DNA from: a virus
Taxonomy: Duplodnaviria > Caudoviricetes
Reading direction: 5' to 3' (one strand)
DNA: 58,673 nucleotides
IMG/VR virus record: IMGVR_UViG_3300030329_002153
Span: 1-58,673 of that record
The translations under genes and the position numbers were made by a program. Within the stretch, counting starts at the first letter, position 1. Each line of letters begins with the position of its first letter. Positions 1-58,673 of the stretch are shown here, in pieces. The notes under the pieces are model-generated. The model did no database searches. It was not told where the DNA came from and worked only from the letters and a program-made list of their open reading frames with translations.

Positions 1-85
1 ACGGTGGTCCGGGTTGGTGGCCGCCACAGCCGCCCGTCAAGCCACCGGGGCAGCGTCCGCCCGTCAAGCCACCGGGGCAGCGTCC
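1..85. repeat. Terminal direct repeat (copy 1), probable circular-assembly overlap
   Basis: Identical to 58589-58673; the reading frame is continuous across the join. Confidence 0.93.
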
Positions 86-1643
86 GCCCGTCAAGCCACC
101 GGGGCAGCGTCCACCCGTCAAGCCACCGGGACAGCGTCCACCCGTCAAGCCACCGGGACGGCCCGGTGGTGGACCAAGCTACGCTCCCGACTGGGTCGAT
201 CTAAGCCCCGGCCAGCCCAAGCTGATGGTGATGGTCGATTGGATAAATGATATTACGGGTGAGCGTAAACAGGTCACTTCCGGATATGGCCCCCCGGTGG
301 GAAGCGAAGGTTGGCGGCCCTTTAGACAGGGCGGCGGCCAGCAGCCTATAGACCCCGGCGGCATTCCGTCTGACGATGGCCAGCAGGTGGGCCGCCCGCC
401 GGTAGGCGGGGTGATTCCGCCGCCGCCGCCGGGTGGCTGGGATAAATTCCCAGAACATTGGGGCCAACCGCCACGACTGCAAGATAGGGGTCCGCAAGTT
501 AAGTTGCCCGGAAACTACGGGTGGGGTCAGGGTTCCATAATAGGCTGGATCCAGAGGAAGATGGAAGAGGACGCCCGAGTCGATCGCGGCCAGCAGCCTA
601 TAGACCCCGGCGGTGGCCAAGATGGTTGGTGGGGGCCTTCTGCTCCCGGCCGCCGCGACCGGGTATGGCATCCGGGCGGCAAACCCGTTTGGTGGCCAGC
701 AGCAGCAGGCACCAGCGGCCAGCAGCCTATAGACCCCGGCGGCATTCCGTCTGACGATCCGCCGGACGGAAAGTATTTCATCTCGTCCCGGCCCGGAGGA
801 CAGATCCCCGGTTACGAGTTCAGGCAGGGGCCACAAGGGGAGGGGTTCTACTGGGTTGGCAACCAGCAGCGCGGCGGCGGCGTCCCCCTTCCCGGCCAAG
901 GCGGCAGGCTTCCGGGTGGTGGCGCGCCCGGTGGCGCACCAGACCCCATCTGGGGTGGTCCGGGTCCAGCACCAGACTGGCGCGATACGCCCGACGTTAA
1001 ACCTAGGCAAGCTGGAAAGGGGAAGAATCGACCGCCGTGGGCCAAAGACCCCAAGATGAGCAACCCGCTCAACAGCACCAACTACCGGCAGCCAAACACC
1101 ACGCAGGGGTGGGCCACTTGGTGGAAGGAGCATTACTCATGGGGAGCCAATAAATCTGTCACCCACGCCAAGAATACAATCCTTGGCAAAGACCCCGGTG
1201 ACGGTCGTGGTCGACGTGGGGGGCTTGTGCTTTGGGGAGAAGAAAAGCTCGCGCGAAGGATATACGAGGAAGAAAAGCGAGAATACGTCGCTCGTATAGG
1301 TGGTGACTCAGACACTGCGGCGTATGCAAGGCAATCTAGAAACCTGTACCAGAGGGCGTTGGGTCTAATCCACATGGGTCTTTTCTCAGCCGAGGGACAC
1401 CCTGATTACAACATGGGTTCCGAAAAGAGAGCAATGGAAAAGAAAAGGGCGAAGCGCAAACGGATACGAGATCGCGACGAAGCAAATCAAAGAGCGATAG
1501 ACGAGGCATCAAAGGCACTGACAGAGCAGGCAAAAAAGAGAAGGGAAGAAGAGAACAGGCAGAGAGAGAAACATGGACTTCCTCCGATTCCGTGGGAACC
1601 CGTTCCCAGCTTTAGACCTCCGGGCGCAGTAGGAGCTAGATAA
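3..1643 (+). CDS. C-terminal part of a ~1180-aa Pro/Gly/Gln/Trp-rich low-complexity protein starting at 56689 and wrapping the join; probable virion protein
   Basis: Frame 3 is open from 3 to TAA 1641-1643 and is in phase with 56689-58588 after removing the overlap; PPVKPPGQR and GQQPIDPGG repeats; charged helical C-terminus. Confidence 0.8.
   Translation, partial: GGPGWWPPQPPVKPPGQRPPVKPPGQRPPVKPPGQRPPVKPPGQRPPVKPPGRPGGGPSYAPDWVDLSPGQPKLMVMVDWINDITGERKQVTSGYGPPVGSEGWRPFRQGGGQQPIDPGGIPSDDGQQVGRPPVGGVIPPPPPGGWDKFPEHWGQPPRLQDRGPQVKLPGNYGWGQGSIIGWIQRKMEEDARVDRGQQPIDPGGGQDGWWGPSAPGRRDRVWHPGGKPVWWPAAAGTSGQQPIDPGGIPSDDPPDGKYFISSRPGGQIPGYEFRQGPQGEGFYWVGNQQRGGGVPLPGQGGRLPGGGAPGGAPDPIWGGPGPAPDWRDTPDVKPRQAGKGKNRPPWAKDPKMSNPLNSTNYRQPNTTQGWATWWKEHYSWGANKSVTHAKNTILGKDPGDGRGRRGGLVLWGEEKLARRIYEEEKREYVARIGGDSDTAAYARQSRNLYQRALGLIHMGLFSAEGHPDYNMGSEKRAMEKKRAKRKRIRDRDEANQRAIDEASKALTEQAKKRREEENRQREKHGLPPIPWEPVPSFRPPGAVGAR
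31..159 (+). repeat. 27-bp coding tandem repeat (PPVKPPGQR), about 5 copies
   Basis: ccgcccgtcaagccaccggggcagcgt units; more copies at 58540-58673. Confidence 0.9.
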
Positions 1644-2920
1644 TGGCACATACATTACCTCCCCAGCCACCCGTAGATCCAAGGGCACAGTGGCACGAAG
1701 CCGCGAAGCAAAGAAAGGCTGCCGTGTACCAGAGGCGTGACCGGAGAAGACAGCAGCAGCAGCAGCAAAGACCGGCACCAGCAGGGAACCCCAACGCAAA
1801 ATACTCGGCTGGCGACAAGCTCCCCGGTGGGTGGAGATGGAAAGGCGACTGGATCGTAGACGACAGGGGCAATGTTGTCGGCAGAAGCGGTGAGATTAGT
1901 GTGCCGGGCTGGTTTCAAGACCAGCAACAACAGCAGCAGGGCGGTGGTCAGCAGCAGGAAGATAGAGATTGGAGAAGGGGGACGCTGCCCTCTCAACAAT
2001 GGGGAGGGCCGATAGATCAGATTCCGGACGACCCCCACTTTGACGTTCCTAATGCTGGCAGTGGCGACGACTGGGGGTTCGGTGACCAGCCCGGAGTTAG
2101 TCCGGGTCCGTGGATACCACCAGACCATCCGGCGATGAAGCCACCGAAGCCTGACCCCGGACAAAACCCGGATTTCCCTGACGACATAGACCCCGGATTT
2201 CCGGGTCCGTGGGATCCAGATGCTCAGGCACCAGACGATCCTCACTTTGTTGACGAACCAAATGTCCGCGACCCCGGATTTCCGGGTGTGATCAGGCCGG
2301 ACCCCGGCATCGGCGCGCCACCCGACGACCCGTGGGGAGGTGGCGGCTGGCCGGGGAATGACCATTTCCCTCAACCTTGGCCTGATGATTTGCCTAAGCC
2401 TCAACCTTGGCCTGATGATTTTCCTCAGCCTCAGCCTCAGCCTCAGCCGGGGCCAATTGGCCAGCCGGGACCAATTGGCCCGCCGGGTGCGCAAGGCCCG
2501 CCGGGTGCGCCGGGTGCGCCGGGTGCGCCGGGTGGAGGTGCCGGGGACATTGTCACTGGCATCAACCCGATTATTGGTGTGAACCCGATCAACGAGTTCA
2601 ACCCAATCAACGAGTTCAACCCAATATTCAACCCGATAATCAACATTCCAATCGGTGGCGGTGGATTCCAGCCTCAACCTATGCCACCAACTGTGATACA
2701 ATTGCCGGGACAACCGGCTCCTCCCCAAGCACCGATGCGTCCCCAGCAACAGAAAGCGGCTGCACCACAGTGGCTAACGCCCGGAGTGGTCAGCAGTTCT
2801 GGTGCTAAGACGGGCGGTCTGGCCCAGTCTCTGGGCGGGGGTGGCACTGGCGGCGGAAGAAACATGTTTGCAAGTGGCAGGAAGCCGCAATCACAATTCA
2901 GCTACGGTGTTAGGAGATAG
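1643..2920 (+). CDS. Pro/Gly/Asp/Gln-rich protein with a short collagen-like segment; putative virion protein
   Basis: 425-aa ORF coupled to the upstream gene (TAATG); GPIGQPGPIGPPGAQGPPGAPGAPGAPG followed by NPINEF repeats. Confidence 0.8.
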   Translation: MAHTLPPQPPVDPRAQWHEAAKQRKAAVYQRRDRRRQQQQQQRPAPAGNPNAKYSAGDKLPGGWRWKGDWIVDDRGNVVGRSGEISVPGWFQDQQQQQQGGGQQQEDRDWRRGTLPSQQWGGPIDQIPDDPHFDVPNAGSGDDWGFGDQPGVSPGPWIPPDHPAMKPPKPDPGQNPDFPDDIDPGFPGPWDPDAQAPDDPHFVDEPNVRDPGFPGVIRPDPGIGAPPDDPWGGGGWPGNDHFPQPWPDDLPKPQPWPDDFPQPQPQPQPGPIGQPGPIGPPGAQGPPGAPGAPGAPGGGAGDIVTGINPIIGVNPINEFNPINEFNPIFNPIINIPIGGGGFQPQPMPPTVIQLPGQPAPPQAPMRPQQQKAAAPQWLTPGVVSSSGAKTGGLAQSLGGGGTGGGRNMFASGRKPQSQFSYGVRR

Positions 2921-2922
2921 TA

Positions 2923-4143
2923 ATGGGTGTTGAGCGAACAGGTGGCTTGGGCGGTTACCGTGACGTTATCTACGGAGACCCCAACCGTCATGAGATCGCG
3001 CGGCAACTGTTCCAAGGCAGGCCAGCCGGTGCTGAGCATGGGGCTGGATCAGGCATTGGCAAACCTCCCCGAAGGCAGTTCCAGTCAATGATTGGAATGC
3101 CACAGCACAACCGGGCACTGTGGAGAGAGTCCACGACCGGCACCTACGAGATGCCGATGGACCTGATGTACGGCAGCTTGTCGTATAAAGGCAGACCTTC
3201 GTTTCCCGGTGCTATGCAAAATCGTTTTGACCAATCGTCCCGGCGTGGCGGTGGCGGTGGCTTCCCCGGCATGCCGGGCATGCCCGGCGGTGGCGGCGGG
3301 AGGGGCAAGATCAGAACCCCCGGCGGGGCTGAGTTCTACGGCAACGAAATGATCGACGTAATGTTCGATGATTTCCGGATCAAGAGGCAGATGGATCCGG
3401 TGATGGCCGACTTGTTCAAAACCCAGATGGATTACGAGGTCTCAAAGCTGAAGTTTGGGTCCGACGAAAGGATCAACGAGGCGAACATTGCCGCCGCACT
3501 GGAGCGGGCAGAGCTTGAGGCCAGCCTTTCAAGGGAGAAGATGGCCCTTGAGAAGGAACTGGCTGGTGCCCGCAACGAGTTAGAGCGATATAACATTGAG
3601 CAGCAGATGGCCCGTCTGGAGTTTCAGGCAGGCGAGCAGAGAGTGTTGCAGCAGAAGCAGCATGAAGCTGACATGGCACAGCTTACTCTCCGTGAGTCTG
3701 GAGAGACTGAGCGGGCCAGACTTCCGTTCGAATACAAGAGGGAAAGAGCAGAGATGTTCATGCCCCTTATCGAGCGGCTCCTTGGCGGCGGCATGGGCGG
3801 TGGCTGGGGTGGCGGGATGCCCCGAGAGGTTGGCCCAAACATTGCCGACAACACCCCGTCATTCGAGGGTGTCCTTCGCCGTGGTGTGAACGACATTGTT
3901 GGCAACACCATGGCCAACAGGGATGCTGCAATGTTGGGTGCAACAGCCAGCCAGACTGGACCCGAGGGTGGTGTTGGTGGCGGAACCACCGCCAACTACC
4001 TTGGTCCGTTGGCCCAGCACAGTGCTATCTCTGGAGCAACCGGCGGAATCAACGAATTGTTGCAGAACCTGTTGCAGCACAACCTTGGCCAGCGTCAAGC
4101 TAATGCCCAAACCATTGGTGCCCTCGCACCGTACCTGACGTAG
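2923..4143 (+). CDS. Putative internal virion/ejection protein (coiled coil, Gly-rich)
   Basis: 406-aa ORF with AGGAG RBS; central heptad-rich segment; podovirus ejection-gene position. Confidence 0.55.
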   Translation: MGVERTGGLGGYRDVIYGDPNRHEIARQLFQGRPAGAEHGAGSGIGKPPRRQFQSMIGMPQHNRALWRESTTGTYEMPMDLMYGSLSYKGRPSFPGAMQNRFDQSSRRGGGGGFPGMPGMPGGGGGRGKIRTPGGAEFYGNEMIDVMFDDFRIKRQMDPVMADLFKTQMDYEVSKLKFGSDERINEANIAAALERAELEASLSREKMALEKELAGARNELERYNIEQQMARLEFQAGEQRVLQQKQHEADMAQLTLRESGETERARLPFEYKRERAEMFMPLIERLLGGGMGGGWGGGMPREVGPNIADNTPSFEGVLRRGVNDIVGNTMANRDAAMLGATASQTGPEGGVGGGTTANYLGPLAQHSAISGATGGINELLQNLLQHNLGQRQANAQTIGALAPYLT

Positions 4144-4152
4144 GAGATACTG

Positions 4153-5910
4153 ATGGCACTCGCACCTAGCGGGCAGATGGCCGACGACCCGGAACTTCTC
4201 AAGCGTCTTCTAGAGAAGAATCTTGAGCGTCGCCGTGAAGCTCTACAGAATGGCGATACCGCAGAAGCCATGCGGATCATGGAGGAATCTGAGCAGCTAC
4301 ACCGCAGGCTTATGGCTATTGCTGATCCGGCGATGCGAGGCGGGGAAGGCTACGATCCGGAGCCGAAGCCAACAGAGGATGTGCAAAGCACTACCGCAGC
4401 ACCAGACTTGGCTGTTGAGGGAGAAAGAACAGGTCTGGCTCCTGACGACCCTAGGGTCAGGCGGGCTGAGCAGAGGGATGTGTCCCGGCAGCTTGGTCAG
4501 GGTGATGCCGAGCAGATCATGGCCAAGAGCGAGGCGGCTCGCCAGCAGCAATTGCGTTCCCCCACCGCAGCACACGGTGGCAGTGCCAACATGAATGCTA
4601 AGTTTGGACCCGGATCACCTCTGGGTGCCACGCCTGATGACCTCCCGTGGGATCGTCCGACACAGACAGACCCGGATGCTGACCCGGTCGGCATTGTTCC
4701 GGGCGACAGGCCGATCCGCATGCCGGGACGCCTTGAGCGTCGTGATCCCGGCCAAGGAATCTGGACCGGTGACATCAGTCGTCCAGACATGGACAAGCGG
4801 GTTCAAGAAGCAATGGACGGGCGTGGGTACTACGCCGACAAAATCAAAACGGGGATGAGTGAGGCTGAAGTCCGGGCTGTCATCGAACGTGGTGATATTG
4901 CCCAGCGGCAAAGGACTCGCGGTTCTCGCGCCAGCCTCAAAGAGGACCACGCCCTCGCCGCAAGGGCTAGAGCGCAGGGGCTTGGACTTGAGCCACCAGA
5001 ACTATATGAAACCACACAAGAGGGTGGGGGCAAAGTCACGAGGGGCAGCCGTGCCCACCTAACCCAAGCCCGTCGCCAAGAGCAGCAGCAGCGAGCATTC
5101 CTCCGTGCCAATCAGGGCAGGGGCGGGCTTCGCGGATCCCTGACAGGGGACGAGGGGGGCGATTCCGGGTTCGACCCAGTGCTGTACCAGAACCTTCTCA
5201 GGCAAGACCCGAGGGCAGCGGCTACCTACAGGTCAACCACCGCAAGAAACAGACAATTAGCTAAGCAAGCAGGAATAGACAGCCGAAGAGCAGATGCGGC
5301 ACAACGAACGAGTAACAGGCAAGTCGACATTGCACAACAGCGACTAAATTTGGAACAAAGAGATGCACAAAAAACGGAAACAGAACTACAAGAACAGAAG
5401 AATGACCCCGCAGTAGTGGCGACAAAAACGACGGGCCGGTTCGATGCTTACAAGAGTACAGAACAATACCCAGATCGCTGGCAGACATCAGTCGAAGAAG
5501 ATGACACGCTTGCTCCCAATGCCGGTGTGTCTACCGTAGGTCCGGAGCAGAAAGAACACTGGAAGCGTGTCGCTGCCATGAAGAACGCCGACACGGACAC
5601 AGAAACCGGGAAGTGGGACAAGCAAGCCTACTTGCAACTGAAGCACGTCTTTGACACCGGGTCATTCAAAACTCGGTATCAAGACAACGGGGCAGAGCAA
5701 TACGCCGACTGGATTCAGAAAAACCGGGAAGAATATGGCCTTCCGGGCTGGATGACTAGATCGCATATCATCATGGCCTATGGCCACTTCGGGACAAAGT
5801 CGGACGTGTACAAGAAGGAGTTGTTCAAGGAGCAGGACACAGGAATTATGCCCGGCACTTGGTTCGACAGAACATCTAGCCCTGAAGACTGGGACTTTCA
5901 CTTTAAGTAG
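4153..5910 (+). CDS. Putative internal virion/ejection protein
   Basis: 585-aa ORF with AGGAG RBS; charged helical composition; synteny. Confidence 0.55.
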   Translation: MALAPSGQMADDPELLKRLLEKNLERRREALQNGDTAEAMRIMEESEQLHRRLMAIADPAMRGGEGYDPEPKPTEDVQSTTAAPDLAVEGERTGLAPDDPRVRRAEQRDVSRQLGQGDAEQIMAKSEAARQQQLRSPTAAHGGSANMNAKFGPGSPLGATPDDLPWDRPTQTDPDADPVGIVPGDRPIRMPGRLERRDPGQGIWTGDISRPDMDKRVQEAMDGRGYYADKIKTGMSEAEVRAVIERGDIAQRQRTRGSRASLKEDHALAARARAQGLGLEPPELYETTQEGGGKVTRGSRAHLTQARRQEQQQRAFLRANQGRGGLRGSLTGDEGGDSGFDPVLYQNLLRQDPRAAATYRSTTARNRQLAKQAGIDSRRADAAQRTSNRQVDIAQQRLNLEQRDAQKTETELQEQKNDPAVVATKTTGRFDAYKSTEQYPDRWQTSVEEDDTLAPNAGVSTVGPEQKEHWKRVAAMKNADTDTETGKWDKQAYLQLKHVFDTGSFKTRYQDNGAEQYADWIQKNREEYGLPGWMTRSHIIMAYGHFGTKSDVYKKELFKEQDTGIMPGTWFDRTSSPEDWDFHFK

Positions 5911-5919
5911 GAGTCCCTG

Positions 5920-8900
5920 ATGTCACGGCTAAACGCACTGCTCCGCATGATGCGGAAGCAGGAAGAGGAGCGGCGCAGGCGGGAAGAGGAGGAGGCACTC
6001 CTCATAGGGATGACCCCAGAGGAGGAGGCCGCAGAGCGGTCCACTCTAGAGCATGCTGCCGACCTTCCCCTCAACGCCCTCGGTCTGGTCGGTGGTGTAC
6101 TGGACACGCCCGGATCGTGGGTCAGGAACCTCCTCTCTGGACGCAACCCCTTCAGGGGAACATTCGACTTCGACAGAAGAACAACTGGCGAAGAAATGTT
6201 GGAGGCGTGGGGTGCTGGCGAAGACCCCGGCTTCGCTGCGGGGTTCACTGCCGAGGTGCTACTTGATCCGCTGACGTATGTCGGACCCGGAATCTTAAGC
6301 AAGATCATGAAGGGTGCTGGCTTGGCTGGCAAGGGTTTGCGGGGCGTCACTAAGACAGCCGCCAGAAAATCAAAGCACTTGTCCAAGCTGGCTGAGGCGG
6401 CAGAGGCTGCCGGAAAACGGGCAGACCATTTAGACACCCTCTCTGACACAGACAGATACCTCACCGAACTGGGGGATCAAGCCAGAGGACTCAACGACGT
6501 TGATGGCAGCAGCGGGCTGTTCAAAAAGCGTCAGTCCATGGATGTGGTTACCCCGAAAGACATGGTCACGTTTGCTGACGAACCAGCAGAAGCTGCGGAA
6601 AGGCTGTTCCGTGCAGCCGAGGGGAGGGGGATTGAGGTTGGGTCTGATGACTTCATGAAGATGATGAACGAACCCATTGGTGCCTACCACATGGGTGTTC
6701 CTTTCTCTGGTGCTGGTTTGAAAGTTCCGTTCACCAGCATGAAGCCCCGGCACCTACCAAGAATGGAGGCGAGGCTCCCCGGAGGGGCGGCGTTGTCTCC
6801 ACTTATGGACGCGCTTGGCCACGGCATCGCCTACTCAGGCCCAGTCAGGTTCCTGTCCGAGAAGTTCTCTCCCTCAGCCGGTGGGTTTGGGACAGAGTTG
6901 TTCCAGCGAGAGGCTGGACCCGCCCTGCAAGATGCGGGTGAGGAGGCGGAAAGAAGAGCCAACGAGTTTTTCACTCGGGCGGCACAGGAGATTGGCTCTA
7001 CCAGAGCAATGGACATGGCCAATGTGGCTGAGACAACAGCTAGGGGGAAGGCGTTTCTGCAAAACCTGCCTAGGCTGCAACAATCCGCCTTGGCCGTGCT
7101 AGACCCCAGCGTCCAGCGTCACATACTAGAGCTTGGCGAAGAGGGTGCTGACATCTTGGGTAATATCTCTAGGTTGGACCCTGCCGACCTGAGAAAAATA
7201 CGCAATGTTCGTGATTTAGGGATGGCGGAAGTCGATGCCATCCATCGGAGGGCTGAGCAGCTTGGTGCTAAAGCCCACCTGCTGGACGAATCCCCGCTGC
7301 TTCACCGGGTTCCACAGAATACCGGTGCCGGTCCAAGGGTGTCTCCCACTGCCGTTGATCCAAACGTGGGAATATTCGGAGAGCAGGGGTACTGGCCCAG
7401 ATATGGTACGGGACTTCAGCGTGGCCGGGCAGCAGAAACCGGTGGTGCCATACTTGATGTAGAAGATCCAAGTGCTGTGTTTGGCAGGCGTGCTGAGTTG
7501 AAGGGTGTCAGTGGCGGCGAGGCAACTATCCAAGCCATCCTGAGAGACCCGGAAGTGGACGCTTTACGCAAGGCGATCCGAAGGATAAAGGCTCCGGGCA
7601 TCAGTCGCTTCATACCGAGCAATCCGTTCTACGGTGCCGGAAGGATGACGACGAAAACAAACTTGCAGAATTACCAGAGACAACTCAAGGATCTCATTTA
7701 TAAAAAATACGGGGTGACGACGGACGCCTCCCCTGTCACCAAGACGCGCACCAGATTTCGCCTGCCCGGAGCGGAGGCCGGAAGACAAACTATCACCACC
7801 ACGAACGTGGGGAGTGTGCTTCCAGCCAGAGTACCGGCTGTCGGCGGTGGCATTGCGGGTATCCCAAGAAAGTCTCAGCGAGGATTCTTTCACAACTCTG
7901 CCGAGGCAATGGGGCGTGCGGCTGACGAGGGAGAAGATGTGTTCGCAACCGTCAGAGACCAGACGGACGCCTTCTCTCACTGGGTTGAGAACATTACAGA
8001 CGAGCAGGTGAAGAAGGGAGTGTTCGGTAACGCGCCCATTGTCGATATGAAGAAGAGGGTTCTCGCGGGCATCGACTCCAACAGTGCTAAAGAAGTGTCT
8101 ATGGGTATGGTTGGGCGTCACGCCAAGTCCGACCTGCCGTTGTCGAGTGAGTTCCTCACCGCAGAGAAGGCGTTGAAGAAGATTGGTGTGGATCTGGGTG
8201 AGGCCGACGCAGACAACTTTGTCCGTGAGTTCATGGGGGAGGCGACGGCAAAGCAGATTCGTCAAACCCTGACTGATGCAGGGCAGGAGGCGAGTAGCAG
8301 GAACATTGTCGATTACTTCGCCAAGAACTTCCGTGTTGATGGGAGTTTTGCCGAAGAGCTTGGCCGAGTGAAGAATGCGTACACCACTGGCAAGGGCATG
8401 GAGTCCGTCCTGAACTTCGTGGACGGGTACATGAACATGTTCAAGGCCAATGTCACTGGCCCTCATGCGATGTACCAGTCTCGAAACCTCGTGTCTGGAC
8501 AGATAGAGAACGCAGTAGCTGGGATGTGGAGCAAGCGAAGCACTGGGCTTGTGCTTGGAATTATCCGGGGTGGCAAGGCTACTGGTGTTGAGACAATCCC
8601 CGTCGTCAAGGCGGAACTCAAGCGGCGGGGAATGGATATCAACTCAGAGAACGGGTTGAGGGTATTTGAGGAGATTGTCGAGCGGCATGGCGTGCCTCCA
8701 GACATGCACGTCATGCGTGATGTGGTTGGTCAGGCTGATTCTGGAAGGGCTGTCGACCGGCTCGACCCGTCAAGAGGTCTGTTTGGGTCTCGCAAGTTCA
8801 ATGTTCTTGAGAATGTTCCGCTTGTCGGTGGCCGGTGGTACGGTGTCGAGGGGCCAACGCTGCTTCACGCAGTTGGCAGGAAGCTGGGCAACTGGAGGTC

Positions 8901-10335
8901 TCGGTTCTTCCGAGACGATGGCACAGTGCCAGCGTTCAACCCCCTCGGGACGACACATGTGGCTGGGGCGTCACCTCTCAGGAAGCTGACTCCTGAAGAA
9001 TTGGCGGATAGGAACTTCCAGCGCAGCAGGTATCCCGGTGCTGGTGGTCCAGTTCGTGGGCCACGGGGCACACTCAGCAAGCTGGGTGCAAAAATTCGGG
9101 ACGCTATTCCGGGGTTCCGCGAAGCGACCTCAGAGTCCACATGGTCACCGGTTGTTGCCGGTCAGGAACTAGCCGACTTCACGGAGACATTGAACCGAGT
9201 GTCTCCGTTTGCTGAACTCTTGTGGAGAGGTGTTGATCCTGCTGAGGCGGCGAGAATTGTAAAGGGTGTTCAGGTTGACTATTCAAACAGGGCGTTCACC
9301 CGGTTTGAAACTGATGTCATGCAGAGGATCTTCCCGTTCTACAAGTTCACCCGCAAAAAGGGGGAGTGGGTTGCCAAGACGCTGGCCGAGCAGCCGGGCG
9401 GAAGGCTGGGCCAAGCTATCCGGGGGGCACGTCTTAATCGGGTAGAGGGCTACGTTCCTGAGCATGTGGCCGAGACGGCAAGCATCCCCTTGGGTGGACC
9501 GTTCGCCCCAGAGGAGGCGGGTCCGGGTGAGCGTCAGACGCACCGCTACCTGACCAGCCTCGGGTTCATGTTCGAAGACCCCATCCAAATGCTCTCCTCA
9601 TCTCCTTCTGAGATGGGTCGCGAACTGCTGTCTCGGGCCAACCCCCTGTTGAAGTACCCGCTTGAGGAGATTACAGGACAAACATTCTTCCAGAAGGGGC
9701 CACAGGGAGTGGGTGGCAGGCCACTGTCTGACCTAACCCCGATCCTTCCGGGGATACTGGCAAACCTTGGGGGCATTCCGACAGGCGACCAGCCGATTGG
9801 TGGTCCGGGTGGACTGACTGGACGAGAGGTTCGGAAGAAACTTGCCGAAACCTACAGGACAGCCGGGTTCGATGACGCTGAACACCTCCTCATGAACACA
9901 CCCCTTGCCCGGTGGGTGTCGGAGCTACGTCAGGCCACGTCTAATATTCCCCCCGCATTGGAGGGAGATACAAGCAGGCTACTGAGCTACCTCACTCGCA
10001 CAGCGACCGGCATGAGGCCCACCGACATCGAGGGATGGCAGCGTGAGATGGTCCGTCGCCAGAATCTTGAGCAGGCGATGCGAGGTTTGGGTGGTGTGGA
10101 AGAGTTCCAGAAGCTATACTACCCCAAGGCAGCTTTCGCGGGCATGCCTGAAGAAGAAGCTGCGGAGAAGCTGGCACTGCAAGACTTGCACGCCAGCCTT
10201 TCCAAGGCAGCAAGGGCGAGGTCGAAAGCACGGCTGGGTGATCTGGCCAAGAGACAGGAACGAGAGAAGGAATTGCAGGAACTGCTGGAGTATCTTCGGG
10301 CGTCCCGCTCGTACCAGCTTCAAGGACTCGAATGA
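5920..10335 (+). CDS. Large internal virion (DNA ejection / polyvalent-type) protein
   Basis: 1471-aa ORF with AGGAG RBS; N-terminal EVLLDPLTYVGPG; C-terminal DYS..FT.FE..VM.RIFPFY.F and ANPLLKYPLE motifs typical of large podoviral injected proteins. Confidence 0.7.
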   Translation: MSRLNALLRMMRKQEEERRRREEEEALLIGMTPEEEAAERSTLEHAADLPLNALGLVGGVLDTPGSWVRNLLSGRNPFRGTFDFDRRTTGEEMLEAWGAGEDPGFAAGFTAEVLLDPLTYVGPGILSKIMKGAGLAGKGLRGVTKTAARKSKHLSKLAEAAEAAGKRADHLDTLSDTDRYLTELGDQARGLNDVDGSSGLFKKRQSMDVVTPKDMVTFADEPAEAAERLFRAAEGRGIEVGSDDFMKMMNEPIGAYHMGVPFSGAGLKVPFTSMKPRHLPRMEARLPGGAALSPLMDALGHGIAYSGPVRFLSEKFSPSAGGFGTELFQREAGPALQDAGEEAERRANEFFTRAAQEIGSTRAMDMANVAETTARGKAFLQNLPRLQQSALAVLDPSVQRHILELGEEGADILGNISRLDPADLRKIRNVRDLGMAEVDAIHRRAEQLGAKAHLLDESPLLHRVPQNTGAGPRVSPTAVDPNVGIFGEQGYWPRYGTGLQRGRAAETGGAILDVEDPSAVFGRRAELKGVSGGEATIQAILRDPEVDALRKAIRRIKAPGISRFIPSNPFYGAGRMTTKTNLQNYQRQLKDLIYKKYGVTTDASPVTKTRTRFRLPGAEAGRQTITTTNVGSVLPARVPAVGGGIAGIPRKSQRGFFHNSAEAMGRAADEGEDVFATVRDQTDAFSHWVENITDEQVKKGVFGNAPIVDMKKRVLAGIDSNSAKEVSMGMVGRHAKSDLPLSSEFLTAEKALKKIGVDLGEADADNFVREFMGEATAKQIRQTLTDAGQEASSRNIVDYFAKNFRVDGSFAEELGRVKNAYTTGKGMESVLNFVDGYMNMFKANVTGPHAMYQSRNLVSGQIENAVAGMWSKRSTGLVLGIIRGGKATGVETIPVVKAELKRRGMDINSENGLRVFEEIVERHGVPPDMHVMRDVVGQADSGRAVDRLDPSRGLFGSRKFNVLENVPLVGGRWYGVEGPTLLHAVGRKLGNWRSRFFRDDGTVPAFNPLGTTHVAGASPLRKLTPEELADRNFQRSRYPGAGGPVRGPRGTLSKLGAKIRDAIPGFREATSESTWSPVVAGQELADFTETLNRVSPFAELLWRGVDPAEAARIVKGVQVDYSNRAFTRFETDVMQRIFPFYKFTRKKGEWVAKTLAEQPGGRLGQAIRGARLNRVEGYVPEHVAETASIPLGGPFAPEEAGPGERQTHRYLTSLGFMFEDPIQMLSSSPSEMGRELLSRANPLLKYPLEEITGQTFFQKGPQGVGGRPLSDLTPILPGILANLGGIPTGDQPIGGPGGLTGREVRKKLAETYRTAGFDDAEHLLMNTPLARWVSELRQATSNIPPALEGDTSRLLSYLTRTATGMRPTDIEGWQREMVRRQNLEQAMRGLGGVEEFQKLYYPKAAFAGMPEEEAAEKLALQDLHASLSKAARARSKARLGDLAKRQEREKELQELLEYLRASRSYQLQGLE

Positions 10336-10348
10336 AACGAGGTGATCC

Positions 10349-10477
10349 ATGCCTAACCCGAATCCCAAGACCGGCGGAACCAAGACTCCCATCGCTGAGC
10401 CGAAGCCGAACTTCCCGTCCGGTGCGGTGAAGAATGTTGAAGGCAGTGCCGACACGGGCAAAGCCGTCAAGAAGTAG
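10349..10477 (+). CDS. Small 42-aa protein (MPNPNPKTGGTKTPIAEPKPNFPSGAVKNVEGSADTGKAVKK)
   Basis: GAGGTG RBS; lies just before a terminator; below the ORF-track cutoff. Confidence 0.6.
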   Translation: MPNPNPKTGGTKTPIAEPKPNFPSGAVKNVEGSADTGKAVKK

Positions 10478-10499
10478 AGGCCGCCCCACCGGCTTCCAG

Positions 10500-10534
10500 C
10501 CTGCCATTTCTCCACGGGAATGGCAGGTTTTTTT
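10500..10534 (+). terminator. Rho-independent terminator ending the late operon
   Basis: cctgccatt..aatggcagg stem followed by T7. Confidence 0.8.
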
Positions 10535-10562
10535 CCCCACCACCAGTAACGTAAGCGTGCCA

Positions 10563-10745
10563 ATGTCTTCAGAAGTAATGAACCAGATCCACACGGTCAA
10601 GGAAGTGGCGGGCATCCTAGGTGTAACGGACAGCTACATAAGAAGGCTGTGCCTTGAGAATAAGCTGGGCACCCGGAAGGGTAGAGACCGTTTGCTCACC
10701 AACGACGATATCCAGCAGCTTCGGAAAATACTTCCGAACGCCTAG
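10563..10745 (+). CDS. Excisionase/MerR-like HTH DNA-binding protein
   Basis: HTVKEVAGILGVTDSYIRRLC..KL...K.GR..L pattern (HTH_17-like); start could be 10578. Confidence 0.75.
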   Translation: MSSEVMNQIHTVKEVAGILGVTDSYIRRLCLENKLGTRKGRDRLLTNDDIQQLRKILPNA

Positions 10746-10755
10746 CTTTTTCTGC

Positions 10756-10784
10756 TTGACACCTTTCACGCATGCGTCTATAGT
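10756..10784 (+). promoter_or_regulatory. Sigma70-type promoter of the csrA/DNA-metabolism operon
   Basis: TTGACA-17-TATAGT; palindrome ACGCATGCGT at 10768-10777 and again at 10800-10809. Confidence 0.85.
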
Positions 10785-10824
10785 TGCGTCCCACACAGAA
10801 CGCATGCGTGAGAGGAGAGAATGG

Positions 10825-11007
10825 ATGCTGGTTCTTGCAAGGCGTGAAGAGGAGCGAGTTCGTATAGGCGACGGGATCTGGGTCACCGTGCTGGAGATCC
10901 GAGAGAACTGTGTGCGTCTGGGGTTCGACGCCCCTCCCGCCATCCCCGTCCTGAGAGAAGAGATCGTTGAGGAGGGCGACCATGCCGAAGCTGTACGAGT
11001 TGGCTGA
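10825..11007 (+). CDS. csrA: Carbon storage regulator CsrA/RsmA homologue
   Basis: MLVLARREEERVRIGDGIWVTVLEIRENCVRLGFDAPPAIPVLREEI matches the CsrA pattern including the RNA-binding Arg in REE; GAGGAG RBS. Confidence 0.92.
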   Translation: MLVLARREEERVRIGDGIWVTVLEIRENCVRLGFDAPPAIPVLREEIVEEGDHAEAVRVG

Positions 11008-11479
11008 GGAGTTCGACGAGATATACCGGGAGATTTCTGAAGCTAATCCAGACGAGGACTTCTCGGACGACCTCAAGGAAAGGCTACGCAAGGCAGAGGG
11101 CAACTTCGAAGACAAGCTGATCTCTTGCGTGAAGGTACTGAAGACCCTCAACGCCGAGGCAGATGTGTGTCGCAGTGAGGCCGACCGGCTGACCAAACGC
11201 GCACGCTCGTTCGCACGCAACGCAGACTCCCTGAAGGAATACGTCAAGGAGTGCATGCTTTCTTCTGGAATGTTGCGTGTAAAGTCCTCGCTGTTCAACA
11301 TCTCAATTGCTGACAACCCACCGGCTGTGGATGTGTTCGACATTGACAACATCCCAGAGGAGTTTACGGTGGCTGTCCCAAGGAAGGTGTCCAAGGCTGA
11401 CATCAAGCTGGCTATTGAGCGGGGCGAGGAAGTTCCGGGGGCCACGCTGGTTCGTTCACAAGGTGTAAGGATCAGATAA
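10982..11479 (+). CDS. Siphovirus Gp157-family protein
   Basis: MPKLYEL start, coiled coil, C-terminal K..IK.A...GEEVPGA.L......IR. Confidence 0.85.
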   Translation: MPKLYELAEEFDEIYREISEANPDEDFSDDLKERLRKAEGNFEDKLISCVKVLKTLNAEADVCRSEADRLTKRARSFARNADSLKEYVKECMLSSGMLRVKSSLFNISIADNPPAVDVFDIDNIPEEFTVAVPRKVSKADIKLAIERGEEVPGATLVRSQGVRIR

Positions 11480-12174
11480 TGGCGAAGAAGAAGCAGGCGA
11501 CAGAGCTTATCAAGGCAACATTGAAGAAGTATGACCTTGATCTGGAAACAGCATGCTGGGATTGCCACGGACAGTGGGTCATCCTTCACAAGGCATGCCA
11601 GATCATCGCCATCAAGGCGGGCATCGAGTGGCACCAACCTGAGATTATCCACAGTGATCCGGAAAAGAAGACAGTTGTCCTCTTAGTCCGTGGCTCGATG
11701 CCCGCCGATGACACAGTGAGGGAGGAGTGGTCCTTCGGAGAAGCCTCCCCTTACAACAATAAGAATAGCTACCCGTATGCCATGGCAGAAAAGAGAGGAA
11801 AAGATCGGGTCATCCTTTCATTGGCCGGTCTTCATGGGTATGTTTATTCCGACATTGAGGCCGACGACTTCAAGGAGTCTAAGCCTGTGGCAGAGCCTGA
11901 GCCTGCGGCAGAGGAGGAGTCGTCTCCAAAGAAGAGGGATTACGTCAAGGAGTTGAACACACAGCTTCAGCGTGCAGGGTGTACCAACCCAGAGGACGCC
12001 GGGATGGTATGCACTTGGATCTGGGAAGGGGTGTCCATCACCGTTGACGAGGCGCGTGGCAACTATGAAACAGCACGCACGACTGTCCGGATGTTGCAGG
12101 AAAAGATAAACAACGGGGTTCCGTTGAACAGAGTGTTGGATGAAGCGAGAAACTTTCACCAGAATAAAGGTTGA
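11479..12174 (+). CDS. Conserved phage protein, possible ssDNA-annealing recombinase
   Basis: WSFGEASP.NN.NSYPYAMAEKRGKDRVIL motif; follows gp157. Confidence 0.5.
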   Translation: MAKKKQATELIKATLKKYDLDLETACWDCHGQWVILHKACQIIAIKAGIEWHQPEIIHSDPEKKTVVLLVRGSMPADDTVREEWSFGEASPYNNKNSYPYAMAEKRGKDRVILSLAGLHGYVYSDIEADDFKESKPVAEPEPAAEEESSPKKRDYVKELNTQLQRAGCTNPEDAGMVCTWIWEGVSITVDEARGNYETARTTVRMLQEKINNGVPLNRVLDEARNFHQNKG

Positions 12175-12179
12175 ATCTG

Positions 12180-12479
12180 ATGGGTAAGTGGAGCGACGAC
12201 AGGCGACAGGCACACTCCGAGGCGATGCGCAAGGCGTGGATCACCAGAAGGAGGAACCGCCAGACCACCAAGACAAAGGCCCAAACGACGACTCGGGCCA
12301 TGAACAGGATTGAAGCGGCGTCGACATTCGTCCGCACTTGCGGAGGGATTGAGACTGCGAAGAAAGTTCTGCGTGCTTTTGAGCAGCTTGGCGGGACCGC
12401 CGGGGCGCGAAAGAGTATCGCTCTTGTTGACACACTGAATAGCAAGGACGGCACCACGAATGGAAATCACTCAGGTTGA
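12180..12479 (+). CDS. Small basic hypothetical protein, possibly DNA-binding
   Basis: Arg/Lys-rich N-terminus RRQAHSEAMRKAW; in-operon position. Confidence 0.55.
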   Translation: MGKWSDDRRQAHSEAMRKAWITRRRNRQTTKTKAQTTTRAMNRIEAASTFVRTCGGIETAKKVLRAFEQLGGTAGARKSIALVDTLNSKDGTTNGNHSG

Positions 12480-13353
12480 TCCGCACTCACTGAAGAACCA
12501 CCCGACAAACATTGAAATCTATGGTGACGTTGCCGACGACGACTTTGTTGACTCGTGCCGCAACGGAATCCTTGAGCCAATCATAGCCACCTCCGACGAT
12601 GTCATCGTCAGTGGTCACCGCCGGGTTCAGGCCAGCCGTATTCTTCAACACAAGGCTGTCCCTGTTCTTTACCGGGAAGACCTTGTCGACCCTCTGGATA
12701 TTGAGGAGGCTCTCCTGCTTGCAAACAAGCAGCGAGAGAAGACGAACGAGCAGAAGACTCGTGAGTACCGGCGACTCCTCGACATCGAGAAGCAGCGTGC
12801 TGCCATCAGGCAGAAGTCTGGAACCCCCGCCCCAGAGGGGGACAAAGGTCGGGCGGATGAACGGGCGGCAGCTTCGGCTGGTATGAACGTCAAGACTGCA
12901 CGCAAGGCATCCAAGGTTATGGATGTCATTGAAGCAGCGGAAGAGAGTGGTGACTCAGACGCAGCCAAGAAGCTATCCGACACCCTGAACAAGAATGTTG
13001 CCAAGGCGCACCGGGAAGCCACAAAGAAAGACACTCCGAAGCCAGACGGGGTGGGCATCCCCGCTTCCTTGGACCCAACATTCGATTCGTTACCTGTGTT
13101 CCAGTCACTGGTTACCAAGGTTGGCAACCTCAAGTCTGAGATTGCAAACCTGTCTGACTGCGAGGGCGGGGAGAGGATCCACCTCCCAGAGGTGGACATC
13201 TACCTGAACGACGTGGCATCGCACCTGAAGGCTGCACGACCGCACACCGTCTGCCCCTACTGTGGTGGCAATGGATGTGCTGAGTGTGACGAGCTTGGCT
13301 GGGTACACCAGAACAGGTACGACGGGTTCCCGAAGGAGATCAAGGGTGCGTGA
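12460..13353 (+). CDS. ParB/Srx N-terminal domain protein with C-terminal Cys motif
   Basis: LKNHPTN..IY, GILEPI, IVSGHRRVQA; C-terminal CPYCGGNGCAEC. Confidence 0.85.
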   Translation: MEITQVDPHSLKNHPTNIEIYGDVADDDFVDSCRNGILEPIIATSDDVIVSGHRRVQASRILQHKAVPVLYREDLVDPLDIEEALLLANKQREKTNEQKTREYRRLLDIEKQRAAIRQKSGTPAPEGDKGRADERAAASAGMNVKTARKASKVMDVIEAAEESGDSDAAKKLSDTLNKNVAKAHREATKKDTPKPDGVGIPASLDPTFDSLPVFQSLVTKVGNLKSEIANLSDCEGGERIHLPEVDIYLNDVASHLKAARPHTVCPYCGGNGCAECDELGWVHQNRYDGFPKEIKGA

Positions 13354-13403
13354 CCCGATGTGGTAAACTGGTGTTGAGCAGGACCACAAAAGGGAGGCGT
13401 ATC

Positions 13404-13586
13404 GTGGAAAGGATTCCAAACTGCCCTGAGTGCAGGGACCATCCTCTACTGGAGGAGTTGAAGAAAGACCCAACCACCGGAAAGTTCTGGTTCTTCGTGA
13501 GATGTCAGGCGTGTACACGCACAACAGTTGGACACAACATGCAAGAGGCAATCAACACTTGGATGGAGATGTGTAGAAAGGGGTAG
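13404..13586 (+). CDS. Small zinc-ribbon protein (Lar-like)
   Basis: CPEC...VRCQAC...EAINTW; GGGAGG RBS before a GTG start. Confidence 0.55.
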   Translation: MERIPNCPECRDHPLLEELKKDPTTGKFWFFVRCQACTRTTVGHNMQEAINTWMEMCRKG

Positions 13587-13587
13587 A

Positions 13588-15285
13588 GTGGCTGCAACAC
13601 TGCGGGACTATCAGTTGCAGGCCAAGCAGGACTCGATGTCGAGGTTCTCGAATGGGGTTCGAAGCGGCCTGATCGTTATGCCAACAGGAACAGGGAAGAC
13701 AGAGACCTTCCTTTCCATTGCACACAACTGGCCACAAGGACACGTCCTTGTTCTGGCTCACAGAGAGGAGTTGATCTGGCAACCGTGGCGACGGTGGAAG
13801 AAGAACACCGGAGAGTACGGCGACATCGAGATGGCTGAGTACCGCCGACCAAGGCTCAGTCTTTCCAACATAACATTCGCCTCAAAGGACACGCTGTACC
13901 GGGACCGCAGGTTGAGGGGTGCGTTCCCTGACCCGAAGAAGGTGGGGCTTATCATCATAGATGAGGCCCACCATGCCGTCCGGTCGAACAAGACTTACCA
14001 GAAGATACTGGATTACTTCGACCACCCAGACCTGTGTGTGCTGGGGGTGACTGCCACCCCTGACCGGGCAGACGAGAAGGCTCTCGGTCAAACATTCGAC
14101 GAGGTGCTATTCGATTACCCGCTACTGGATCCCAACGGTGGACCCAGTGCCATCAGTGATGGGTGGTTGTGCCCCATCCGGCAGCAGTATGTCACCGTCG
14201 AGGAGCTAAACTTCGACAGCATCTCCTGCCGGGGTGGTGACTTCGTGGACGCTGCCCTTGAGAGAGAGTTGGTGCGAGAACGGATTCTCCACCGGCTCAC
14301 CTCCCCCACCATACAGATGTCTGATGGGCAGACACTTGTCTTCTCGGCTGGGGTGAAGCAGGCCAGTCGGATGACGGAGATATTCAACCGGTACAAGCCA
14401 GCCAGTTCTTACTGTCTGGTCAGCCGGGTTGACAAGGACGACAAGCACGACGCAGTCATCCTGTCTCACGACAAGCAGGACAGACGCCGGATGCTGGACA
14501 ACTTCAGCAAGGGGGCGTTTCAGTTTGCAGTGAATGTTGGATGCTTGACCGAGGGGTTCGACTCACCTGCCGTTCGCACCCTGTCCATGGGAAGGATGAC
14601 AAGGAGCCGCAGCCTGTACGCACAGATGGCAGGGCGTGGCACAAGAGTCCTTCCCAATGTTATTGAGGGTGATGGCTGGAGGTTCGACACACCAGACGAG
14701 AGGAAGGCGGCTATCAAAGATAGTGATAAGCCCTACGTCACGATATTAGATTTCGTGGGGAACTCTCGGCACTCGCTTGTGTCTGCTGCTGACATACTGG
14801 GTGGCAGTTACGACGATGACGTTGTCGACAGGGCCAAGAGCAACGCCAAGTCTAAGGATGAGCGGGACGAAGTGGATGTGGCCGAGGAACTTCGCAAGGC
14901 AGCGGAGGAGGTTCGGGTCGAGAAGGAGAAGCGAGCAAGGATACGGGCGACCGCCAAGGTGAAGACTCGTACTGTCGATGTCTTCGGTGCCATCGGTGTT
15001 GTCTCCACACGGGAGCCGGGCTGGCACAAGGGAAGGCAGCCAACCACCAAGCAGCGTCAGGCACTGGAGAAGTTCAAGGTCGAGCCGCACGTCGTGGAGT
15101 CGATGTCTTTTCATCAGGCCAGCCAAGCACTGGACTCCCTCATCGACAGGTCTCGTCGTGGCCTTGCCACCTATAAGCAGTGCAAGCTGTTGAAGAAACA
15201 TAATGTTGGAACCAAAGACCTGACATTCAAGAAGGCGTCGTACCTCATCGGTCGTCTGGCTCGCAACAACTGGAGGCACCTGTGA
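13588..15285 (+). CDS. Superfamily 2 DEAH helicase (RadD/Res-like)
   Basis: LRDYQ, PTGTGKT, DEAHH, TATPDR, LTEGFD, QMAGRGTR motifs. Confidence 0.95.
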   Translation: MAATLRDYQLQAKQDSMSRFSNGVRSGLIVMPTGTGKTETFLSIAHNWPQGHVLVLAHREELIWQPWRRWKKNTGEYGDIEMAEYRRPRLSLSNITFASKDTLYRDRRLRGAFPDPKKVGLIIIDEAHHAVRSNKTYQKILDYFDHPDLCVLGVTATPDRADEKALGQTFDEVLFDYPLLDPNGGPSAISDGWLCPIRQQYVTVEELNFDSISCRGGDFVDAALERELVRERILHRLTSPTIQMSDGQTLVFSAGVKQASRMTEIFNRYKPASSYCLVSRVDKDDKHDAVILSHDKQDRRRMLDNFSKGAFQFAVNVGCLTEGFDSPAVRTLSMGRMTRSRSLYAQMAGRGTRVLPNVIEGDGWRFDTPDERKAAIKDSDKPYVTILDFVGNSRHSLVSAADILGGSYDDDVVDRAKSNAKSKDERDEVDVAEELRKAAEEVRVEKEKRARIRATAKVKTRTVDVFGAIGVVSTREPGWHKGRQPTTKQRQALEKFKVEPHVVESMSFHQASQALDSLIDRSRRGLATYKQCKLLKKHNVGTKDLTFKKASYLIGRLARNNWRHL

Positions 15286-15674
15286 GGTGCAGCACAAACT
15301 CATTTGTGACACCGCAGTATGAACTTCAGTTGATTGCCGTGGGTATGCTGCTGGCCAAGCCTTCGCTGCTGGATTCCGTAGCACCAGAGGACTTCGCGGA
15401 CAGCGAGTTGAATGCTTTGGTTGGAATGCTGAAGGTGCTGGACAACGGGGAGAGGAAGGGTGAGCTTCGCAGTTGGCTCAACAACAAGGGGTGTAAGTAT
15501 GACGGCAACGCAGTCGAGACAGTGCTGGACAGGGTGAAGCTCGATGGGAAGTACGGCAAGGCTTTGCATTTCATCACCCGTATGTCTGAACTGGCAGAGG
15601 ATGGCAGCGAGAAAGGGAAGAGGGAATTTGTCAGAGCGTTAGTCAATGCCAAGCAACTGCTTGGTTTTGAATAG
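15282..15674 (+). CDS. Hypothetical protein, weak resemblance to the DnaB N-terminal domain
   Basis: 130-aa ORF overlapping the helicase stop; GMLL..P......APEDF. Confidence 0.45.
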   Translation: MRCSTNSFVTPQYELQLIAVGMLLAKPSLLDSVAPEDFADSELNALVGMLKVLDNGERKGELRSWLNNKGCKYDGNAVETVLDRVKLDGKYGKALHFITRMSELAEDGSEKGKREFVRALVNAKQLLGFE

Positions 15675-15952
15675 CCCAGCACTGTGCCGCTGGGTTACAA
15701 TCTATTCTGATTGTGTGGCACGGCCCCCGTCTGGAGCGTGGGACTGGCGATGGACACTGAAGCCTCGCTGGGAAATACCATCCCTCCAGACGTGGACGTG
15801 AGGTCTTTGATGCAGCGTCGGTAAACAATTGCGGCGGGGGTAGGGGTAATGGAAAAAGACTGGGAGCAAGAAGCAAAAGAGATTATCGAGCCGTACTCGG
15901 ATGGGGTCGGGGAGGCTGTGATCCACCCAGAGATTCAGGAAAGAATCGAGAG

Positions 15953-16354
15953 ATGCCTAAGAAATTGCCAGCAAGGGAAGAGTTCACAATCGTAATGACT
16001 CTTCCGGACAAGAGTTTGTCACCAAACTCTCGGAGTCACTGGGCTGTGAAGTCTCGACACAAGGCTGCCCACCGAAACGAGGCAGCGGTACTGACACGTC
16101 AGGCTCTGGTGGATGTGGGTCTAGGAGTGGACTGGTCCACCGTCTTGGTCAAGCCCTACTTCTTCTACCCCACGAAGAGGAAGAGGGACAGGGACAACTG
16201 TTCTGCAATGTTGAAGGCAGCAAGGGACGGCATAGCCGATGCACTCCGAGAGTGGGGCATCATCGAGGATGACGACTGCTTCATCCCGATGCCGTCGTCC
16301 ATCTCGGTGGATCGCGAACGTCCTCGTGTGGAGATTGTTATCTCCAACCAGTAA
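15953..16354 (+). CDS. RusA-like Holliday junction resolvase
   Basis: LSPN.R.HW, RDRDN...MLKA..DGIADAL, IEDD, PRVEI. Confidence 0.85.
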   Translation: MPKKLPAREEFTIVMTLPDKSLSPNSRSHWAVKSRHKAAHRNEAAVLTRQALVDVGLGVDWSTVLVKPYFFYPTKRKRDRDNCSAMLKAARDGIADALREWGIIEDDDCFIPMPSSISVDRERPRVEIVISNQ

Positions 16355-16359
16355 GTTTT

Positions 16360-16599
16360 TTAACTGGTCGGCCTATTCACGTTTGCGTGTTCGAGTCCAA
16401 GCAGCCAGTCCGTACTAACCCCCAGAGGGATAGCCAGACGGGCCAGTGCCCAAGCGTAGATGTCATACCGACCGCTTTCCCAATGGGAAACATTGGACTG
16501 ATAGGTGTTCGCTCTGTCTGCTAGTTCTCTCTGAGTCCAGCCCTTGCTGATGCGTGCTTCCCGCAGGCGTTGGCCGATTTCCTTGGCCGACGCAGTCAT
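16360..16599 (-). CDS. XRE-family HTH transcriptional regulator
   Basis: IGQRLREAR..KGWTQRELA.....QSNVSHWESG...LGVSTDWLLG. Confidence 0.9.
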   Translation of the reverse strand: MTASAKEIGQRLREARISKGWTQRELADRANTYQSNVSHWESGRYDIYAWALARLAIPLGVSTDWLLGLEHANVNRPTS

Positions 16600-16637
16600 G
16601 CTATTGACCGCCGCTCTTATTTATAACATTGTGAATG

Positions 16638-16690
16638 TAGGGGGTGGCATCCATGCCAGCCCCCTAGGAACCAGCAGGCATCCTGCCCGC
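16638..16690 (-). promoter_or_regulatory. Two GGA-loop hairpins upstream of the XRE gene (candidate CsrA sites or REP-like elements)
   Basis: Minus strand: gcgggcaGGAtgcctgc and ggggctggcatGGAtgccacccc. Confidence 0.55.
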
Positions 16691-16725
16691 ATCACCCGAT
16701 AACATTTTACGAGAAGGGGACGCCG

Positions 16726-16929
16726 ATGGACATTCGATTTCCAGAGTCTCACCCAATTTGGTCCATACTCAGAACGGTCATCCTTATTCTGGGCCTTACT
16801 GGACTGCTCTACCTGAACGCCAACAACTTCGATGCGACTGAGTTGACAACAATCATTGAGATGATTGTGCTTGCTGGCGGGTTCGAAGCAGCCAAGAAAG
16901 TTCTCGCCAAAAAAGACAGTGGAGGTTGA
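16726..16929 (+). CDS. Holin-like small membrane protein
   Basis: 67 aa, two hydrophobic segments, basic C-terminus; AAGGGG RBS. Confidence 0.55.
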   Translation: MDIRFPESHPIWSILRTVILILGLTGLLYLNANNFDATELTTIIEMIVLAGGFEAAKKVLAKKDSGG

Positions 16930-16953
16930 CACCACGCACGGGCGCGTTACCAT
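16926..16953 (+). promoter_or_regulatory. Possible sigma70 promoter in front of the protease
   Basis: TTGACA-16-TACCAT. Confidence 0.4.
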
Positions 16954-16975
16954 ACACACCATGGTTATGGTAAGG

Positions 16976-17884
16976 ATGAATACCCTTGCGGTAATTCTGA
17001 TGGCCTGCTTGCAGGTCAGTGCGGCAGAACCCCTGACCTCCAGCCGGGAAAGACTGGCGAGTGTGGAGGTCGGCGGGTGTTCTGGTACTATCATCTCAGT
17101 GAATGGTAAGCGTGCGTTCGGGTTGTCGGTTGCACACTGTGCCAAGGTTGGTGACAAGGTTAGGCTGACATTCGCTGACGGCAGCACTGGTGGTGGGAAG
17201 TGGGTCATGGCAGATCAGGCGAGGGATCTCAGCCTGTTCGAGTGTAAGAGTAGCGACATCCTAGGACACACCCCGTTAGGGGTGAGGTCAACAGCGGTCA
17301 CCGCACTGGGTCGGCACGGCAGAAAAAGAATTGAATACTCCGCTGAAGAAGAGGTGACGGATGTCAGTAGCGGGAAGAAGATACGCCGCTCTGAGTACCT
17401 GATGAGTGATGGTGTTCTGAAGAACGGTGACTCGGGCGGCGGTGTGTTTGCACTTGGTAAGTTGTGTGGTGTGATCTCCCATGGGCACGACGACGACAAG
17501 ATGTATGCGTGTCGTGAGTCAGACCTGAAGGTGTTCATTCTCTCAGGTGAGAGGCAGCTTGGTCTGGACCTAAGTCCAGAGGGTTGGGGGGACAAAGATA
17601 GAACAAGAGAAATCCTTGCCTTGAAGAACAGGGTGAAGGAACTTGAGGATGCACTGGCCGACATCCGTTCCCAACTGGCGGATGTCGGGAAGGCTGGTCC
17701 TGTTGGTCCCGCTGGTCCCGCCGGGCCAACAGGACCAGCAGGCAGGGATGGCAAGGATGCCACGGTGGATATGTCTGCTGTGGTGAACCGGATAAAAGAA
17801 TTGGAGTCGTGGCAGGATAACTTCCGAGCCACTGTCCGCATCAGGCTAAGGCCGAAGGAGTTACAAGATGGCGTCGAGCGTTGA
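16976..17884 (+). CDS. Secreted trypsin-like serine protease with coiled coil and collagen-like repeat
   Basis: Signal-like MNTLAVILMACLQVSAAE; catalytic AHC, DLSL, GDSGG; GPVGPAGPAGPTGPAGRDGKD. Confidence 0.9.
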   Translation: MNTLAVILMACLQVSAAEPLTSSRERLASVEVGGCSGTIISVNGKRAFGLSVAHCAKVGDKVRLTFADGSTGGGKWVMADQARDLSLFECKSSDILGHTPLGVRSTAVTALGRHGRKRIEYSAEEEVTDVSSGKKIRRSEYLMSDGVLKNGDSGGGVFALGKLCGVISHGHDDDKMYACRESDLKVFILSGERQLGLDLSPEGWGDKDRTREILALKNRVKELEDALADIRSQLADVGKAGPVGPAGPAGPTGPAGRDGKDATVDMSAVVNRIKELESWQDNFRATVRIRLRPKELQDGVER

Positions 17885-18077
17885 CCTTCAAGCGTTGTTG
17901 GAAGCATCCACTGGCGAGCGTATCGGACGGCAGTCTGACGCACAGCAGACAACATTGGTGTTGATCGACCGGGTCTTCACCAAAACATTGTCCGAGCCTG
18001 ACGTGATGGAGGCTGCCGCTGCACGGCAACTCCTCATGCGTGAAGCTCCCATCGGCAGCAGCAGCCCCGGTAGCTAG
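17868..18077 (+). CDS. Hypothetical 69-aa helical protein
   Basis: AAGGAG RBS; overlaps the protease end. Confidence 0.7.
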   Translation: MASSVDLQALLEASTGERIGRQSDAQQTTLVLIDRVFTKTLSEPDVMEAAAARQLLMREAPIGSSSPGS

Positions 18078-18310
18078 TGTCAGTTGAACTGACCAGTTCG
18101 GAGCAGCGAGGTGAGGCGGCCCGCCTTCTCTCGCTTGATGAGCATGGACTCGAAGTCGAGTCCGTAGCCATGGCCCTGCGCCTGTTCGAGCAACAGGAAA
18201 GGGCCATGGCTAAGCAGGTGGAGATAGATCGTGAGTCAACCACACAACTGCGAGACATTGGCAGCAGAAACCTCTCACCAGAGGAACGTCTGGAAAGCCT
18301 TGATGTCTAA
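18077..18310 (+). CDS. Hypothetical 77-aa coiled-coil protein
   Basis: Coupled TAGTG start; Glu/Arg/Leu-rich. Confidence 0.6.
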   Translation: MSVELTSSEQRGEAARLLSLDEHGLEVESVAMALRLFEQQERAMAKQVEIDRESTTQLRDIGSRNLSPEERLESLDV

Positions 18311-18689
18311 TGTGTGGGCGCACGATGTCATGGAGAGGATGAGACTGCGCCGAAAGGTGGAGGCAAGGCACATGGGGTTAGGTGACATTGATGTTGGGAC
18401 ATTCCCCTCCCATCCACCCAATGTTGTAATCAACGAAGGGAATGGGGCAAGCAAGTTGCTGTCCGGATTGCTTCTGGCTGCCGCCGGGGGTGGTGGGGCA
18501 CTGGGCTTGGCATCATTTTTGTCACCGGCAGTGTCAAGTCCGACACCTGTTGTCGCACCGGATGACAAACCTGTAAGTGCCGATGACAAATCTGTCATCC
18601 CCAGTGAGTTCATCTATGACATCGAGATCATGAGCGTGGACGGAGGGTTGAAAGTCGATGCCACCAGAGTGGACGGAACTGACCAGTGA
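18303..18689 (+). CDS. Hypothetical membrane protein (one Gly-rich TM segment)
   Basis: LLSGLLLAAAGGGGALGLASFL followed by a Pro/Ser linker. Confidence 0.6.
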   Translation: MSNVWAHDVMERMRLRRKVEARHMGLGDIDVGTFPSHPPNVVINEGNGASKLLSGLLLAAAGGGGALGLASFLSPAVSSPTPVVAPDDKPVSADDKSVIPSEFIYDIEIMSVDGGLKVDATRVDGTDQ

Positions 18690-19080
18690 GGACGGGTTCC
18701 TCTACTGCTACAAGTGCGAGGTGCTTCGGGTTGTTGACGGCGACACCGTTGATATCAACCTGAACCTTGGATGCAATGTTGTGTTCAAGGTTAGGACGAG
18801 ACTCATCGGGATCGACGCGCCCGAAATGCGGGGCGACGAGAAGGAGAAGGGCAAAGACGCACGCGACCACTTGGTCAAGCTGTGTTGCCGGTACTCCCTG
18901 AACCTCCGGAAGGAGGGGAAGTTCTCTGGCAATGCCAAGATGTACGTCAGAACCCACAAGGACAAGCAAGGATCCTTCGGCAGATACCTTGTTGAGCTTG
19001 TGGGTCTGGACTCTTATGACAATATTGTAGTCATCAACCAGAAGATGGTTGAGGACGGGCACGCTGTGTCTTCCTTATGA
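18658..19080 (+). CDS. Thermonuclease (SNase-like) family nuclease
   Basis: RVVDGDTVD, RLIGIDAPE, GSFGRYL, INQKMVEDGHA. Confidence 0.93.
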   Translation: MPPEWTELTSEDGFLYCYKCEVLRVVDGDTVDINLNLGCNVVFKVRTRLIGIDAPEMRGDEKEKGKDARDHLVKLCCRYSLNLRKEGKFSGNAKMYVRTHKDKQGSFGRYLVELVGLDSYDNIVVINQKMVEDGHAVSSL

Positions 19081-19441
19081 TGTCGGGCAGGGCGTCAGAG
19101 TAGACAGCGTACCCTTTCCGCTTCAGGTGCTTGGCGACCAGTCGCTCAAGGTGCAAGGCATCTTCGCTTGAGTATCCCACCAGCCTGCTGCTCATCCAGA
19201 TCGGGCTGATCCGTATGCCAAACTCTCGCACCAAGAAGGACGACGTGTCCTTCCCGTTCGTGAGCTTACCCTTGTGCTGGAGCCACCGCTCCTCTGGATC
19301 TATCCCGGTGACACCAACATAGAACGCACCCGACTTCTTTCTGACGTGCTTGTTCTTTCGAATGAACTTTGCAATTGCGGTTTTGTTTTTCTTGACTGCC
19401 TCCCAGTCAAGGCGAATGGCATACGCTTGGTACTCACTCAT
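19034..19441 (-). CDS. GIY-YIG-like domain protein
   Basis: YAI.L...FYVGVTG.DPEERW.QH, E.LVA..L..KGY; GGAGGTG RBS. Confidence 0.65.
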   Translation of the reverse strand: MSEYQAYAIRLDWEAVKKNKTAIAKFIRKNKHVRKKSGAFYVGVTGIDPEERWLQHKGKLTNGKDTSSFLVREFGIRISPIWMSSRLVGYSSEDALHLERLVAKHLKRKGYAVYSDALPDIIRKTQRARPQPSSG

Positions 19442-19634
19442 CGTCACCTCCGAACAGGAACTCAGTGATAGCTTCTGTAACCTCAGACACCTTCGCATTC
19501 TTGACCGTTAAGTTGCGGCCTATATTTCCGATCACCACCTTGCCGCCTTTTCCCAGAAGCCTAATAGTTACCCGAACACTTCCTTGGTTGTCGTCGTGCC
19601 GCTTTGGCTTGCCGCCTCTCTCAAACAGTGCCAT
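19434..19634 (-). CDS. Hypothetical protein
   Basis: 66-aa ORF in a tightly packed operon. Confidence 0.65.
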   Translation of the reverse strand: MALFERGGKPKRHDDNQGSVRVTIRLLGKGGKVVIGNIGRNLTVKNAKVSEVTEAITEFLFGGDDE

Positions 19635-19645
19635 GTCTGTACCTT

Positions 19646-19981
19646 TCAGTTGAGTTCGTAACCACCGTTGCCCATCCTATCCTTCAGGTAGGGCTTTAGT
19701 TCTTGCAGCAGGTCGGCCAGCAACTCGCTGGGCTGTTGGCCTATGGCCTCTGCGTCCTCCTCTTCGTCCTCCCTAGATGCGGTGATGATTCTGTAGTCAG
19801 CAGACGCAATGCTGTAACGAGACAGCCAAAGCGAGAGCAGCGAAGACTCTCGCGTGATGATGTCGGAGTTGATTGGCAGATTAGCCAGAAGCATCCGGAG
19901 CCTCTCCGCTGACTTCGCTACCCCCTCGATGGCCTTGGCCATCCTCTCCTCCGTCTCCTTCTTCAGTTCTTCTCTGGTCAT
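19646..19981 (-). CDS. Hypothetical protein
   Basis: 111-aa ORF with AGGA RBS. Confidence 0.7.
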   Translation of the reverse strand: MTREELKKETEERMAKAIEGVAKSAERLRMLLANLPINSDIITRESSLLSLWLSRYSIASADYRIITASREDEEEDAEAIGQQPSELLADLLQELKPYLKDRMGNGGYELN

Positions 19982-20276
19982 GCTTGTTCCTTTCTGGATC
20001 TAATATTGCAATCAACTCGTATATCCCGTTGAAGGATACATGAGTGTGATCGGTTTCGTATTCACTGGCTTGATGTACCCACAGCCCTTCCGCTACCCCA
20101 TCTCTTGGGGTGAACCATTCGATTACAACATTGCCAGTGCCATCAGCACACAGTTCGACACTTGCTCCCATCGGTCTCGACCTGTCCTTCGGTGGACCTT
20201 GGCATAGCCTGACCTCATAGTCTTCGATCAGGTTACACAACTCCACCAGACTTAACCCGCTCCCTGAGTTTGTCAT
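19881..20276 (-). CDS. Hypothetical protein
   Basis: Fills the gap between neighbours; start uncertain; overlaps both sides. Confidence 0.5.
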   Translation of the reverse strand: MTNSGSGLSLVELCNLIEDYEVRLCQGPPKDRSRPMGASVELCADGTGNVVIEWFTPRDGVAEGLWVHQASEYETDHTHVSFNGIYELIAILDPERNKHDQRRTEEGDGGEDGQGHRGGSEVSGEAPDASG

Positions 20277-21012
20277 CTTTCTTCCATGCCTTGTATGCTC
20301 GGGCACAGCGTTGGTCCTTCCATGGACGAGACCACCGTACCCTTCGCTTGGTAATCTTCCCTTCAGTAACGAACTTGTCTTCGACAGCGTCACTGATTTC
20401 CACCCACGTCTTGCCATGCTTGTCTCTCATATCGACAATCCACAGCATCATCTTCACCATTTCCACATCAGGTATCAGGTTCTTGTCCTTGCCACTGCCG
20501 TGAGTCCAGCCGAGTGGAGCATTGCAAGAATACTTCTTCCCTGATTTCTTCAGGACATCCAGCGCAGCCTTGGTCCTCTCTGACTTGACCCGTGATTCCC
20601 ACCGTGCCATCGCCGCCATGATGGTCACGAACAACTCACCGTTTGGTGACTTCACATCAACATTGATGTCAAGGAAGTGGGCGTTGATTCCTCGCTTCTC
20701 CCATAGGGACCATGTGTTGAGGAAGTCTCTCGTGTCCCTGAAGCCACGGTCTAGCCTGACGAACAGGACGTGGTCGCCCGGCTCAAGTGCGGTGTTCAGT
20801 GCCGCACCTTCTGGCCTCTGGAGCAGAGGCTTCTTGAATGCCGACACCCCTTCTTCCCTGAAGAATCCACCACGTTCGAGATCCTCATAGTCAATCTTGG
20901 TTCTGATGTATTCGAAGTACCGGTCGAGAGTCTTAGCCTGTCCCGATAAGGACAGACCAGACTCTGCCTGTTCTTCCGACGACACCCTGATGTAGCCGTA
21001 GGCTTTAGGCAC
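20233..21012 (-). CDS. Serine recombinase (resolvase/invertase family)
   Basis: YGYIRVSSEEQ catalytic Ser, RPEG, RLDRGFR, E...KSERTK. Confidence 0.93.
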   Translation of the reverse strand: MPKAYGYIRVSSEEQAESGLSLSGQAKTLDRYFEYIRTKIDYEDLERGGFFREEGVSAFKKPLLQRPEGAALNTALEPGDHVLFVRLDRGFRDTRDFLNTWSLWEKRGINAHFLDINVDVKSPNGELFVTIMAAMARWESRVKSERTKAALDVLKKSGKKYSCNAPLGWTHGSGKDKNLIPDVEMVKMMLWIVDMRDKHGKTWVEISDAVEDKFVTEGKITKRRVRWSRPWKDQRCARAYKAWKKDDKLRERVKSGGVV

Positions 21013-21108
21013 TGGGCTTCTCCCCTAATGCAAGGCTTGACCATGGCATGTTCCCCTCTCTCAGTTTGCAGTAGACATCTATCAGTACAGTCACCACCTC
21101 GCTACCCA

Positions 21109-21543
21109 TTACATTGCTCCCAACAGTTTCGTTGCCACAGCTTGTCGGTAATGTTGGTCTAATCCTCCGGGGTCTCCGACATTACTAACCCAGAGGTGTT
21201 CAGCAAGTCGTCCAATCTTGCACGATGTGCCATCCCACCACCGTTCACCACACCAACAGGTGATGCTACCTCCCACATGGTCACCCAGTAAGGCAGCCCA
21301 GCTGCCAGACCAGAGTTGTGTGGTACACCCCGGCGTTTCACTGTATGGACCAGAGTATTGTCTGGATGGCTGGCTGGTGTGTTCGGAACGGTAGTTCCCA
21401 TACACAAGGTGTGCCGCCAGTTGCAGCCAGCAACCTTGGCGTTCCGGAAGGAACAGGTTCTCATCCCTGATCCACCTCTCCGTGTCCTCACCACCCTCGA
21501 ATACCATGCCGCAGACGGGGCACCAGCATGTTCTACTTTCCAT
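21109..21543 (-). CDS. Cys/His zinc-finger-like protein (paralogue of 23751-24200)
   Basis: WCPVCG, LAAHL, CWCG, EHL. Confidence 0.65.
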   Translation of the reverse strand: MESRTCWCPVCGMVFEGGEDTERWIRDENLFLPERQGCWLQLAAHLVYGNYRSEHTSQPSRQYSGPYSETPGCTTQLWSGSWAALLGDHVGGSITCWCGERWWDGTSCKIGRLAEHLWVSNVGDPGGLDQHYRQAVATKLLGAM

Positions 21544-21853
21544 TGCTCTTCCACTCCTCTGACAAGAGGCAGTACACCCAAGAACCCAACACTAGTAACG
21601 TAAGCGTTCCGTAGTTTAGCTCGCCAATATCCATTGTCAATCTCCATGAGGAGTTGGTTGTAAGAATCCGCGCCATGGTTGGTCGGGTAGAACTTGCGGT
21701 TAGTTCCGGAGGACCACAGTCAAGATGAACTGTGGGGTGGCTTGCTGAACCACCCACCCTGCGGCACTCATGGCTTACCGGCCCCTTGGCTACAACATTA
21801 CTGCCAATGACAACAGTTGCTTCGCCATGTCGAACGGGGCAGTCCGTAGCCAC
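21533..21853 (-). CDS. Hypothetical protein with C-terminal TM segment (possibly two short genes)
   Basis: Coupled to neighbours; LTLLVLGSWVYCLL. Confidence 0.45.
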   Translation of the reverse strand: MATDCPVRHGEATVVIGSNVVAKGPVSHECRRVGGSASHPTVHLDCGPPELTASSTRPTMARILTTNSSWRLTMDIGELNYGTLTLLVLGSWVYCLLSEEWKSNGK

Positions 21854-22611
21854 TAGAAGGACCGCAGCAGTTCAGCCGTCAACTCCTTCCGCTCCCTAAC
21901 CTTGGCACCGTGCCGAAGGTTCGAACCGGGAGACACGTTCATCACCCTTCGGTTTGTAACTCGAATGTTGTTGGAAACCAGACGGTCAGCCATCAACGTG
22001 GGGTCGTTGTATTGACTACGCTCTTCGTTCAAGTCGTGGTCTTTGTCCCGTCTCCACGTCAGCTTTCCGTCAGCTTTTCTGGCAACTGCTTCGTAGATAA
22101 AACAGCCCCAAGACTTGTTATAGTTATCGCATGTGGCATCACTGTGAACGAACCCAATGACCTCACCTTCCTCTGGAATCCAGAGGTCGTCTGGCTCAAC
22201 GTCCCACTCCTCGATGATTGAGAGGTTCCCACATCCACAGCAAGCCACCCGGTGCCCATCCCTTCCATGGGTCGGGGTTGCCATCCACTGGGTGTAATCG
22301 TTCTGTGTATGTTTCATACCGAACTCCCAGTCCTCCACATGTTCAGGGAAATGTTGCTTCCGTCCCTCAAGAGGGACCAGTGCAACTGCGACGTTCACAG
22401 CGTAAACCGTGGCACGTCTCCCGGTGTTGTCGGTGTTGATAGGCGATCCAATCAGATCCTTGCCCGACTTCTCGACCCCCTTGCCCCTCATTCCCAACGC
22501 ATTGCAGTATGGGCACTGCTTCCACATCCAGAACCCTTGCTGGCCCCACCGATCACACAGATCGTTCTCAGCAAATGGTGCTTCACGGTTTCCGAGTTTC
22601 CAATTAGTCAT
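21853..22611 (-). CDS. Hypothetical protein with CxxC pairs
   Basis: 252 aa; CPYC and CCGC; GAGGA RBS. Confidence 0.75.
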   Translation of the reverse strand: MTNWKLGNREAPFAENDLCDRWGQQGFWMWKQCPYCNALGMRGKGVEKSGKDLIGSPINTDNTGRRATVYAVNVAVALVPLEGRKQHFPEHVEDWEFGMKHTQNDYTQWMATPTHGRDGHRVACCGCGNLSIIEEWDVEPDDLWIPEEGEVIGFVHSDATCDNYNKSWGCFIYEAVARKADGKLTWRRDKDHDLNEERSQYNDPTLMADRLVSNNIRVTNRRVMNVSPGSNLRHGAKVRERKELTAELLRSF

Positions 22612-22651
22612 CGCAAAATCCTCGCTTGAAAAAAAACCTGATGGGATTCCC

Positions 22652-23326
22652 CTACTGGGTTGCTTCCGGTAAACCTACAGCAACCCAGTAGGAGAACCCG
22701 AAGCTAACAGATCGTCGCAGAAATGAGTTGAACCTGCCGTCCCCGATAGCATGCTCATGGAGTGCGGCGTGGTACTCCTCTTCGAGCTTGCATCTCTTGA
22801 CGATACCTTGGATCGTCTCGGACACCGGCAGTTCACTGATAGACTTCAGTTCTCCGGACACAATCTTCTCGTAAAGTTCCCTTCCTAGAAGGGGGATGCC
22901 GTCAGACATCCTGTCAACCATGTCGTGCAGCTTGCCGCCATCGTCATCCTCACCACCAACCAAGTTCCAGAGGCTGGCATATGCCATGCTGGTTTTCATT
23001 GACCAAGTCAACACGAACCGCAAGGCATCTTCGAAGGTGTACTGAGGAACAGGGTAACCCTCCGCTTCGTAGTCTGCTTCGATGGGGCGACGGACGAACT
23101 CGTCTGTTGCCAAGTCCACATCACATCCGAACCGAGTGAAGTCTCGGAGGAATGTTTCTTGCAACTGCCAGAAGTCTCCCTCTGGGAGGTAGCCAAGGGC
23201 ACCGACCCAGTCATGGAGTGCCTTCTGATATCTGTCTTCGAAGTCTAGGAACTGTAACGCTGCCTCAGCAGCACGCTTCTGTAGCACCGTGGTGCTTGGT
23301 TTCCACTTGTCAGCTTTGTACTTCAT
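22652..23326 (-). CDS. Hypothetical protein
   Basis: 224-aa ORF; GGAGGTG upstream. Confidence 0.75.
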   Translation of the reverse strand: MKYKADKWKPSTTVLQKRAAEAALQFLDFEDRYQKALHDWVGALGYLPEGDFWQLQETFLRDFTRFGCDVDLATDEFVRRPIEADYEAEGYPVPQYTFEDALRFVLTWSMKTSMAYASLWNLVGGEDDDGGKLHDMVDRMSDGIPLLGRELYEKIVSGELKSISELPVSETIQGIVKRCKLEEEYHAALHEHAIGDGRFNSFLRRSVSFGFSYWVAVGLPEATQ

Positions 23327-23564
23327 CCTTCACCTCCTCACTGCAAACAAAACATTGGGCTGGACTGGTCACTTGGACCACACGAAATCCAAGTGCCACA
23401 ATGTCGGACAGATCCACTCTGGTCAGACACTTCCTCCCGGTCAGCCTGACGAAACGCTTAGCGTTCTCACACACTGGGTAGATTCTCTCCACCCCGTATA
23501 TCTCTCGAACTTTGAACAGAACTTTCTTTGGTGTGTCAAAGGAAAGTTGTTTCACATCGTCCAT
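23310..23564 (-). CDS. Conserved small phage protein
   Basis: VREIYGVERIYPVCENAKRFVRLTGRKCLT motif; GGAGG RBS. Confidence 0.7.
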   Translation of the reverse strand: MDDVKQLSFDTPKKVLFKVREIYGVERIYPVCENAKRFVRLTGRKCLTRVDLSDIVALGFRVVQVTSPAQCFVCSEEVKDEVQS

Positions 23565-23749
23565 TGTCTTGATCCTCCACAAGCCTTGCGAAATTTGTGA
23601 ACGTCGAAGTTTGGGTTGGTGGCATGGAATGCCCACTCCAAACGCTCGACTAATTCTGTCCCGAGATCCTCCGGTGAACGGAAGTCCAAGATGTCCTTCC
23701 GCAACCCTCTGATGACACCGGCAATCAACTCGAACTCTTTCTTTCCCAT
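23552..23749 (-). CDS. Conserved small phage protein
   Basis: KKEFELIA...NPNFD..KFRKAC motif. Confidence 0.7.
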   Translation of the reverse strand: MGKKEFELIAGVIRGLRKDILDFRSPEDLGTELVERLEWAFHATNPNFDVHKFRKACGGSRQWTM

Positions 23750-23750
23750 G

Positions 23751-24200
23751 CTACATCTCCGATAAAATGTTAGTTGCAAGTCCACGTCTCAGGTGCTGAC
23801 CAAGGTCAGCTTGGGAAGCCAAGTGCCTCCCGATTCCACCAGCCGAACCCTTCTTTCCACAGAAACATTTCATGTTGGCAACCGTCAAACCATATTGCGT
23901 ATCGTTCCAAACTGATCCTTCCATGTTGTGTTTTTCCACCATGTGGACAGCAAGATTCTTCCAAGTCTTGCAGACAGCACCGCACAGCGGGCACCAAGGT
24001 GCCTTGGGTTTCTTCTTCGGCACTCCTTCCTTTGTGATAACAGGGTAATGCTCTTCGACGTACCGCTTCAGCTTGGCAATGTAGGATCGAAACGATCCCC
24101 TTGCATTCCGTCTGGTGATCCGAGTCTCTGACTCAGCCAGTCGCTTGAGAACTGCAAGCAACTCTGCTTCCAGTGAAGGCTTAGCCTTACGCTTAGCCAT
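23751..24200 (-). CDS. C2H2-like zinc-finger protein
   Basis: WCPLCG...LAVHMVEKH and CFCG...RHL; GGAGG RBS. Confidence 0.7.
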   Translation of the reverse strand: MAKRKAKPSLEAELLAVLKRLAESETRITRRNARGSFRSYIAKLKRYVEEHYPVITKEGVPKKKPKAPWCPLCGAVCKTWKNLAVHMVEKHNMEGSVWNDTQYGLTVANMKCFCGKKGSAGGIGRHLASQADLGQHLRRGLATNILSEM

Positions 24201-24274
24201 TACTTGTCCTCCCCTTTCTCATCGTCTTCTGGGAAACACTCCTCGCAGTAGCAGATTGGCAGGCCACAACCCAT
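24200..24274 (-). CDS. 24-aa four-Cys microprotein (MGCGLPICYCEECFPEDDEKGEDK)
   Basis: GGAGG RBS within the end of the vWA gene; stop overlaps the next ATG. Confidence 0.45.
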   Translation of the reverse strand: MGCGLPICYCEECFPEDDEKGEDK

Positions 24275-25705
24275 CTATCTTTCCTCCAACACAACAGTCT
24301 TTGCCCAGTCGGGCACTCGGTACTTCCTGCCTGACTCAGTCAGACACACCACCATCTCGGCATCAATCTCTTGGCTAGGCCAAGGAGTGTAACCGTCAGT
24401 GATAACAATCACTGCATCGGGTGGGTTCCTGTCATCCATGACATCTTCAACGATCCGTCCCATGTCGGTGCCACGACCACCTGCCAGAACAACCTGTTCT
24501 GGACGGAACACTTTGTCACACTCAGCCTTGCAGACATCTCCGGTGACAACAGTCACCCCTTCAGGGATGTCGTTCACCACTTCGCCAACCACTCCCAGTG
24601 CTTGACCAAGTTCCTTGGTTGACATAGAGGCAGAGGTGTCAACGATCACCGTAACCAACGGGGTTGGTTCGATGTAGGCTGGCAGTCTCATGCCAGTCGG
24701 CTGCCGGTGGTTGGGCTTAGCCCAAGTGTAATCACCGTAGCCACGCTTGGTGTTCACTGCATATCGGCAAGCAGCAGTCAGTTCATCCAGAGGATTCACT
24801 TTAGGCTGGATGATTTCTTCGGCATGCCGAGCAAGGTTGCCAGCAACATCACCAACATTCTTCTCGTCATGTTCCTTGATGTCCCTAGCGACTTGTCGCT
24901 CAACCATATCCCGTTCGTTCTCAGACAGCCCCGGCTCTTCCTCGCTGGGTGGTCCTTGTTCCCAAGGACGTTCCTTTCCATCGGCTGCCGATCCACCGAA
25001 CGGTGGCTTGGGTCCGGTGTATTCCTCATCACCACTCCCACTGCCACCACCTTGTGGTTCACCCTCACCCTCTTCTGAGGGTTCACCCTCTGCCTCACCA
25101 CCTTGCGGCTCAGACTCACCCTCTTCTGAGGGTCCGTCACCACTCTGCGGTTCACCCTCACCCCCTTGAGGGTCACCACCCTGCGGTTCACCCTGCGGTG
25201 GTGGTTCCTCTTCCCCTTGTTCCTCAAGGGCACGGTAGTATTCGATGGCTGTCATGTTGGAGTCAGCATCGAACCCGTACTTCTCGGGAAGGTAACAACC
25301 TTCCGGCAATGTTACCTTGAGAACCTTGGTTCTCTGGTTGGGATCAGGTCGGGACTTCGTCTGCCGTAGGGTCTGGTTGATAACCAAGTCCGTTGCAATG
25401 TTCCACAAGTGGAACTGTTTATCCGAAGGCTGCTCACCAAGGAACATCTTCACCACTTCGTGGTGACGCAACAGGTAGTGCATCACCTCATGAAGCAGCA
25501 CAGCAGCACACTCTTCGAGTGTCCACTGTCCCAGTACGACAGGGTCGTAGTAAATCCTGCCGTACTGGTCGACACACATCGTCTCGATTCCCGGTCTTTC
25601 AAGGACCGGCATCGTCATCGTCAGCTTGCTGAGGTACGGCATCAAGCGGTGTGCTTTGTACCGGACTTCAGTCATGGTGTAGTCACCGGTTTGTGTTTTC
25701 AACAC
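24275..25705 (-). CDS. Metallopeptidase + vWA domain protein (DUF2201-like)
   Basis: HEVMH, WNIATDLVIN, acidic EGEPQGG linker, MIDAS VDTSASM, GTD, ITDG. Confidence 0.9.
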   Translation of the reverse strand: MLKTQTGDYTMTEVRYKAHRLMPYLSKLTMTMPVLERPGIETMCVDQYGRIYYDPVVLGQWTLEECAAVLLHEVMHYLLRHHEVVKMFLGEQPSDKQFHLWNIATDLVINQTLRQTKSRPDPNQRTKVLKVTLPEGCYLPEKYGFDADSNMTAIEYYRALEEQGEEEPPPQGEPQGGDPQGGEGEPQSGDGPSEEGESEPQGGEAEGEPSEEGEGEPQGGGSGSGDEEYTGPKPPFGGSAADGKERPWEQGPPSEEEPGLSENERDMVERQVARDIKEHDEKNVGDVAGNLARHAEEIIQPKVNPLDELTAACRYAVNTKRGYGDYTWAKPNHRQPTGMRLPAYIEPTPLVTVIVDTSASMSTKELGQALGVVGEVVNDIPEGVTVVTGDVCKAECDKVFRPEQVVLAGGRGTDMGRIVEDVMDDRNPPDAVIVITDGYTPWPSQEIDAEMVVCLTESGRKYRVPDWAKTVVLEER

Positions 25706-25749
25706 AGTATTGTCCTCACTTCGTTGTTGGTTGGTGTCCAGCCAAGTGA

Positions 25750-26967
25750 TTACTTGGCACCGTTTTCCTCTTCGAGACAACGACCGAACAGGTTCCACAC
25801 ATCGTGTGTCAACTGCTCATCAGCAGACCACTTCCCGTCCTTGACTTCGTCGATACGGAACAGGGGACCAGCACAAGACAAGGACACTTCCTTGTCGTGT
25901 GATGCTGCTGCCGACAGAATGCTGCAAGCAGCATCCCATCGTGGCCTGTTCTTGTCTGCAAGAACCCTTGCAGTCACAGCACCAAGCATGGCTTGGACCT
26001 GATCAGCACGACCGGGGTGGTCGTAGTCTGCTTGGCGACCAGCCTTGGCTGCCGACATGAACTCAAGCAACATTGCTTCAGGGTCGGGCAGATCCAACTG
26101 GTCAAGGTACTCGAAGAATTCGAGAGCATAGGTTTTCCCGACAAGACCTTCGCAAAGCTCTCGCTTCAGCGATTCGTCACCGGGATACGCTGCTTCAGCA
26201 GCAGCAGCAGCTTCGACATACATGGTCCAAGTCCTCATGCTTGGCCATGGTCCAGACAGTTGAGACCGAGACAACTTACCGTTGTCATCCTTCGGCATCT
26301 CGAAAGCCTCTGGCTTACGCTTCCTGAAGGCAGCCACTTGGCTGCCGATCAGAGGAAGGTTGGTTCGCCAGCTTGCTGGCAACTTGGTGAACTCGGGATT
26401 GGGAAACTCCAATCCGTTGAGCAAGCCTTGCTCCCAAGTCTGCCATGGAGTGGACCACTTGTGGTGGTACATCCTGTTTGCCATCGGTGCTTCCAACGGT
26501 ACACCGTTGGCAGCGGACTCGACTGGGTTGCCAGCAGCAACCAAGATGGTGTCATCAGGGAGTTTCATGTCCCCAATTTTCCGTTCGGTCAAGACCGACA
26601 GCAGTGCCGCTTGCACTGCCCTAGGGCAGGAACCAAGCTCGTCGTTGAACAGAAGCGTAGGCTTCTCGGCAGCGTCAACAGCGTACTTCGGCGGAACAAT
26701 TGAGACGAACACCTTCGTCTCTTCCCGGCCATCAGGGTACACCGTCACTGTCTCGGCGGTTTCAGGGAAACCCTTGATTTCTGCCGGGTCGTTCTGGGTT
26801 CCCAACAGTTGATAACAACTGTAACCAATTGCCTTGGCAAACGCCTCAATTACACGAGACTTGCCAGCACCGGGGTCAGCAATCCCATAAGGGATCACAC
26901 CACCAGTGGGCGACCCGATCTGGGTCTGTGCCATCAAGAAAAATGCAGCATTGTCGTGACGAACCAT
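25750..26967 (-). CDS. MoxR-like AAA+ ATPase
   Basis: Walker A DPGAGKS, Walker B LFNDE, AAGNP, MANR; adjacent to the vWA gene. Confidence 0.9.
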   Translation of the reverse strand: MVRHDNAAFFLMAQTQIGSPTGGVIPYGIADPGAGKSRVIEAFAKAIGYSCYQLLGTQNDPAEIKGFPETAETVTVYPDGREETKVFVSIVPPKYAVDAAEKPTLLFNDELGSCPRAVQAALLSVLTERKIGDMKLPDDTILVAAGNPVESAANGVPLEAPMANRMYHHKWSTPWQTWEQGLLNGLEFPNPEFTKLPASWRTNLPLIGSQVAAFRKRKPEAFEMPKDDNGKLSRSQLSGPWPSMRTWTMYVEAAAAAEAAYPGDESLKRELCEGLVGKTYALEFFEYLDQLDLPDPEAMLLEFMSAAKAGRQADYDHPGRADQVQAMLGAVTARVLADKNRPRWDAACSILSAAASHDKEVSLSCAGPLFRIDEVKDGKWSADEQLTHDVWNLFGRCLEEENGAK

Positions 26968-27013
26968 GGTAGCAAACTCCAAAATCGAAACTCGAAACAG
27001 GTAACACTCCCTC

Positions 27014-27066
27014 CCCTCACCTCAAGGGGGGTCGTAAGACTCCCCCCCCTTGAGGATGAGGTGAGG
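27014..27066. repeat. Conserved intergenic stem-loop, copy A
   Basis: cctcacctcaagggg-gtcgtaagac-t-ccccttgagg; near-identical to 28286-28327. Confidence 0.85.
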
Positions 27067-27074
27067 TAGTGGTC

Positions 27075-27941
27075 TCACATCTCGGCCAACAGTGCCGTAG
27101 CAGCAGTGGCCTCCGCTTGCTTGGCAGCACTTTCCAGTGCCGTAAGCGTCTCACCGAGTAGCGTTTCATAACGCTTCACCTTCTGTCGAAGGGCAACAGA
27201 CTCAGCTTTGCGGTTGGTCAAGGCACGTTTGCCTTGTCCATCGGACACAGCATCAGTGATGCGGTCCACTTCAACACTCACTTCGTGAGTCAGAGCATCT
27301 CTGACAGCACGGACAGCATCTTCGTCGAACTCGTATTCGAGTTGGTAAACACAGACACCTTCGCCAACAGACTCGAACTTGTCGGCAATGTCTCTCCACA
27401 TCTCCACCCTATGGGGTGGAATACTGTAGATCCCACCAGTGGGACGGAGACTGACACCGTCACAGACTGTGGTGGCAATGCTCTTCAGAGCAGCACCGAC
27501 AGCATGCTGTGGCAGCATCCGTTTGTATGCCACAAAGTGTTCGGCAATCATTGCCCTGTCCACTGGGTGGACTTCGTTGCCATCCATGTCCCTTGCAGGG
27601 ACTATTGCAAGTCCGGTGAGGACACCGTTGGACTTGGTACATCTCGCTGTGAACAGCGGTTCGTACTCGTTGATGGCATCATTCCGTTTGACCAGTGCCA
27701 CTTCGAATCCGTTCTTCGAACGGTCGGTGTGAGGCTGGACAATGTAGTCCCGTTCGGAGTCCCCCCGAAGGAAGATACAGTATGCTGCCAAGGCAGCATT
27801 CAAGGCAGAATCGTCCGTCCTATTCTTGGGAACGTGGGACTTCAGTCCCTCCCCAATAGCCTCTATGAGGCTGTCCCTGTCCACCTCTGAACAGGACCAG
27901 TAGGTGACTCGACCAACAGCGTTGGTAGTGTGAACATTCAT
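27075..27941 (-). CDS. DUF6744/DUF3150-like protein associated with the MoxR-vWA module
   Basis: G.VTYWS, GVSLRPTGGIY.IP, C-terminal helical region; position upstream of the AAA gene. Confidence 0.65.
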   Translation of the reverse strand: MNVHTTNAVGRVTYWSCSEVDRDSLIEAIGEGLKSHVPKNRTDDSALNAALAAYCIFLRGDSERDYIVQPHTDRSKNGFEVALVKRNDAINEYEPLFTARCTKSNGVLTGLAIVPARDMDGNEVHPVDRAMIAEHFVAYKRMLPQHAVGAALKSIATTVCDGVSLRPTGGIYSIPPHRVEMWRDIADKFESVGEGVCVYQLEYEFDEDAVRAVRDALTHEVSVEVDRITDAVSDGQGKRALTNRKAESVALRQKVKRYETLLGETLTALESAAKQAEATAATALLAEM

Positions 27942-27983
27942 CGCAAAATCCTCCACTTGGTTGTGACCACCATGGTGGTCTGA

Positions 27984-28250
27984 TTAGAAGTCGATCTCGG
28001 CATCGTGGTCGTGAGCAAGCTGAACAATTGGCACCCCGGTTTGCTTGGCGAAGTCCTCCATTGCCGTGGACTTGCAATGTCCGGGGTCCGCAGGGGGCAA
28101 GGCAAGGACCACGATGAATTCGTCAGCATTCAAGTCGACAACGTCGACAAGATCCTCACCGATGTTGCTCGGCTGATCCACCGGATCAGTAAGAGGCAAC
28201 AGCAGTTGCCGTTCGGGGAATGAGAGTCGCAGTTGTTTGGTGGCTGGCAT
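27984..28250 (-). CDS. Hypothetical protein
   Basis: 88 aa from ATG 28250 with GGAGG RBS. Confidence 0.6.
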   Translation of the reverse strand: MPATKQLRLSFPERQLLLPLTDPVDQPSNIGEDLVDVVDLNADEFIVVLALPPADPGHCKSTAMEDFAKQTGVPIVQLAHDHDAEIDF

Positions 28251-28285
28251 CGTCGCTGTCCTCCGGTTCGGTGTTGTTGTGTCCC

Positions 28286-28327
28286 CCCTCACCTCAAGGG
28301 GTCGTAAGACTCCCCCTTGAGGTGAGG
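28286..28327. repeat. Conserved intergenic stem-loop, copy B
   Basis: cctcacctcaaggg-gtcgtaagac-t-cccccttgaggtgagg. Confidence 0.85.
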
Positions 28328-28401
28328 TGGGCCACCACATCCAATTCTCTGGCTGTCTCCCCCCGGTCTCATGGTCCATGAGACTGATGCGAGGGGGCAG
28401 G

Positions 28402-28430
28402 ATCGTAACGTGTGCGTTTCTGGCTGTCAA
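28402..28430 (-). promoter_or_regulatory. Sigma70-type early promoter
   Basis: Minus strand TTGACA-17-TACGAT; spacer contains ACGCACACGT. Confidence 0.8.
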
Positions 28431-28599
28431 GCCACTTGCCTCTTGTATGTACGGATTTTCCACTAGGTTGGCCCCATCGTGGCACCAAGGTGCCATAGGG
28501 CACGGAGTGGTGGGATGCATTACATTGGCGCACTTACCAGTCTAGACTGGTGGCATTCCAATACCACGATACTCCATGCCCTATGGTCTTGGTTCTCGC

Positions 28600-28857
28600 C
28601 TACCAGACGAAGTCCTTCGTCTTGGCTTGCTCACTGTTGTCCCAAGCCTTGACAAGCCCCTCACTGACCTCACTAAGGTCAGCGTCAGACATTGCCACCA
28701 TAGGTGGCTCAGTGTCGGATCTCTGGCCGACTGGAAGCTCCATCACTGCCCTGATTTCAGGGCTTAGCGTGGTCCACACCTCTGGTGTGAGTTCGGCGCA
28801 TTCCTCCCCATGGAGGAAGTTCCTACGGTCTTCGATGGTCAAGAAACGTGGCATCAT
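28600..28857 (-). CDS. Hypothetical acidic protein
   Basis: 85 aa; GGAG RBS. Confidence 0.65.
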   Translation of the reverse strand: MMPRFLTIEDRRNFLHGEECAELTPEVWTTLSPEIRAVMELPVGQRSDTEPPMVAMSDADLSEVSEGLVKAWDNSEQAKTKDFVW

Positions 28858-28983
28858 AGCAATTCTCCGTAAATGTGGACCTAGGTCCAAGGTGTGAAAC
28901 CCCTCACACCCTCAGCAAGCTGAGGATGCGGGAGGGATCACACCCACCCTGCCAGAGGCAGGGCAAGTGCTTCCCAGTCAGCG

Positions 28984-29673
28984 TTAGCTGACAAGTCCCA
29001 TCTTCTGCATTTGCTCAGCAACAAGCTGAGCCGCTTCGAGCCGATCCCACATCCGTTTCTGAGCCGCTTCCCCAGAGGGGACGGTCACGGCTCCACAAGT
29101 GGAGTGTTCGTAGTCTCCGTTCTTGCCGACACGGATCTCTGTAGAGATCGGTGCATCCGAACACAGTTCAGCAGTAAGCTGCTGAACCAAGAACACATAC
29201 TCAGCAGGGTCGAGCCGCTTGAGTATCCGATCCACCGTTTCACCAGCTTTGCTGGTTGCCCGCTTCTCACCCTTCAGGGTGTGCTTGACTCGACCCCGGT
29301 CAGTGACCTCCCAGCCAGACACCGGAACAGCAGCTTTCTGCTGTCGCGGGGTCTTCACGGCATGAGCTTCGTACCATTCTCGGAACATTCGAGCCGTGAC
29401 CCCACTTGTGGGGTCGTCGGCCAAAGCCTCAGCAGCTTCGACAGAAGCATTGGGTGGGATCGCCACCACCTTGGGTGGTTCCGGCGTAGGTGCCGGTGCC
29501 GGTGCCGGTTTCGGTTTCGGGGTTTCGGTTTTCTCTACCACTTTAGTGGTCCTCCGATTGGGTTTGGTCGTCCTTCGACGACGGGTCTGACTGACCGGCT
29601 TGGCCGGTGCTGGGGTGACGGTCTCTGGAAGAGACACGAAGTCCTCGGTGGTCGCACTGAAATTCAGCAGCAT
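28984..29673 (-). CDS. Hypothetical protein with basic and Pro/Ala-rich N-terminus; first gene of the minus-strand early block
   Basis: 229 aa; AAGGAG RBS. Confidence 0.75.
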   Translation of the reverse strand: MLLNFSATTEDFVSLPETVTPAPAKPVSQTRRRRTTKPNRRTTKVVEKTETPKPKPAPAPAPTPEPPKVVAIPPNASVEAAEALADDPTSGVTARMFREWYEAHAVKTPRQQKAAVPVSGWEVTDRGRVKHTLKGEKRATSKAGETVDRILKRLDPAEYVFLVQQLTAELCSDAPISTEIRVGKNGDYEHSTCGAVTVPSGEAAQKRMWDRLEAAQLVAEQMQKMGLVS

Positions 29674-29742
29674 AGCAAAGCTCCTTCGGCACAAGGCCAG
29701 TTGGTGAAGCCGACTCGGATCGAATCGGCAAAAATCCTCATT

Positions 29743-29834
29743 TCTCTCTTCTTCTCTCTTTTTTCTTTCCCTTTTAAATGACGAGGAGCGAAGCGACGAG
29801 GAAGAGGGAAAGAAAAAAGAGAGAAGAAGAGAGA
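29743..29834. repeat. 30-bp perfect polypyrimidine/polypurine inverted repeat
   Basis: 29743-29772 is the reverse complement of 29805-29834. Confidence 0.92.
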
Positions 29835-29836
29835 TA

Positions 29837-30375
29837 TAGAACCCTCCCCACTAGTGGGGAGGGTTCTACACCCACTCCCCTTTAGGGGAGTGAGGGCAAA
29901 TCCTCCAACCCCGCGCAAGGACTCCGTCCGGTGGGCGGTTGGCAAGGCGGGCAGGTCAGGACTTGGCGTGTACCCAAGCACGCGCGACCCAAGAATCACC
30001 GGATTTTCTCTCATAGATTACAAAGTAATCTAAAAAATCGACAATGTTGGGAAAATAGTTGCCGAAGGGGGGTCGCGTACGCAGCGCGAAGTCCGGCGGG
30101 CGCGCGTACATGTACATGTACATGTACACATGTAGGCGTAGGCGAGAGCCGCAGCAGCGAGGCAGCGAGACCATCGACCAATCTTTGAACTTGCTAGCAA
30201 GTTCACATTCACTCAGCTTGCTGAGTGGGGAGGCGAGGTCAAGCCAAAGTTCTGGTAGCAAGCTACCAGCCAGCAGGAGAAACCGGCGTCTCCTAACGGG
30301 AGACGAACCCCAGACAATGCTTACCGTTCGGTAAGCATTGTTGCAAACCCGTGCCATACAACCACTTGTGGTTGT
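29837..30375. repeat. Cluster of perfect palindromes in non-coding DNA
   Basis: Palindromes at 29837-29868, 29873-29892, 30014-30032, 30186-30205, 30210-30227, 30252-30269, 30314-30341, 30358-30375. Confidence 0.92.
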
Positions 30376-30522
30376 CTGGCACCCCCGGCCCGGCCCCCTT
30401 CGGCGGCCCCTATAGGTATATCTAACGCTCGTGGAATTTTTCACCAAAACCAATACACGCATGAGAACGCTACCTACAGCGTCTGGCGTATTTTTTTGAG
30501 CAAATACCCCGTGTACCACGAG

Positions 30523-30560
30523 AAAACCCCCCACAAGCCGAATATGGGCCTGTGAGGGGT
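30523..30560 (-). terminator. Probable terminator of the minus-strand SSB operon
   Basis: Minus strand acccctcacaggcc-loop-ggcttgtgggggg followed by tttt. Confidence 0.55.
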
Positions 30561-30587
30561 ATCGTAGTCTGTCCAGCAGCGATTTAG

Positions 30588-30716
30588 TTACTTTCGCCTG
30601 CTGAGAGCCAGAACAACGGTACTGAAAATGACAACACCGGCAGCGACAAGGCCAAGTTCTCGGACAAGTTCGAGAGCTTTGGGGTCAATGTGGTGTGCGA
30701 CCTGAACAAGGTTCAT
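30588..30716 (-). CDS. 42-aa single-TM membrane peptide
   Basis: MNLVQVAHHIDPKALELVRELGLVAAGVVIFSTVVLALSRRK; GGAGGTGGAG RBS. Confidence 0.65.
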   Translation of the reverse strand: MNLVQVAHHIDPKALELVRELGLVAAGVVIFSTVVLALSRRK

Positions 30717-30796
30717 AACTCCACCTCCATGTGTGAGTGAGACACCTTATTGTCCCGCAAGTGGGCCGGGAAGGCTATGTCACCCCCACATATCGC

Positions 30797-30877
30797 TCAC
30801 TTGACCCAGACATCCCCCAAGCAGGAGACAACGGCGGCAATGGCGCAGAGCGCAAATACGAAGACGATGATGTCCAT
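30797..30877 (-). CDS. 26-aa hydrophobic peptide
   Basis: MDIIVFVFALCAIAAVVSCLGDVWVK; AGGTGAG upstream. Confidence 0.45.
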   Translation of the reverse strand: MDIIVFVFALCAIAAVVSCLGDVWVK

Positions 30878-30881
30878 TTTC

Positions 30882-32180
30882 TCACCTAATGTTGGATGAA
30901 AAGTGTCCGGAGTACCCTTCAGCCTTTGACCAGAGGTAGGCTTCGGCTGCGCGTTTATTTGCGACGTATCCTTTGGCAAAGTGCCAAGAATCGGTTCCGG
31001 AAAGGCTTGGGAGGACTCTAACCCGGACACCGGAGAACTCGTCGGTGTTTTTTATGACGAGTTGTTTTGCCCGGTGGTAGTGTCCGAGGTGGAATTCCCT
31101 CCAGCGTGAGTTTGCCCAGAGTTCTGGGACTTCTGCGGCCATGATGGCTGGCAGGTCGCGGTGTTGTTCTTCGTTACCGTGTGTGAAGCCGATAAGGTTG
31201 ACGCCGTAGTGTCGGTACTTGCGTGGTCTTGGATCGTTGTCGACGGTCACGTCGTCTTGTTTGCGGAACCACGCAGCGAGGAAGCGTGTCATATACCACG
31301 AGGTGGACGTGTCGTGGTTGCCGGGCACCCAGAGGAGTTCCACGGGTGCGACATCCAGACACCGTTCCACGGCGTGAACGATGGCCATGGTTCCGGCTTC
31401 GAACACTTGGGCAAACGGTCGATCTGTGTCGACGGGGGTTCCCTTCGTGGTGGTTCCCCGCCAGTTGTCGACCTGAAAGAAGTCGTTCCCGATGGGAAAC
31501 AAAATCCGCTCTACATCCCAGTTGTTGGTCTTGGAGAGGAGGTCGTCGACAGCGTTCAGGAATACTTTTTCTGCAACATTGGTGTCAAACTTCTCGGCTT
31601 GCCAGCAGAGCTTGCCGAAGTGGGCATCGAAGACGGAGACCTCCAGCATGTGGGGGTCTGCCTTGGAGTCGCGTTGCTTGGGCTTGGCTGCGCGTGCGGG
31701 GGTTCTTTTGAACAGTGACTCCAGCCCATCAGTGATGTGCTTGGGTGCCCGCCGTCTCAGCCAGAGCTTGACCTGCCAGAGGGTGGTCGTGGTTATCGCG
31801 CCGTCGATCTTGGAGGCAGACTCCCACGAGTTCAGAACCTGACGCTCGATCTCCCAGATCGTCGTGTCAATGTTCCCGTACTCCAGTGCCTCGTCTGGAG
31901 TTTTGATTCTGGACGAGATCGAAGTGATTGTCGCGGTGTCGTTGTTGGTCGCGTGTTCGAACCGTTCGTCGTCACTCTTTGTGAGATCCGGCTTCGGGAC
32001 AACACCATCGTTGTCTCGGGCCACAGATTGAATTTTGTTTTTGACAGAGTTGTAGGACCGGCCAAGATGCTCGCATATCTGTGGCGCAGAATGCCCGTCG
32101 GCGCGCATGTCCAGCAGTGTTTGAACTTCTCGTTCGGACCAAGGCTTCTTAGCCGTTGACCTCCGGGGCCTCTCTTCCAT
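30882..32180 (-). CDS. HTH + calcineurin-like metallophosphoesterase
   Basis: N-terminal W...E...L...GRSYNSV; DAHFG, GNDFF, PGNHD, HG, GHYH motifs. Confidence 0.88.
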   Translation of the reverse strand: MEERPRRSTAKKPWSEREVQTLLDMRADGHSAPQICEHLGRSYNSVKNKIQSVARDNDGVVPKPDLTKSDDERFEHATNNDTATITSISSRIKTPDEALEYGNIDTTIWEIERQVLNSWESASKIDGAITTTTLWQVKLWLRRRAPKHITDGLESLFKRTPARAAKPKQRDSKADPHMLEVSVFDAHFGKLCWQAEKFDTNVAEKVFLNAVDDLLSKTNNWDVERILFPIGNDFFQVDNWRGTTTKGTPVDTDRPFAQVFEAGTMAIVHAVERCLDVAPVELLWVPGNHDTSTSWYMTRFLAAWFRKQDDVTVDNDPRPRKYRHYGVNLIGFTHGNEEQHRDLPAIMAAEVPELWANSRWREFHLGHYHRAKQLVIKNTDEFSGVRVRVLPSLSGTDSWHFAKGYVANKRAAEAYLWSKAEGYSGHFSSNIR

Positions 32181-32472
32181 GAATTGCCTCCGCTTGTCTG
32201 TACAACACCAGCGCAATCACAGCGTAGTTGGCCAGATCCAGAAGGCTGTCTTCAACGGACTCGTTGGCCAGTTGCCGCTTCTTGGCAAATGTTTTCAGTC
32301 TGCTCATCTTGTCATTAGCCCTGACGATGGCTCCAAGCCATGCCGGGATTCCAAACTCTTCGCTTGCTCTTACGTTTGCAAAGGGGTCTTCATCGGTTCC
32401 GTAGTCTAGGTTTTTCTTGTCGTGCAGTTCAGCCATCTCTTTGAGGGCTGTGTGGAATGTTTGATCTGTCAC
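32149..32472 (-). CDS. DUF1599/Nmad1-like nucleotide-modification-associated protein
   Basis: HDKKNLDYG...DPFAN, DKMSRL, ESVEDSLLDLANYAVIAL. Confidence 0.85.
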   Translation of the reverse strand: MTDQTFHTALKEMAELHDKKNLDYGTDEDPFANVRASEEFGIPAWLGAIVRANDKMSRLKTFAKKRQLANESVEDSLLDLANYAVIALVLYRQAEAIHGREAPEVNG

Positions 32473-32660
32473 CGTCTTCCTCTCGGTTTGGTCATTTCTC
32501 GGACTGGGTCCACTGACGCCGGGACAGACCATGGGGTGGGTCCGACCTCTCGGGACCACCGCTCCTCTGTCCACTCCTCGCGGATCTCGGCGCAGATTCT
32601 GCGTATCTCTTCCGGCGTGGGGGAATACCCATGGGGGCCGTTTGGTCGATCCTTCGACAT
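32469..32660 (-). CDS. Small hypothetical protein
   Basis: PTPEEIRRICAEIREEWT motif; coupled to the next gene. Confidence 0.55.
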   Translation of the reverse strand: MSKDRPNGPHGYSPTPEEIRRICAEIREEWTEERWSREVGPTPWSVPASVDPVREMTKPRGRR

Positions 32661-32825
32661 GACGAACCTTGGCCCCCTTGTGGCACAAAGGAAGGACACC
32701 TGCCTGACTACAGGAAGGGAGCGAGGGCATGGCTTCCTGTGGCGGGACCAGAACAGGCGGGTTCTATCCCGCTTGCCGTCGCAGGTTTTTTGTTGTCCGG
32801 AAACCTGCCAAAACCGGTGCAAGAG

Positions 32826-33194
32826 TTAGAACGGGACTTCCTCGTCATTGAACCCGGAAAGTTGCTGCTGGTCCATAGCAGGCTCACTGTCAGGAGCTTC
32901 GTCCTCGACAGTGATTCTCTGGACCGTGCAGTTGATGAAGATCCTGTCTTCCCACTTCCTGCCGTCCAGACTTCCGTCGACACGAACCTTCTGCCCCTCC
33001 TTGACCATCACGTCGTACTCCTCGGCCTGACGACCGAGCTTCTGCACGATGACCGGTTGCATTGTCGGCTGTCCCCGCCAGTCCTTGATCTCTTGCTCAA
33101 GCACAATCTCCAGCAGGGGCGTGTCCTTGGCACCGACAGCCCTCAAGGTTTTCTTGCTCACAGTGCCGGTTAGTGTTACGTTGTTGATGTCCAT
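32826..33194 (-). CDS. ssb: Single-stranded DNA-binding protein
   Basis: INNVTLTG, KEGQKVRVDGSL OB-fold pattern; acidic tail DEEVPF. Confidence 0.85.
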   Translation of the reverse strand: MDINNVTLTGTVSKKTLRAVGAKDTPLLEIVLEQEIKDWRGQPTMQPVIVQKLGRQAEEYDVMVKEGQKVRVDGSLDGRKWEDRIFINCTVQRITVEDEAPDSEPAMDQQQLSGFNDEEVPF

Positions 33195-33250
33195 GCCCTT
33201 CTCCATATCTTTCGTTGCGCCCGGAACCACCTCCGGGCCTTTGGGCTAAG

Positions 33251-33279
33251 ACTATATAGTAACGCAAGAGTGAATGCAA
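33251..33279 (-). promoter_or_regulatory. Sigma70-type promoter for the ssb operon
   Basis: Minus strand TTGCAT-17-TATAGT. Confidence 0.6.
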
Positions 33280-33289
33280 GGGGCAGGGT

Positions 33290-35779
33290 GTGGCTAATCC
33301 CTATCGTGATATCGTTACTGGTGATTACCACACCCCGAGGTATGTCACGCGAGGTGAGGGGCAGCCGCAATTTTCCAAGGTGGCTGACCGGGAAGCGTTC
33401 CGTTACGACAGGACGCGAGACGCAATTCACGGTGTCGACTTTTCTGGTGTGGCGAGGGATATGGGTCTGGGGAGCGAGCAGGCCGCCAAAGACTGGTTCC
33501 AAAGTCTGGGGGTCCAGCAGCGTCAGAAAGTCAGGGAATCGTGGCCTCTTTTCAAAACGGAAAAGTATGGCCTCATGCCGTTCCAGATTGTTGATAAGGA
33601 GGACTTGAGAGATCCGGGCAGGAGGACGGACAGGGGCGGTGACCCAACTCTGTATGAAATGTTTCGTGGAGAACTGGTTGACCCTGTCCTCGACATGCTC
33701 AACATCAACGAGAAGGAAAGGCACACAGATCCATTCCATGGCGGCGAACCAAGGCCGACGATGTTTCGCGCCGCAGACAAGTTGAACAGAGACTTGGGCC
33801 AGATGCTTGGCACAGAGAAAGGCACAGCCACGGGTGGGCTGGGGACTCTGGCCGAAGACTACGAAGAGAATGTTGCAAAGCCGTTTCGTAGAGACTTGCC
33901 CGGAACTTACGTTCCGATGTATGCGCAGGGTCTCGGGATCTGGAGTCCAGAAGAGGCGTCTGCCTATAGGGACAGGGTGACCAACAGGCCGAACCTCGCT
34001 GAGTCGATTGGCTACGACCCGCTGAACCTGTTCGAGGTTGGTGCCCTGACGAAGCTGGTTCAGGGCGGGCGGATGGCTAGAGGCGCAGGGTCTCTGGAGG
34101 ATATCGCCAAGTTCCGAAACCTCCACACCCCTGCAAGGGATACTCTGTTCAACCGAATGACTGGAGAGTTCGATCCCGGCAGGAGGCAGGCCATGGGCGG
34201 GATGGCTGCTGGTGCTGCCGCTCTTGCCGGTCTGAAGGGCGCGACGATGGCTGGACCCGAGGCAGCCAAGGTGGCTTCCACGGTGGCGCATGTCTCCGGT
34301 GTTGATCCGACCGGACCCAGTGTAGTTCTGGAGGGTCTTCTGAAGCACGGCTCTGATAAAGGTCGAGCCGTACTCTTGGACTCGATAGGTGATGCTGCTC
34401 GCCAGTCTGGCAAGGGCGGTGATCCTATTGAGTGGGTTCACAGACCCAACCTAGACAAGGCAAACAGAAGACGACAAGGACAGCAGACAACGCGATACGA
34501 GTCCTTGGGAGACCTTCTCAAGGCGGAGAAAAGAAAAGTAACGTCGGGGGATCTGAAACACCTAGACCACACAGATAAAGATGTGCAGCATGCCGTCGCG
34601 CAAGAATGGGGAAAAAAATACCCCCACCTTGCCAAAAAGTTCAACGAGGGAACACTCGATATTGGCAGGTACGCCGAAGAGCAGGAAAACTTGAGCAAGT
34701 TCTGGAATAAACTGTACAAATACCATGCTCGTGGTCGAGGTGCCGCAAAGGGGCTGAGTTTCACCGAGTATGCAAACTTGCCTCGCACTAGAAAGAGAAT
34801 TGCCAAAGTAGAAGAAGCAAACAAATATTACCTACAACACACCCCAGAAGGGTCCATGGATGAAATGATGAAGTCTGGACGAGCCGAGGGGGCATCAGAT
34901 GTCTATGGCGATGACCCACTCTCTTACCATGCCCAAAGTGCAGGCATGGACGAAGACGTGCGAGATATTATGTGGGAGATGGACCCAGACGAAATAGAAC
35001 CGGGATCGCACTGGTTCGGTGCCGACGAGGCCATGGACGATCTAAAGAGCGACATGATGTACGCCATGGATGACACCGAAATTTGGGGCGACAAGTCCAA
35101 ATACCTAGGCTCCTTGGCTCACGAGGGGAAACGTCAATACATACCAGAGGTTGAGCAGGGGTTGCGGCAGGCACTTGGCGTGGAAACCCCTGCCGGGCAG
35201 CATGCGGCCCAGACTCTTGACGATTTCCTTTTGCACTCAATTCACGAAATGGAGAGATCGAAAGCCGCATCGCATCCGTGGCCAATAACAAGAACTGATA
35301 AGCACGGACTGCATGAGTTATACGGAGACGAGGCGATAAGGTATCTCCAGAAGCAGAGGATGGCTGTCAAAAAGAACGGAATATTCGCTGCTGATGAAGG
35401 TGTGCTACACGAGTGGGCCGATAACGACTTTGTTGGGTATATGGATGCCAAGTGGGTTAGCGCAAGTTCGCCCGGACCAAACAGAACAATCGGAACTATT
35501 CCAGACAGGGAGAGGTACTTACAGGAACTCACAGACCACGGAAGGCCGAGATCCGACGCAGGAACGAGATATTCTGAGTCTGGCCAGCAACCGTTCAGGC
35601 TTCCGTTCGACAAGACCCTGTCGGTGGGTCCGTCGCAAGCACCCAAGAGGCGGGTCAGTTTGCAGGAGTCCCTCAAGAGGGCCGGGGCACCACCATCAGA
35701 GGTGGAGGCCGCAGGTGGAGCATTCGATGCGGTCGATCCGCCCCTTATCAAAATGTTGAAAAGGCATAGAAGGAAATGA
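33290..35779 (+). CDS. Large hypothetical protein, probably virion-associated
   Basis: 829 aa; YDPLNL motif; internal RRQAMGGMAAGAAALAG segment. Confidence 0.7.
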   Translation: MANPYRDIVTGDYHTPRYVTRGEGQPQFSKVADREAFRYDRTRDAIHGVDFSGVARDMGLGSEQAAKDWFQSLGVQQRQKVRESWPLFKTEKYGLMPFQIVDKEDLRDPGRRTDRGGDPTLYEMFRGELVDPVLDMLNINEKERHTDPFHGGEPRPTMFRAADKLNRDLGQMLGTEKGTATGGLGTLAEDYEENVAKPFRRDLPGTYVPMYAQGLGIWSPEEASAYRDRVTNRPNLAESIGYDPLNLFEVGALTKLVQGGRMARGAGSLEDIAKFRNLHTPARDTLFNRMTGEFDPGRRQAMGGMAAGAAALAGLKGATMAGPEAAKVASTVAHVSGVDPTGPSVVLEGLLKHGSDKGRAVLLDSIGDAARQSGKGGDPIEWVHRPNLDKANRRRQGQQTTRYESLGDLLKAEKRKVTSGDLKHLDHTDKDVQHAVAQEWGKKYPHLAKKFNEGTLDIGRYAEEQENLSKFWNKLYKYHARGRGAAKGLSFTEYANLPRTRKRIAKVEEANKYYLQHTPEGSMDEMMKSGRAEGASDVYGDDPLSYHAQSAGMDEDVRDIMWEMDPDEIEPGSHWFGADEAMDDLKSDMMYAMDDTEIWGDKSKYLGSLAHEGKRQYIPEVEQGLRQALGVETPAGQHAAQTLDDFLLHSIHEMERSKAASHPWPITRTDKHGLHELYGDEAIRYLQKQRMAVKKNGIFAADEGVLHEWADNDFVGYMDAKWVSASSPGPNRTIGTIPDRERYLQELTDHGRPRSDAGTRYSESGQQPFRLPFDKTLSVGPSQAPKRRVSLQESLKRAGAPPSEVEAAGGAFDAVDPPLIKMLKRHRRK

Positions 35780-35991
35780 TGGAACCCGGAAACTGGATCG
35801 CCGTTATTGCCATCACTATTAGTGTTGTCGGAGCCGCCGCTGGGTGGATGTTCCGCATGGCCAGAGGCATGACGAAGCTGGAGGCACTCGTCCACCGTGT
35901 GGAAAAATGTGAGAAAGCGGTTGAAAAAAGTTCAGCAAAACTAGAGGATCATGCTGTGAGGCTGGTGAAGCTGGAAACAACCAGCGTGTGA
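35776..35991 (+). CDS. Small TM + coiled-coil protein (holin/hemolysin-like)
   Basis: WIAVIAITISVVGAAAGW followed by heptads ending RLVKLE. Confidence 0.6.
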   Translation: MMEPGNWIAVIAITISVVGAAAGWMFRMARGMTKLEALVHRVEKCEKAVEKSSAKLEDHAVRLVKLETTSV

Positions 35992-36026
35992 CACCATAGC
36001 ATCAGGCACCAAGAGGAGACGAGGGA

Positions 36027-37142
36027 ATGTCAACAGACGCACCGATGCCAGATAACGGTCAGGAAATTCAGCAGCCGCAGATCAACACCGAGGCTCCACC
36101 GCCTCCCGTGTCGTTCGAGGCGGCGGCCACGCAGCAGCCAGCCCCGCCGACCGCAGCGGCTGGGGTTCGCGAGGCTTTCGCCGCTCGCGGGTACGATGTT
36201 CAGAACTTCCAAGACGACCAGCAGTTCATCGAGACGATTGAGTCTGGCCTGTCGCAGTTGACCGACCTGCCTCAGTTGCAGCAGCTTGCCGAGTACGGGA
36301 GAAAGTATCTCAGTGAGCAGTCCCAAGGGGAGCCTGTCTCTGAGCCGCCTCCGGAATCCTACACGGATGTCAATCAGGCTCCTGCTGGCAACTGGCAACC
36401 TCCAGAGTTTGACCCAGCTTGGGACAATCTGCTCACCCTCGACGCAGCGTCTGGCCAGTACATTCCAGTCAACGAACATGTGAACCCGGCTGTTGCCCAG
36501 AAGGCCAATGAGTACAAGGACTGGATGAGGGATCAGGGCCAGCAGTTCTGGAAGAACCCATACGAGTTCATGCAGAATGGACTCCAAGGTTGGATTGAAA
36601 ACACGATTGATAGTCGTGTGTCTCAGATCGAAGACCGAAGAAAATATTCAGAAGAGGTCGATCAGTTCTTGAACCAGAACGCAGCTTCGTTGTACCATCT
36701 TGACGAGCAAGGCAATATTGTGCATGATCCTGTGACAGGGGAAGAGTCCCTGACACCACAGGGCCAAGCCCTAAAGAATTATGCTGAGCAGGCTCGTTCA
36801 TCAGGCATGAGAGACCCAAGAGCAATCCAGCAGTATGCGGTCGGAATGCTTGAGCGAGACAGCCTACTACAACACAATGTTCAGTTGCAGCAGTACCAAC
36901 AGCAACAGCAACAGCAACAATACGAGACGCAGCAGCCCATGACCCCCGAGCAGGTCAATCAACAGCAGAAGGAGTCGTTTGTCTCCAGAGCGTTGCCGCA
37001 GGGTTCAGGGTATGCTCCAAACTACGACGCGACGGTCGCATCCGCTGCGGAAGCGGGAATTCCTCAGAACGGTGAATCGTCATTTTTTGACATGGCCGTT
37101 CCGGAAATGATGAACATGGGGATCATGCCCCAGACTGGCTAG
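36027..37142 (+). CDS. Putative capsid scaffolding protein
   Basis: Acidic Gln/Pro-rich 371 aa directly upstream of the capsid gene. Confidence 0.65.
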   Translation: MSTDAPMPDNGQEIQQPQINTEAPPPPVSFEAAATQQPAPPTAAAGVREAFAARGYDVQNFQDDQQFIETIESGLSQLTDLPQLQQLAEYGRKYLSEQSQGEPVSEPPPESYTDVNQAPAGNWQPPEFDPAWDNLLTLDAASGQYIPVNEHVNPAVAQKANEYKDWMRDQGQQFWKNPYEFMQNGLQGWIENTIDSRVSQIEDRRKYSEEVDQFLNQNAASLYHLDEQGNIVHDPVTGEESLTPQGQALKNYAEQARSSGMRDPRAIQQYAVGMLERDSLLQHNVQLQQYQQQQQQQQYETQQPMTPEQVNQQQKESFVSRALPQGSGYAPNYDATVASAAEAGIPQNGESSFFDMAVPEMMNMGIMPQTG

Positions 37143-37158
37143 TTAGGGAGAACACCAG

Positions 37159-38274
37159 ATGGCCAACGAATGGATCGGCGTAATCCACAGCACTGCGCCC
37201 AAGTATCTCAGTGGAGCCGCCGACAACACGATCCGGAAACGTCTAATCCTGTCGCTTCTTCAGAAGCGCGGGCGTATTCGTTTCAATGAGAATTCCTACG
37301 AATGCAACTGGGATGTTGAATTCGCAGAGCAGCCCGTCGAGGCTTACGGCGACGGCGGTTCTCTGAACTTCAGTCGCTACGACTTGTACCGTCAGTTGAA
37401 GATCGACTGGCGTGGGTACAAGGCGACCGACCTGATGACCGAGAAAGAGCGTTTGATGAATGATGGCAATCTCGCCATCGTCAAGCGGTATGACAAGATC
37501 ATGCCGAAGCTCATGCGGTCCCTCAACAACAAGTTCTGCGGTGAACTCTTTGTTGATGGCTACGCCTCTGGCAACGAGAACCGGCTGCATGGACTGGAGT
37601 CGTTCCTTGGCGAACTCACCAGTCCGGCTATTGCCAACGCCGACCGGGTTGTTCGCCCGAGTGACACCTATGGTGGCAAGTCAACTGTCCTCGGAAACGA
37701 TGGCGGAACTTGGTCCAACACCTCTGGCATCACCCAGCCGAACTCGACACTGTCGAAGGATTGGCCGGATGGCAACGGTACTCCCGAGTACGATTACCTG
37801 TCACCGAAGCTGGTGAACTGGGGATCGAACGGCTGGGGCACGGGCAGTGAGAACTGGGTCGACAACTGCGAGCGGGTCTTCCGCCAGTCGACCATCTGGC
37901 TGACCCACACGGGTGGCACAGACAGCAAGCCTGACCTGTACCTCTGTGCTGGCGACCTGTACTACGACTACCTCAACAAGCAGTCGTCGAAGCAGCGGAT
38001 CGTCATTCCTCACAAGGAAGCCGAGGATCTGGGCTTCAGCGATACGCTGAACCAAGAAGGCGTGATGATCGCCTCTGATTTTGATGTCCCCGCCGGGACG
38101 GCTTACGGGATCAATGTTGAACAGATGGAGCTTGCTTCTCTGGACAGCGTCCTGTTCGCAAGCCGTGGCCCCGAGTACGACATCAAGACAGACGCTTGGT
38201 TGTTCATGGTTGGTTTCTTCGGAAACGCCCGATACAACCCGAAATACTTCGCCAAGATCAAGAACTTCGAATAA
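37159..38274 (+). CDS. Major capsid protein
   Basis: 371 aa; AADNTIRKR.IL..L, LF.DG.....L.GL, G..I..D.DVPAGT.Y.IN pattern of HK97-fold capsids; synteny. Confidence 0.85.
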   Translation: MANEWIGVIHSTAPKYLSGAADNTIRKRLILSLLQKRGRIRFNENSYECNWDVEFAEQPVEAYGDGGSLNFSRYDLYRQLKIDWRGYKATDLMTEKERLMNDGNLAIVKRYDKIMPKLMRSLNNKFCGELFVDGYASGNENRLHGLESFLGELTSPAIANADRVVRPSDTYGGKSTVLGNDGGTWSNTSGITQPNSTLSKDWPDGNGTPEYDYLSPKLVNWGSNGWGTGSENWVDNCERVFRQSTIWLTHTGGTDSKPDLYLCAGDLYYDYLNKQSSKQRIVIPHKEAEDLGFSDTLNQEGVMIASDFDVPAGTAYGINVEQMELASLDSVLFASRGPEYDIKTDAWLFMVGFFGNARYNPKYFAKIKNFE

Positions 38275-38295
38275 AGCGACAGGGAGAAAGAAACG

Positions 38296-38874
38296 ATGGC
38301 TGAGAATTCTGTAGCACCTGTTGCCCGTGGGAAGACATTCTTCGACGGCGGCACGGTTGACACATCAGGTGGAAAGCACCTTGAAGGCACGGTTCATGTG
38401 TTCCCGAACACTGACCCGGATGACACGACGAATCGCCGCGACGGTGGTAATGTCACCTGTATCCTCGTTCGCAACTCACACTCAGCAGCACTTCTGCCGG
38501 GTATCGTTGTGAAGTGGAAGACCGACGCCACCTCCGGTTCGGAACTTGTCGAAGGCCGCGAAGTTGTTGGTGGAGACATTGGCCTCAAGGCCCGCGCCGC
38601 TGGTGTGGTTGATGACCACCTTCCGGCAGCCGGTGTTCCGGTTGGCGACCTGTTCTGGCTTGTTGTCAAAGGCCAGTGCAAGTGTACTGTCGATGGTGCA
38701 GTTGCGGCTGGTGCCATTGTCTTGTCTGCCGCTGCTGACGGTCACGTCAAGTCTCAAACGAGTCTGTCAAACCTTGAGCAGTTGTACGCCATTGGTATCA
38801 ATGGTGGTCACTCAACGATCTCCGACAACGGGACTGGTGTCATCAACGTCAACATCCTGACGAATGGTGTCTGA
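38296..38874 (+). CDS. Capsid decoration/cement protein
   Basis: Follows MCP; VP.GD.FW.V..G motif; Ala/Gly/Val-rich beta protein. Confidence 0.7.
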   Translation: MAENSVAPVARGKTFFDGGTVDTSGGKHLEGTVHVFPNTDPDDTTNRRDGGNVTCILVRNSHSAALLPGIVVKWKTDATSGSELVEGREVVGGDIGLKARAAGVVDDHLPAAGVPVGDLFWLVVKGQCKCTVDGAVAAGAIVLSAAADGHVKSQTSLSNLEQLYAIGINGGHSTISDNGTGVINVNILTNGV

Positions 38875-38900
38875 CCATCAGTCTGTGAAGCGGAACCATA

Positions 38901-38940
38901 AGGGCCGCCGTTCCGAGTGATCGGGCGGCGGCCCTTTTTT
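38901..38940 (+). terminator. Rho-independent terminator after the capsid genes
   Basis: gggccgccg..cggcggccc stem followed by T6. Confidence 0.88.
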
Positions 38941-38952
38941 CGGGAACATTCC

Positions 38953-40458
38953 ATGTCTTTGTTTGACATGCTCTCTGCCCCAACAGAGTACACCTTGGGT
39001 GCGCTGAGTGGGGACATTGGAGAACGAAGGACCGGGGAGGATGTCACCGGGGACATCACCTCTGGCATTCTTCTAGAGATCCTTGCCGATCCGCTCAACC
39101 TTGTCGGTGCAGGCATTGGTGCTGGCGGGGCAATTGCTTCGAAGGTTCTCCGCAGGCTCGACAAGTTCAACGACTGGAACAGGGCAACGGAGCGTATTCA
39201 CCAAGCTGAGTCCATTGGTAGACGCCTTATGGACGAAGAAGTCCTTGCAAGGCAGATGGAGGGGATTGGCGGCGACATATTCCGCGAGGCAACCCCCGGT
39301 ACTACCAGAAAGCGAAGCCTCCTAGATGTCCTCCTTGGCGACGTTAGGGGCATGGATGTTGAGCGGGGCGTCATGCACCACGGCACAGCGAAGCCCTTCG
39401 AAGAGTTGGACGAGTTTGGCGATCCCATATGGAAAATGGAGGAGGCGACATCGCGGGGGCTGTCGAGGTCTGGCGTAGAGGGAATGGAGTCATCTCGCGG
39501 ACCCGGATTCTACAACACTGTCACGGAGAAAGAGGCGCGTGGATACTCCCGTCGTCTCAGGCCAGAGAGGGAGTCATTCACTCCGGAAGAAAAGACCTCG
39601 CTCGCGGATTCAATCAAGGGTCTGGAAAAAGAGTTCGTGGATTCACATGCCGAGAAGTACAAGTTCGTCGATCCTGACGACTTTGACGAAGACCCAAGGG
39701 ACTTGCTAAGTACACCGGAATCCAAAATCAGGATAGGGCTGGAAGATTTCCTTGAACGAGACAAACGGGCCGGACTTGAGAAAGCACTAGACGGGCTTGA
39801 AGACCTTGAAAATGCATACGTCGACCACCACGGTTGGCACCCAGAAGGGTTGGAAGATGCCGTCGAAGGACTAGAACACGGAGATCGTATAGCACCAGCT
39901 TTGAGGGAGACCCTAGAAGATTCCTTAAAAGCCAGAACTCCTGAAGAAGGGTTTGATCCCACGGTCTACAAGTCTCGAATCCGGACTGATAGGCCGCTTG
40001 ATGTCCGAGAAGGCAAGAAAATCTCCCAAGATGAGGCGGCTAGGATTTACAAAAGGATTGGCAAGGAGCCGCCCGTGGGAGAAGTTCCCGCCAGAGATGT
40101 CGACTTGGCACTTCAGCGGCACCAAACAGAAACTGGCGAAAAAATACACGAGGTTCTCCAGAGCCTTGATTACGACTCCCTCATCCACACCAAAGAGCAG
40201 GGCAGCGACATCTCCGACATAATGACGTGGGATCCTGACAAGATGCTCACCGGCATCCGCCGCAGGTACAGGCCGACTCTCAGGGTGAGGCGTGAGGAAG
40301 ACACGCTCAGAGATGTGTTGGCTACATACCTAGAGGCTGGACAAGGACTGGACAAGACTGACGCAGCCCGCGCGGTTGGCGGCATGCTGCTTGGCGGTGG
40401 CGGCATGGGTGGCATCAGGGCGATGCTGGGTGCCCGTGATGAGGAGGAGGAGATTTGA
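38953..40458 (+). CDS. ADP-ribosyltransferase-like (ART-PolyVal-type) protein with N-terminal DPL domain
   Basis: HHGT...GPGFYNT....ARGY...VY......PLD...YDSL...WDP motif series. Confidence 0.7.
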   Translation: MSLFDMLSAPTEYTLGALSGDIGERRTGEDVTGDITSGILLEILADPLNLVGAGIGAGGAIASKVLRRLDKFNDWNRATERIHQAESIGRRLMDEEVLARQMEGIGGDIFREATPGTTRKRSLLDVLLGDVRGMDVERGVMHHGTAKPFEELDEFGDPIWKMEEATSRGLSRSGVEGMESSRGPGFYNTVTEKEARGYSRRLRPERESFTPEEKTSLADSIKGLEKEFVDSHAEKYKFVDPDDFDEDPRDLLSTPESKIRIGLEDFLERDKRAGLEKALDGLEDLENAYVDHHGWHPEGLEDAVEGLEHGDRIAPALRETLEDSLKARTPEEGFDPTVYKSRIRTDRPLDVREGKKISQDEAARIYKRIGKEPPVGEVPARDVDLALQRHQTETGEKIHEVLQSLDYDSLIHTKEQGSDISDIMTWDPDKMLTGIRRRYRPTLRVRREEDTLRDVLATYLEAGQGLDKTDAARAVGGMLLGGGGMGGIRAMLGARDEEEEI

Positions 40459-41030
40459 GTACCGTGTTTCTTGAAGGGAAGATGTGCCAGACGTGCGGAG
40501 TGGTGAAGGAGGTCACCGAGTTCCGCAAAGACGACATTCATTGCAAGGAATGCAGGAAAGAAAAGGACCGAGAAAAGAGGCTGTCCAAGAAGGAGAAGGA
40601 CAAACGCACGGCGTTTGCAACATTGGTCTCAGGGATTCGCGGGAACCGCATTGAGGTTCCCCACACCTCTGAGGTTGCTGCCGAGATGATGCGTCTTTAT
40701 GGGGGGTTGAGCCAGTTTTGTACGGAGTGGAAGCAGGATATCGACGCCATGCGCGTGGAGCGTCCCGGTTCCAAGTCTGTAATTGACTCAAAGATGGCCA
40801 TTGTCAAGCTGATCGTAGAGTCCACCAATCAGCGAGACAGTGCGCCAGACTTGGCGGGAATGACCGACGATGAGCTTGAGAGTGAGTTGACTGGAATTAT
40901 CGCATTATTCCTTTCGAAGAACCCCAAGCTCATCAAGGATATGATCGAAGAACCAGAGGCACCGAATGCCGGAAGCAAGCGAAGAGCTAAGAAACAGGAT
41001 AGCCCTAGTAACGGCGGAAAAAAGCCGTAG
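40455..41030 (+). CDS. Putative terminase small subunit with N-terminal zinc finger
   Basis: CQTC..CKEC; DLAGMTDDEL; directly upstream of terL. Confidence 0.6.
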   Translation: MSTVFLEGKMCQTCGVVKEVTEFRKDDIHCKECRKEKDREKRLSKKEKDKRTAFATLVSGIRGNRIEVPHTSEVAAEMMRLYGGLSQFCTEWKQDIDAMRVERPGSKSVIDSKMAIVKLIVESTNQRDSAPDLAGMTDDELESELTGIIALFLSKNPKLIKDMIEEPEAPNAGSKRRAKKQDSPSNGGKKP

Positions 41031-42678
41031 GCAATCCGAGGCACTGCGTCTGTACAGGCCGATGCCAAAGCAGGCGACGTTTCACGGGTCTCTTGCGTCC
41101 GAGAGGATCATCCGTGGCGGAAACCGATCCGGCAAAAGTATGTCGGCGTTTGCTGAGACAGCTTCCGCAGCCACTGGGATAACCATTGCCGGGCCTGATG
41201 GCAACATAATCCCGTACAAGTACCCCAAGGGCAGGCCGCTGCTGATCTGGGTGATTGGGTACGACCAGAGACACATCGGTGGAACCATCCACAGAATGTT
41301 GTTTCAGGAAGGTTCGTTCCAGATCATCAAGGATGAGAAGACAGATGAGTGGCGGGCATGGCGTCCATGGGAGGAATATGACGCCGCATACGAGGAAAAG
41401 ACAAAAAATGCCCCGCCGCTTGTTCCGTCACGGATGATCCGTCAGGATCAGTGGGCGTGGGAGAACAAGGCAGAGCGAGTGTTCTCTGTGTGCAGGCTGG
41501 TCAACGGAACAGAGATCCACGCCTTCTCCTCCAAGGCTGAACCGAAGCAGGGTGATCCTGTTGATCTGATTCACATCGACGAAGATATTGAATACTCCAA
41601 GCACGTCTCTGAGTGGCAGGCACGGCTGTCTGACAGGAAGGGGCGGTTGATCTGGTCTGTGTGGCCGCATAGCAGGAACGACGCACTAATCCGCATGTCT
41701 GAGCGGGCCGAGGACCAGAAGCACGACGAAGAGCCGGATGTACATGAGATTGTGCTGCGGTTTTCAGACAACCCATTCATCGACAAGAAAGAAAAAGACA
41801 AGCGGATTGAGGCTTGGTCGAAGATTGGGCCAGAGGAGGTCCGTGCGCGTGACAAGGGGGAGTTTGTAACGGACACGTTCTTGGTGTACCCTAACTTCAC
41901 CATGGATGTTCATGGGGTTCCCGGCAGAACTCCGGAGGAAGACGACGGGATAGGCAAGGTCATCCGGGCTAATGGCAACCAGCCACCCAATGACTGGACG
42001 AGATTCCTTGTCCTTGACCCCGGACATGTGGTGTGTGCGATCCTATTTGCCGCCATTCCCCCGCCCAACCCGTCCAACAGGAGCAAAACAGATACTATCG
42101 TCGTGTACGATGAGTTATACTTACGTCGTCTGGATGCAGACGAGGTGGCCAAGAGTGTTCTGCAAAAGGTGTCAGGCAAGAGCTTTGAGGCGTTTCTGAT
42201 CGACAATCGGGCGGGTCGACAGACCCCCATGGGTTTCAACAAGACCGTTCGCCAGCAATACTCTGACGCATTTGAAAGATACGGGATTCGCTCACGTCAA
42301 TCTGGGAGCAACTTCATTCCGGGCAGCGACAACATTCCTGCTGGAATCGGGCTGGTCAGGGAGTGGCTTACAATACGAAACAACGGCACCGCAAAGCTGC
42401 GTGTTGTCCGAGACAGGACGCCGAACCTCCAGAAGGAGTTCTTGCTTTACAAAAAGAGGGTGACACGGGACGCAATTTCTGACGACCCGGTTCCCAAAAA
42501 CGACCACCTTATGGATACTTTGAGGTATTTAGCGTCCTACAGCCCTGAGTATGTTCCTCCTCGTGGCGCACCCACCACGATGAGTCCTGCGATGAGGCAC
42601 TTCAGGGAATGGAAGAAAGCGGGCGAAGGCAAGGAGGAGGAGGAGTTTTTTGCCATGGGTCCGGGTACTGCCAACTAA
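40966..42678 (+). CDS. terL: Terminase large subunit
   Basis: Q..FH, Walker A GGNRSGKS, Walker B IHIDED, nuclease LDPG and NDHLMDTLRY. Confidence 0.95.
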   Translation: MPEASEELRNRIALVTAEKSRRQSEALRLYRPMPKQATFHGSLASERIIRGGNRSGKSMSAFAETASAATGITIAGPDGNIIPYKYPKGRPLLIWVIGYDQRHIGGTIHRMLFQEGSFQIIKDEKTDEWRAWRPWEEYDAAYEEKTKNAPPLVPSRMIRQDQWAWENKAERVFSVCRLVNGTEIHAFSSKAEPKQGDPVDLIHIDEDIEYSKHVSEWQARLSDRKGRLIWSVWPHSRNDALIRMSERAEDQKHDEEPDVHEIVLRFSDNPFIDKKEKDKRIEAWSKIGPEEVRARDKGEFVTDTFLVYPNFTMDVHGVPGRTPEEDDGIGKVIRANGNQPPNDWTRFLVLDPGHVVCAILFAAIPPPNPSNRSKTDTIVVYDELYLRRLDADEVAKSVLQKVSGKSFEAFLIDNRAGRQTPMGFNKTVRQQYSDAFERYGIRSRQSGSNFIPGSDNIPAGIGLVREWLTIRNNGTAKLRVVRDRTPNLQKEFLLYKKRVTRDAISDDPVPKNDHLMDTLRYLASYSPEYVPPRGAPTTMSPAMRHFREWKKAGEGKEEEEFFAMGPGTAN

Positions 42679-42691
42679 GAGGAGACTGACG

Positions 42692-43177
42692 ATGACTAAG
42701 AAGATGCCTGTTTTGCCTTTGGGTTCGACTGTTCTGTGGTATCCGCACGGGGATATTTCTCAGGAGCCGCATGCTGCAATTGTCACCGAGATCATGGAAA
42801 AGCATGTGTATGTTCTGTATCGGTTCCCCAAGGGTGGCGGCATGCCTCGCAGGGAAACCAATGTGCATCACATCACTGACCAAGAGCTTGTCGACAACCA
42901 GAATGTTGCTGTCAGGTACGGGGCTTGGGACACCATCGAGAATGGAGAAAATCGCAGGGTTTCCGCAGCCAAGGCAGCGGCAGCGGTTCACGAACGGCGG
43001 GCGGAAGAAGAGGCAGAGAGAGAGGCGTCTGAAAAGAAGATGAACCCCAAAGAGAGAATCTTGATCTTGTCGGAGCGGGGCTATGCTCCCGACCAGATTG
43101 CAGACACAATCAAGGGCGGATACACGGAAGAAACCGTGGCGGCTATCATCCGTGACTCCTCAATGCAAAAGGCGTGA
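42692..43177 (+). CDS. Hypothetical protein
   Basis: GAGGAG RBS; between terL and portal. Confidence 0.7.
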   Translation: MTKKMPVLPLGSTVLWYPHGDISQEPHAAIVTEIMEKHVYVLYRFPKGGGMPRRETNVHHITDQELVDNQNVAVRYGAWDTIENGENRRVSAAKAAAAVHERRAEEEAEREASEKKMNPKERILILSERGYAPDQIADTIKGGYTEETVAAIIRDSSMQKA

Positions 43178-43180
43178 TAA

Positions 43181-45955
43181 ATGCCACCCTTTGAGAACCA
43201 GCCGACTCCGACAAGCCCAGACGACGGGACATTGCGCCCCATCGTTACTGGGTGGCTGTCCAAGATTGACTTGGCCATTCAACACAAAAAGCCATTCTCG
43301 GACATTTCAGAGCAGTGCATGGCGTTCTTCTCTGGGGCCACCGGCTTCATGTGGGAGCCAAAGTTCAAGAAGAAGTATTTGAACACCAACACGACTCCCC
43401 GTTTTCGCATGACAATGGCGAAGGCATTTGAACTCGTGGCGTTGTTCGGCCCACTTCTTTACTGGAGGAACCCACAGAGGACCGTGAAGCCACGGGTTCA
43501 GATTGACATTTCTCCTGAGCTTTTCGGCCCGCCGAATATGCAGGAGATTATGCAGCAGTGGCAGCAGTTGCAGCAGCAAATGCAGCAGTTGCAGCAGCAG
43601 TCCCAGCAGTTGCAGCAACAGATGCAGCAGCCTCAGCAGCAGCAGCAGCCTCAGAACGGGCAACCTGTACAGCAGCAAGACCCAGCCGCTATGCAGCAGC
43701 AGCAGCAGCAGCAGCAGCAGGCGCAGCAGGTTCAGCAGCAAATGCAGCAGTTGCAACAGCAGATGCAGCAGTTGCATCCGCAAGTTCAGCAGGTTCAGCA
43801 AGCGCAGCAAGTTTATCAGCAGGCTGTTGTCGAGCAGAGGACACGGAAGTCTCAGGATGGTGCTAGGTGCAACCTTGTTGAGAAGTGGCTGAACTACACC
43901 CCCAACGAGCAGCCCGGTGGAGGCTTGGCTAGGCATGCAGAGCTTGCCATCACCGAGGCTCTCGTCAAGGGGCGTGGCGTTCTTTGGACAGAGCCGTATG
44001 AGTTTCCCGGTTCAGATATCCGTTTGACTGGAAACTTCTACGACACGGTAGACAACTTGCTGATTGACCCTGACGCAGAGAGTCTGGATGACGCTCGCTG
44101 GATTGCCAAGCGGGTTGTTCAGCCGGTCTGGCAGGTGGAAAAAGAATATGGATTGAAAAAGGGAACTCTTGAGCGTTCTGGCAACATGGAAAGTGCCAAC
44201 TCTCAAGGTGAAACCAAGGGCGACGACATGGGCAACTTCAAGCGTGCCCAAGGAAAGTCGTTTGACCTGATGGTTCATTGGAAGATTTGGAGCCGTGGTG
44301 GTGTTGGCTCCCGGCTGACTGGGGTTTCGACCCCACTCAAGGATGCTTTTGACGACACGGTTGGTGATTTCGCCTACCTGTGTGTTGCTTCAAGTGTTCC
44401 GTTCCCCTTGAATGCTCCTCCTGAGAAGTTCAAGAAGGCTTCTGACAAAGAAGTCAAAGAAATGTTCGCTTGGCCGGTGCCTTATTGGAAGGACAATAGG
44501 TGGCCCTGTGTTCTTCTGGACTTCTATCCGAAGCCTAGGTCTGTCTGGCCAATCGCCCCGCTTGCTCCGGGCCTTGGCGAACTAGTGTTTATGAACGTCA
44601 TCATATCCCACTTGGCGAACCGCATTTGGTCGTCGAGCAGGGACTTTATCGCTGTGCTGAAGTCTGCGGAGGAAGAGGTCCGCAAGCAGATCAAGAACGG
44701 AGAGGATCTGGCACTCATATCCTTGAACGAAGTACACAGGGATATTCGTCAGGTCGTCCAGTTCTTGCAGCAGCCCCAGACAAACTTCGACGCTTGGAGA
44801 ATTCTTGAGCAGATCACCCATGTGTTTGAGCGTCGTACCGGGCTGACAGAACTCATGGCTGGCCTGACCACCACTCAGTCTCGATCTGCTGAAGACATTG
44901 CTACCAAAAAAGAGCAGATGAACATTCGTCCGGACCACATGTCCTCAAAGGTCGAGAAGTGGATGGCCGAGTGTGCGAAGATGGAAAAGTTCTGTTGTCG
45001 CTGGTTCATTGAGTCCAAGGATGTCGAGCCTCTGGTTGGAAAAACTGGTGGCTACCTGTGGCAGCAGCTAATTACCAGCCAAGACCCAGAGGTGGTTGTC
45101 AGGGAGATGGACGCCACAGTGGAGGCGGGGTCCGCACGGAAACCGAACAAGGCCAGAGACACACAGAACATTCAGCAGGCGATGCAGATCCTCTTCCCAG
45201 AGCTTTCCAAGCATGCGGATGTCACCACCGACACCGCTCCGCTCAACAAGTTCCTGTCGCTGTGGGCCGACACAGTGGAACTGGACATCGACGGAATGCT
45301 CACTGATAACCGGCTGCCAATGCAGTTTCAGCCATGGTTCCAGCAGCAGCAGCAACAGCAAATGCAGCAGCAGCAGCAGGCCCAGATGCAGGCCCAGCAG
45401 CAGCAGCAACAAATGCAGCAGCAGCAAATGCAGATGGAACAGCAGAAAATGCAGATGGACATGCAGACTGGGCAGCAGAAGATGCAGGTCGATCAGCAGA
45501 AGATGCAGATGGACATGTTCGCTGGCCAGCAGAAAATGCAGGGCGAGGCTATCAAACAGCAGGCTATGCAGCAGAAAGCCCAGCTTGAGCTTGTCAAGCA
45601 GCAGCAGGAGATGGAGGCTGACGCAGCCCGCATGCAGCAAGAGATTCAAGCTCAGGGTCTTGAGGCCGTCTTGGCTCAACGTCAGGGGCAAATGGATATG
45701 GCCAAGGCTCAGCTTGACATCGCTGCAAAGCAGATGGACATTCAGGCCAAGAGAGATCAGGGCCAGAGTGAGCAGGCGAGCAAGGTTAGCGAGATGGTCC
45801 TTGGTCGTGCGATGTCTGCCGAGGAGAACAGGCGAGCGGAAGAGACGCACATTGCCGACATGTTCCGCGACGAGCAAAAGCACCAGCAGGGGATTCGCCA
45901 CGAGCAAGACAAGGCGCAGCAACAGGCAAACAAAGCAAGAAGGAGTCCGGAATAA
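43181..45955 (+). CDS. Portal protein with polyglutamine insertions
   Basis: 924 aa after terL; ALVKGRGV, LLIDPDA....DARWIAKR, TGLTEL..G....RSA, V..GS..KPN pattern of P22-like portals. Confidence 0.85.
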   Translation: MPPFENQPTPTSPDDGTLRPIVTGWLSKIDLAIQHKKPFSDISEQCMAFFSGATGFMWEPKFKKKYLNTNTTPRFRMTMAKAFELVALFGPLLYWRNPQRTVKPRVQIDISPELFGPPNMQEIMQQWQQLQQQMQQLQQQSQQLQQQMQQPQQQQQPQNGQPVQQQDPAAMQQQQQQQQQAQQVQQQMQQLQQQMQQLHPQVQQVQQAQQVYQQAVVEQRTRKSQDGARCNLVEKWLNYTPNEQPGGGLARHAELAITEALVKGRGVLWTEPYEFPGSDIRLTGNFYDTVDNLLIDPDAESLDDARWIAKRVVQPVWQVEKEYGLKKGTLERSGNMESANSQGETKGDDMGNFKRAQGKSFDLMVHWKIWSRGGVGSRLTGVSTPLKDAFDDTVGDFAYLCVASSVPFPLNAPPEKFKKASDKEVKEMFAWPVPYWKDNRWPCVLLDFYPKPRSVWPIAPLAPGLGELVFMNVIISHLANRIWSSSRDFIAVLKSAEEEVRKQIKNGEDLALISLNEVHRDIRQVVQFLQQPQTNFDAWRILEQITHVFERRTGLTELMAGLTTTQSRSAEDIATKKEQMNIRPDHMSSKVEKWMAECAKMEKFCCRWFIESKDVEPLVGKTGGYLWQQLITSQDPEVVVREMDATVEAGSARKPNKARDTQNIQQAMQILFPELSKHADVTTDTAPLNKFLSLWADTVELDIDGMLTDNRLPMQFQPWFQQQQQQQMQQQQQAQMQAQQQQQQMQQQQMQMEQQKMQMDMQTGQQKMQVDQQKMQMDMFAGQQKMQGEAIKQQAMQQKAQLELVKQQQEMEADAARMQQEIQAQGLEAVLAQRQGQMDMAKAQLDIAAKQMDIQAKRDQGQSEQASKVSEMVLGRAMSAEENRRAEETHIADMFRDEQKHQQGIRHEQDKAQQQANKARRSPE

Positions 45956-46107
45956 TGCCGGAACTTGACGGAAAACACTACTCGTATGACGCCAAAGGCA
46001 GGGCAGAGTACGAGAGGGACAAGAAGAAGAAGAAAAAAGGTGGACGCAAGAAAAAGCGGAAGAAGCCGAACACTCTTCGAAGTTCTATAATGGGCGGTGG
46101 ATACTAA
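45955..46107 (+). CDS. 50-aa Lys-rich small protein
   Basis: MPELDGKHYSYDAKG...KKKKKKGGRKKKRKK; TAATG coupling at both ends. Confidence 0.75.
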   Translation: MPELDGKHYSYDAKGRAEYERDKKKKKKGGRKKKRKKPNTLRSSIMGGGY

Positions 46108-46649
46108 TGGCTGAAGAATACCAAACGGTTAGTAGCGACCCTATCATTCAGGGTTTTTACGAGCATTGCAGGGATGAGGGAAACAGCCATCGCATGGCAG
46201 AGATGCTGGCGTTCCAGCAGGCACCGAGGTGCAACACGGATCGTGAGTTCTTTGAGGGCGTTGGAACTCTGGCCAAGCAGTTTGAGGGTGATGAGAAGGT
46301 TCTGGACCAGATCACCAGAAACTCCATGAAGCATGGGCACAAGCCGAACGCAAACGACATGTACGTCTCTGCGCTCGCCAAGTTCCCCGGAGACCCCAAG
46401 GCGTTTGTCCCGGCAAGCGGTGGCAGGGGCCATGTGCAGGAAGTTTGCGAGCAAAGAGGCTGGGCCTGCTCTGGCTCGGTGAACGTCAAATCCAGAGAAG
46501 CTGAGTCGGCACCCAAGAAGGTGGCTCTCGGAGAGGACATCGTTCGTTCAAAAATTAGACAGATGGTCCGGAACAACCCAGACAATGCACGGAAGTCCTA
46601 CAGGGAACTCCGTGAATCCGTTATCGACAAACACGGACCAAAGAAATAA
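46107..46649 (+). CDS. Hypothetical protein
   Basis: 180-aa coupled ORF. Confidence 0.75.
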   Translation: MAEEYQTVSSDPIIQGFYEHCRDEGNSHRMAEMLAFQQAPRCNTDREFFEGVGTLAKQFEGDEKVLDQITRNSMKHGHKPNANDMYVSALAKFPGDPKAFVPASGGRGHVQEVCEQRGWACSGSVNVKSREAESAPKKVALGEDIVRSKIRQMVRNNPDNARKSYRELRESVIDKHGPKK

Positions 46650-46659
46650 GGGGTCAGAG

Positions 46660-46986
46660 ATGTCTCTAGCCAGTGTAAAAGACATGGCAAACTACGAGGT
46701 GAAATACGCCTCCATTAGCGGGAGCGGTACGTTTGCTGCCGTGGCTGCCGTGACCGGTAAAAAAATCAATGTCATCTCCTATGTCCTTGGGGGAAGTGCC
46801 ACGGCGACAGCAATATTCAAGAGTGCGACAACCGCTATTTCCGGTGCCATTCCCATTGCTGCCACCTTTGCCGTCTCCGCTTCATGGAATCCGGATGGGT
46901 GGATGGAGACCGCAGCGGGAGAGGCGTTGAACATCACCATTTCTACCGGAAATGGTGTCGGGCACCTTTCGTACATAGAGGTGTAG
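46660..46986 (+). CDS. Small virion structural protein
   Basis: Ala/Thr/Gly-rich beta protein, 108 aa. Confidence 0.6.
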   Translation: MSLASVKDMANYEVKYASISGSGTFAAVAAVTGKKINVISYVLGGSATATAIFKSATTAISGAIPIAATFAVSASWNPDGWMETAAGEALNITISTGNGVGHLSYIEV

Positions 46987-46987
46987 C

Positions 46988-48148
46988 ATGCCGTCGACTC
47001 CGATCACAACATTCAACGACGTTGTTGACCACCTCCTCGATCACATGGGCGGGGTCGAGGAGGGTCGCAACGTCAAGATGGCCAGACGTTCGGTCATGTC
47101 CGCTTATCGCGGGCTTCCGTCCGTGTACAACTGGTCCTATTACTACAAGCGTGGTCGGATCAACACCGTGGCCGCATACTCCACCGGAACTGTGACATAC
47201 GACCATACTGGTGGAACGTATGAGAAGCAGTTGACCTTGTCTGGTGGGACATGGCCAAGCTGGGCCGGTCGTGGCATGGTCACAATCAGCAGCATCGACT
47301 ATCAGGTTGCCAGCAGGAAGAGCGACACGGTTCTCACGTTGAAGACAAGTTCCAATCCGGGCGAGGACGTTGCCGCTGGAACCTCGTATTCCATCGGGCA
47401 AGACACATACGTCCTGCCGGTGGATTTCCAGTCTGCGGACGAGTTCAGGAATGCTAGCCAGAACTGGGATTTCCCTGAATATGTGAGTCCGGGCGAGTGG
47501 ATGGAGCTTCACAGGAGCAACGAGTCGTCTAACCAGCCTCGTGCGTACACAATTCTGGCCGATCCAGACTACGTCGGTGCCATGGCGGTCAGCTTTCACC
47601 CTGCCCCATCCAGTGCAGACTCCATTGATTTCATGTACCAGAGGGTTCCTTCCCCGGTCAGGACAATGGAATATAAGACTGGTCAGGTGGTTGGTCAGGC
47701 TGGCGGCACGACGGTAACTGGAACGGACACAAAGTTCACTTCAAAGATGGTTGGGTCTGTGCTGCGATTTGGCACCGTGAAGAACCTTCCGGACGGAGTG
47801 GAGGGGCTTTACCCGTATGAAGAAGAGAGAATTATCACATCGGTAGAGTCTGATACGTCTTTGACGGTGGATGCTGTTCTCTCGTCGGCCCACTCTCAGG
47901 TAAAATACAGAATATCTGACATCATCGACATAGAACCCGGAGCAATGCTGGAGGCATTTCTGTCATACTGCGAACTCAGGATGTCTATTTTGATGAAAGA
48001 TTCTGACACGGGGGAAAAGCAGGACTTGTACGCCGGGGCACTTCGCCTTGCCATGCAGGCTGATTCCCGAAACTACGGAAGCGGAAAGACTCAGGGTGGA
48101 TCAGGTGTCTCTCACCTCCGAGACAACGCCACCATAACCATTACATGA
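46988..48148 (+). CDS. Head-tail adaptor (tubular protein A-like) with inserted beta domains
   Basis: Helical N-terminus with WSYY; YVLPVDF; P..Y; FHPAP; two inserted GTVT/TVTGT.T.F domains. Confidence 0.65.
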   Translation: MPSTPITTFNDVVDHLLDHMGGVEEGRNVKMARRSVMSAYRGLPSVYNWSYYYKRGRINTVAAYSTGTVTYDHTGGTYEKQLTLSGGTWPSWAGRGMVTISSIDYQVASRKSDTVLTLKTSSNPGEDVAAGTSYSIGQDTYVLPVDFQSADEFRNASQNWDFPEYVSPGEWMELHRSNESSNQPRAYTILADPDYVGAMAVSFHPAPSSADSIDFMYQRVPSPVRTMEYKTGQVVGQAGGTTVTGTDTKFTSKMVGSVLRFGTVKNLPDGVEGLYPYEEERIITSVESDTSLTVDAVLSSAHSQVKYRISDIIDIEPGAMLEAFLSYCELRMSILMKDSDTGEKQDLYAGALRLAMQADSRNYGSGKTQGGSGVSHLRDNATITIT

Positions 48149-48164
48149 ATCGGGAGATTTACTC

Positions 48165-48623
48165 ATGGCTCGTCGCTATGGAACGGAAGGCGAAACTACA
48201 GTCACTTCAGGCGCAAGTTCGGCAAAGTCTGTCATGGGCCTCGTGTCGGCAACGACGGTTCGCCCAAGGCTTTACGATCTGGTTATTGGCAGCGGTGATA
48301 GCCCCGCTGACAACGCCACGAAGTTTCAGATCAAGCGGTTCACTGCGGTGGGAACAGCCACCACGGTTACCCCGCAGGCTCTGGACCCGAACGATCCGGC
48401 TGCCTTGGCCAGTTGCCGGGATGCCTATACTGGTGAGCCAACCTATACGTCTGGTGCCATTCTCCATGCCATCAGCATGAACCAGCGCAACACGTTCCGT
48501 TGGGTTGCTGCTCCGGGCGGCGAGATTGTGTGCCCTGCAACGGCAAACAATGGTGTCGCCGTGTTTTCCTCTGGGTCGAGTGCCGCAATCGCGTATCAGG
48601 TGGTTATGTTCCATGAGGAATAG
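48165..48623 (+). CDS. Virion structural protein
   Basis: 152 aa, Ala/Thr-rich; GGAG RBS. Confidence 0.6.
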   Translation: MARRYGTEGETTVTSGASSAKSVMGLVSATTVRPRLYDLVIGSGDSPADNATKFQIKRFTAVGTATTVTPQALDPNDPAALASCRDAYTGEPTYTSGAILHAISMNQRNTFRWVAAPGGEIVCPATANNGVAVFSSGSSAAIAYQVVMFHEE

Positions 48624-48625
48624 GG

Positions 48626-48922
48626 ATGTCCGACAAAACTTGGACAGCCTCTAAGCCCAAGGGCCACATCACAATATCTGGCCCAGACGGGATTGTTGAG
48701 GCCGACACCCTCCAGTGTGTTCACTGCGGTGGGCACTGGAGGGTGGAGCCGGGCAGCGGAAAGATCCGTGGCTTTTGCACCAACTGCAATGGTCCCGTGT
48801 GTGGCCCGTCGTGCGCAGACTGCGTCCCCTTTGAAAAGCAGATAGAGATCATGGAAGGCACCCGTTCTCCCGGCGCGGTGTCTGTCAATGTTTCAAACAT
48901 CTGGACTCCGGGGAATAAGTAA
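48626..48922 (+). CDS. Cys-rich zinc-binding protein
   Basis: CVHC...CTNC...C...C..C. Confidence 0.65.
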   Translation: MSDKTWTASKPKGHITISGPDGIVEADTLQCVHCGGHWRVEPGSGKIRGFCTNCNGPVCGPSCADCVPFEKQIEIMEGTRSPGAVSVNVSNIWTPGNK

Positions 48923-50067
48923 TGGCACTGACAACAGACTTGGTTGCCTATTACCCCTTGTCGGAAACGACTGGCAACAGAAACACTGTGGTGGGTTCTA
49001 GGAACCTAACACAGAGCGGGGGAGTAACCTACGAAACCGGCATCGTAGGCACGGCAGCTAAGTTTACGTTCGCGTCGTCCCAATATCTGAATCACGCAGA
49101 TCACAACGACTTGGATCTGTCCACAACATCTTCTGCGTCAGAGTGGACAATCTGTGGTTGGGCATACTGCGAGTCATTCCCAAACCTCCAGCAGATAATC
49201 GCCAAGGGTGATTCGTCTATGCCTGATGGCATCCAGATGGAGTATGGGCTTCAGATAGGCATATTCGGTGATGTTCTGGCTCAGGTGGATTACGGGAACG
49301 ACTACCGCGAAGCCAAGTGGGATGCCCAGATTGCCCCCGAGGAGTGGTTTTTTGTCGCGGCTGTTCTCAGAAAAACAGGGGAAGACTCAGGTCTGACCAT
49401 ATACGGTGGCAAGACAACAGATTCAGAACTGACAAAGAATACTACACGGTTCACCCCATCGGCAGCCGCAAACAACCAAGGCGTCCTGACGATTGGTAGC
49501 CTGTACGGCAACCAGAACTTTATGAATGGCCGCATTGATGAGGTGGGGCTATGGAAGAGGGCACTGACAGACGATGAGGTGGCCCAGTTGTTTAGCGGCG
49601 GGTCTGGTACAACCTACCCGTTCGGCAAAACGGCGGGGCAGGATATGGACTGGGTTTCCCCGCCAGCGATTGTTACCCGCCCGTCAATCCGCACGGTGCC
49701 TGCGGAGTATCCCCTGCCTCCTCTGGGGGATTTGTTGACAGGCGCAGGGGTCGGTGGAACCCCAACGGTCGATTCGTGGCGTTCCGAGACCGAAGTGCCA
49801 GTCCTGCCCCGTCCTCTTTACCACAATGTTTACGCAGAACCCATCATCAACAATCGGGAGATTGTCATCCCTCCAGTTGATGCTTGGTGGAGCAATGCAG
49901 AGATTCCTACTCCGAGCAGGCCGGGACACTTGGAGGCCATGGCTGTTCCCGCTGTTGGGACAACGGCAATCTCAGAGGTGAACGTGCCGGAAGCTGTTGC
50001 CCCGCCAGAGGAGTACACACCGGCCCGAACAGAAGATGTCGACGAATACAGGTCTAGAAATGCCTGA
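48922..50067 (+). CDS. LamG/concanavalin A-like tail protein
   Basis: LVAYYPL, WTICGW, WFFVA, NGRIDEVGLWKRALTDDEV. Confidence 0.9.
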   Translation: MALTTDLVAYYPLSETTGNRNTVVGSRNLTQSGGVTYETGIVGTAAKFTFASSQYLNHADHNDLDLSTTSSASEWTICGWAYCESFPNLQQIIAKGDSSMPDGIQMEYGLQIGIFGDVLAQVDYGNDYREAKWDAQIAPEEWFFVAAVLRKTGEDSGLTIYGGKTTDSELTKNTTRFTPSAAANNQGVLTIGSLYGNQNFMNGRIDEVGLWKRALTDDEVAQLFSGGSGTTYPFGKTAGQDMDWVSPPAIVTRPSIRTVPAEYPLPPLGDLLTGAGVGGTPTVDSWRSETEVPVLPRPLYHNVYAEPIINNREIVIPPVDAWWSNAEIPTPSRPGHLEAMAVPAVGTTAISEVNVPEAVAPPEEYTPARTEDVDEYRSRNA

Positions 50068-50320
50068 CATTCCTGCATCAACATTACAGGTGAGAGAGTT
50101 TCCGGGCCTCGTGGCGGAAATCAACACGTTCAACCTACCGTCAGGCGCGTCCGACGATCAGGTGAACATTGTTCCGGACGATATAGGGAGGCTGAAAAGC
50201 AGGAACGGGTATGCGGTTGTGAGTTTTTCCGACGATTACACAGAGCTTGTCGGGTTTTTCTACATCGCTTATGAGGGCGGGTTGCTTGTCGATCACGACG
50301 GCAACTACGTTGTGGGATAA
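50060..50320 (+). CDS. Small tail protein, paralogue of 52481-52660
   Basis: MPDIPAS...REFPGLVAEI..F.LP.GASDDQVN...DDIG.LKSR.GYAVV.F. Confidence 0.75.
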   Translation: MPDIPASTLQVREFPGLVAEINTFNLPSGASDDQVNIVPDDIGRLKSRNGYAVVSFSDDYTELVGFFYIAYEGGLLVDHDGNYVVG

Positions 50321-52476
50321 TGGCAAACAGGCAGATCAAAGACTTCACGGAAGACACAGCCCCGTCAGGGTCTGACTTCGTTTTGAAGCAGTCGTCTGGT
50401 GGTGGCATTGGGTCAACCAAAGCTGTCACTATAGACAACATTCTGGGGCTGGTGGCTGCTGGCGATATAACCCAAGTGAACATTACAGCCGGAACTGGCC
50501 TTTCCGGAACCCAGAACACCACCTCCGGTGCCCACACCCAGACTCTCGCCCTTAGCCATCTCGGAATCCAGAGCCTTTCCGACCCGAGTGCGGACAGAAT
50601 TCTGTTCTGGGACGACAGCGAGACGGCAGCCGGGTGGCTCACTGTTGGGTCAAACCTTTCTTTGTCTGGAACAACACTCACGGCAACCAACACAGACACG
50701 ACATATTCTGCTGGTAACGGCATCTCTCTGAGTTCAACGACTTTTGCTGTTGCCGCCGGGGCGGGGCTTGCGCAGGAGTCCGGGGGGCTTGCCCTCAGCC
50801 ATCTAGGCATCCAGAGCCTGAGTGACCCTGACGCAGACAGGATTTTGTTCTGGGATGATTCTGCGGGGGCAACTGCGTGGCTGACCGTGGGAAGCAACCT
50901 CAGTGTGTCGGGAACGACAATCACGGCCACCGACACGAACACCACATACTCTGCCGGGAACGGCATCGCTCTGGGCGGGACCACATTTACAGTTGCCGCT
51001 GGCACAGGACTCGCACAGGAGAGCGGCGGGTTGGCCCTGTCGCACCTAGGAATCCAGTCGCTGAGTGATCCTGATGCAGACAGAATTCTGTTCTGGGACG
51101 ACTCGGCTGGGGCGTCAGCGTGGCTGACCGTGGGAAGCAACCTGTCGGTCTCAGGAACCACAATTACGGCGACGGACACCAACACGACATATTCTGCCGG
51201 GAACGGAATCTCTCTAAGCACAACGACATTCTCTGTTGCTGCTGGGACAGGGCTTGCACAGGAGTCTGGTGGTTTGGCACTTAGCCACCTTGGCCTGCAA
51301 AGCCTTTCTGACCCCGACGCAGACAGGATTTTGTTTTGGGATGACAGCGAGGGGGCGTTCAAATGGCTGACGGTTGGTTCAAACCTGTCGATATCAGGGT
51401 CGACGATAACCGCTTCCGCAGGCGGGAGTGGGGACATAACCCGTGTGAACATTACGGCGGGGACCGGACTGACCGGAACGACAGACACAACGACTGGAGA
51501 TCACACCCAGACGCTGGCTCTTAGCCATCTGGGAATACAGAGCCTGTCAGATCCCGATGCAGATAGGATCATGTTTTGGGATGACTCGGCTGGAGCCGCA
51601 GCATGGCTTACCGCTGGCAGCAACCTTAGCATCTCAGGGACGAGTATCAGTGCTACCGACACCAACACTACTTATTCTGCTGGTAACGGCATCTCCCTTA
51701 GTTCTACTACTTTTTCTGTTAGTGCAGGATCTGGACTAGCGCAAGAAAGCGGCGGGCTGGCTCTGGATGACCCGATAAACCTCGATGAGTTGACAGAGTC
51801 AACTGACGCGACCGACGACAAGATTTTCCTCTGGGACGAGAGTGCGTCCGCATGGAAATATATGACGTTAGACAATCTTCAGGACGCCATCGACACCACT
51901 GGTGGTGGTGGTGGTGGAAGTGGTGATGTGGTGGCCGGAAGCACCTTCACCACCGCTGGCGTCATCATGGCCTGCGACGGTGACGATAAAACCATCGACG
52001 CGCCCAACGCCACCCTGACCACCAACGGTCAGGGGATGACCGTTAGTTCCGCTGTAGCCACTCCGTTTGAGGTGAATTCCAGCACACGCGACGGGAACTC
52101 CACATTTAAGTTTGTCACGGGTAGCGGTGACAGCGGGAGTGCCCAGAATAATCAGTCGTCAATTCAAATTGTTGCCCAGACATCCGCCAACGCTAACCTT
52201 TATCTTGGCGACACGGACGTTGCCACGCGAGGGGGGCTGACGTACAAGAACAACGGCGACTCGTTGCAGTTGAAAGCAGCCGGTGCAGCCGTACTGGAAC
52301 TCGATTCGAGCAAGGTGGTTGAGTTCAAGATTGCTGGTGACAGCAAGACTGTGAACCTCCAAAACAACGCGATGGATGACACCATGAGCGGGGCAGCGAC
52401 GGTGACAGTCAACGCCACGGAATGGCTGCAAATAAAAGTGAACGGAAACACCCGATACATTCCGGTGTGGAGCTAG
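50320..52476 (+). CDS. Tail fibre with five ~81-aa tandem repeats
   Basis: LALSHLGIQSLSDPDADRILFWDDS... units; C-terminal WLQIKVNGNTRYIPVW. Confidence 0.88.
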   Translation: MANRQIKDFTEDTAPSGSDFVLKQSSGGGIGSTKAVTIDNILGLVAAGDITQVNITAGTGLSGTQNTTSGAHTQTLALSHLGIQSLSDPSADRILFWDDSETAAGWLTVGSNLSLSGTTLTATNTDTTYSAGNGISLSSTTFAVAAGAGLAQESGGLALSHLGIQSLSDPDADRILFWDDSAGATAWLTVGSNLSVSGTTITATDTNTTYSAGNGIALGGTTFTVAAGTGLAQESGGLALSHLGIQSLSDPDADRILFWDDSAGASAWLTVGSNLSVSGTTITATDTNTTYSAGNGISLSTTTFSVAAGTGLAQESGGLALSHLGLQSLSDPDADRILFWDDSEGAFKWLTVGSNLSISGSTITASAGGSGDITRVNITAGTGLTGTTDTTTGDHTQTLALSHLGIQSLSDPDADRIMFWDDSAGAAAWLTAGSNLSISGTSISATDTNTTYSAGNGISLSSTTFSVSAGSGLAQESGGLALDDPINLDELTESTDATDDKIFLWDESASAWKYMTLDNLQDAIDTTGGGGGGSGDVVAGSTFTTAGVIMACDGDDKTIDAPNATLTTNGQGMTVSSAVATPFEVNSSTRDGNSTFKFVTGSGDSGSAQNNQSSIQIVAQTSANANLYLGDTDVATRGGLTYKNNGDSLQLKAAGAAVLELDSSKVVEFKIAGDSKTVNLQNNAMDDTMSGAATVTVNATEWLQIKVNGNTRYIPVWS

Positions 52477-52480
52477 TAAA

Positions 52481-52660
52481 ATGCCAGACATTCCGGCTTC
52501 ATCGACATCCATACGGGACTTTATCGGTCTGGTTGCCGAAATTGACCAGTTTGATTTGCCGCAGGGGGCGTCCGACGATCAGGTAAACTGCATAAGTGAC
52601 GACATTGGAACCCTCAAGTCCCGACCGGGATACGCCGTCGTAAAGTTCGAGGGAGAATAA
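52481..52660 (+). CDS. 59-aa tail protein resembling a nozzle N-terminus
   Basis: MPDIPASSTSIRDFIGLVAEIDQFDLPQGASDDQVNCISDDIGTLKSRPGYAVVKFEGE; absent from the ORF track. Confidence 0.8.
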   Translation: MPDIPASSTSIRDFIGLVAEIDQFDLPQGASDDQVNCISDDIGTLKSRPGYAVVKFEGE

Positions 52661-52661
52661 G

Positions 52662-52979
52662 ATGCTCGATATTGGTTTTATTGGACACGTTGCCGCAGGG
52701 GGGAGCTTGCCCTTGGCAATTCAGTGTCGTGACTCAGAGTTCAAGCCAGTCAGCCCCACAAGTGTTCCGCTCTATCGTGTTTATCCGGATGGGTTCGGGT
52801 CTTACGCTGCCAGTGGGTATCTCGGTGAATCCGACACGGGCGGAAAGGTGGGATTCCGGACAGGGTCGCTTCCTATATCCACGTCGACCTTCTCTGCTGG
52901 AGAGCTTTACACTATCCTGTTTGAGTACAGGGCTGCCGGTTCAGAGCGAAAAGCAATCGGAACATTCTTGGTGGACTGA
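52662..52979 (+). CDS. Small Ig-like/beta-sandwich tail protein
   Basis: 105 aa; similar layout to the next gene (G..G..PL...C.D....P..Y.VY...G.YT..Y). Confidence 0.6.
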   Translation: MLDIGFIGHVAAGGSLPLAIQCRDSEFKPVSPTSVPLYRVYPDGFGSYAASGYLGESDTGGKVGFRTGSLPISTSTFSAGELYTILFEYRAAGSERKAIGTFLVD

Positions 52980-53395
52980 TGTACCTAGGCAGGTTTCAGA
53001 ATGGCGACTCGGTCCCCTTGAGGGTTCGTTGCGTGGACGCAAACCTTGATGCCATCAACCCAGACATTGCCCCGAACTATGTGGTGTACAGCGACACCTT
53101 TAGTGACGTTGCGACCTGCGCTGGTGTGCCACCGAAAGACAAAGACCGCCTGACTGGCCTGTTCGAAGACTCCTTATTTCTAGGGTCTCTAGACACTGGG
53201 TTTTACACAGTCCGATATAGCTGGATGGCAGAAGGACAAGAATTTGCGACACTCGACAACTTTGAGATCATTGGTGGCGGTGATGCCAGTGGTGCGTACA
53301 CCGCAATGCACTTCTATGGGCCGCCACATGCGGACTTCATTGTTGGGCAGTTAGACAGTGATACGGTGGACAAGCGGAGAAACCCAAAGGTCTGA
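52979..53395 (+). CDS. Small Ig-like/beta-sandwich tail protein
   Basis: 138 aa; coupled TGATG start. Confidence 0.6.
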   Translation: MYLGRFQNGDSVPLRVRCVDANLDAINPDIAPNYVVYSDTFSDVATCAGVPPKDKDRLTGLFEDSLFLGSLDTGFYTVRYSWMAEGQEFATLDNFEIIGGGDASGAYTAMHFYGPPHADFIVGQLDSDTVDKRRNPKV

Positions 53396-53396
53396 T

Positions 53397-55733
53397 ATGG
53401 CACACGTCCCGGTTCCCTCATTTTCTGAATCAGCAGACGGCATGCTGTACATGGCTCGCGGCGACCAGCCGATGAGGCGGTGGGATGGACTGCTGGACGA
53501 CTTCGTGGATGCAGGGGTTCCCGCCCCAACGTCCAAGCCAAATGTGGCGTCTACTTCTGGGTCTGGCGATTTTGTGGGTGAATACTACTGCTATGTTCGT
53601 TTTCTAGACAGCCGTGGTCTGGTGAGCAACCTGTCTCCAATTTCAGACAAGCTCGATATGGACTCTCGGTCAGGGACAATAACGAACGTCAAATGGTATA
53701 AGGTGCCGGATTACTGGATTATGATCTATCCATATCCGAACTGGCCGGAAGGTCACATTGTGACCTCAGAGGGGCACGGACTTGTAGAGGGGGAGCGAAT
53801 CAAGATCAGCGGGGTTGTTGGAGACGCTGGCGCGAACGGCACATGGAAAATCACCCTTCTGGGCATGGGGGATCTGGACCCAGCGGACCACTTCAAAATC
53901 CTCGACTCAAGATCAACGGGTGATTATCGTGCCGGTGGAATGTGGAATGCCGGAAGCGGTGCCATTTTGTATTCCAACATTGAAGTCCCTACAGACAGCC
54001 GTGTCACAAAGCGTCAGATCCTTCGCAACAAGGATGGTAATGTAAACACGTTCTACATCGACATTGAAGACGAGACCCTTGAGGGGACGACATTCACGTC
54101 TGAGAAGGATGATGACGAACTAGGTGCAGCCGTACCTTTGCGGGCAGAAGACGGCACCGACTTGAACATTGCACGCCATGGTGAGCCGCCGGATTTCAAG
54201 TCTGTGGTGGTACACCACTACAGCCGGATGTTTGCCGGTGTCGACCTTGACTACTCCGAGGGGGCCGTGTCGGTCACCAAGGATAGCACTACCGTGACGG
54301 GTATCGGGACAATATGGACAGCATCCATGGCGGGGAGAAACTTCTACCCTCTCGGTGCCAATAACACCAAGGCGTATTCGATTAGCACGGTGGACACCGG
54401 GGCGCAGACACTCACTCTCTCTGAAGACTATGACGGTGACACTGAACCGTACATTGAGTACAGCATTAGGACGGAGATCGCTGAACGCTCTACGATTCAC
54501 TATAGCGAGCCAGACCTGTCGGAGTCTTGGGATAGAAACAAGAAGATGTTTCTTACTGAAGACCCCTTGGCTGGGCGGATGACGGGGCTTATGTCCCTCA
54601 ACGCCTCTCTGTACATTCTCTACCAGTACAGAATGTACCGGTTGTCGTATGTGGCCACCCCTGCCGCCGATGGGAAGATTTTCCTGAATGCTTGGAGGGG
54701 GTGTGTTAACCACAGGTGCTGGGTTTCAGCGGAAGGTTTCTCATATCTGCTGGACGAGAAGGGGGTCTACCGTTACGACGGCAACAGCATCGAGGATCTG
54801 TCCGACATGATCCAGCCGATGTTCACAGGACAGCACAAATGGGCCATCAACTGGCTCGACACTAGGTATTTCCACGCATCTCACAGCCCGCAGCACCACA
54901 CAATCAGGTGGTTTGTCTGCCTGCAAGGATTCAAGTACCCCTACCACGCCCTGTGCTACCACTACAAGCATGGGAGGTGGTGGATTGAGGAGTACAACTC
55001 CCCAATCTCCAGCAGCTACACGGGTGAAATGGACGGAAAGAGGCAGCCGTTCTGGGGAAGCACAGGAAGACGGGTTCTCGCAGCCGGTGCGGCACCCCTC
55101 GACGGTGTTGCCGCCTCCGTGGGCGGCTTGAACGGAACGTTCGACTCATCCACTCGGCTAAAGGCTTCTGATAACACCAAGATATTCCAGTCCAACGTCA
55201 TAGGCTGCCCGGTTGTTGTTACCTCTGGAAGGGGCAAGGGGCAGGTCAGGAAGATTGTCGGTGTTTCCCAGTCTTACCACCTCGTTGTGGATAGGCCATG
55301 GGTCATCAGGCCAGATAACACCAGCAAGTACCAGATTGGTGGATTCCTGTGGAAGTACAAGACTGGCCACATGCGGTGGATCATGGCTCCGGGGACCAAG
55401 TCTGTTCGTGGTGTCGAGCTAGTGTTTGAGCCAAACACTGAGGAGTCACAGCTAACTTTGCGAAAATACCAAGACTTCTCTAGCTCTGCTGAGATCAACG
55501 ACTTTGACAGAACGTCAGAGGAGGGCGACGGTGCCGCAACAACCTCTGGTTCGGCAGATGTGGACATCGACATGACGGAACCCACGGGATTTGTGGATCA
55601 AAACTTCGACAGTTACCAGACAATACGCAGCAAATCCAACAAGTTTGTACGCATTGAGCTTGAGGGGTGCCCAAACACCGAAACTCACAAGCTGTACGAG
55701 ATAACTATCCACGGGGTCGGTGACCAGAAATGA
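53397..55733 (+). CDS. Tail nozzle/stabilisation protein (P22 gp10 / T7 gp12-like)
   Basis: 778 aa; IHYSEP...ESW, GCV, GVYRYDG, LS..IQP.F propeller motifs. Confidence 0.65.
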   Translation: MAHVPVPSFSESADGMLYMARGDQPMRRWDGLLDDFVDAGVPAPTSKPNVASTSGSGDFVGEYYCYVRFLDSRGLVSNLSPISDKLDMDSRSGTITNVKWYKVPDYWIMIYPYPNWPEGHIVTSEGHGLVEGERIKISGVVGDAGANGTWKITLLGMGDLDPADHFKILDSRSTGDYRAGGMWNAGSGAILYSNIEVPTDSRVTKRQILRNKDGNVNTFYIDIEDETLEGTTFTSEKDDDELGAAVPLRAEDGTDLNIARHGEPPDFKSVVVHHYSRMFAGVDLDYSEGAVSVTKDSTTVTGIGTIWTASMAGRNFYPLGANNTKAYSISTVDTGAQTLTLSEDYDGDTEPYIEYSIRTEIAERSTIHYSEPDLSESWDRNKKMFLTEDPLAGRMTGLMSLNASLYILYQYRMYRLSYVATPAADGKIFLNAWRGCVNHRCWVSAEGFSYLLDEKGVYRYDGNSIEDLSDMIQPMFTGQHKWAINWLDTRYFHASHSPQHHTIRWFVCLQGFKYPYHALCYHYKHGRWWIEEYNSPISSSYTGEMDGKRQPFWGSTGRRVLAAGAAPLDGVAASVGGLNGTFDSSTRLKASDNTKIFQSNVIGCPVVVTSGRGKGQVRKIVGVSQSYHLVVDRPWVIRPDNTSKYQIGGFLWKYKTGHMRWIMAPGTKSVRGVELVFEPNTEESQLTLRKYQDFSSSAEINDFDRTSEEGDGAATTSGSADVDIDMTEPTGFVDQNFDSYQTIRSKSNKFVRIELEGCPNTETHKLYEITIHGVGDQK

Positions 55734-56674
55734 CACTTCGTTCATTGCTTGGAACCGTGGCTAACAAGCTGCGGCAACGGGAGTGGGGCGCAAAGATTCG
55801 TGACGGCGGCGGCAAGATGGTCGACCCCGGCGTCAACGAGTTTGCGGAGGAGTTGTTTGTTGCCCTTACCTCGAACGCTCCCATTGAGCTACAAGGACCA
55901 TTGGTCCTGAAGAACCCAACTGACGGTCCAGCCATCCAGATCGTGAACACTGGAACGGTGAAGCACCACGGGATCATGATAAGTGACAGCGACGGAAGGC
56001 AGTCCAGTGTTGGCATTGGGACTGGATGCACAAACCTAGTTGCAGCCGAAATTGTCCCGCATCCGAGTGCGTTCATTGACCCTGAAGTGGCCCAGAAGAA
56101 GTGGTCTGCACTGGGGAAGGGGGGTGGCGACGTGTCTCTCTCTCCAAATACCACTGAAAACCCCAGCAATACACCCGCTGGTCCGGGTATTTCCTCAAAC
56201 ACTGGTCAGGGGACGGGCCTTGCCAGTGGTTTTGACGAGGGTTTTTCTGGCTCTGGAGTCCCGCTGAGAGTGGAGGGTGGAACCTTCGTGCCAATAGGGG
56301 GCTATGGTCAGATGCTGTCCAGCCTTCAGGAATCCTTCAGCACAGACACCACGTCCACCGATGGTGCCCATGCCGATGGTGCCGCATATCAACTGACATT
56401 GAACGGGACGCCGGTTTTTTGGATAAAAGACTTGAGTGAATGTACCGTGAGTCGTGGTACAATCACCTCGGTGGGGAGCGACAGTATATCTGTCACTTCT
56501 GCTGTGACCGAAAAGACTGTGTCTGTGGCAAAGCCAACGAAGCTGCGGGGTGCCACCGAATCGCCGTCGTATGAAGCGGGAGATGAAATATACTTCCGCT
56601 TTTCGTCTAATGGCACGGGGGTGTCCGGTTCGGACTACATTGATTTGAATGTTGACGCTAGGACGGCGTCGTAA
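55730..56674 (+). CDS. Virion/tail-associated protein
   Basis: 314 aa, Gly/Ser/Thr-rich; ATGA overlap with the upstream gene. Confidence 0.6.
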   Translation: MTLRSLLGTVANKLRQREWGAKIRDGGGKMVDPGVNEFAEELFVALTSNAPIELQGPLVLKNPTDGPAIQIVNTGTVKHHGIMISDSDGRQSSVGIGTGCTNLVAAEIVPHPSAFIDPEVAQKKWSALGKGGGDVSLSPNTTENPSNTPAGPGISSNTGQGTGLASGFDEGFSGSGVPLRVEGGTFVPIGGYGQMLSSLQESFSTDTTSTDGAHADGAAYQLTLNGTPVFWIKDLSECTVSRGTITSVGSDSISVTSAVTEKTVSVAKPTKLRGATESPSYEAGDEIYFRFSSNGTGVSGSDYIDLNVDARTAS

Positions 56675-56688
56675 TCTGGAGAGCCAGA

Positions 56689-58673
56689 ATGGCTGTGAAC
56701 GAAGACTGGGCTGCACAGCAAGGGTACGTTCCTTTCACAGGCACCGGAAAGCCTGTTGGTGGCGTGAAGATTGGCGGCAAGTGGTTCTGGAAGCCTGAGA
56801 GGCAGGGGGGGACACACTACCAGCAAAAAATGTACGAGAAGTATGGGATGCCGGACACGGGGGCGGGGGCAGTTCCGGGGGCAGTAGATCCGGGCGCACA
56901 CCCGTCCCAGCGAGGGGCAATGCCCGACTGGACAAACCCCGTTACAGATCCGTTCAACCCACAACACCAGCCTCAGCCTCAGCCTCAGCCGGATGGTCAA
57001 GGGGGGTGGGGCGATACCATGATGGACTGGGTCGACCAAGCACAGCAGGGCATACAAGATTGGTGGAAAAGCGTGCTGCCTCCGCAGGGGGGTGGGATGC
57101 CGGGGGAGCAGGGCGCGGGCCAGTTCAGCGTCCCTCCTCAGCCACATCCCGACCAGCTACACAACACTGGTCTGAGGCCGGGCGTAGAGCTTCCACCACC
57201 AATGCCGCCGGGGGGCTACCAGAACCCTCCCACCCCGAACTACTTGGACCCCCTTGGCGGGGCAATGCAGCAACATCAGGGCATAGGGCTGCACCCCGGA
57301 CCCCCGTGGCAGGGAATGCCAATGAACCAAGGTGGGTACCAGCCCAACAACCCAAACATCCCACCCCCGACAGCCCCTCAGCAACCGGCACCTCCGCAAC
57401 ATCCGATAGGTGGTGCAGTTCCGCCGGGTGTGGCATCTACAGGACAGCAGCAGGGCACAGTTCCCTACCAAAACAGCGTTACGGACGGAACAAACCCGTT
57501 TGGTGGCCAGCAGCAGCAGGCACCATACATGCAACAGACCCAGCCGTTCCCACAGACCATGGCAATGGGCGGCGGGATGAAGCAACAGGCTGACGGAACC
57601 CAGACGGTTGGGGGCAGGATGACGCAACCATCCCCGCTGATGAGCATGCCGCCGGGGGGGCCACAAGGAAACGGACAGCCAGAGCAGCAAAAGCTCGGGT
57701 TTAATACTTACCAGCCCGGCATGGCTGTTCCTTTCGGTGGTCAAAACAGCGGCGGGTCGGGGGCCGCCGCTCCTCGCCCTTTTATGCAAACCGAAGACAG
57801 ACCGCCACAAAGCCGGGGACGAATACCTTCGGGCAGTGAGATCCCCGACCACCCAATGAACCCAAGGCCCGCCCGAGACCGCCTTGGCTGGGTGCCGGAA
57901 CATTGGGACATGGCTGGCAATCCGTTCAGCAACCCAGTCCAAGACTTGGCGTATATTGAGAACCCCTACTACGACAGCCATGGGTTTGGACCGCGAGCAT
58001 TCAACTCTGCTGGGTGGGGCTGGTTCAATGAGGCTCTTGATAAGTTCGGCATGACGGCACCGGGGGAAACCCCGTGGGATCAGGTGCGCGAGCGGGACAA
58101 CCTTCCCGGCCTCCGAGGGGACAAGGTTTGGGATCACTTCAAACCATACGATGGACCCACTCTGCCCCGGATGCCGTTTCTTCCATACTTCGACCAAGAA
58201 GCGTATGGGCGGGATCGGGAAAATTGGGCAATGATGGCCCGAGAGATGGGGTTCCAGCCCAGAATGGAGCGGGTTTGGTCCTCAGATGGTGCCCCCGGAT
58301 ATTCTGTCGGCTTCGGCCCTACGCCGCCAGAAAAATTCAGTTACAAAAACAAGGTGACTGGTTGGCATCACCAGCCTTCCAACCAGTTCTATGACGCCGG
58401 TCAGGATGTTCCTTGGGAGCAGTATCGCGTTCCAGTTCGACCAGACCGAGCAGATTACTGGTCGCGACCATCCCTCCCCCCCGGCTTCCCAGATTTTCCG
58501 GGCTTCCCCGGTTGGTGGCCGCCACAGCCAGAGCCACAGCCGCCCGTCAAGCCACCGGGGCAGCGTCCACCCGTCAAGCCACCCGGCTACGGTGGTCCGG
58601 GTTGGTGGCCGCCACAGCCGCCCGTCAAGCCACCGGGGCAGCGTCCGCCCGTCAAGCCACCGGGGCAGCGTCC
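56689..58673 (+). CDS. N-terminal part of the ~1180-aa Pro/Gly/Gln/Trp-rich protein (continues at position 3)
   Basis: GGAG RBS, ATG 56689 (MAVNEDWAAQQGYVPF...); no stop before the window end; missed by the ORF track. Confidence 0.85.
   Translation, partial: MAVNEDWAAQQGYVPFTGTGKPVGGVKIGGKWFWKPERQGGTHYQQKMYEKYGMPDTGAGAVPGAVDPGAHPSQRGAMPDWTNPVTDPFNPQHQPQPQPQPDGQGGWGDTMMDWVDQAQQGIQDWWKSVLPPQGGGMPGEQGAGQFSVPPQPHPDQLHNTGLRPGVELPPPMPPGGYQNPPTPNYLDPLGGAMQQHQGIGLHPGPPWQGMPMNQGGYQPNNPNIPPPTAPQQPAPPQHPIGGAVPPGVASTGQQQGTVPYQNSVTDGTNPFGGQQQQAPYMQQTQPFPQTMAMGGGMKQQADGTQTVGGRMTQPSPLMSMPPGGPQGNGQPEQQKLGFNTYQPGMAVPFGGQNSGGSGAAAPRPFMQTEDRPPQSRGRIPSGSEIPDHPMNPRPARDRLGWVPEHWDMAGNPFSNPVQDLAYIENPYYDSHGFGPRAFNSAGWGWFNEALDKFGMTAPGETPWDQVRERDNLPGLRGDKVWDHFKPYDGPTLPRMPFLPYFDQEAYGRDRENWAMMAREMGFQPRMERVWSSDGAPGYSVGFGPTPPEKFSYKNKVTGWHHQPSNQFYDAGQDVPWEQYRVPVRPDRADYWSRPSLPPGFPDFPGFPGWWPPQPEPQPPVKPPGQRPPVKPPGYGGPGWWPPQPPVKPPGQRPPVKPPGQR
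58589..58673. repeat. Terminal direct repeat (copy 2)
   Basis: Identical to 1-85. Confidence 0.93.

Follow-up and report, generated by a model that had tools for sequence, protein, structure and literature searches.

The window, by which we mean the whole analysed stretch of 58,673 nt, is a complete phage genome of 58.6 kb. A preliminary description made from the sequence alone had taken this genome to be apparently complete, and an 85-nt direct terminal repeat and a CheckV completeness of 100% agree with that view. A cassette of six genes at 16726–19080 encodes nearly all of its membrane or exported proteins: on the coding strands of the whole genome, such products were limited to TM2, the protease, sm3, ORF 35776 and a doubtful ORF at 30797–31030. 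The features are listed below.

16360–16599, minus strand: XRE-type helix-turn-helix regulator, divergent from the cassette (Pfam HTH_19, E 1.8e-13)
16726–16929, plus strand: TM2, holin-like membrane protein of 67 aa (from hydrophobicity and homologues)
16961–17884, plus strand: S1 serine protease, HtrA/DegP-like, with coiled-coil and collagen stalk and small tail (from Pfam, model and Foldseek)
16961–17026, plus strand: signal-peptide-like N-terminus of the protease, residues 1–22 (hydrophobic core at residues 8–22, then VSA/AEP)
17135–17434, plus strand: catalytic triad codons (His59, 17135–17137; Asp89, 17225–17227; Ser158, 17432–17434)
17591–17764, plus strand: stalk, a helix (coiled coil) at residues 211–241 and eight collagen G-x-y triplets at residues 245–268
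17774–17881, plus strand: C-terminal tail of type A, LExWxxNFRAxVRIRLxPK (from alignment)
17868–18077, plus strand: sm1, 69 aa, acidic and soluble, with no TM segment
18077–18310, plus strand: sm2, 77 aa, very acidic (17 D+E, 9 K+R), soluble and helical
18303–18689, plus strand: sm3, 128 aa, bitopic membrane protein with a Gly-rich TM segment at residues 52–73
18658–19080, plus strand: SNase-type nuclease (PF00565, 21.1 bits against a cut-off of 21, borderline; phrog_452 endonuclease, E 3.4e-26)
35776–35991, plus strand: second lysis-type candidate, 71 aa, N-terminal TM segment and coiled coil

This inventory matches the preliminary description, which had listed a holin-like gene with two TM segments, a signal-peptide serine protease with an intact triad, coiled coil and collagen repeat, three small coupled ORFs of which one is TM-anchored, and a thermonuclease; the second TM segment proved weaker than the first, and the nuclease assignment is borderline by Pfam and strong by PHROGs. 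All six ORFs are real genes, since pN was well below pS against orthologues in every case. Neighbouring genes overlap by 17 nt (protease/sm1), 1 nt (sm1/sm2), 8 nt (sm2/sm3) and 32 nt (sm3/SNase), and the 3′ end of the SNase gene overlaps a convergent GIY-YIG gene. A promoter and terminator scan of 15600–19800 returned one and two sites, respectively, not above shuffled sequences (means 1.7 and 3.6). The cassette closes the replication/recombination block of the window, not the late block. The XRE-type regulator occurs at the cassette edge in the window alone; relatives pass from RusA directly to the membrane-protein gene, and tblastn found the regulator elsewhere only in L025, at a different location. 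Contigs from one RNA library, in which DNA was possibly present, matched the region at 99% or more, one of them spanning 17842–18434, and show presence only, not timing or level.

TM2 has a strong hydrophobic segment at residues 11–29 (KD 1.86) and a weaker one at residues 39–56 (KD about 1.5), the latter containing conserved acidic residues, and ends in a basic, Lys-rich C-terminus. The sequence AAGGGGA lies 6–7 nt upstream of its ATG. Homologues with 46–54% identity occur in 18 of 25 loci, always immediately 5′ of the protease gene. TM2 matched no Pfam or PHROG family, and hence no known holin family; it does have the build looked for in a lysis cassette, that of a small TM protein with a charged C-terminus adjoining an enzyme gene.

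The protease was assigned to peptidase family S1 of the PA clan by profile, by the His-Asp-Ser order with GDSGG, and by a double beta-barrel chymotrypsin fold. Pfam Trypsin_2 (PF13365) matched residues 72–203 at 35.9 bits (cut-off 27.6), and a six-frame search with Trypsin_2 recovered the gene at E 8.5e-11. The ORF is open from a TTG at 16865, and an ATG at 16976 is a possible alternative start because an Atlas record begins at residue 6. Ser158 sits in GDSGGG, and a conserved pair, Cys40/Cys60, flanks the His loop. Across 39 sequences H59 and S158 were invariant and D89 was conserved in at least 90%; in the 15 closer sequences all three were invariant. The AF2 model had a pLDDT of 84.9 overall and of 93–98 over residues 31–200. 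Its top Foldseek matches in the PDB were MucD, Rv3671c, Deg1, DegS and HtrA1 (E 4e-9 to 1e-7), with TM-scores (target) of up to 0.73 against DegS, HtrA1 and Rv3671c, and profile searches of the PDB matched DegP/DegQ/HtrA1 at E 2e-5.

With HtrA, DegP, DegQ and DegS (MEROPS S1C) the phage enzyme thus shares the chymotrypsin fold, the triad, GDSGG, a predicted periplasmic export and, presumably, a trimeric habit. Unlike them it has no PDZ domain, which was absent in the Pfam scan; the model continues after residue 205 as helix, collagen and helix, so that the C-terminus consists of a coiled coil, eight collagen triplets and a swappable tail. Also unlike the HtrA family, it has retained the AHC/Cys pair that characterises S1A enzymes of the chymotrypsin type. 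A hydrophobic N-terminal segment was present in 57 of the 67 family members carrying the Ser motif. The protease would accordingly carry a Sec-type signal peptide and fold outside the cytoplasm, with Cys40–Cys60 probably corresponding to the disulfide of the His loop in chymotrypsin.

The helix of the stalk is taken from the model and the triplets are read from the sequence (Pfam Collagen, E 0.0016); at least four consecutive G-x-y triplets were found in 64 of the 67 members. The tails beyond the stalk are mutually unrelated, with type A in 33 members, type B in 11, type C in 5 and 18 unclassified. The protease may trimerise through coiled coil and collagen, and the swappable tail would then aim it at an envelope target. 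The collagen segment also draws many PHROG tail-fibre matches, and in one relative, G009, the protease gene follows the structural block, which is what a virion-linked enzyme might show, be it a head-maturation protease or a particle-borne, fibre-like cutter of surface layers for entry. We consider this very improbable, given the signal-like N-terminus and cysteine pair kept in the family, the lack of a match to any prohead-protease family in Pfam or PHROGs, and the 19 kb that separate the protease, at 17 kb among non-structural genes, from the capsid gene at 37 kb. Virion maturation, which the preliminary description had named as a refutation of its reading, is unlikely because the protease has an export signal and lies outside the head module.

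A first scan of viral sequences with the single protease sequence as query found nothing, and a cultured-phage collection gave no match for protease or TerL. The nearest Atlas clusters of the protease were 100% viral, and a scan of one genome per species over 185,579 species yielded no true relative. On these comparisons the protease family appears to be phage-only. One apparent relative, L028, was rejected as a chance EGWGDKDRTRE match in a glycosyltransferase-like ORF of an Acidobacteriaceae MAG. A holin–protease fusion is conceivable, as an idea, for members P0026, P0040 and P0059; the N-terminal extension of P0059 matched DUF7940 at E 0.033 alone and no holin family.

Among the small ORFs, sm1 is the most constrained gene of the cassette (pN 0.15–0.21, pS about 0.7), retaining 80–87% identity where the protease retains about 39–45%. 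It matched no family in Pfam or PHROGs, gave no usable Atlas match, and its best PDB profile match had E 1.7. Likewise, sm2 matched no Pfam or PHROG family (best PDB profile E 0.11). For sm3 the best PDB profile E was 0.82, and its layout comprises a conserved cytoplasmic head of about 50 aa, the TM segment, a Pro-rich linker and a small, strand-rich C-terminal tail. The suggestion that these proteins act as spanin or pore analogues does not fit, because sm1 and sm2 are soluble and lack a TM segment, a signal peptide and a lipobox, and the TM segment of sm3, which has no conserved lipobox, follows a 50-aa cytoplasmic head. They might instead hold or time the system at the inner membrane, sm3 as a bitopic anchor and sm1 and sm2 from the cytoplasm. 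Complex prediction for protease (residues 23–307), sm1, sm2 and sm3 scored 0.01–0.02, which gives no verdict either way.

The topology of sm3 is that of a single-pass anti-factor, with its cytoplasmic head, one TM segment and short outer tail. Together with DegS and MucD among the top structural matches, the translational coupling of the genes, and a constraint on sm1 such as would be expected of a protein that binds a conserved partner, this suggests a DegS/RseA-type switch. From the periplasm, the protease would cut the outer tail of sm3 and free its cytoplasmic head, which with sm1 and sm2 would then influence either a conserved target in the host or the timing of phage events, perhaps of lysis itself; holin T of T4, with RI and RIII, offers a comparison in lysis timing. 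Such a switch seems distinctly improbable here, as the protease has no PDZ sensor domain, its collagen stalk and swappable tails are foreign to DegS, and neither sm1 nor sm2 matched a sigma-factor or DNA-binding family in Pfam or PHROGs, or anything in the PDB beyond the weak profile matches above.

The core of protease, sm1, sm2 and sm3 was found at about 20 loci and is under purifying selection. Linkage was counted at 17 loci, not de-replicated, in which the sequence extends 2.2 kb or more past the protease: sm1 and sm3 were each present in 16/17, and sm2 and the SNase each in 11/17. Five further loci carry an 82-aa positional analogue of sm2 that aligns at 30%. The four-gene core recurs in three contexts, namely after a RusA or RuvC-like gene (window type and relative L026), after a replication-type gene (G001 and G002), and, where the structural block of G009 ends, directly after the gene for a giant virion protein. 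A 219-aa ORF upstream of the protease in G009, taken by eye for an alpha/beta hydrolase, matched no Pfam family. In five complete relatives lacking the protease, tblastn found none of the small ORFs. The cassette is therefore conserved as a unit, the point for which a gene-neighbourhood survey had been proposed.

The position of TM2 is occupied in G001, G002 and L026 by an unrelated gene of 83–106 aa, which encodes a coiled coil and a C-terminal TM segment and overlaps the protease start. The G001 and G002 products share 58% identity (E 1e-35), and the proteins of all three relatives gave no significant family match. A G010 protein of the same build matched phrog_689 'holin' (E 6e-5) and Pfam XhlA (E 0.058). 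The upstream membrane protein, TM2 here and the coiled-coil protein in distant relatives, would serve as a holin-like trigger.

Occurrence across relatives was uneven. Of 21 related records, 8 have the S1 protease and two others, G010 and G022, have a Peptidase_S8 subtilase, with no record having both; the S1 protease was missing from 7 records of at least 97% completeness, and five complete relatives had neither enzyme. In G010 and G022, the two closest of the four relatives without S1 protease described below, the S8 gene takes the place of the S1 gene behind the Holliday-junction resolvase gene. The order in G022 is a RuvC-like gene, a small ORF with a hydrophobic C-terminus, S8, and then several exported or membrane ORFs.

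This accessory distribution would suit a non-lytic role in which the protease, once exported, trims proteins of the host surface or periplasm, for example receptors (excluding superinfection, or sparing progeny from debris) or envelope defence sensors, and other, unrecognised genes lyse the cell. The movement of the module with early/replication modules across phages with unrelated structural genes, the HtrA-like fold, tails whose variability suggests variable protein targets, and the further TM and coiled-coil candidate at 35776 all point the same way. Set against them are the tightly coupled upstream membrane gene, swapped non-orthologously as at holin positions, the post-resolvase position (in G009, the end of the late block), the S8 protease in the same slot, and the failure of our searches to find another candidate lysis enzyme. 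Overall, envelope remodelling of this kind is a rather unlikely alternative.

The preliminary description had recognised no amidase, lysozyme, transglycosylase or M15/M23 peptidase, and wider searches of the window bore this out. Scans of 80 ORF translations with Pfam (E<=0.01–0.1) and PHROGs (E<=1e-3) found none of these and no NlpC/P60 enzyme. Rescanning the 38 unknown ORFs against PHROGs at E<=5 still gave no peptidoglycan hydrolase family, and no weak lysis-type match in the window except the 71-aa TM protein at 35776. Six-frame searches with PF00959, PF01510, PF01464, PF13539, PF05838 and PF05708 detected no hydrolase; PF05708, the C92 family, was taken to E<=10. About half of the window ORFs have no family assignment. 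ORF-based scans are themselves incomplete: the S8 gene of G022 escaped ORF picking and was revealed by the six-frame search alone.

Two further products were considered individually. The start of ORF 35776 overlaps the stop of an 829-aa ORF; its product had weak matches to PHROG holin and Rz-like families (E 0.006–0.2) and to DUF7365 (E 0.009), and no homologue in the relatives compared. A small unknown core gene at 46107–46649, present in 8/8 TerL-clade genomes, was, besides the protease, the one product modelled (pLDDT 71), as a possible cryptic lysin. Foldseek found no PDB match at E<=0.001 and no lysozyme-like fold was seen; the best hit of a wide structure search was a phage head-to-tail interface chain (Z 4.0, rmsd 2.1 over 40 residues).

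A canonical endolysin was likewise missing among the scanned ORFs of three relatives (G001–G003, 93–100% complete) and among 286 ORFs of 85–650 aa in G010, G022, G019 and G020, which lack the S1 protease and are 97–100% complete. PF00959, PF01510, PF01464 and PF13539 matched in 0/21 related records, and a PF05838 match in G020 (13.6 bits, below cut-off, 3 internal stops) was discarded. The lack is thus clade-wide and includes four protease-less relatives, so that, taken alone, it cannot mark the protease as the enzyme of lysis. The "endolysin-free" argument of the preliminary description holds for the window as an observation and loses its force as a discriminator; the endolysins of the clade may simply be unrecognisable.

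One relevant exception is an NlpC/P60-superfamily C92 peptidase, encoded beside the SNase in G001, G002 and L026, once inside the cassette, which may be the real wall hydrolase of these relatives. The window has no C92 gene, and a custom profile built from the three proteins and run unfiltered in six frames reached no better than E 1.9. With C92 peptidases adjoining the module, recognisable endolysins missing throughout the clade and so many ORFs outside any family, a divergent peptidoglycan hydrolase might reside in an unannotated ORF or in a giant virion protein, the protease merely assisting as LysB does, for instance through cleavage of tether proteins or of those in an outer layer. We regard this as unlikely, since neither the permissive PHROG scan, the 71-aa TM protein excepted, nor the C92 profiles offered any candidate.

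Host information was limited to two weak hints, one TerL relative labelled 'Thermoguttaceae' and one Chloroflexota-labelled Atlas cluster (score 0.91). The Planctomycetota-like host first suggested is weakened, its basis being that single named relative, on a 6.6 kb MAG contig.

Our tentative preference, held with somewhat less than even confidence, is that the region is a lysis or exit module with an exported, trimeric protease, and not a known peptidoglycan hydrolase, as effector; its target would be either protein of the envelope or the peptide moiety of the wall. The original lysis-cassette reading thus survives in part, through the conserved unit, the concentration of membrane and exported genes and the post-resolvase slot. 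In favour of an exit module are the conservation of the unit in three contexts, with small ORFs tied to the protease; the non-orthologous swap at the holin position; an endolysin-like modularity, with one catalytic chassis and at least three C-terminal tail types; and a protease slot in the clade, filled by S1 or S8. Against it stand the equal lack of endolysins in protease-less relatives, the position at the end of a replication/recombination block, and the C92 peptidases beside the SNase. The closest solved structures (DegP, DegQ, DegS, HtrA1 and MucD), which serve protein quality control and regulated proteolysis, do not appear to be wall-lysis enzymes. Soluble, acidic sm1 and sm2 also sit uneasily with lysis, and the conservation of sm1 seems too high for a lysis protein, lysis proteins being usually far less conserved.

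Comparison with known systems places the module close to, yet apart from, established lysis genes. Lambdoid phages carry their lysis genes after the resolvase gene. With the lambda S-R-Rz/Rz1 cassette the module shares this position, a small membrane protein directly 5′ of an enzyme that here is predicted to be envelope-directed, tight coupling, and mosaic replacement of the membrane component. It differs in that its enzyme belongs to the S1 proteases and is neither a glycosidase, an amidase nor a known endopeptidase, in that a spanin pair of the lipoprotein or N-terminal-TM kind is missing, and in the addition of two acidic, soluble proteins, of which one is highly conserved. P1 (Lyz), phage 21 and fOg44 (Lys44) have endolysins that are secreted or signal-anchored and that a pinholin triggers, with phage N4 also cited. 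Sec export before lysis would be common to both, in which case the membrane protein would be a trigger and not a channel; the P1, phage 21 and fOg44 enzymes are muramidases, whereas the predicted exported enzyme here is a protease. XhlA, a membrane protein of PBSX/SPP1-type Bacillus prophage lysis modules, combines a coiled coil with a C-terminal TM segment, as do the products found in place of TM2 in G001, G002 and L026; those proteins gave no significant family match, and the window has TM2 instead. Mycobacteriophage LysB, a cutinase-like esterase working beside the true endolysin LysA, is a serine hydrolase of the lysis cassette whose target is an envelope layer other than peptidoglycan, but it is partnered with LysA, and no endolysin was seen in the window.

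To our knowledge, the wall is broken by a peptidoglycan hydrolase in every well-studied tailed phage. We searched the literature for trypsin- or HtrA-like proteases acting in phage lysis, and for lysis by Planctomycetes phages, and found nothing relevant. A term search of the main text of a 2025 survey of viral lytic proteins met no trypsin-like or serine proteases (PMC12596118). A precedent outside phages is given by Lysobacter L1 and L5, described as S1-family proteases that hydrolyse peptidoglycan peptide bridges (PMC12250508). Like alpha-lytic protease they are secreted S1 serine proteases, and they lyse bacteria; they differ in that bacteria use them for predation, that they have a pro-region and lack a stalk, and that nothing known ties them to phage lysis, and Lysobacter-type bacteriolytic proteases did not figure in the list of best structural matches for the phage protease.

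New here are the HtrA/DegP-like domain with no PDZ, the core recurring in three contexts, the swapped upstream gene and the small ORFs bound to the protease. The wider proposition, that a marine tailed phage clade exits without a peptidoglycan hydrolase and that the slot proteases, a stalked trimeric S1 or S8 in sisters, lyse the cell, is speculative and on balance improbable. If true, it would mean either that the integrity of the host envelope is mainly protein-based or that this protease class cuts wall peptide cross-links. Should it prove not to be lytic, the module would still be a well-defined system of five to six genes, one of them encoding a 69-aa protein under exceptionally strong constraint, and a collagen-stalked protease with swappable tails may interest enzyme engineers. 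A phage-only module with an exported, presumably trimeric protease, and a subtilase in the sister slot, are a concrete candidate for a different way of leaving the cell, and would also hint at the nature of the envelope of an uncultured marine host.

The preliminary description had proposed an endolysin-free lysis cassette built on a secreted trypsin-type protease, and all of the elements that it listed were confirmed at 16726-19080 by ORF, profile and hydropathy features:

16726-16929: TM2, a 67-aa holin-like protein with two hydrophobic segments (one strong, one weaker) and a tail rich in Lys; its gene has a Shine-Dalgarno-like AAGGGGA
16961-17884: protease, with a hydrophobic N-terminus followed by VSA|AEP, a Trypsin_2 match above threshold and the triad H59/D89/S158
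then sm1, 69 aa, acidic, no hydrophobic segment
then sm2, 77 aa, acidic, no hydrophobic segment
ATG at 18303: sm3, 128 aa, with a single mid-protein Gly-rich TM segment
directly after sm3: SNase gene, identified by Pfam/PHROGs family matches

Successive cassette genes overlap by 17, 1, 8 and 32 nt. Relative to orthologues, non-synonymous differences in all six genes were far below the saturated synonymous ones, with sm1 the most constrained (pN 0.15-0.21, versus 0.32-0.53 for the others). The only membrane or exported proteins on the coding strands were TM2, the protease, sm3, the product of an ORF at 35776 and one doubtful ORF. The 71-aa product of the ORF at 35776-35991 (plus strand) combines a TM segment at the N-terminus with a coiled coil, and its PHROG holin and Rz-like matches were weak (E 0.006-0.2). 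The ATG of this ORF overlaps the stop codon of one that encodes 829 aa and has no family (33290-35779). A 106-aa ORF downstream of the subtilase in the related phage G022 (14259-14579) has the same TM plus coiled-coil build. The window SNase has no hydrophobic N-terminal segment, and a homologue in the related record G020 (G020:C1:54573-55052) has one (MVLTIAFLAAVAAPASTAV), so that some SNase nucleases of this group may be exported or membrane-anchored. The SNase (plus) and GIY-YIG (minus) genes converge, their 3' ends overlapping by 47 nt (19034-19080), and no terminator-like site was found between the two blocks.

When 5.8 billion clustered proteins were searched for the protease family (E ≤ 1e-3), 74 matched, 67 of them with a GDSGG-like motif. 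At least four consecutive G-x-y triplets occurred in 64 of these 67 and a hydrophobic N-terminal segment in 57. The C-terminal tails sort into three or more unrelated types (33, 11 and 5 members; 18 unclassified). Family members P0026, P0040 and P0059 carry an extra N-terminal extension of 70-80 residues with more hydrophobic stretches. The nearest Atlas clusters were 100% viral; no carrier was found among cultured phages, nor any true relative across 185,579 species sampled at one genome each. In the AF2 model (39 sequences, pLDDT 84.9), a long helix (211-241) is followed by the eight G-x-y triplets, and the C-terminal tail is short. The best Foldseek matches of the catalytic domain were MucD, Rv3671c, Deg1, DegS and HtrA1 (E 4e-9 to 1e-7). 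With a sequence profile, matches to DegP, DegQ and HtrA1 were obtained (E 2e-5 to 8e-4). The window protease has no PDZ domain. Cys40 and Cys60, at the position of the chymotrypsin His-loop disulfide, are invariant among 15 closer sequences, a pairing that fits folding outside the cytoplasm. Collagen segments comprise three chains, and the protease is predicted to be trimeric through its own. The topology of sm3 and the marked constraint on sm1 would suit a proteolytic switch of the DegS/RseA kind; with both a PDZ domain and a regulator family missing, such a switch appears quite improbable.

Conservation of the cassette was examined in 25 loci from a scan of viral contigs, with gene presence called by tblastn; the counts include several near-duplicate loci. 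Among the 17 loci with at least 2.2 kb after the protease, sm1 and sm3 were each present in 16, and sm2 and SNase each in 11; TM2 and RusA were each present in 18 of all 25 (at least 700 nt upstream). An 82-aa gene (30% aligned identity) occupies the sm2 position in 5 more loci, and the one exception among the 17, L025, carries analogues of the same build. This survey of the protease and small ORFs bore out the proposed unit, a four-gene core being kept together also in distant carriers, in which the surroundings of the core vary. In the related records G001 and G002 and locus L026, the place of TM2 is taken by a conserved gene, overlapping the protease start, for a protein with a coiled coil and a C-terminal TM segment. 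The protease of G009, 24% identical, has the signal peptide, coil and collagen and is followed by 81-, 77- and 165-aa genes (the last with a TM segment), the group lying directly after the giant virion protein, where the structural block ends. G008 is syntenic with the window throughout. G003 has the early module and cassette in common with the window but hardly any of the window's structural genes.

For comparison across the clade, those of 37 kb or longer among 80 TerL-related loci (17 records) were combined with G000-G003 (21 in total). The S1 protease was present in 8 of the 21; of the 12 records with a completeness of 90% or more, 5 carried it. No homologues of TM2, sm1, sm2 or sm3 were found in five complete protease-less relatives. 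This accessory distribution and the HtrA-like fold would be consistent with envelope remodelling by the protease that is not lytic, a reading that we regard as rather unlikely.

The window is a whole virus record of 58,673 bases. Bases 1-85 recur at 58589-58673 as a direct terminal repeat and CheckV completeness is 100%, so the genome is a 58,588-bp circle or a permuted molecule. The right-end ORF (56689..(junction)..1643) resumes in frame in 3..1643, giving a Pro/Gln/Gly-rich product of ~1181 aa. Inside this ORF the terminal repeat is embedded in a 27-nt tandem repeat (1-166 and 58511-58673) coding PPVKPPGQR units, and four further large ORFs without family follow (1643-10335). The remaining gene order was:

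preceding the cassette, same strand as the structural genes: HTH, CsrA, Gp157/Gam-like, ParB-like, helicase and RusA genes (PHROGs/Pfam)
19034-33230, opposite strand: GIY-YIG, small serine recombinase, MoxR-type ATPase with DUF2201 VWA/metallopeptidase protein, exonuclease and SSB
37159-38274: capsid gene (PHROGs/Pfam)
40966-42678: large terminase gene (PHROGs/Pfam)
also genes for an SU10-like portal and adaptor, fibre-like genes and a series of very long ORFs rich in Pro, Gln and Gly (PHROGs/Pfam)

The genomic position of the protease gene and the signal-like N-terminus of its product both speak against a role in the virion, which is very improbable.

Several features of these blocks were also recorded. 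The CsrA-family RNA-binding regulator (10654-11007, plus strand; Pfam E 6e-19), whose ORF as listed has a ~57-aa N-terminal extension, has homologues that open the early block in G002, G003, G008, G010, G022, L007 and L021. Upstream of that block, G003 encodes a 3301-aa ORF with ddrB-ParB and 'large polyvalent protein' domains (G003:C1:23033-32938); its place is taken by giant ORFs of no family in G001 (4469 aa) and G002 (3000 aa) and by five separate large ORFs in the window. At 24275-26982 (minus strand) the MoxR-type AAA_5 ATPase gene adjoins the DUF2201 'putative metallopeptidase' plus VWA gene, and this pair is kept in G008 and G021; the DUF2201 gene contains Pro/Glu/Gly-rich direct repeats (25045-25228). 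Long CAG/Gln-rich tracts lie at 43510-43840 and 45310-45510 of the portal ORF (43181-45955). A 718-aa fibre-like ORF contains four tandem ~243-nt (81-aa) copies (50548-51816), and part of it is matched by a G001 ORF at 54% identity.

No endolysin was found in the window among 80 ORF translations (Pfam, PHROGs) or by six-frame family searches. When 38 ORFs without assignment were rescanned against PHROGs at a relaxed threshold, only the 71-aa ORF at 35776 gave lysis-type matches, all weak. In four complete genomes that lack the protease, a Pfam scan of 286 ORFs of 85-650 aa returned no canonical endolysin, and six-frame searches for four endolysin families were negative in all 21 clade records. 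At profile level the absence is real. Since complete protease-less relatives also lack a canonical endolysin, this absence is, by the same profiles, a trait of the whole clade and not of protease carriers, and on its own it does not point to the protease. Peptidase_C92, a permuted NlpC/P60-type family, was the only candidate wall-hydrolase family in the ORFs scanned from cassette-carrying relatives:

G001:C1:44838-45386: 182-aa ORF directly upstream of the SNase gene
G002:C1:32027-34162: C-terminus of a 711-aa ORF directly upstream of SNase
L026:3394-3987: between sm3 and SNase

PHROGs places the C92 gene in phrog_1128 ('enoyl-CoA hydratase/carnithine racemase-like'), a label that disagrees with the Pfam call. 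Six-frame and profile searches found no C92 in the window, and G003 likewise has none. In the scan of G003 ORFs for endolysins, the early region was covered via homology, its genes being homologues of scanned window or L007 genes. ORF picking missed the G022 subtilase gene, later found by six-frame search, and ORF-based scans are therefore not exhaustive. The clade-wide blank for recognisable endolysins and the C92 genes in relatives would agree with a cryptic endolysin elsewhere in the genome and the protease as its helper, which we judge unlikely. Structures were predicted for two products, the protease and a 180-aa ORF just past the portal gene (46107-46649, plus strand). The latter ORF occurs in 8 of 8 TerL-clade genomes compared (28-58% identity). 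Neither a family nor a clear structural match was found for it, and its model, of middling quality, gave no lysozyme-like match.

A different protease was identified in G010 and G022, the nearest two of the complete relatives that lack the S1 protease. Both carry a Peptidase_S8 subtilase, found by Pfam ORF scan in G010 (E 3e-45):

G010:C1:1278-2321, minus strand: S8 subtilase, ~348 aa, no evident signal peptide
G022:C1:9849-10895, plus strand: S8 subtilase, ~348 aa, no evident signal peptide

The two are 42% identical, and S8 and S1 proteases never co-occur among the 21 clade records. In G022 the S8 gene comes after a RuvC-like gene and a small ORF whose product is hydrophobic at its C-terminus, and several exported or membrane ORFs follow. 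The G010 gene is followed by a 45-aa TM ORF and, across the terminal repeat, by further membrane or exported ORFs and a coiled-coil plus TM protein that matches phrog_689 'holin' (E 6e-5).

Two labels are possible pointers to the host of the phage. Of the TerL relatives (735 proteins at E ≤ 1e-10), one with 52% identity, on a 6.6 kb contig, is labelled Thermoguttaceae; a bacterial Atlas cluster of the Trypsin_2 plus collagen type is labelled mostly Chloroflexota. For 28 of the 30 bins across 5001-25000, contigs from one marine metatranscriptome library matched at ≥99%, among them a 593-nt contig covering 17842-18434. Such contigs indicate presence, neither level nor timing, and may reflect DNA carry-over.

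Tailed phages require a membrane-acting lysis trigger; the lysis genes are therefore probably among those for the few membrane or exported proteins listed above. Literature searches, and a term search of the main text of a 2025 survey of viral lytic proteins, returned no description of such a module. We tentatively favour, at somewhat less than even chances, a lysis or exit module with the exported protease as effector. Fitting this reading are the close coupling of the protease gene to a small membrane gene, the non-orthologous replacement of TM2 in distant relatives, the slot after a resolvase gene, the modular, endolysin-like build of the enzyme and the alternative subtilase in sister phages. 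TM2 would then be the trigger, sm1-3 would have a holding or timing role, and the protease would act as a trimer. Its target may be an envelope protein or, because S1-family enzymes of Lysobacter lyse bacteria by cutting peptidoglycan peptide bridges (PMC12250508), possibly a wall peptide.
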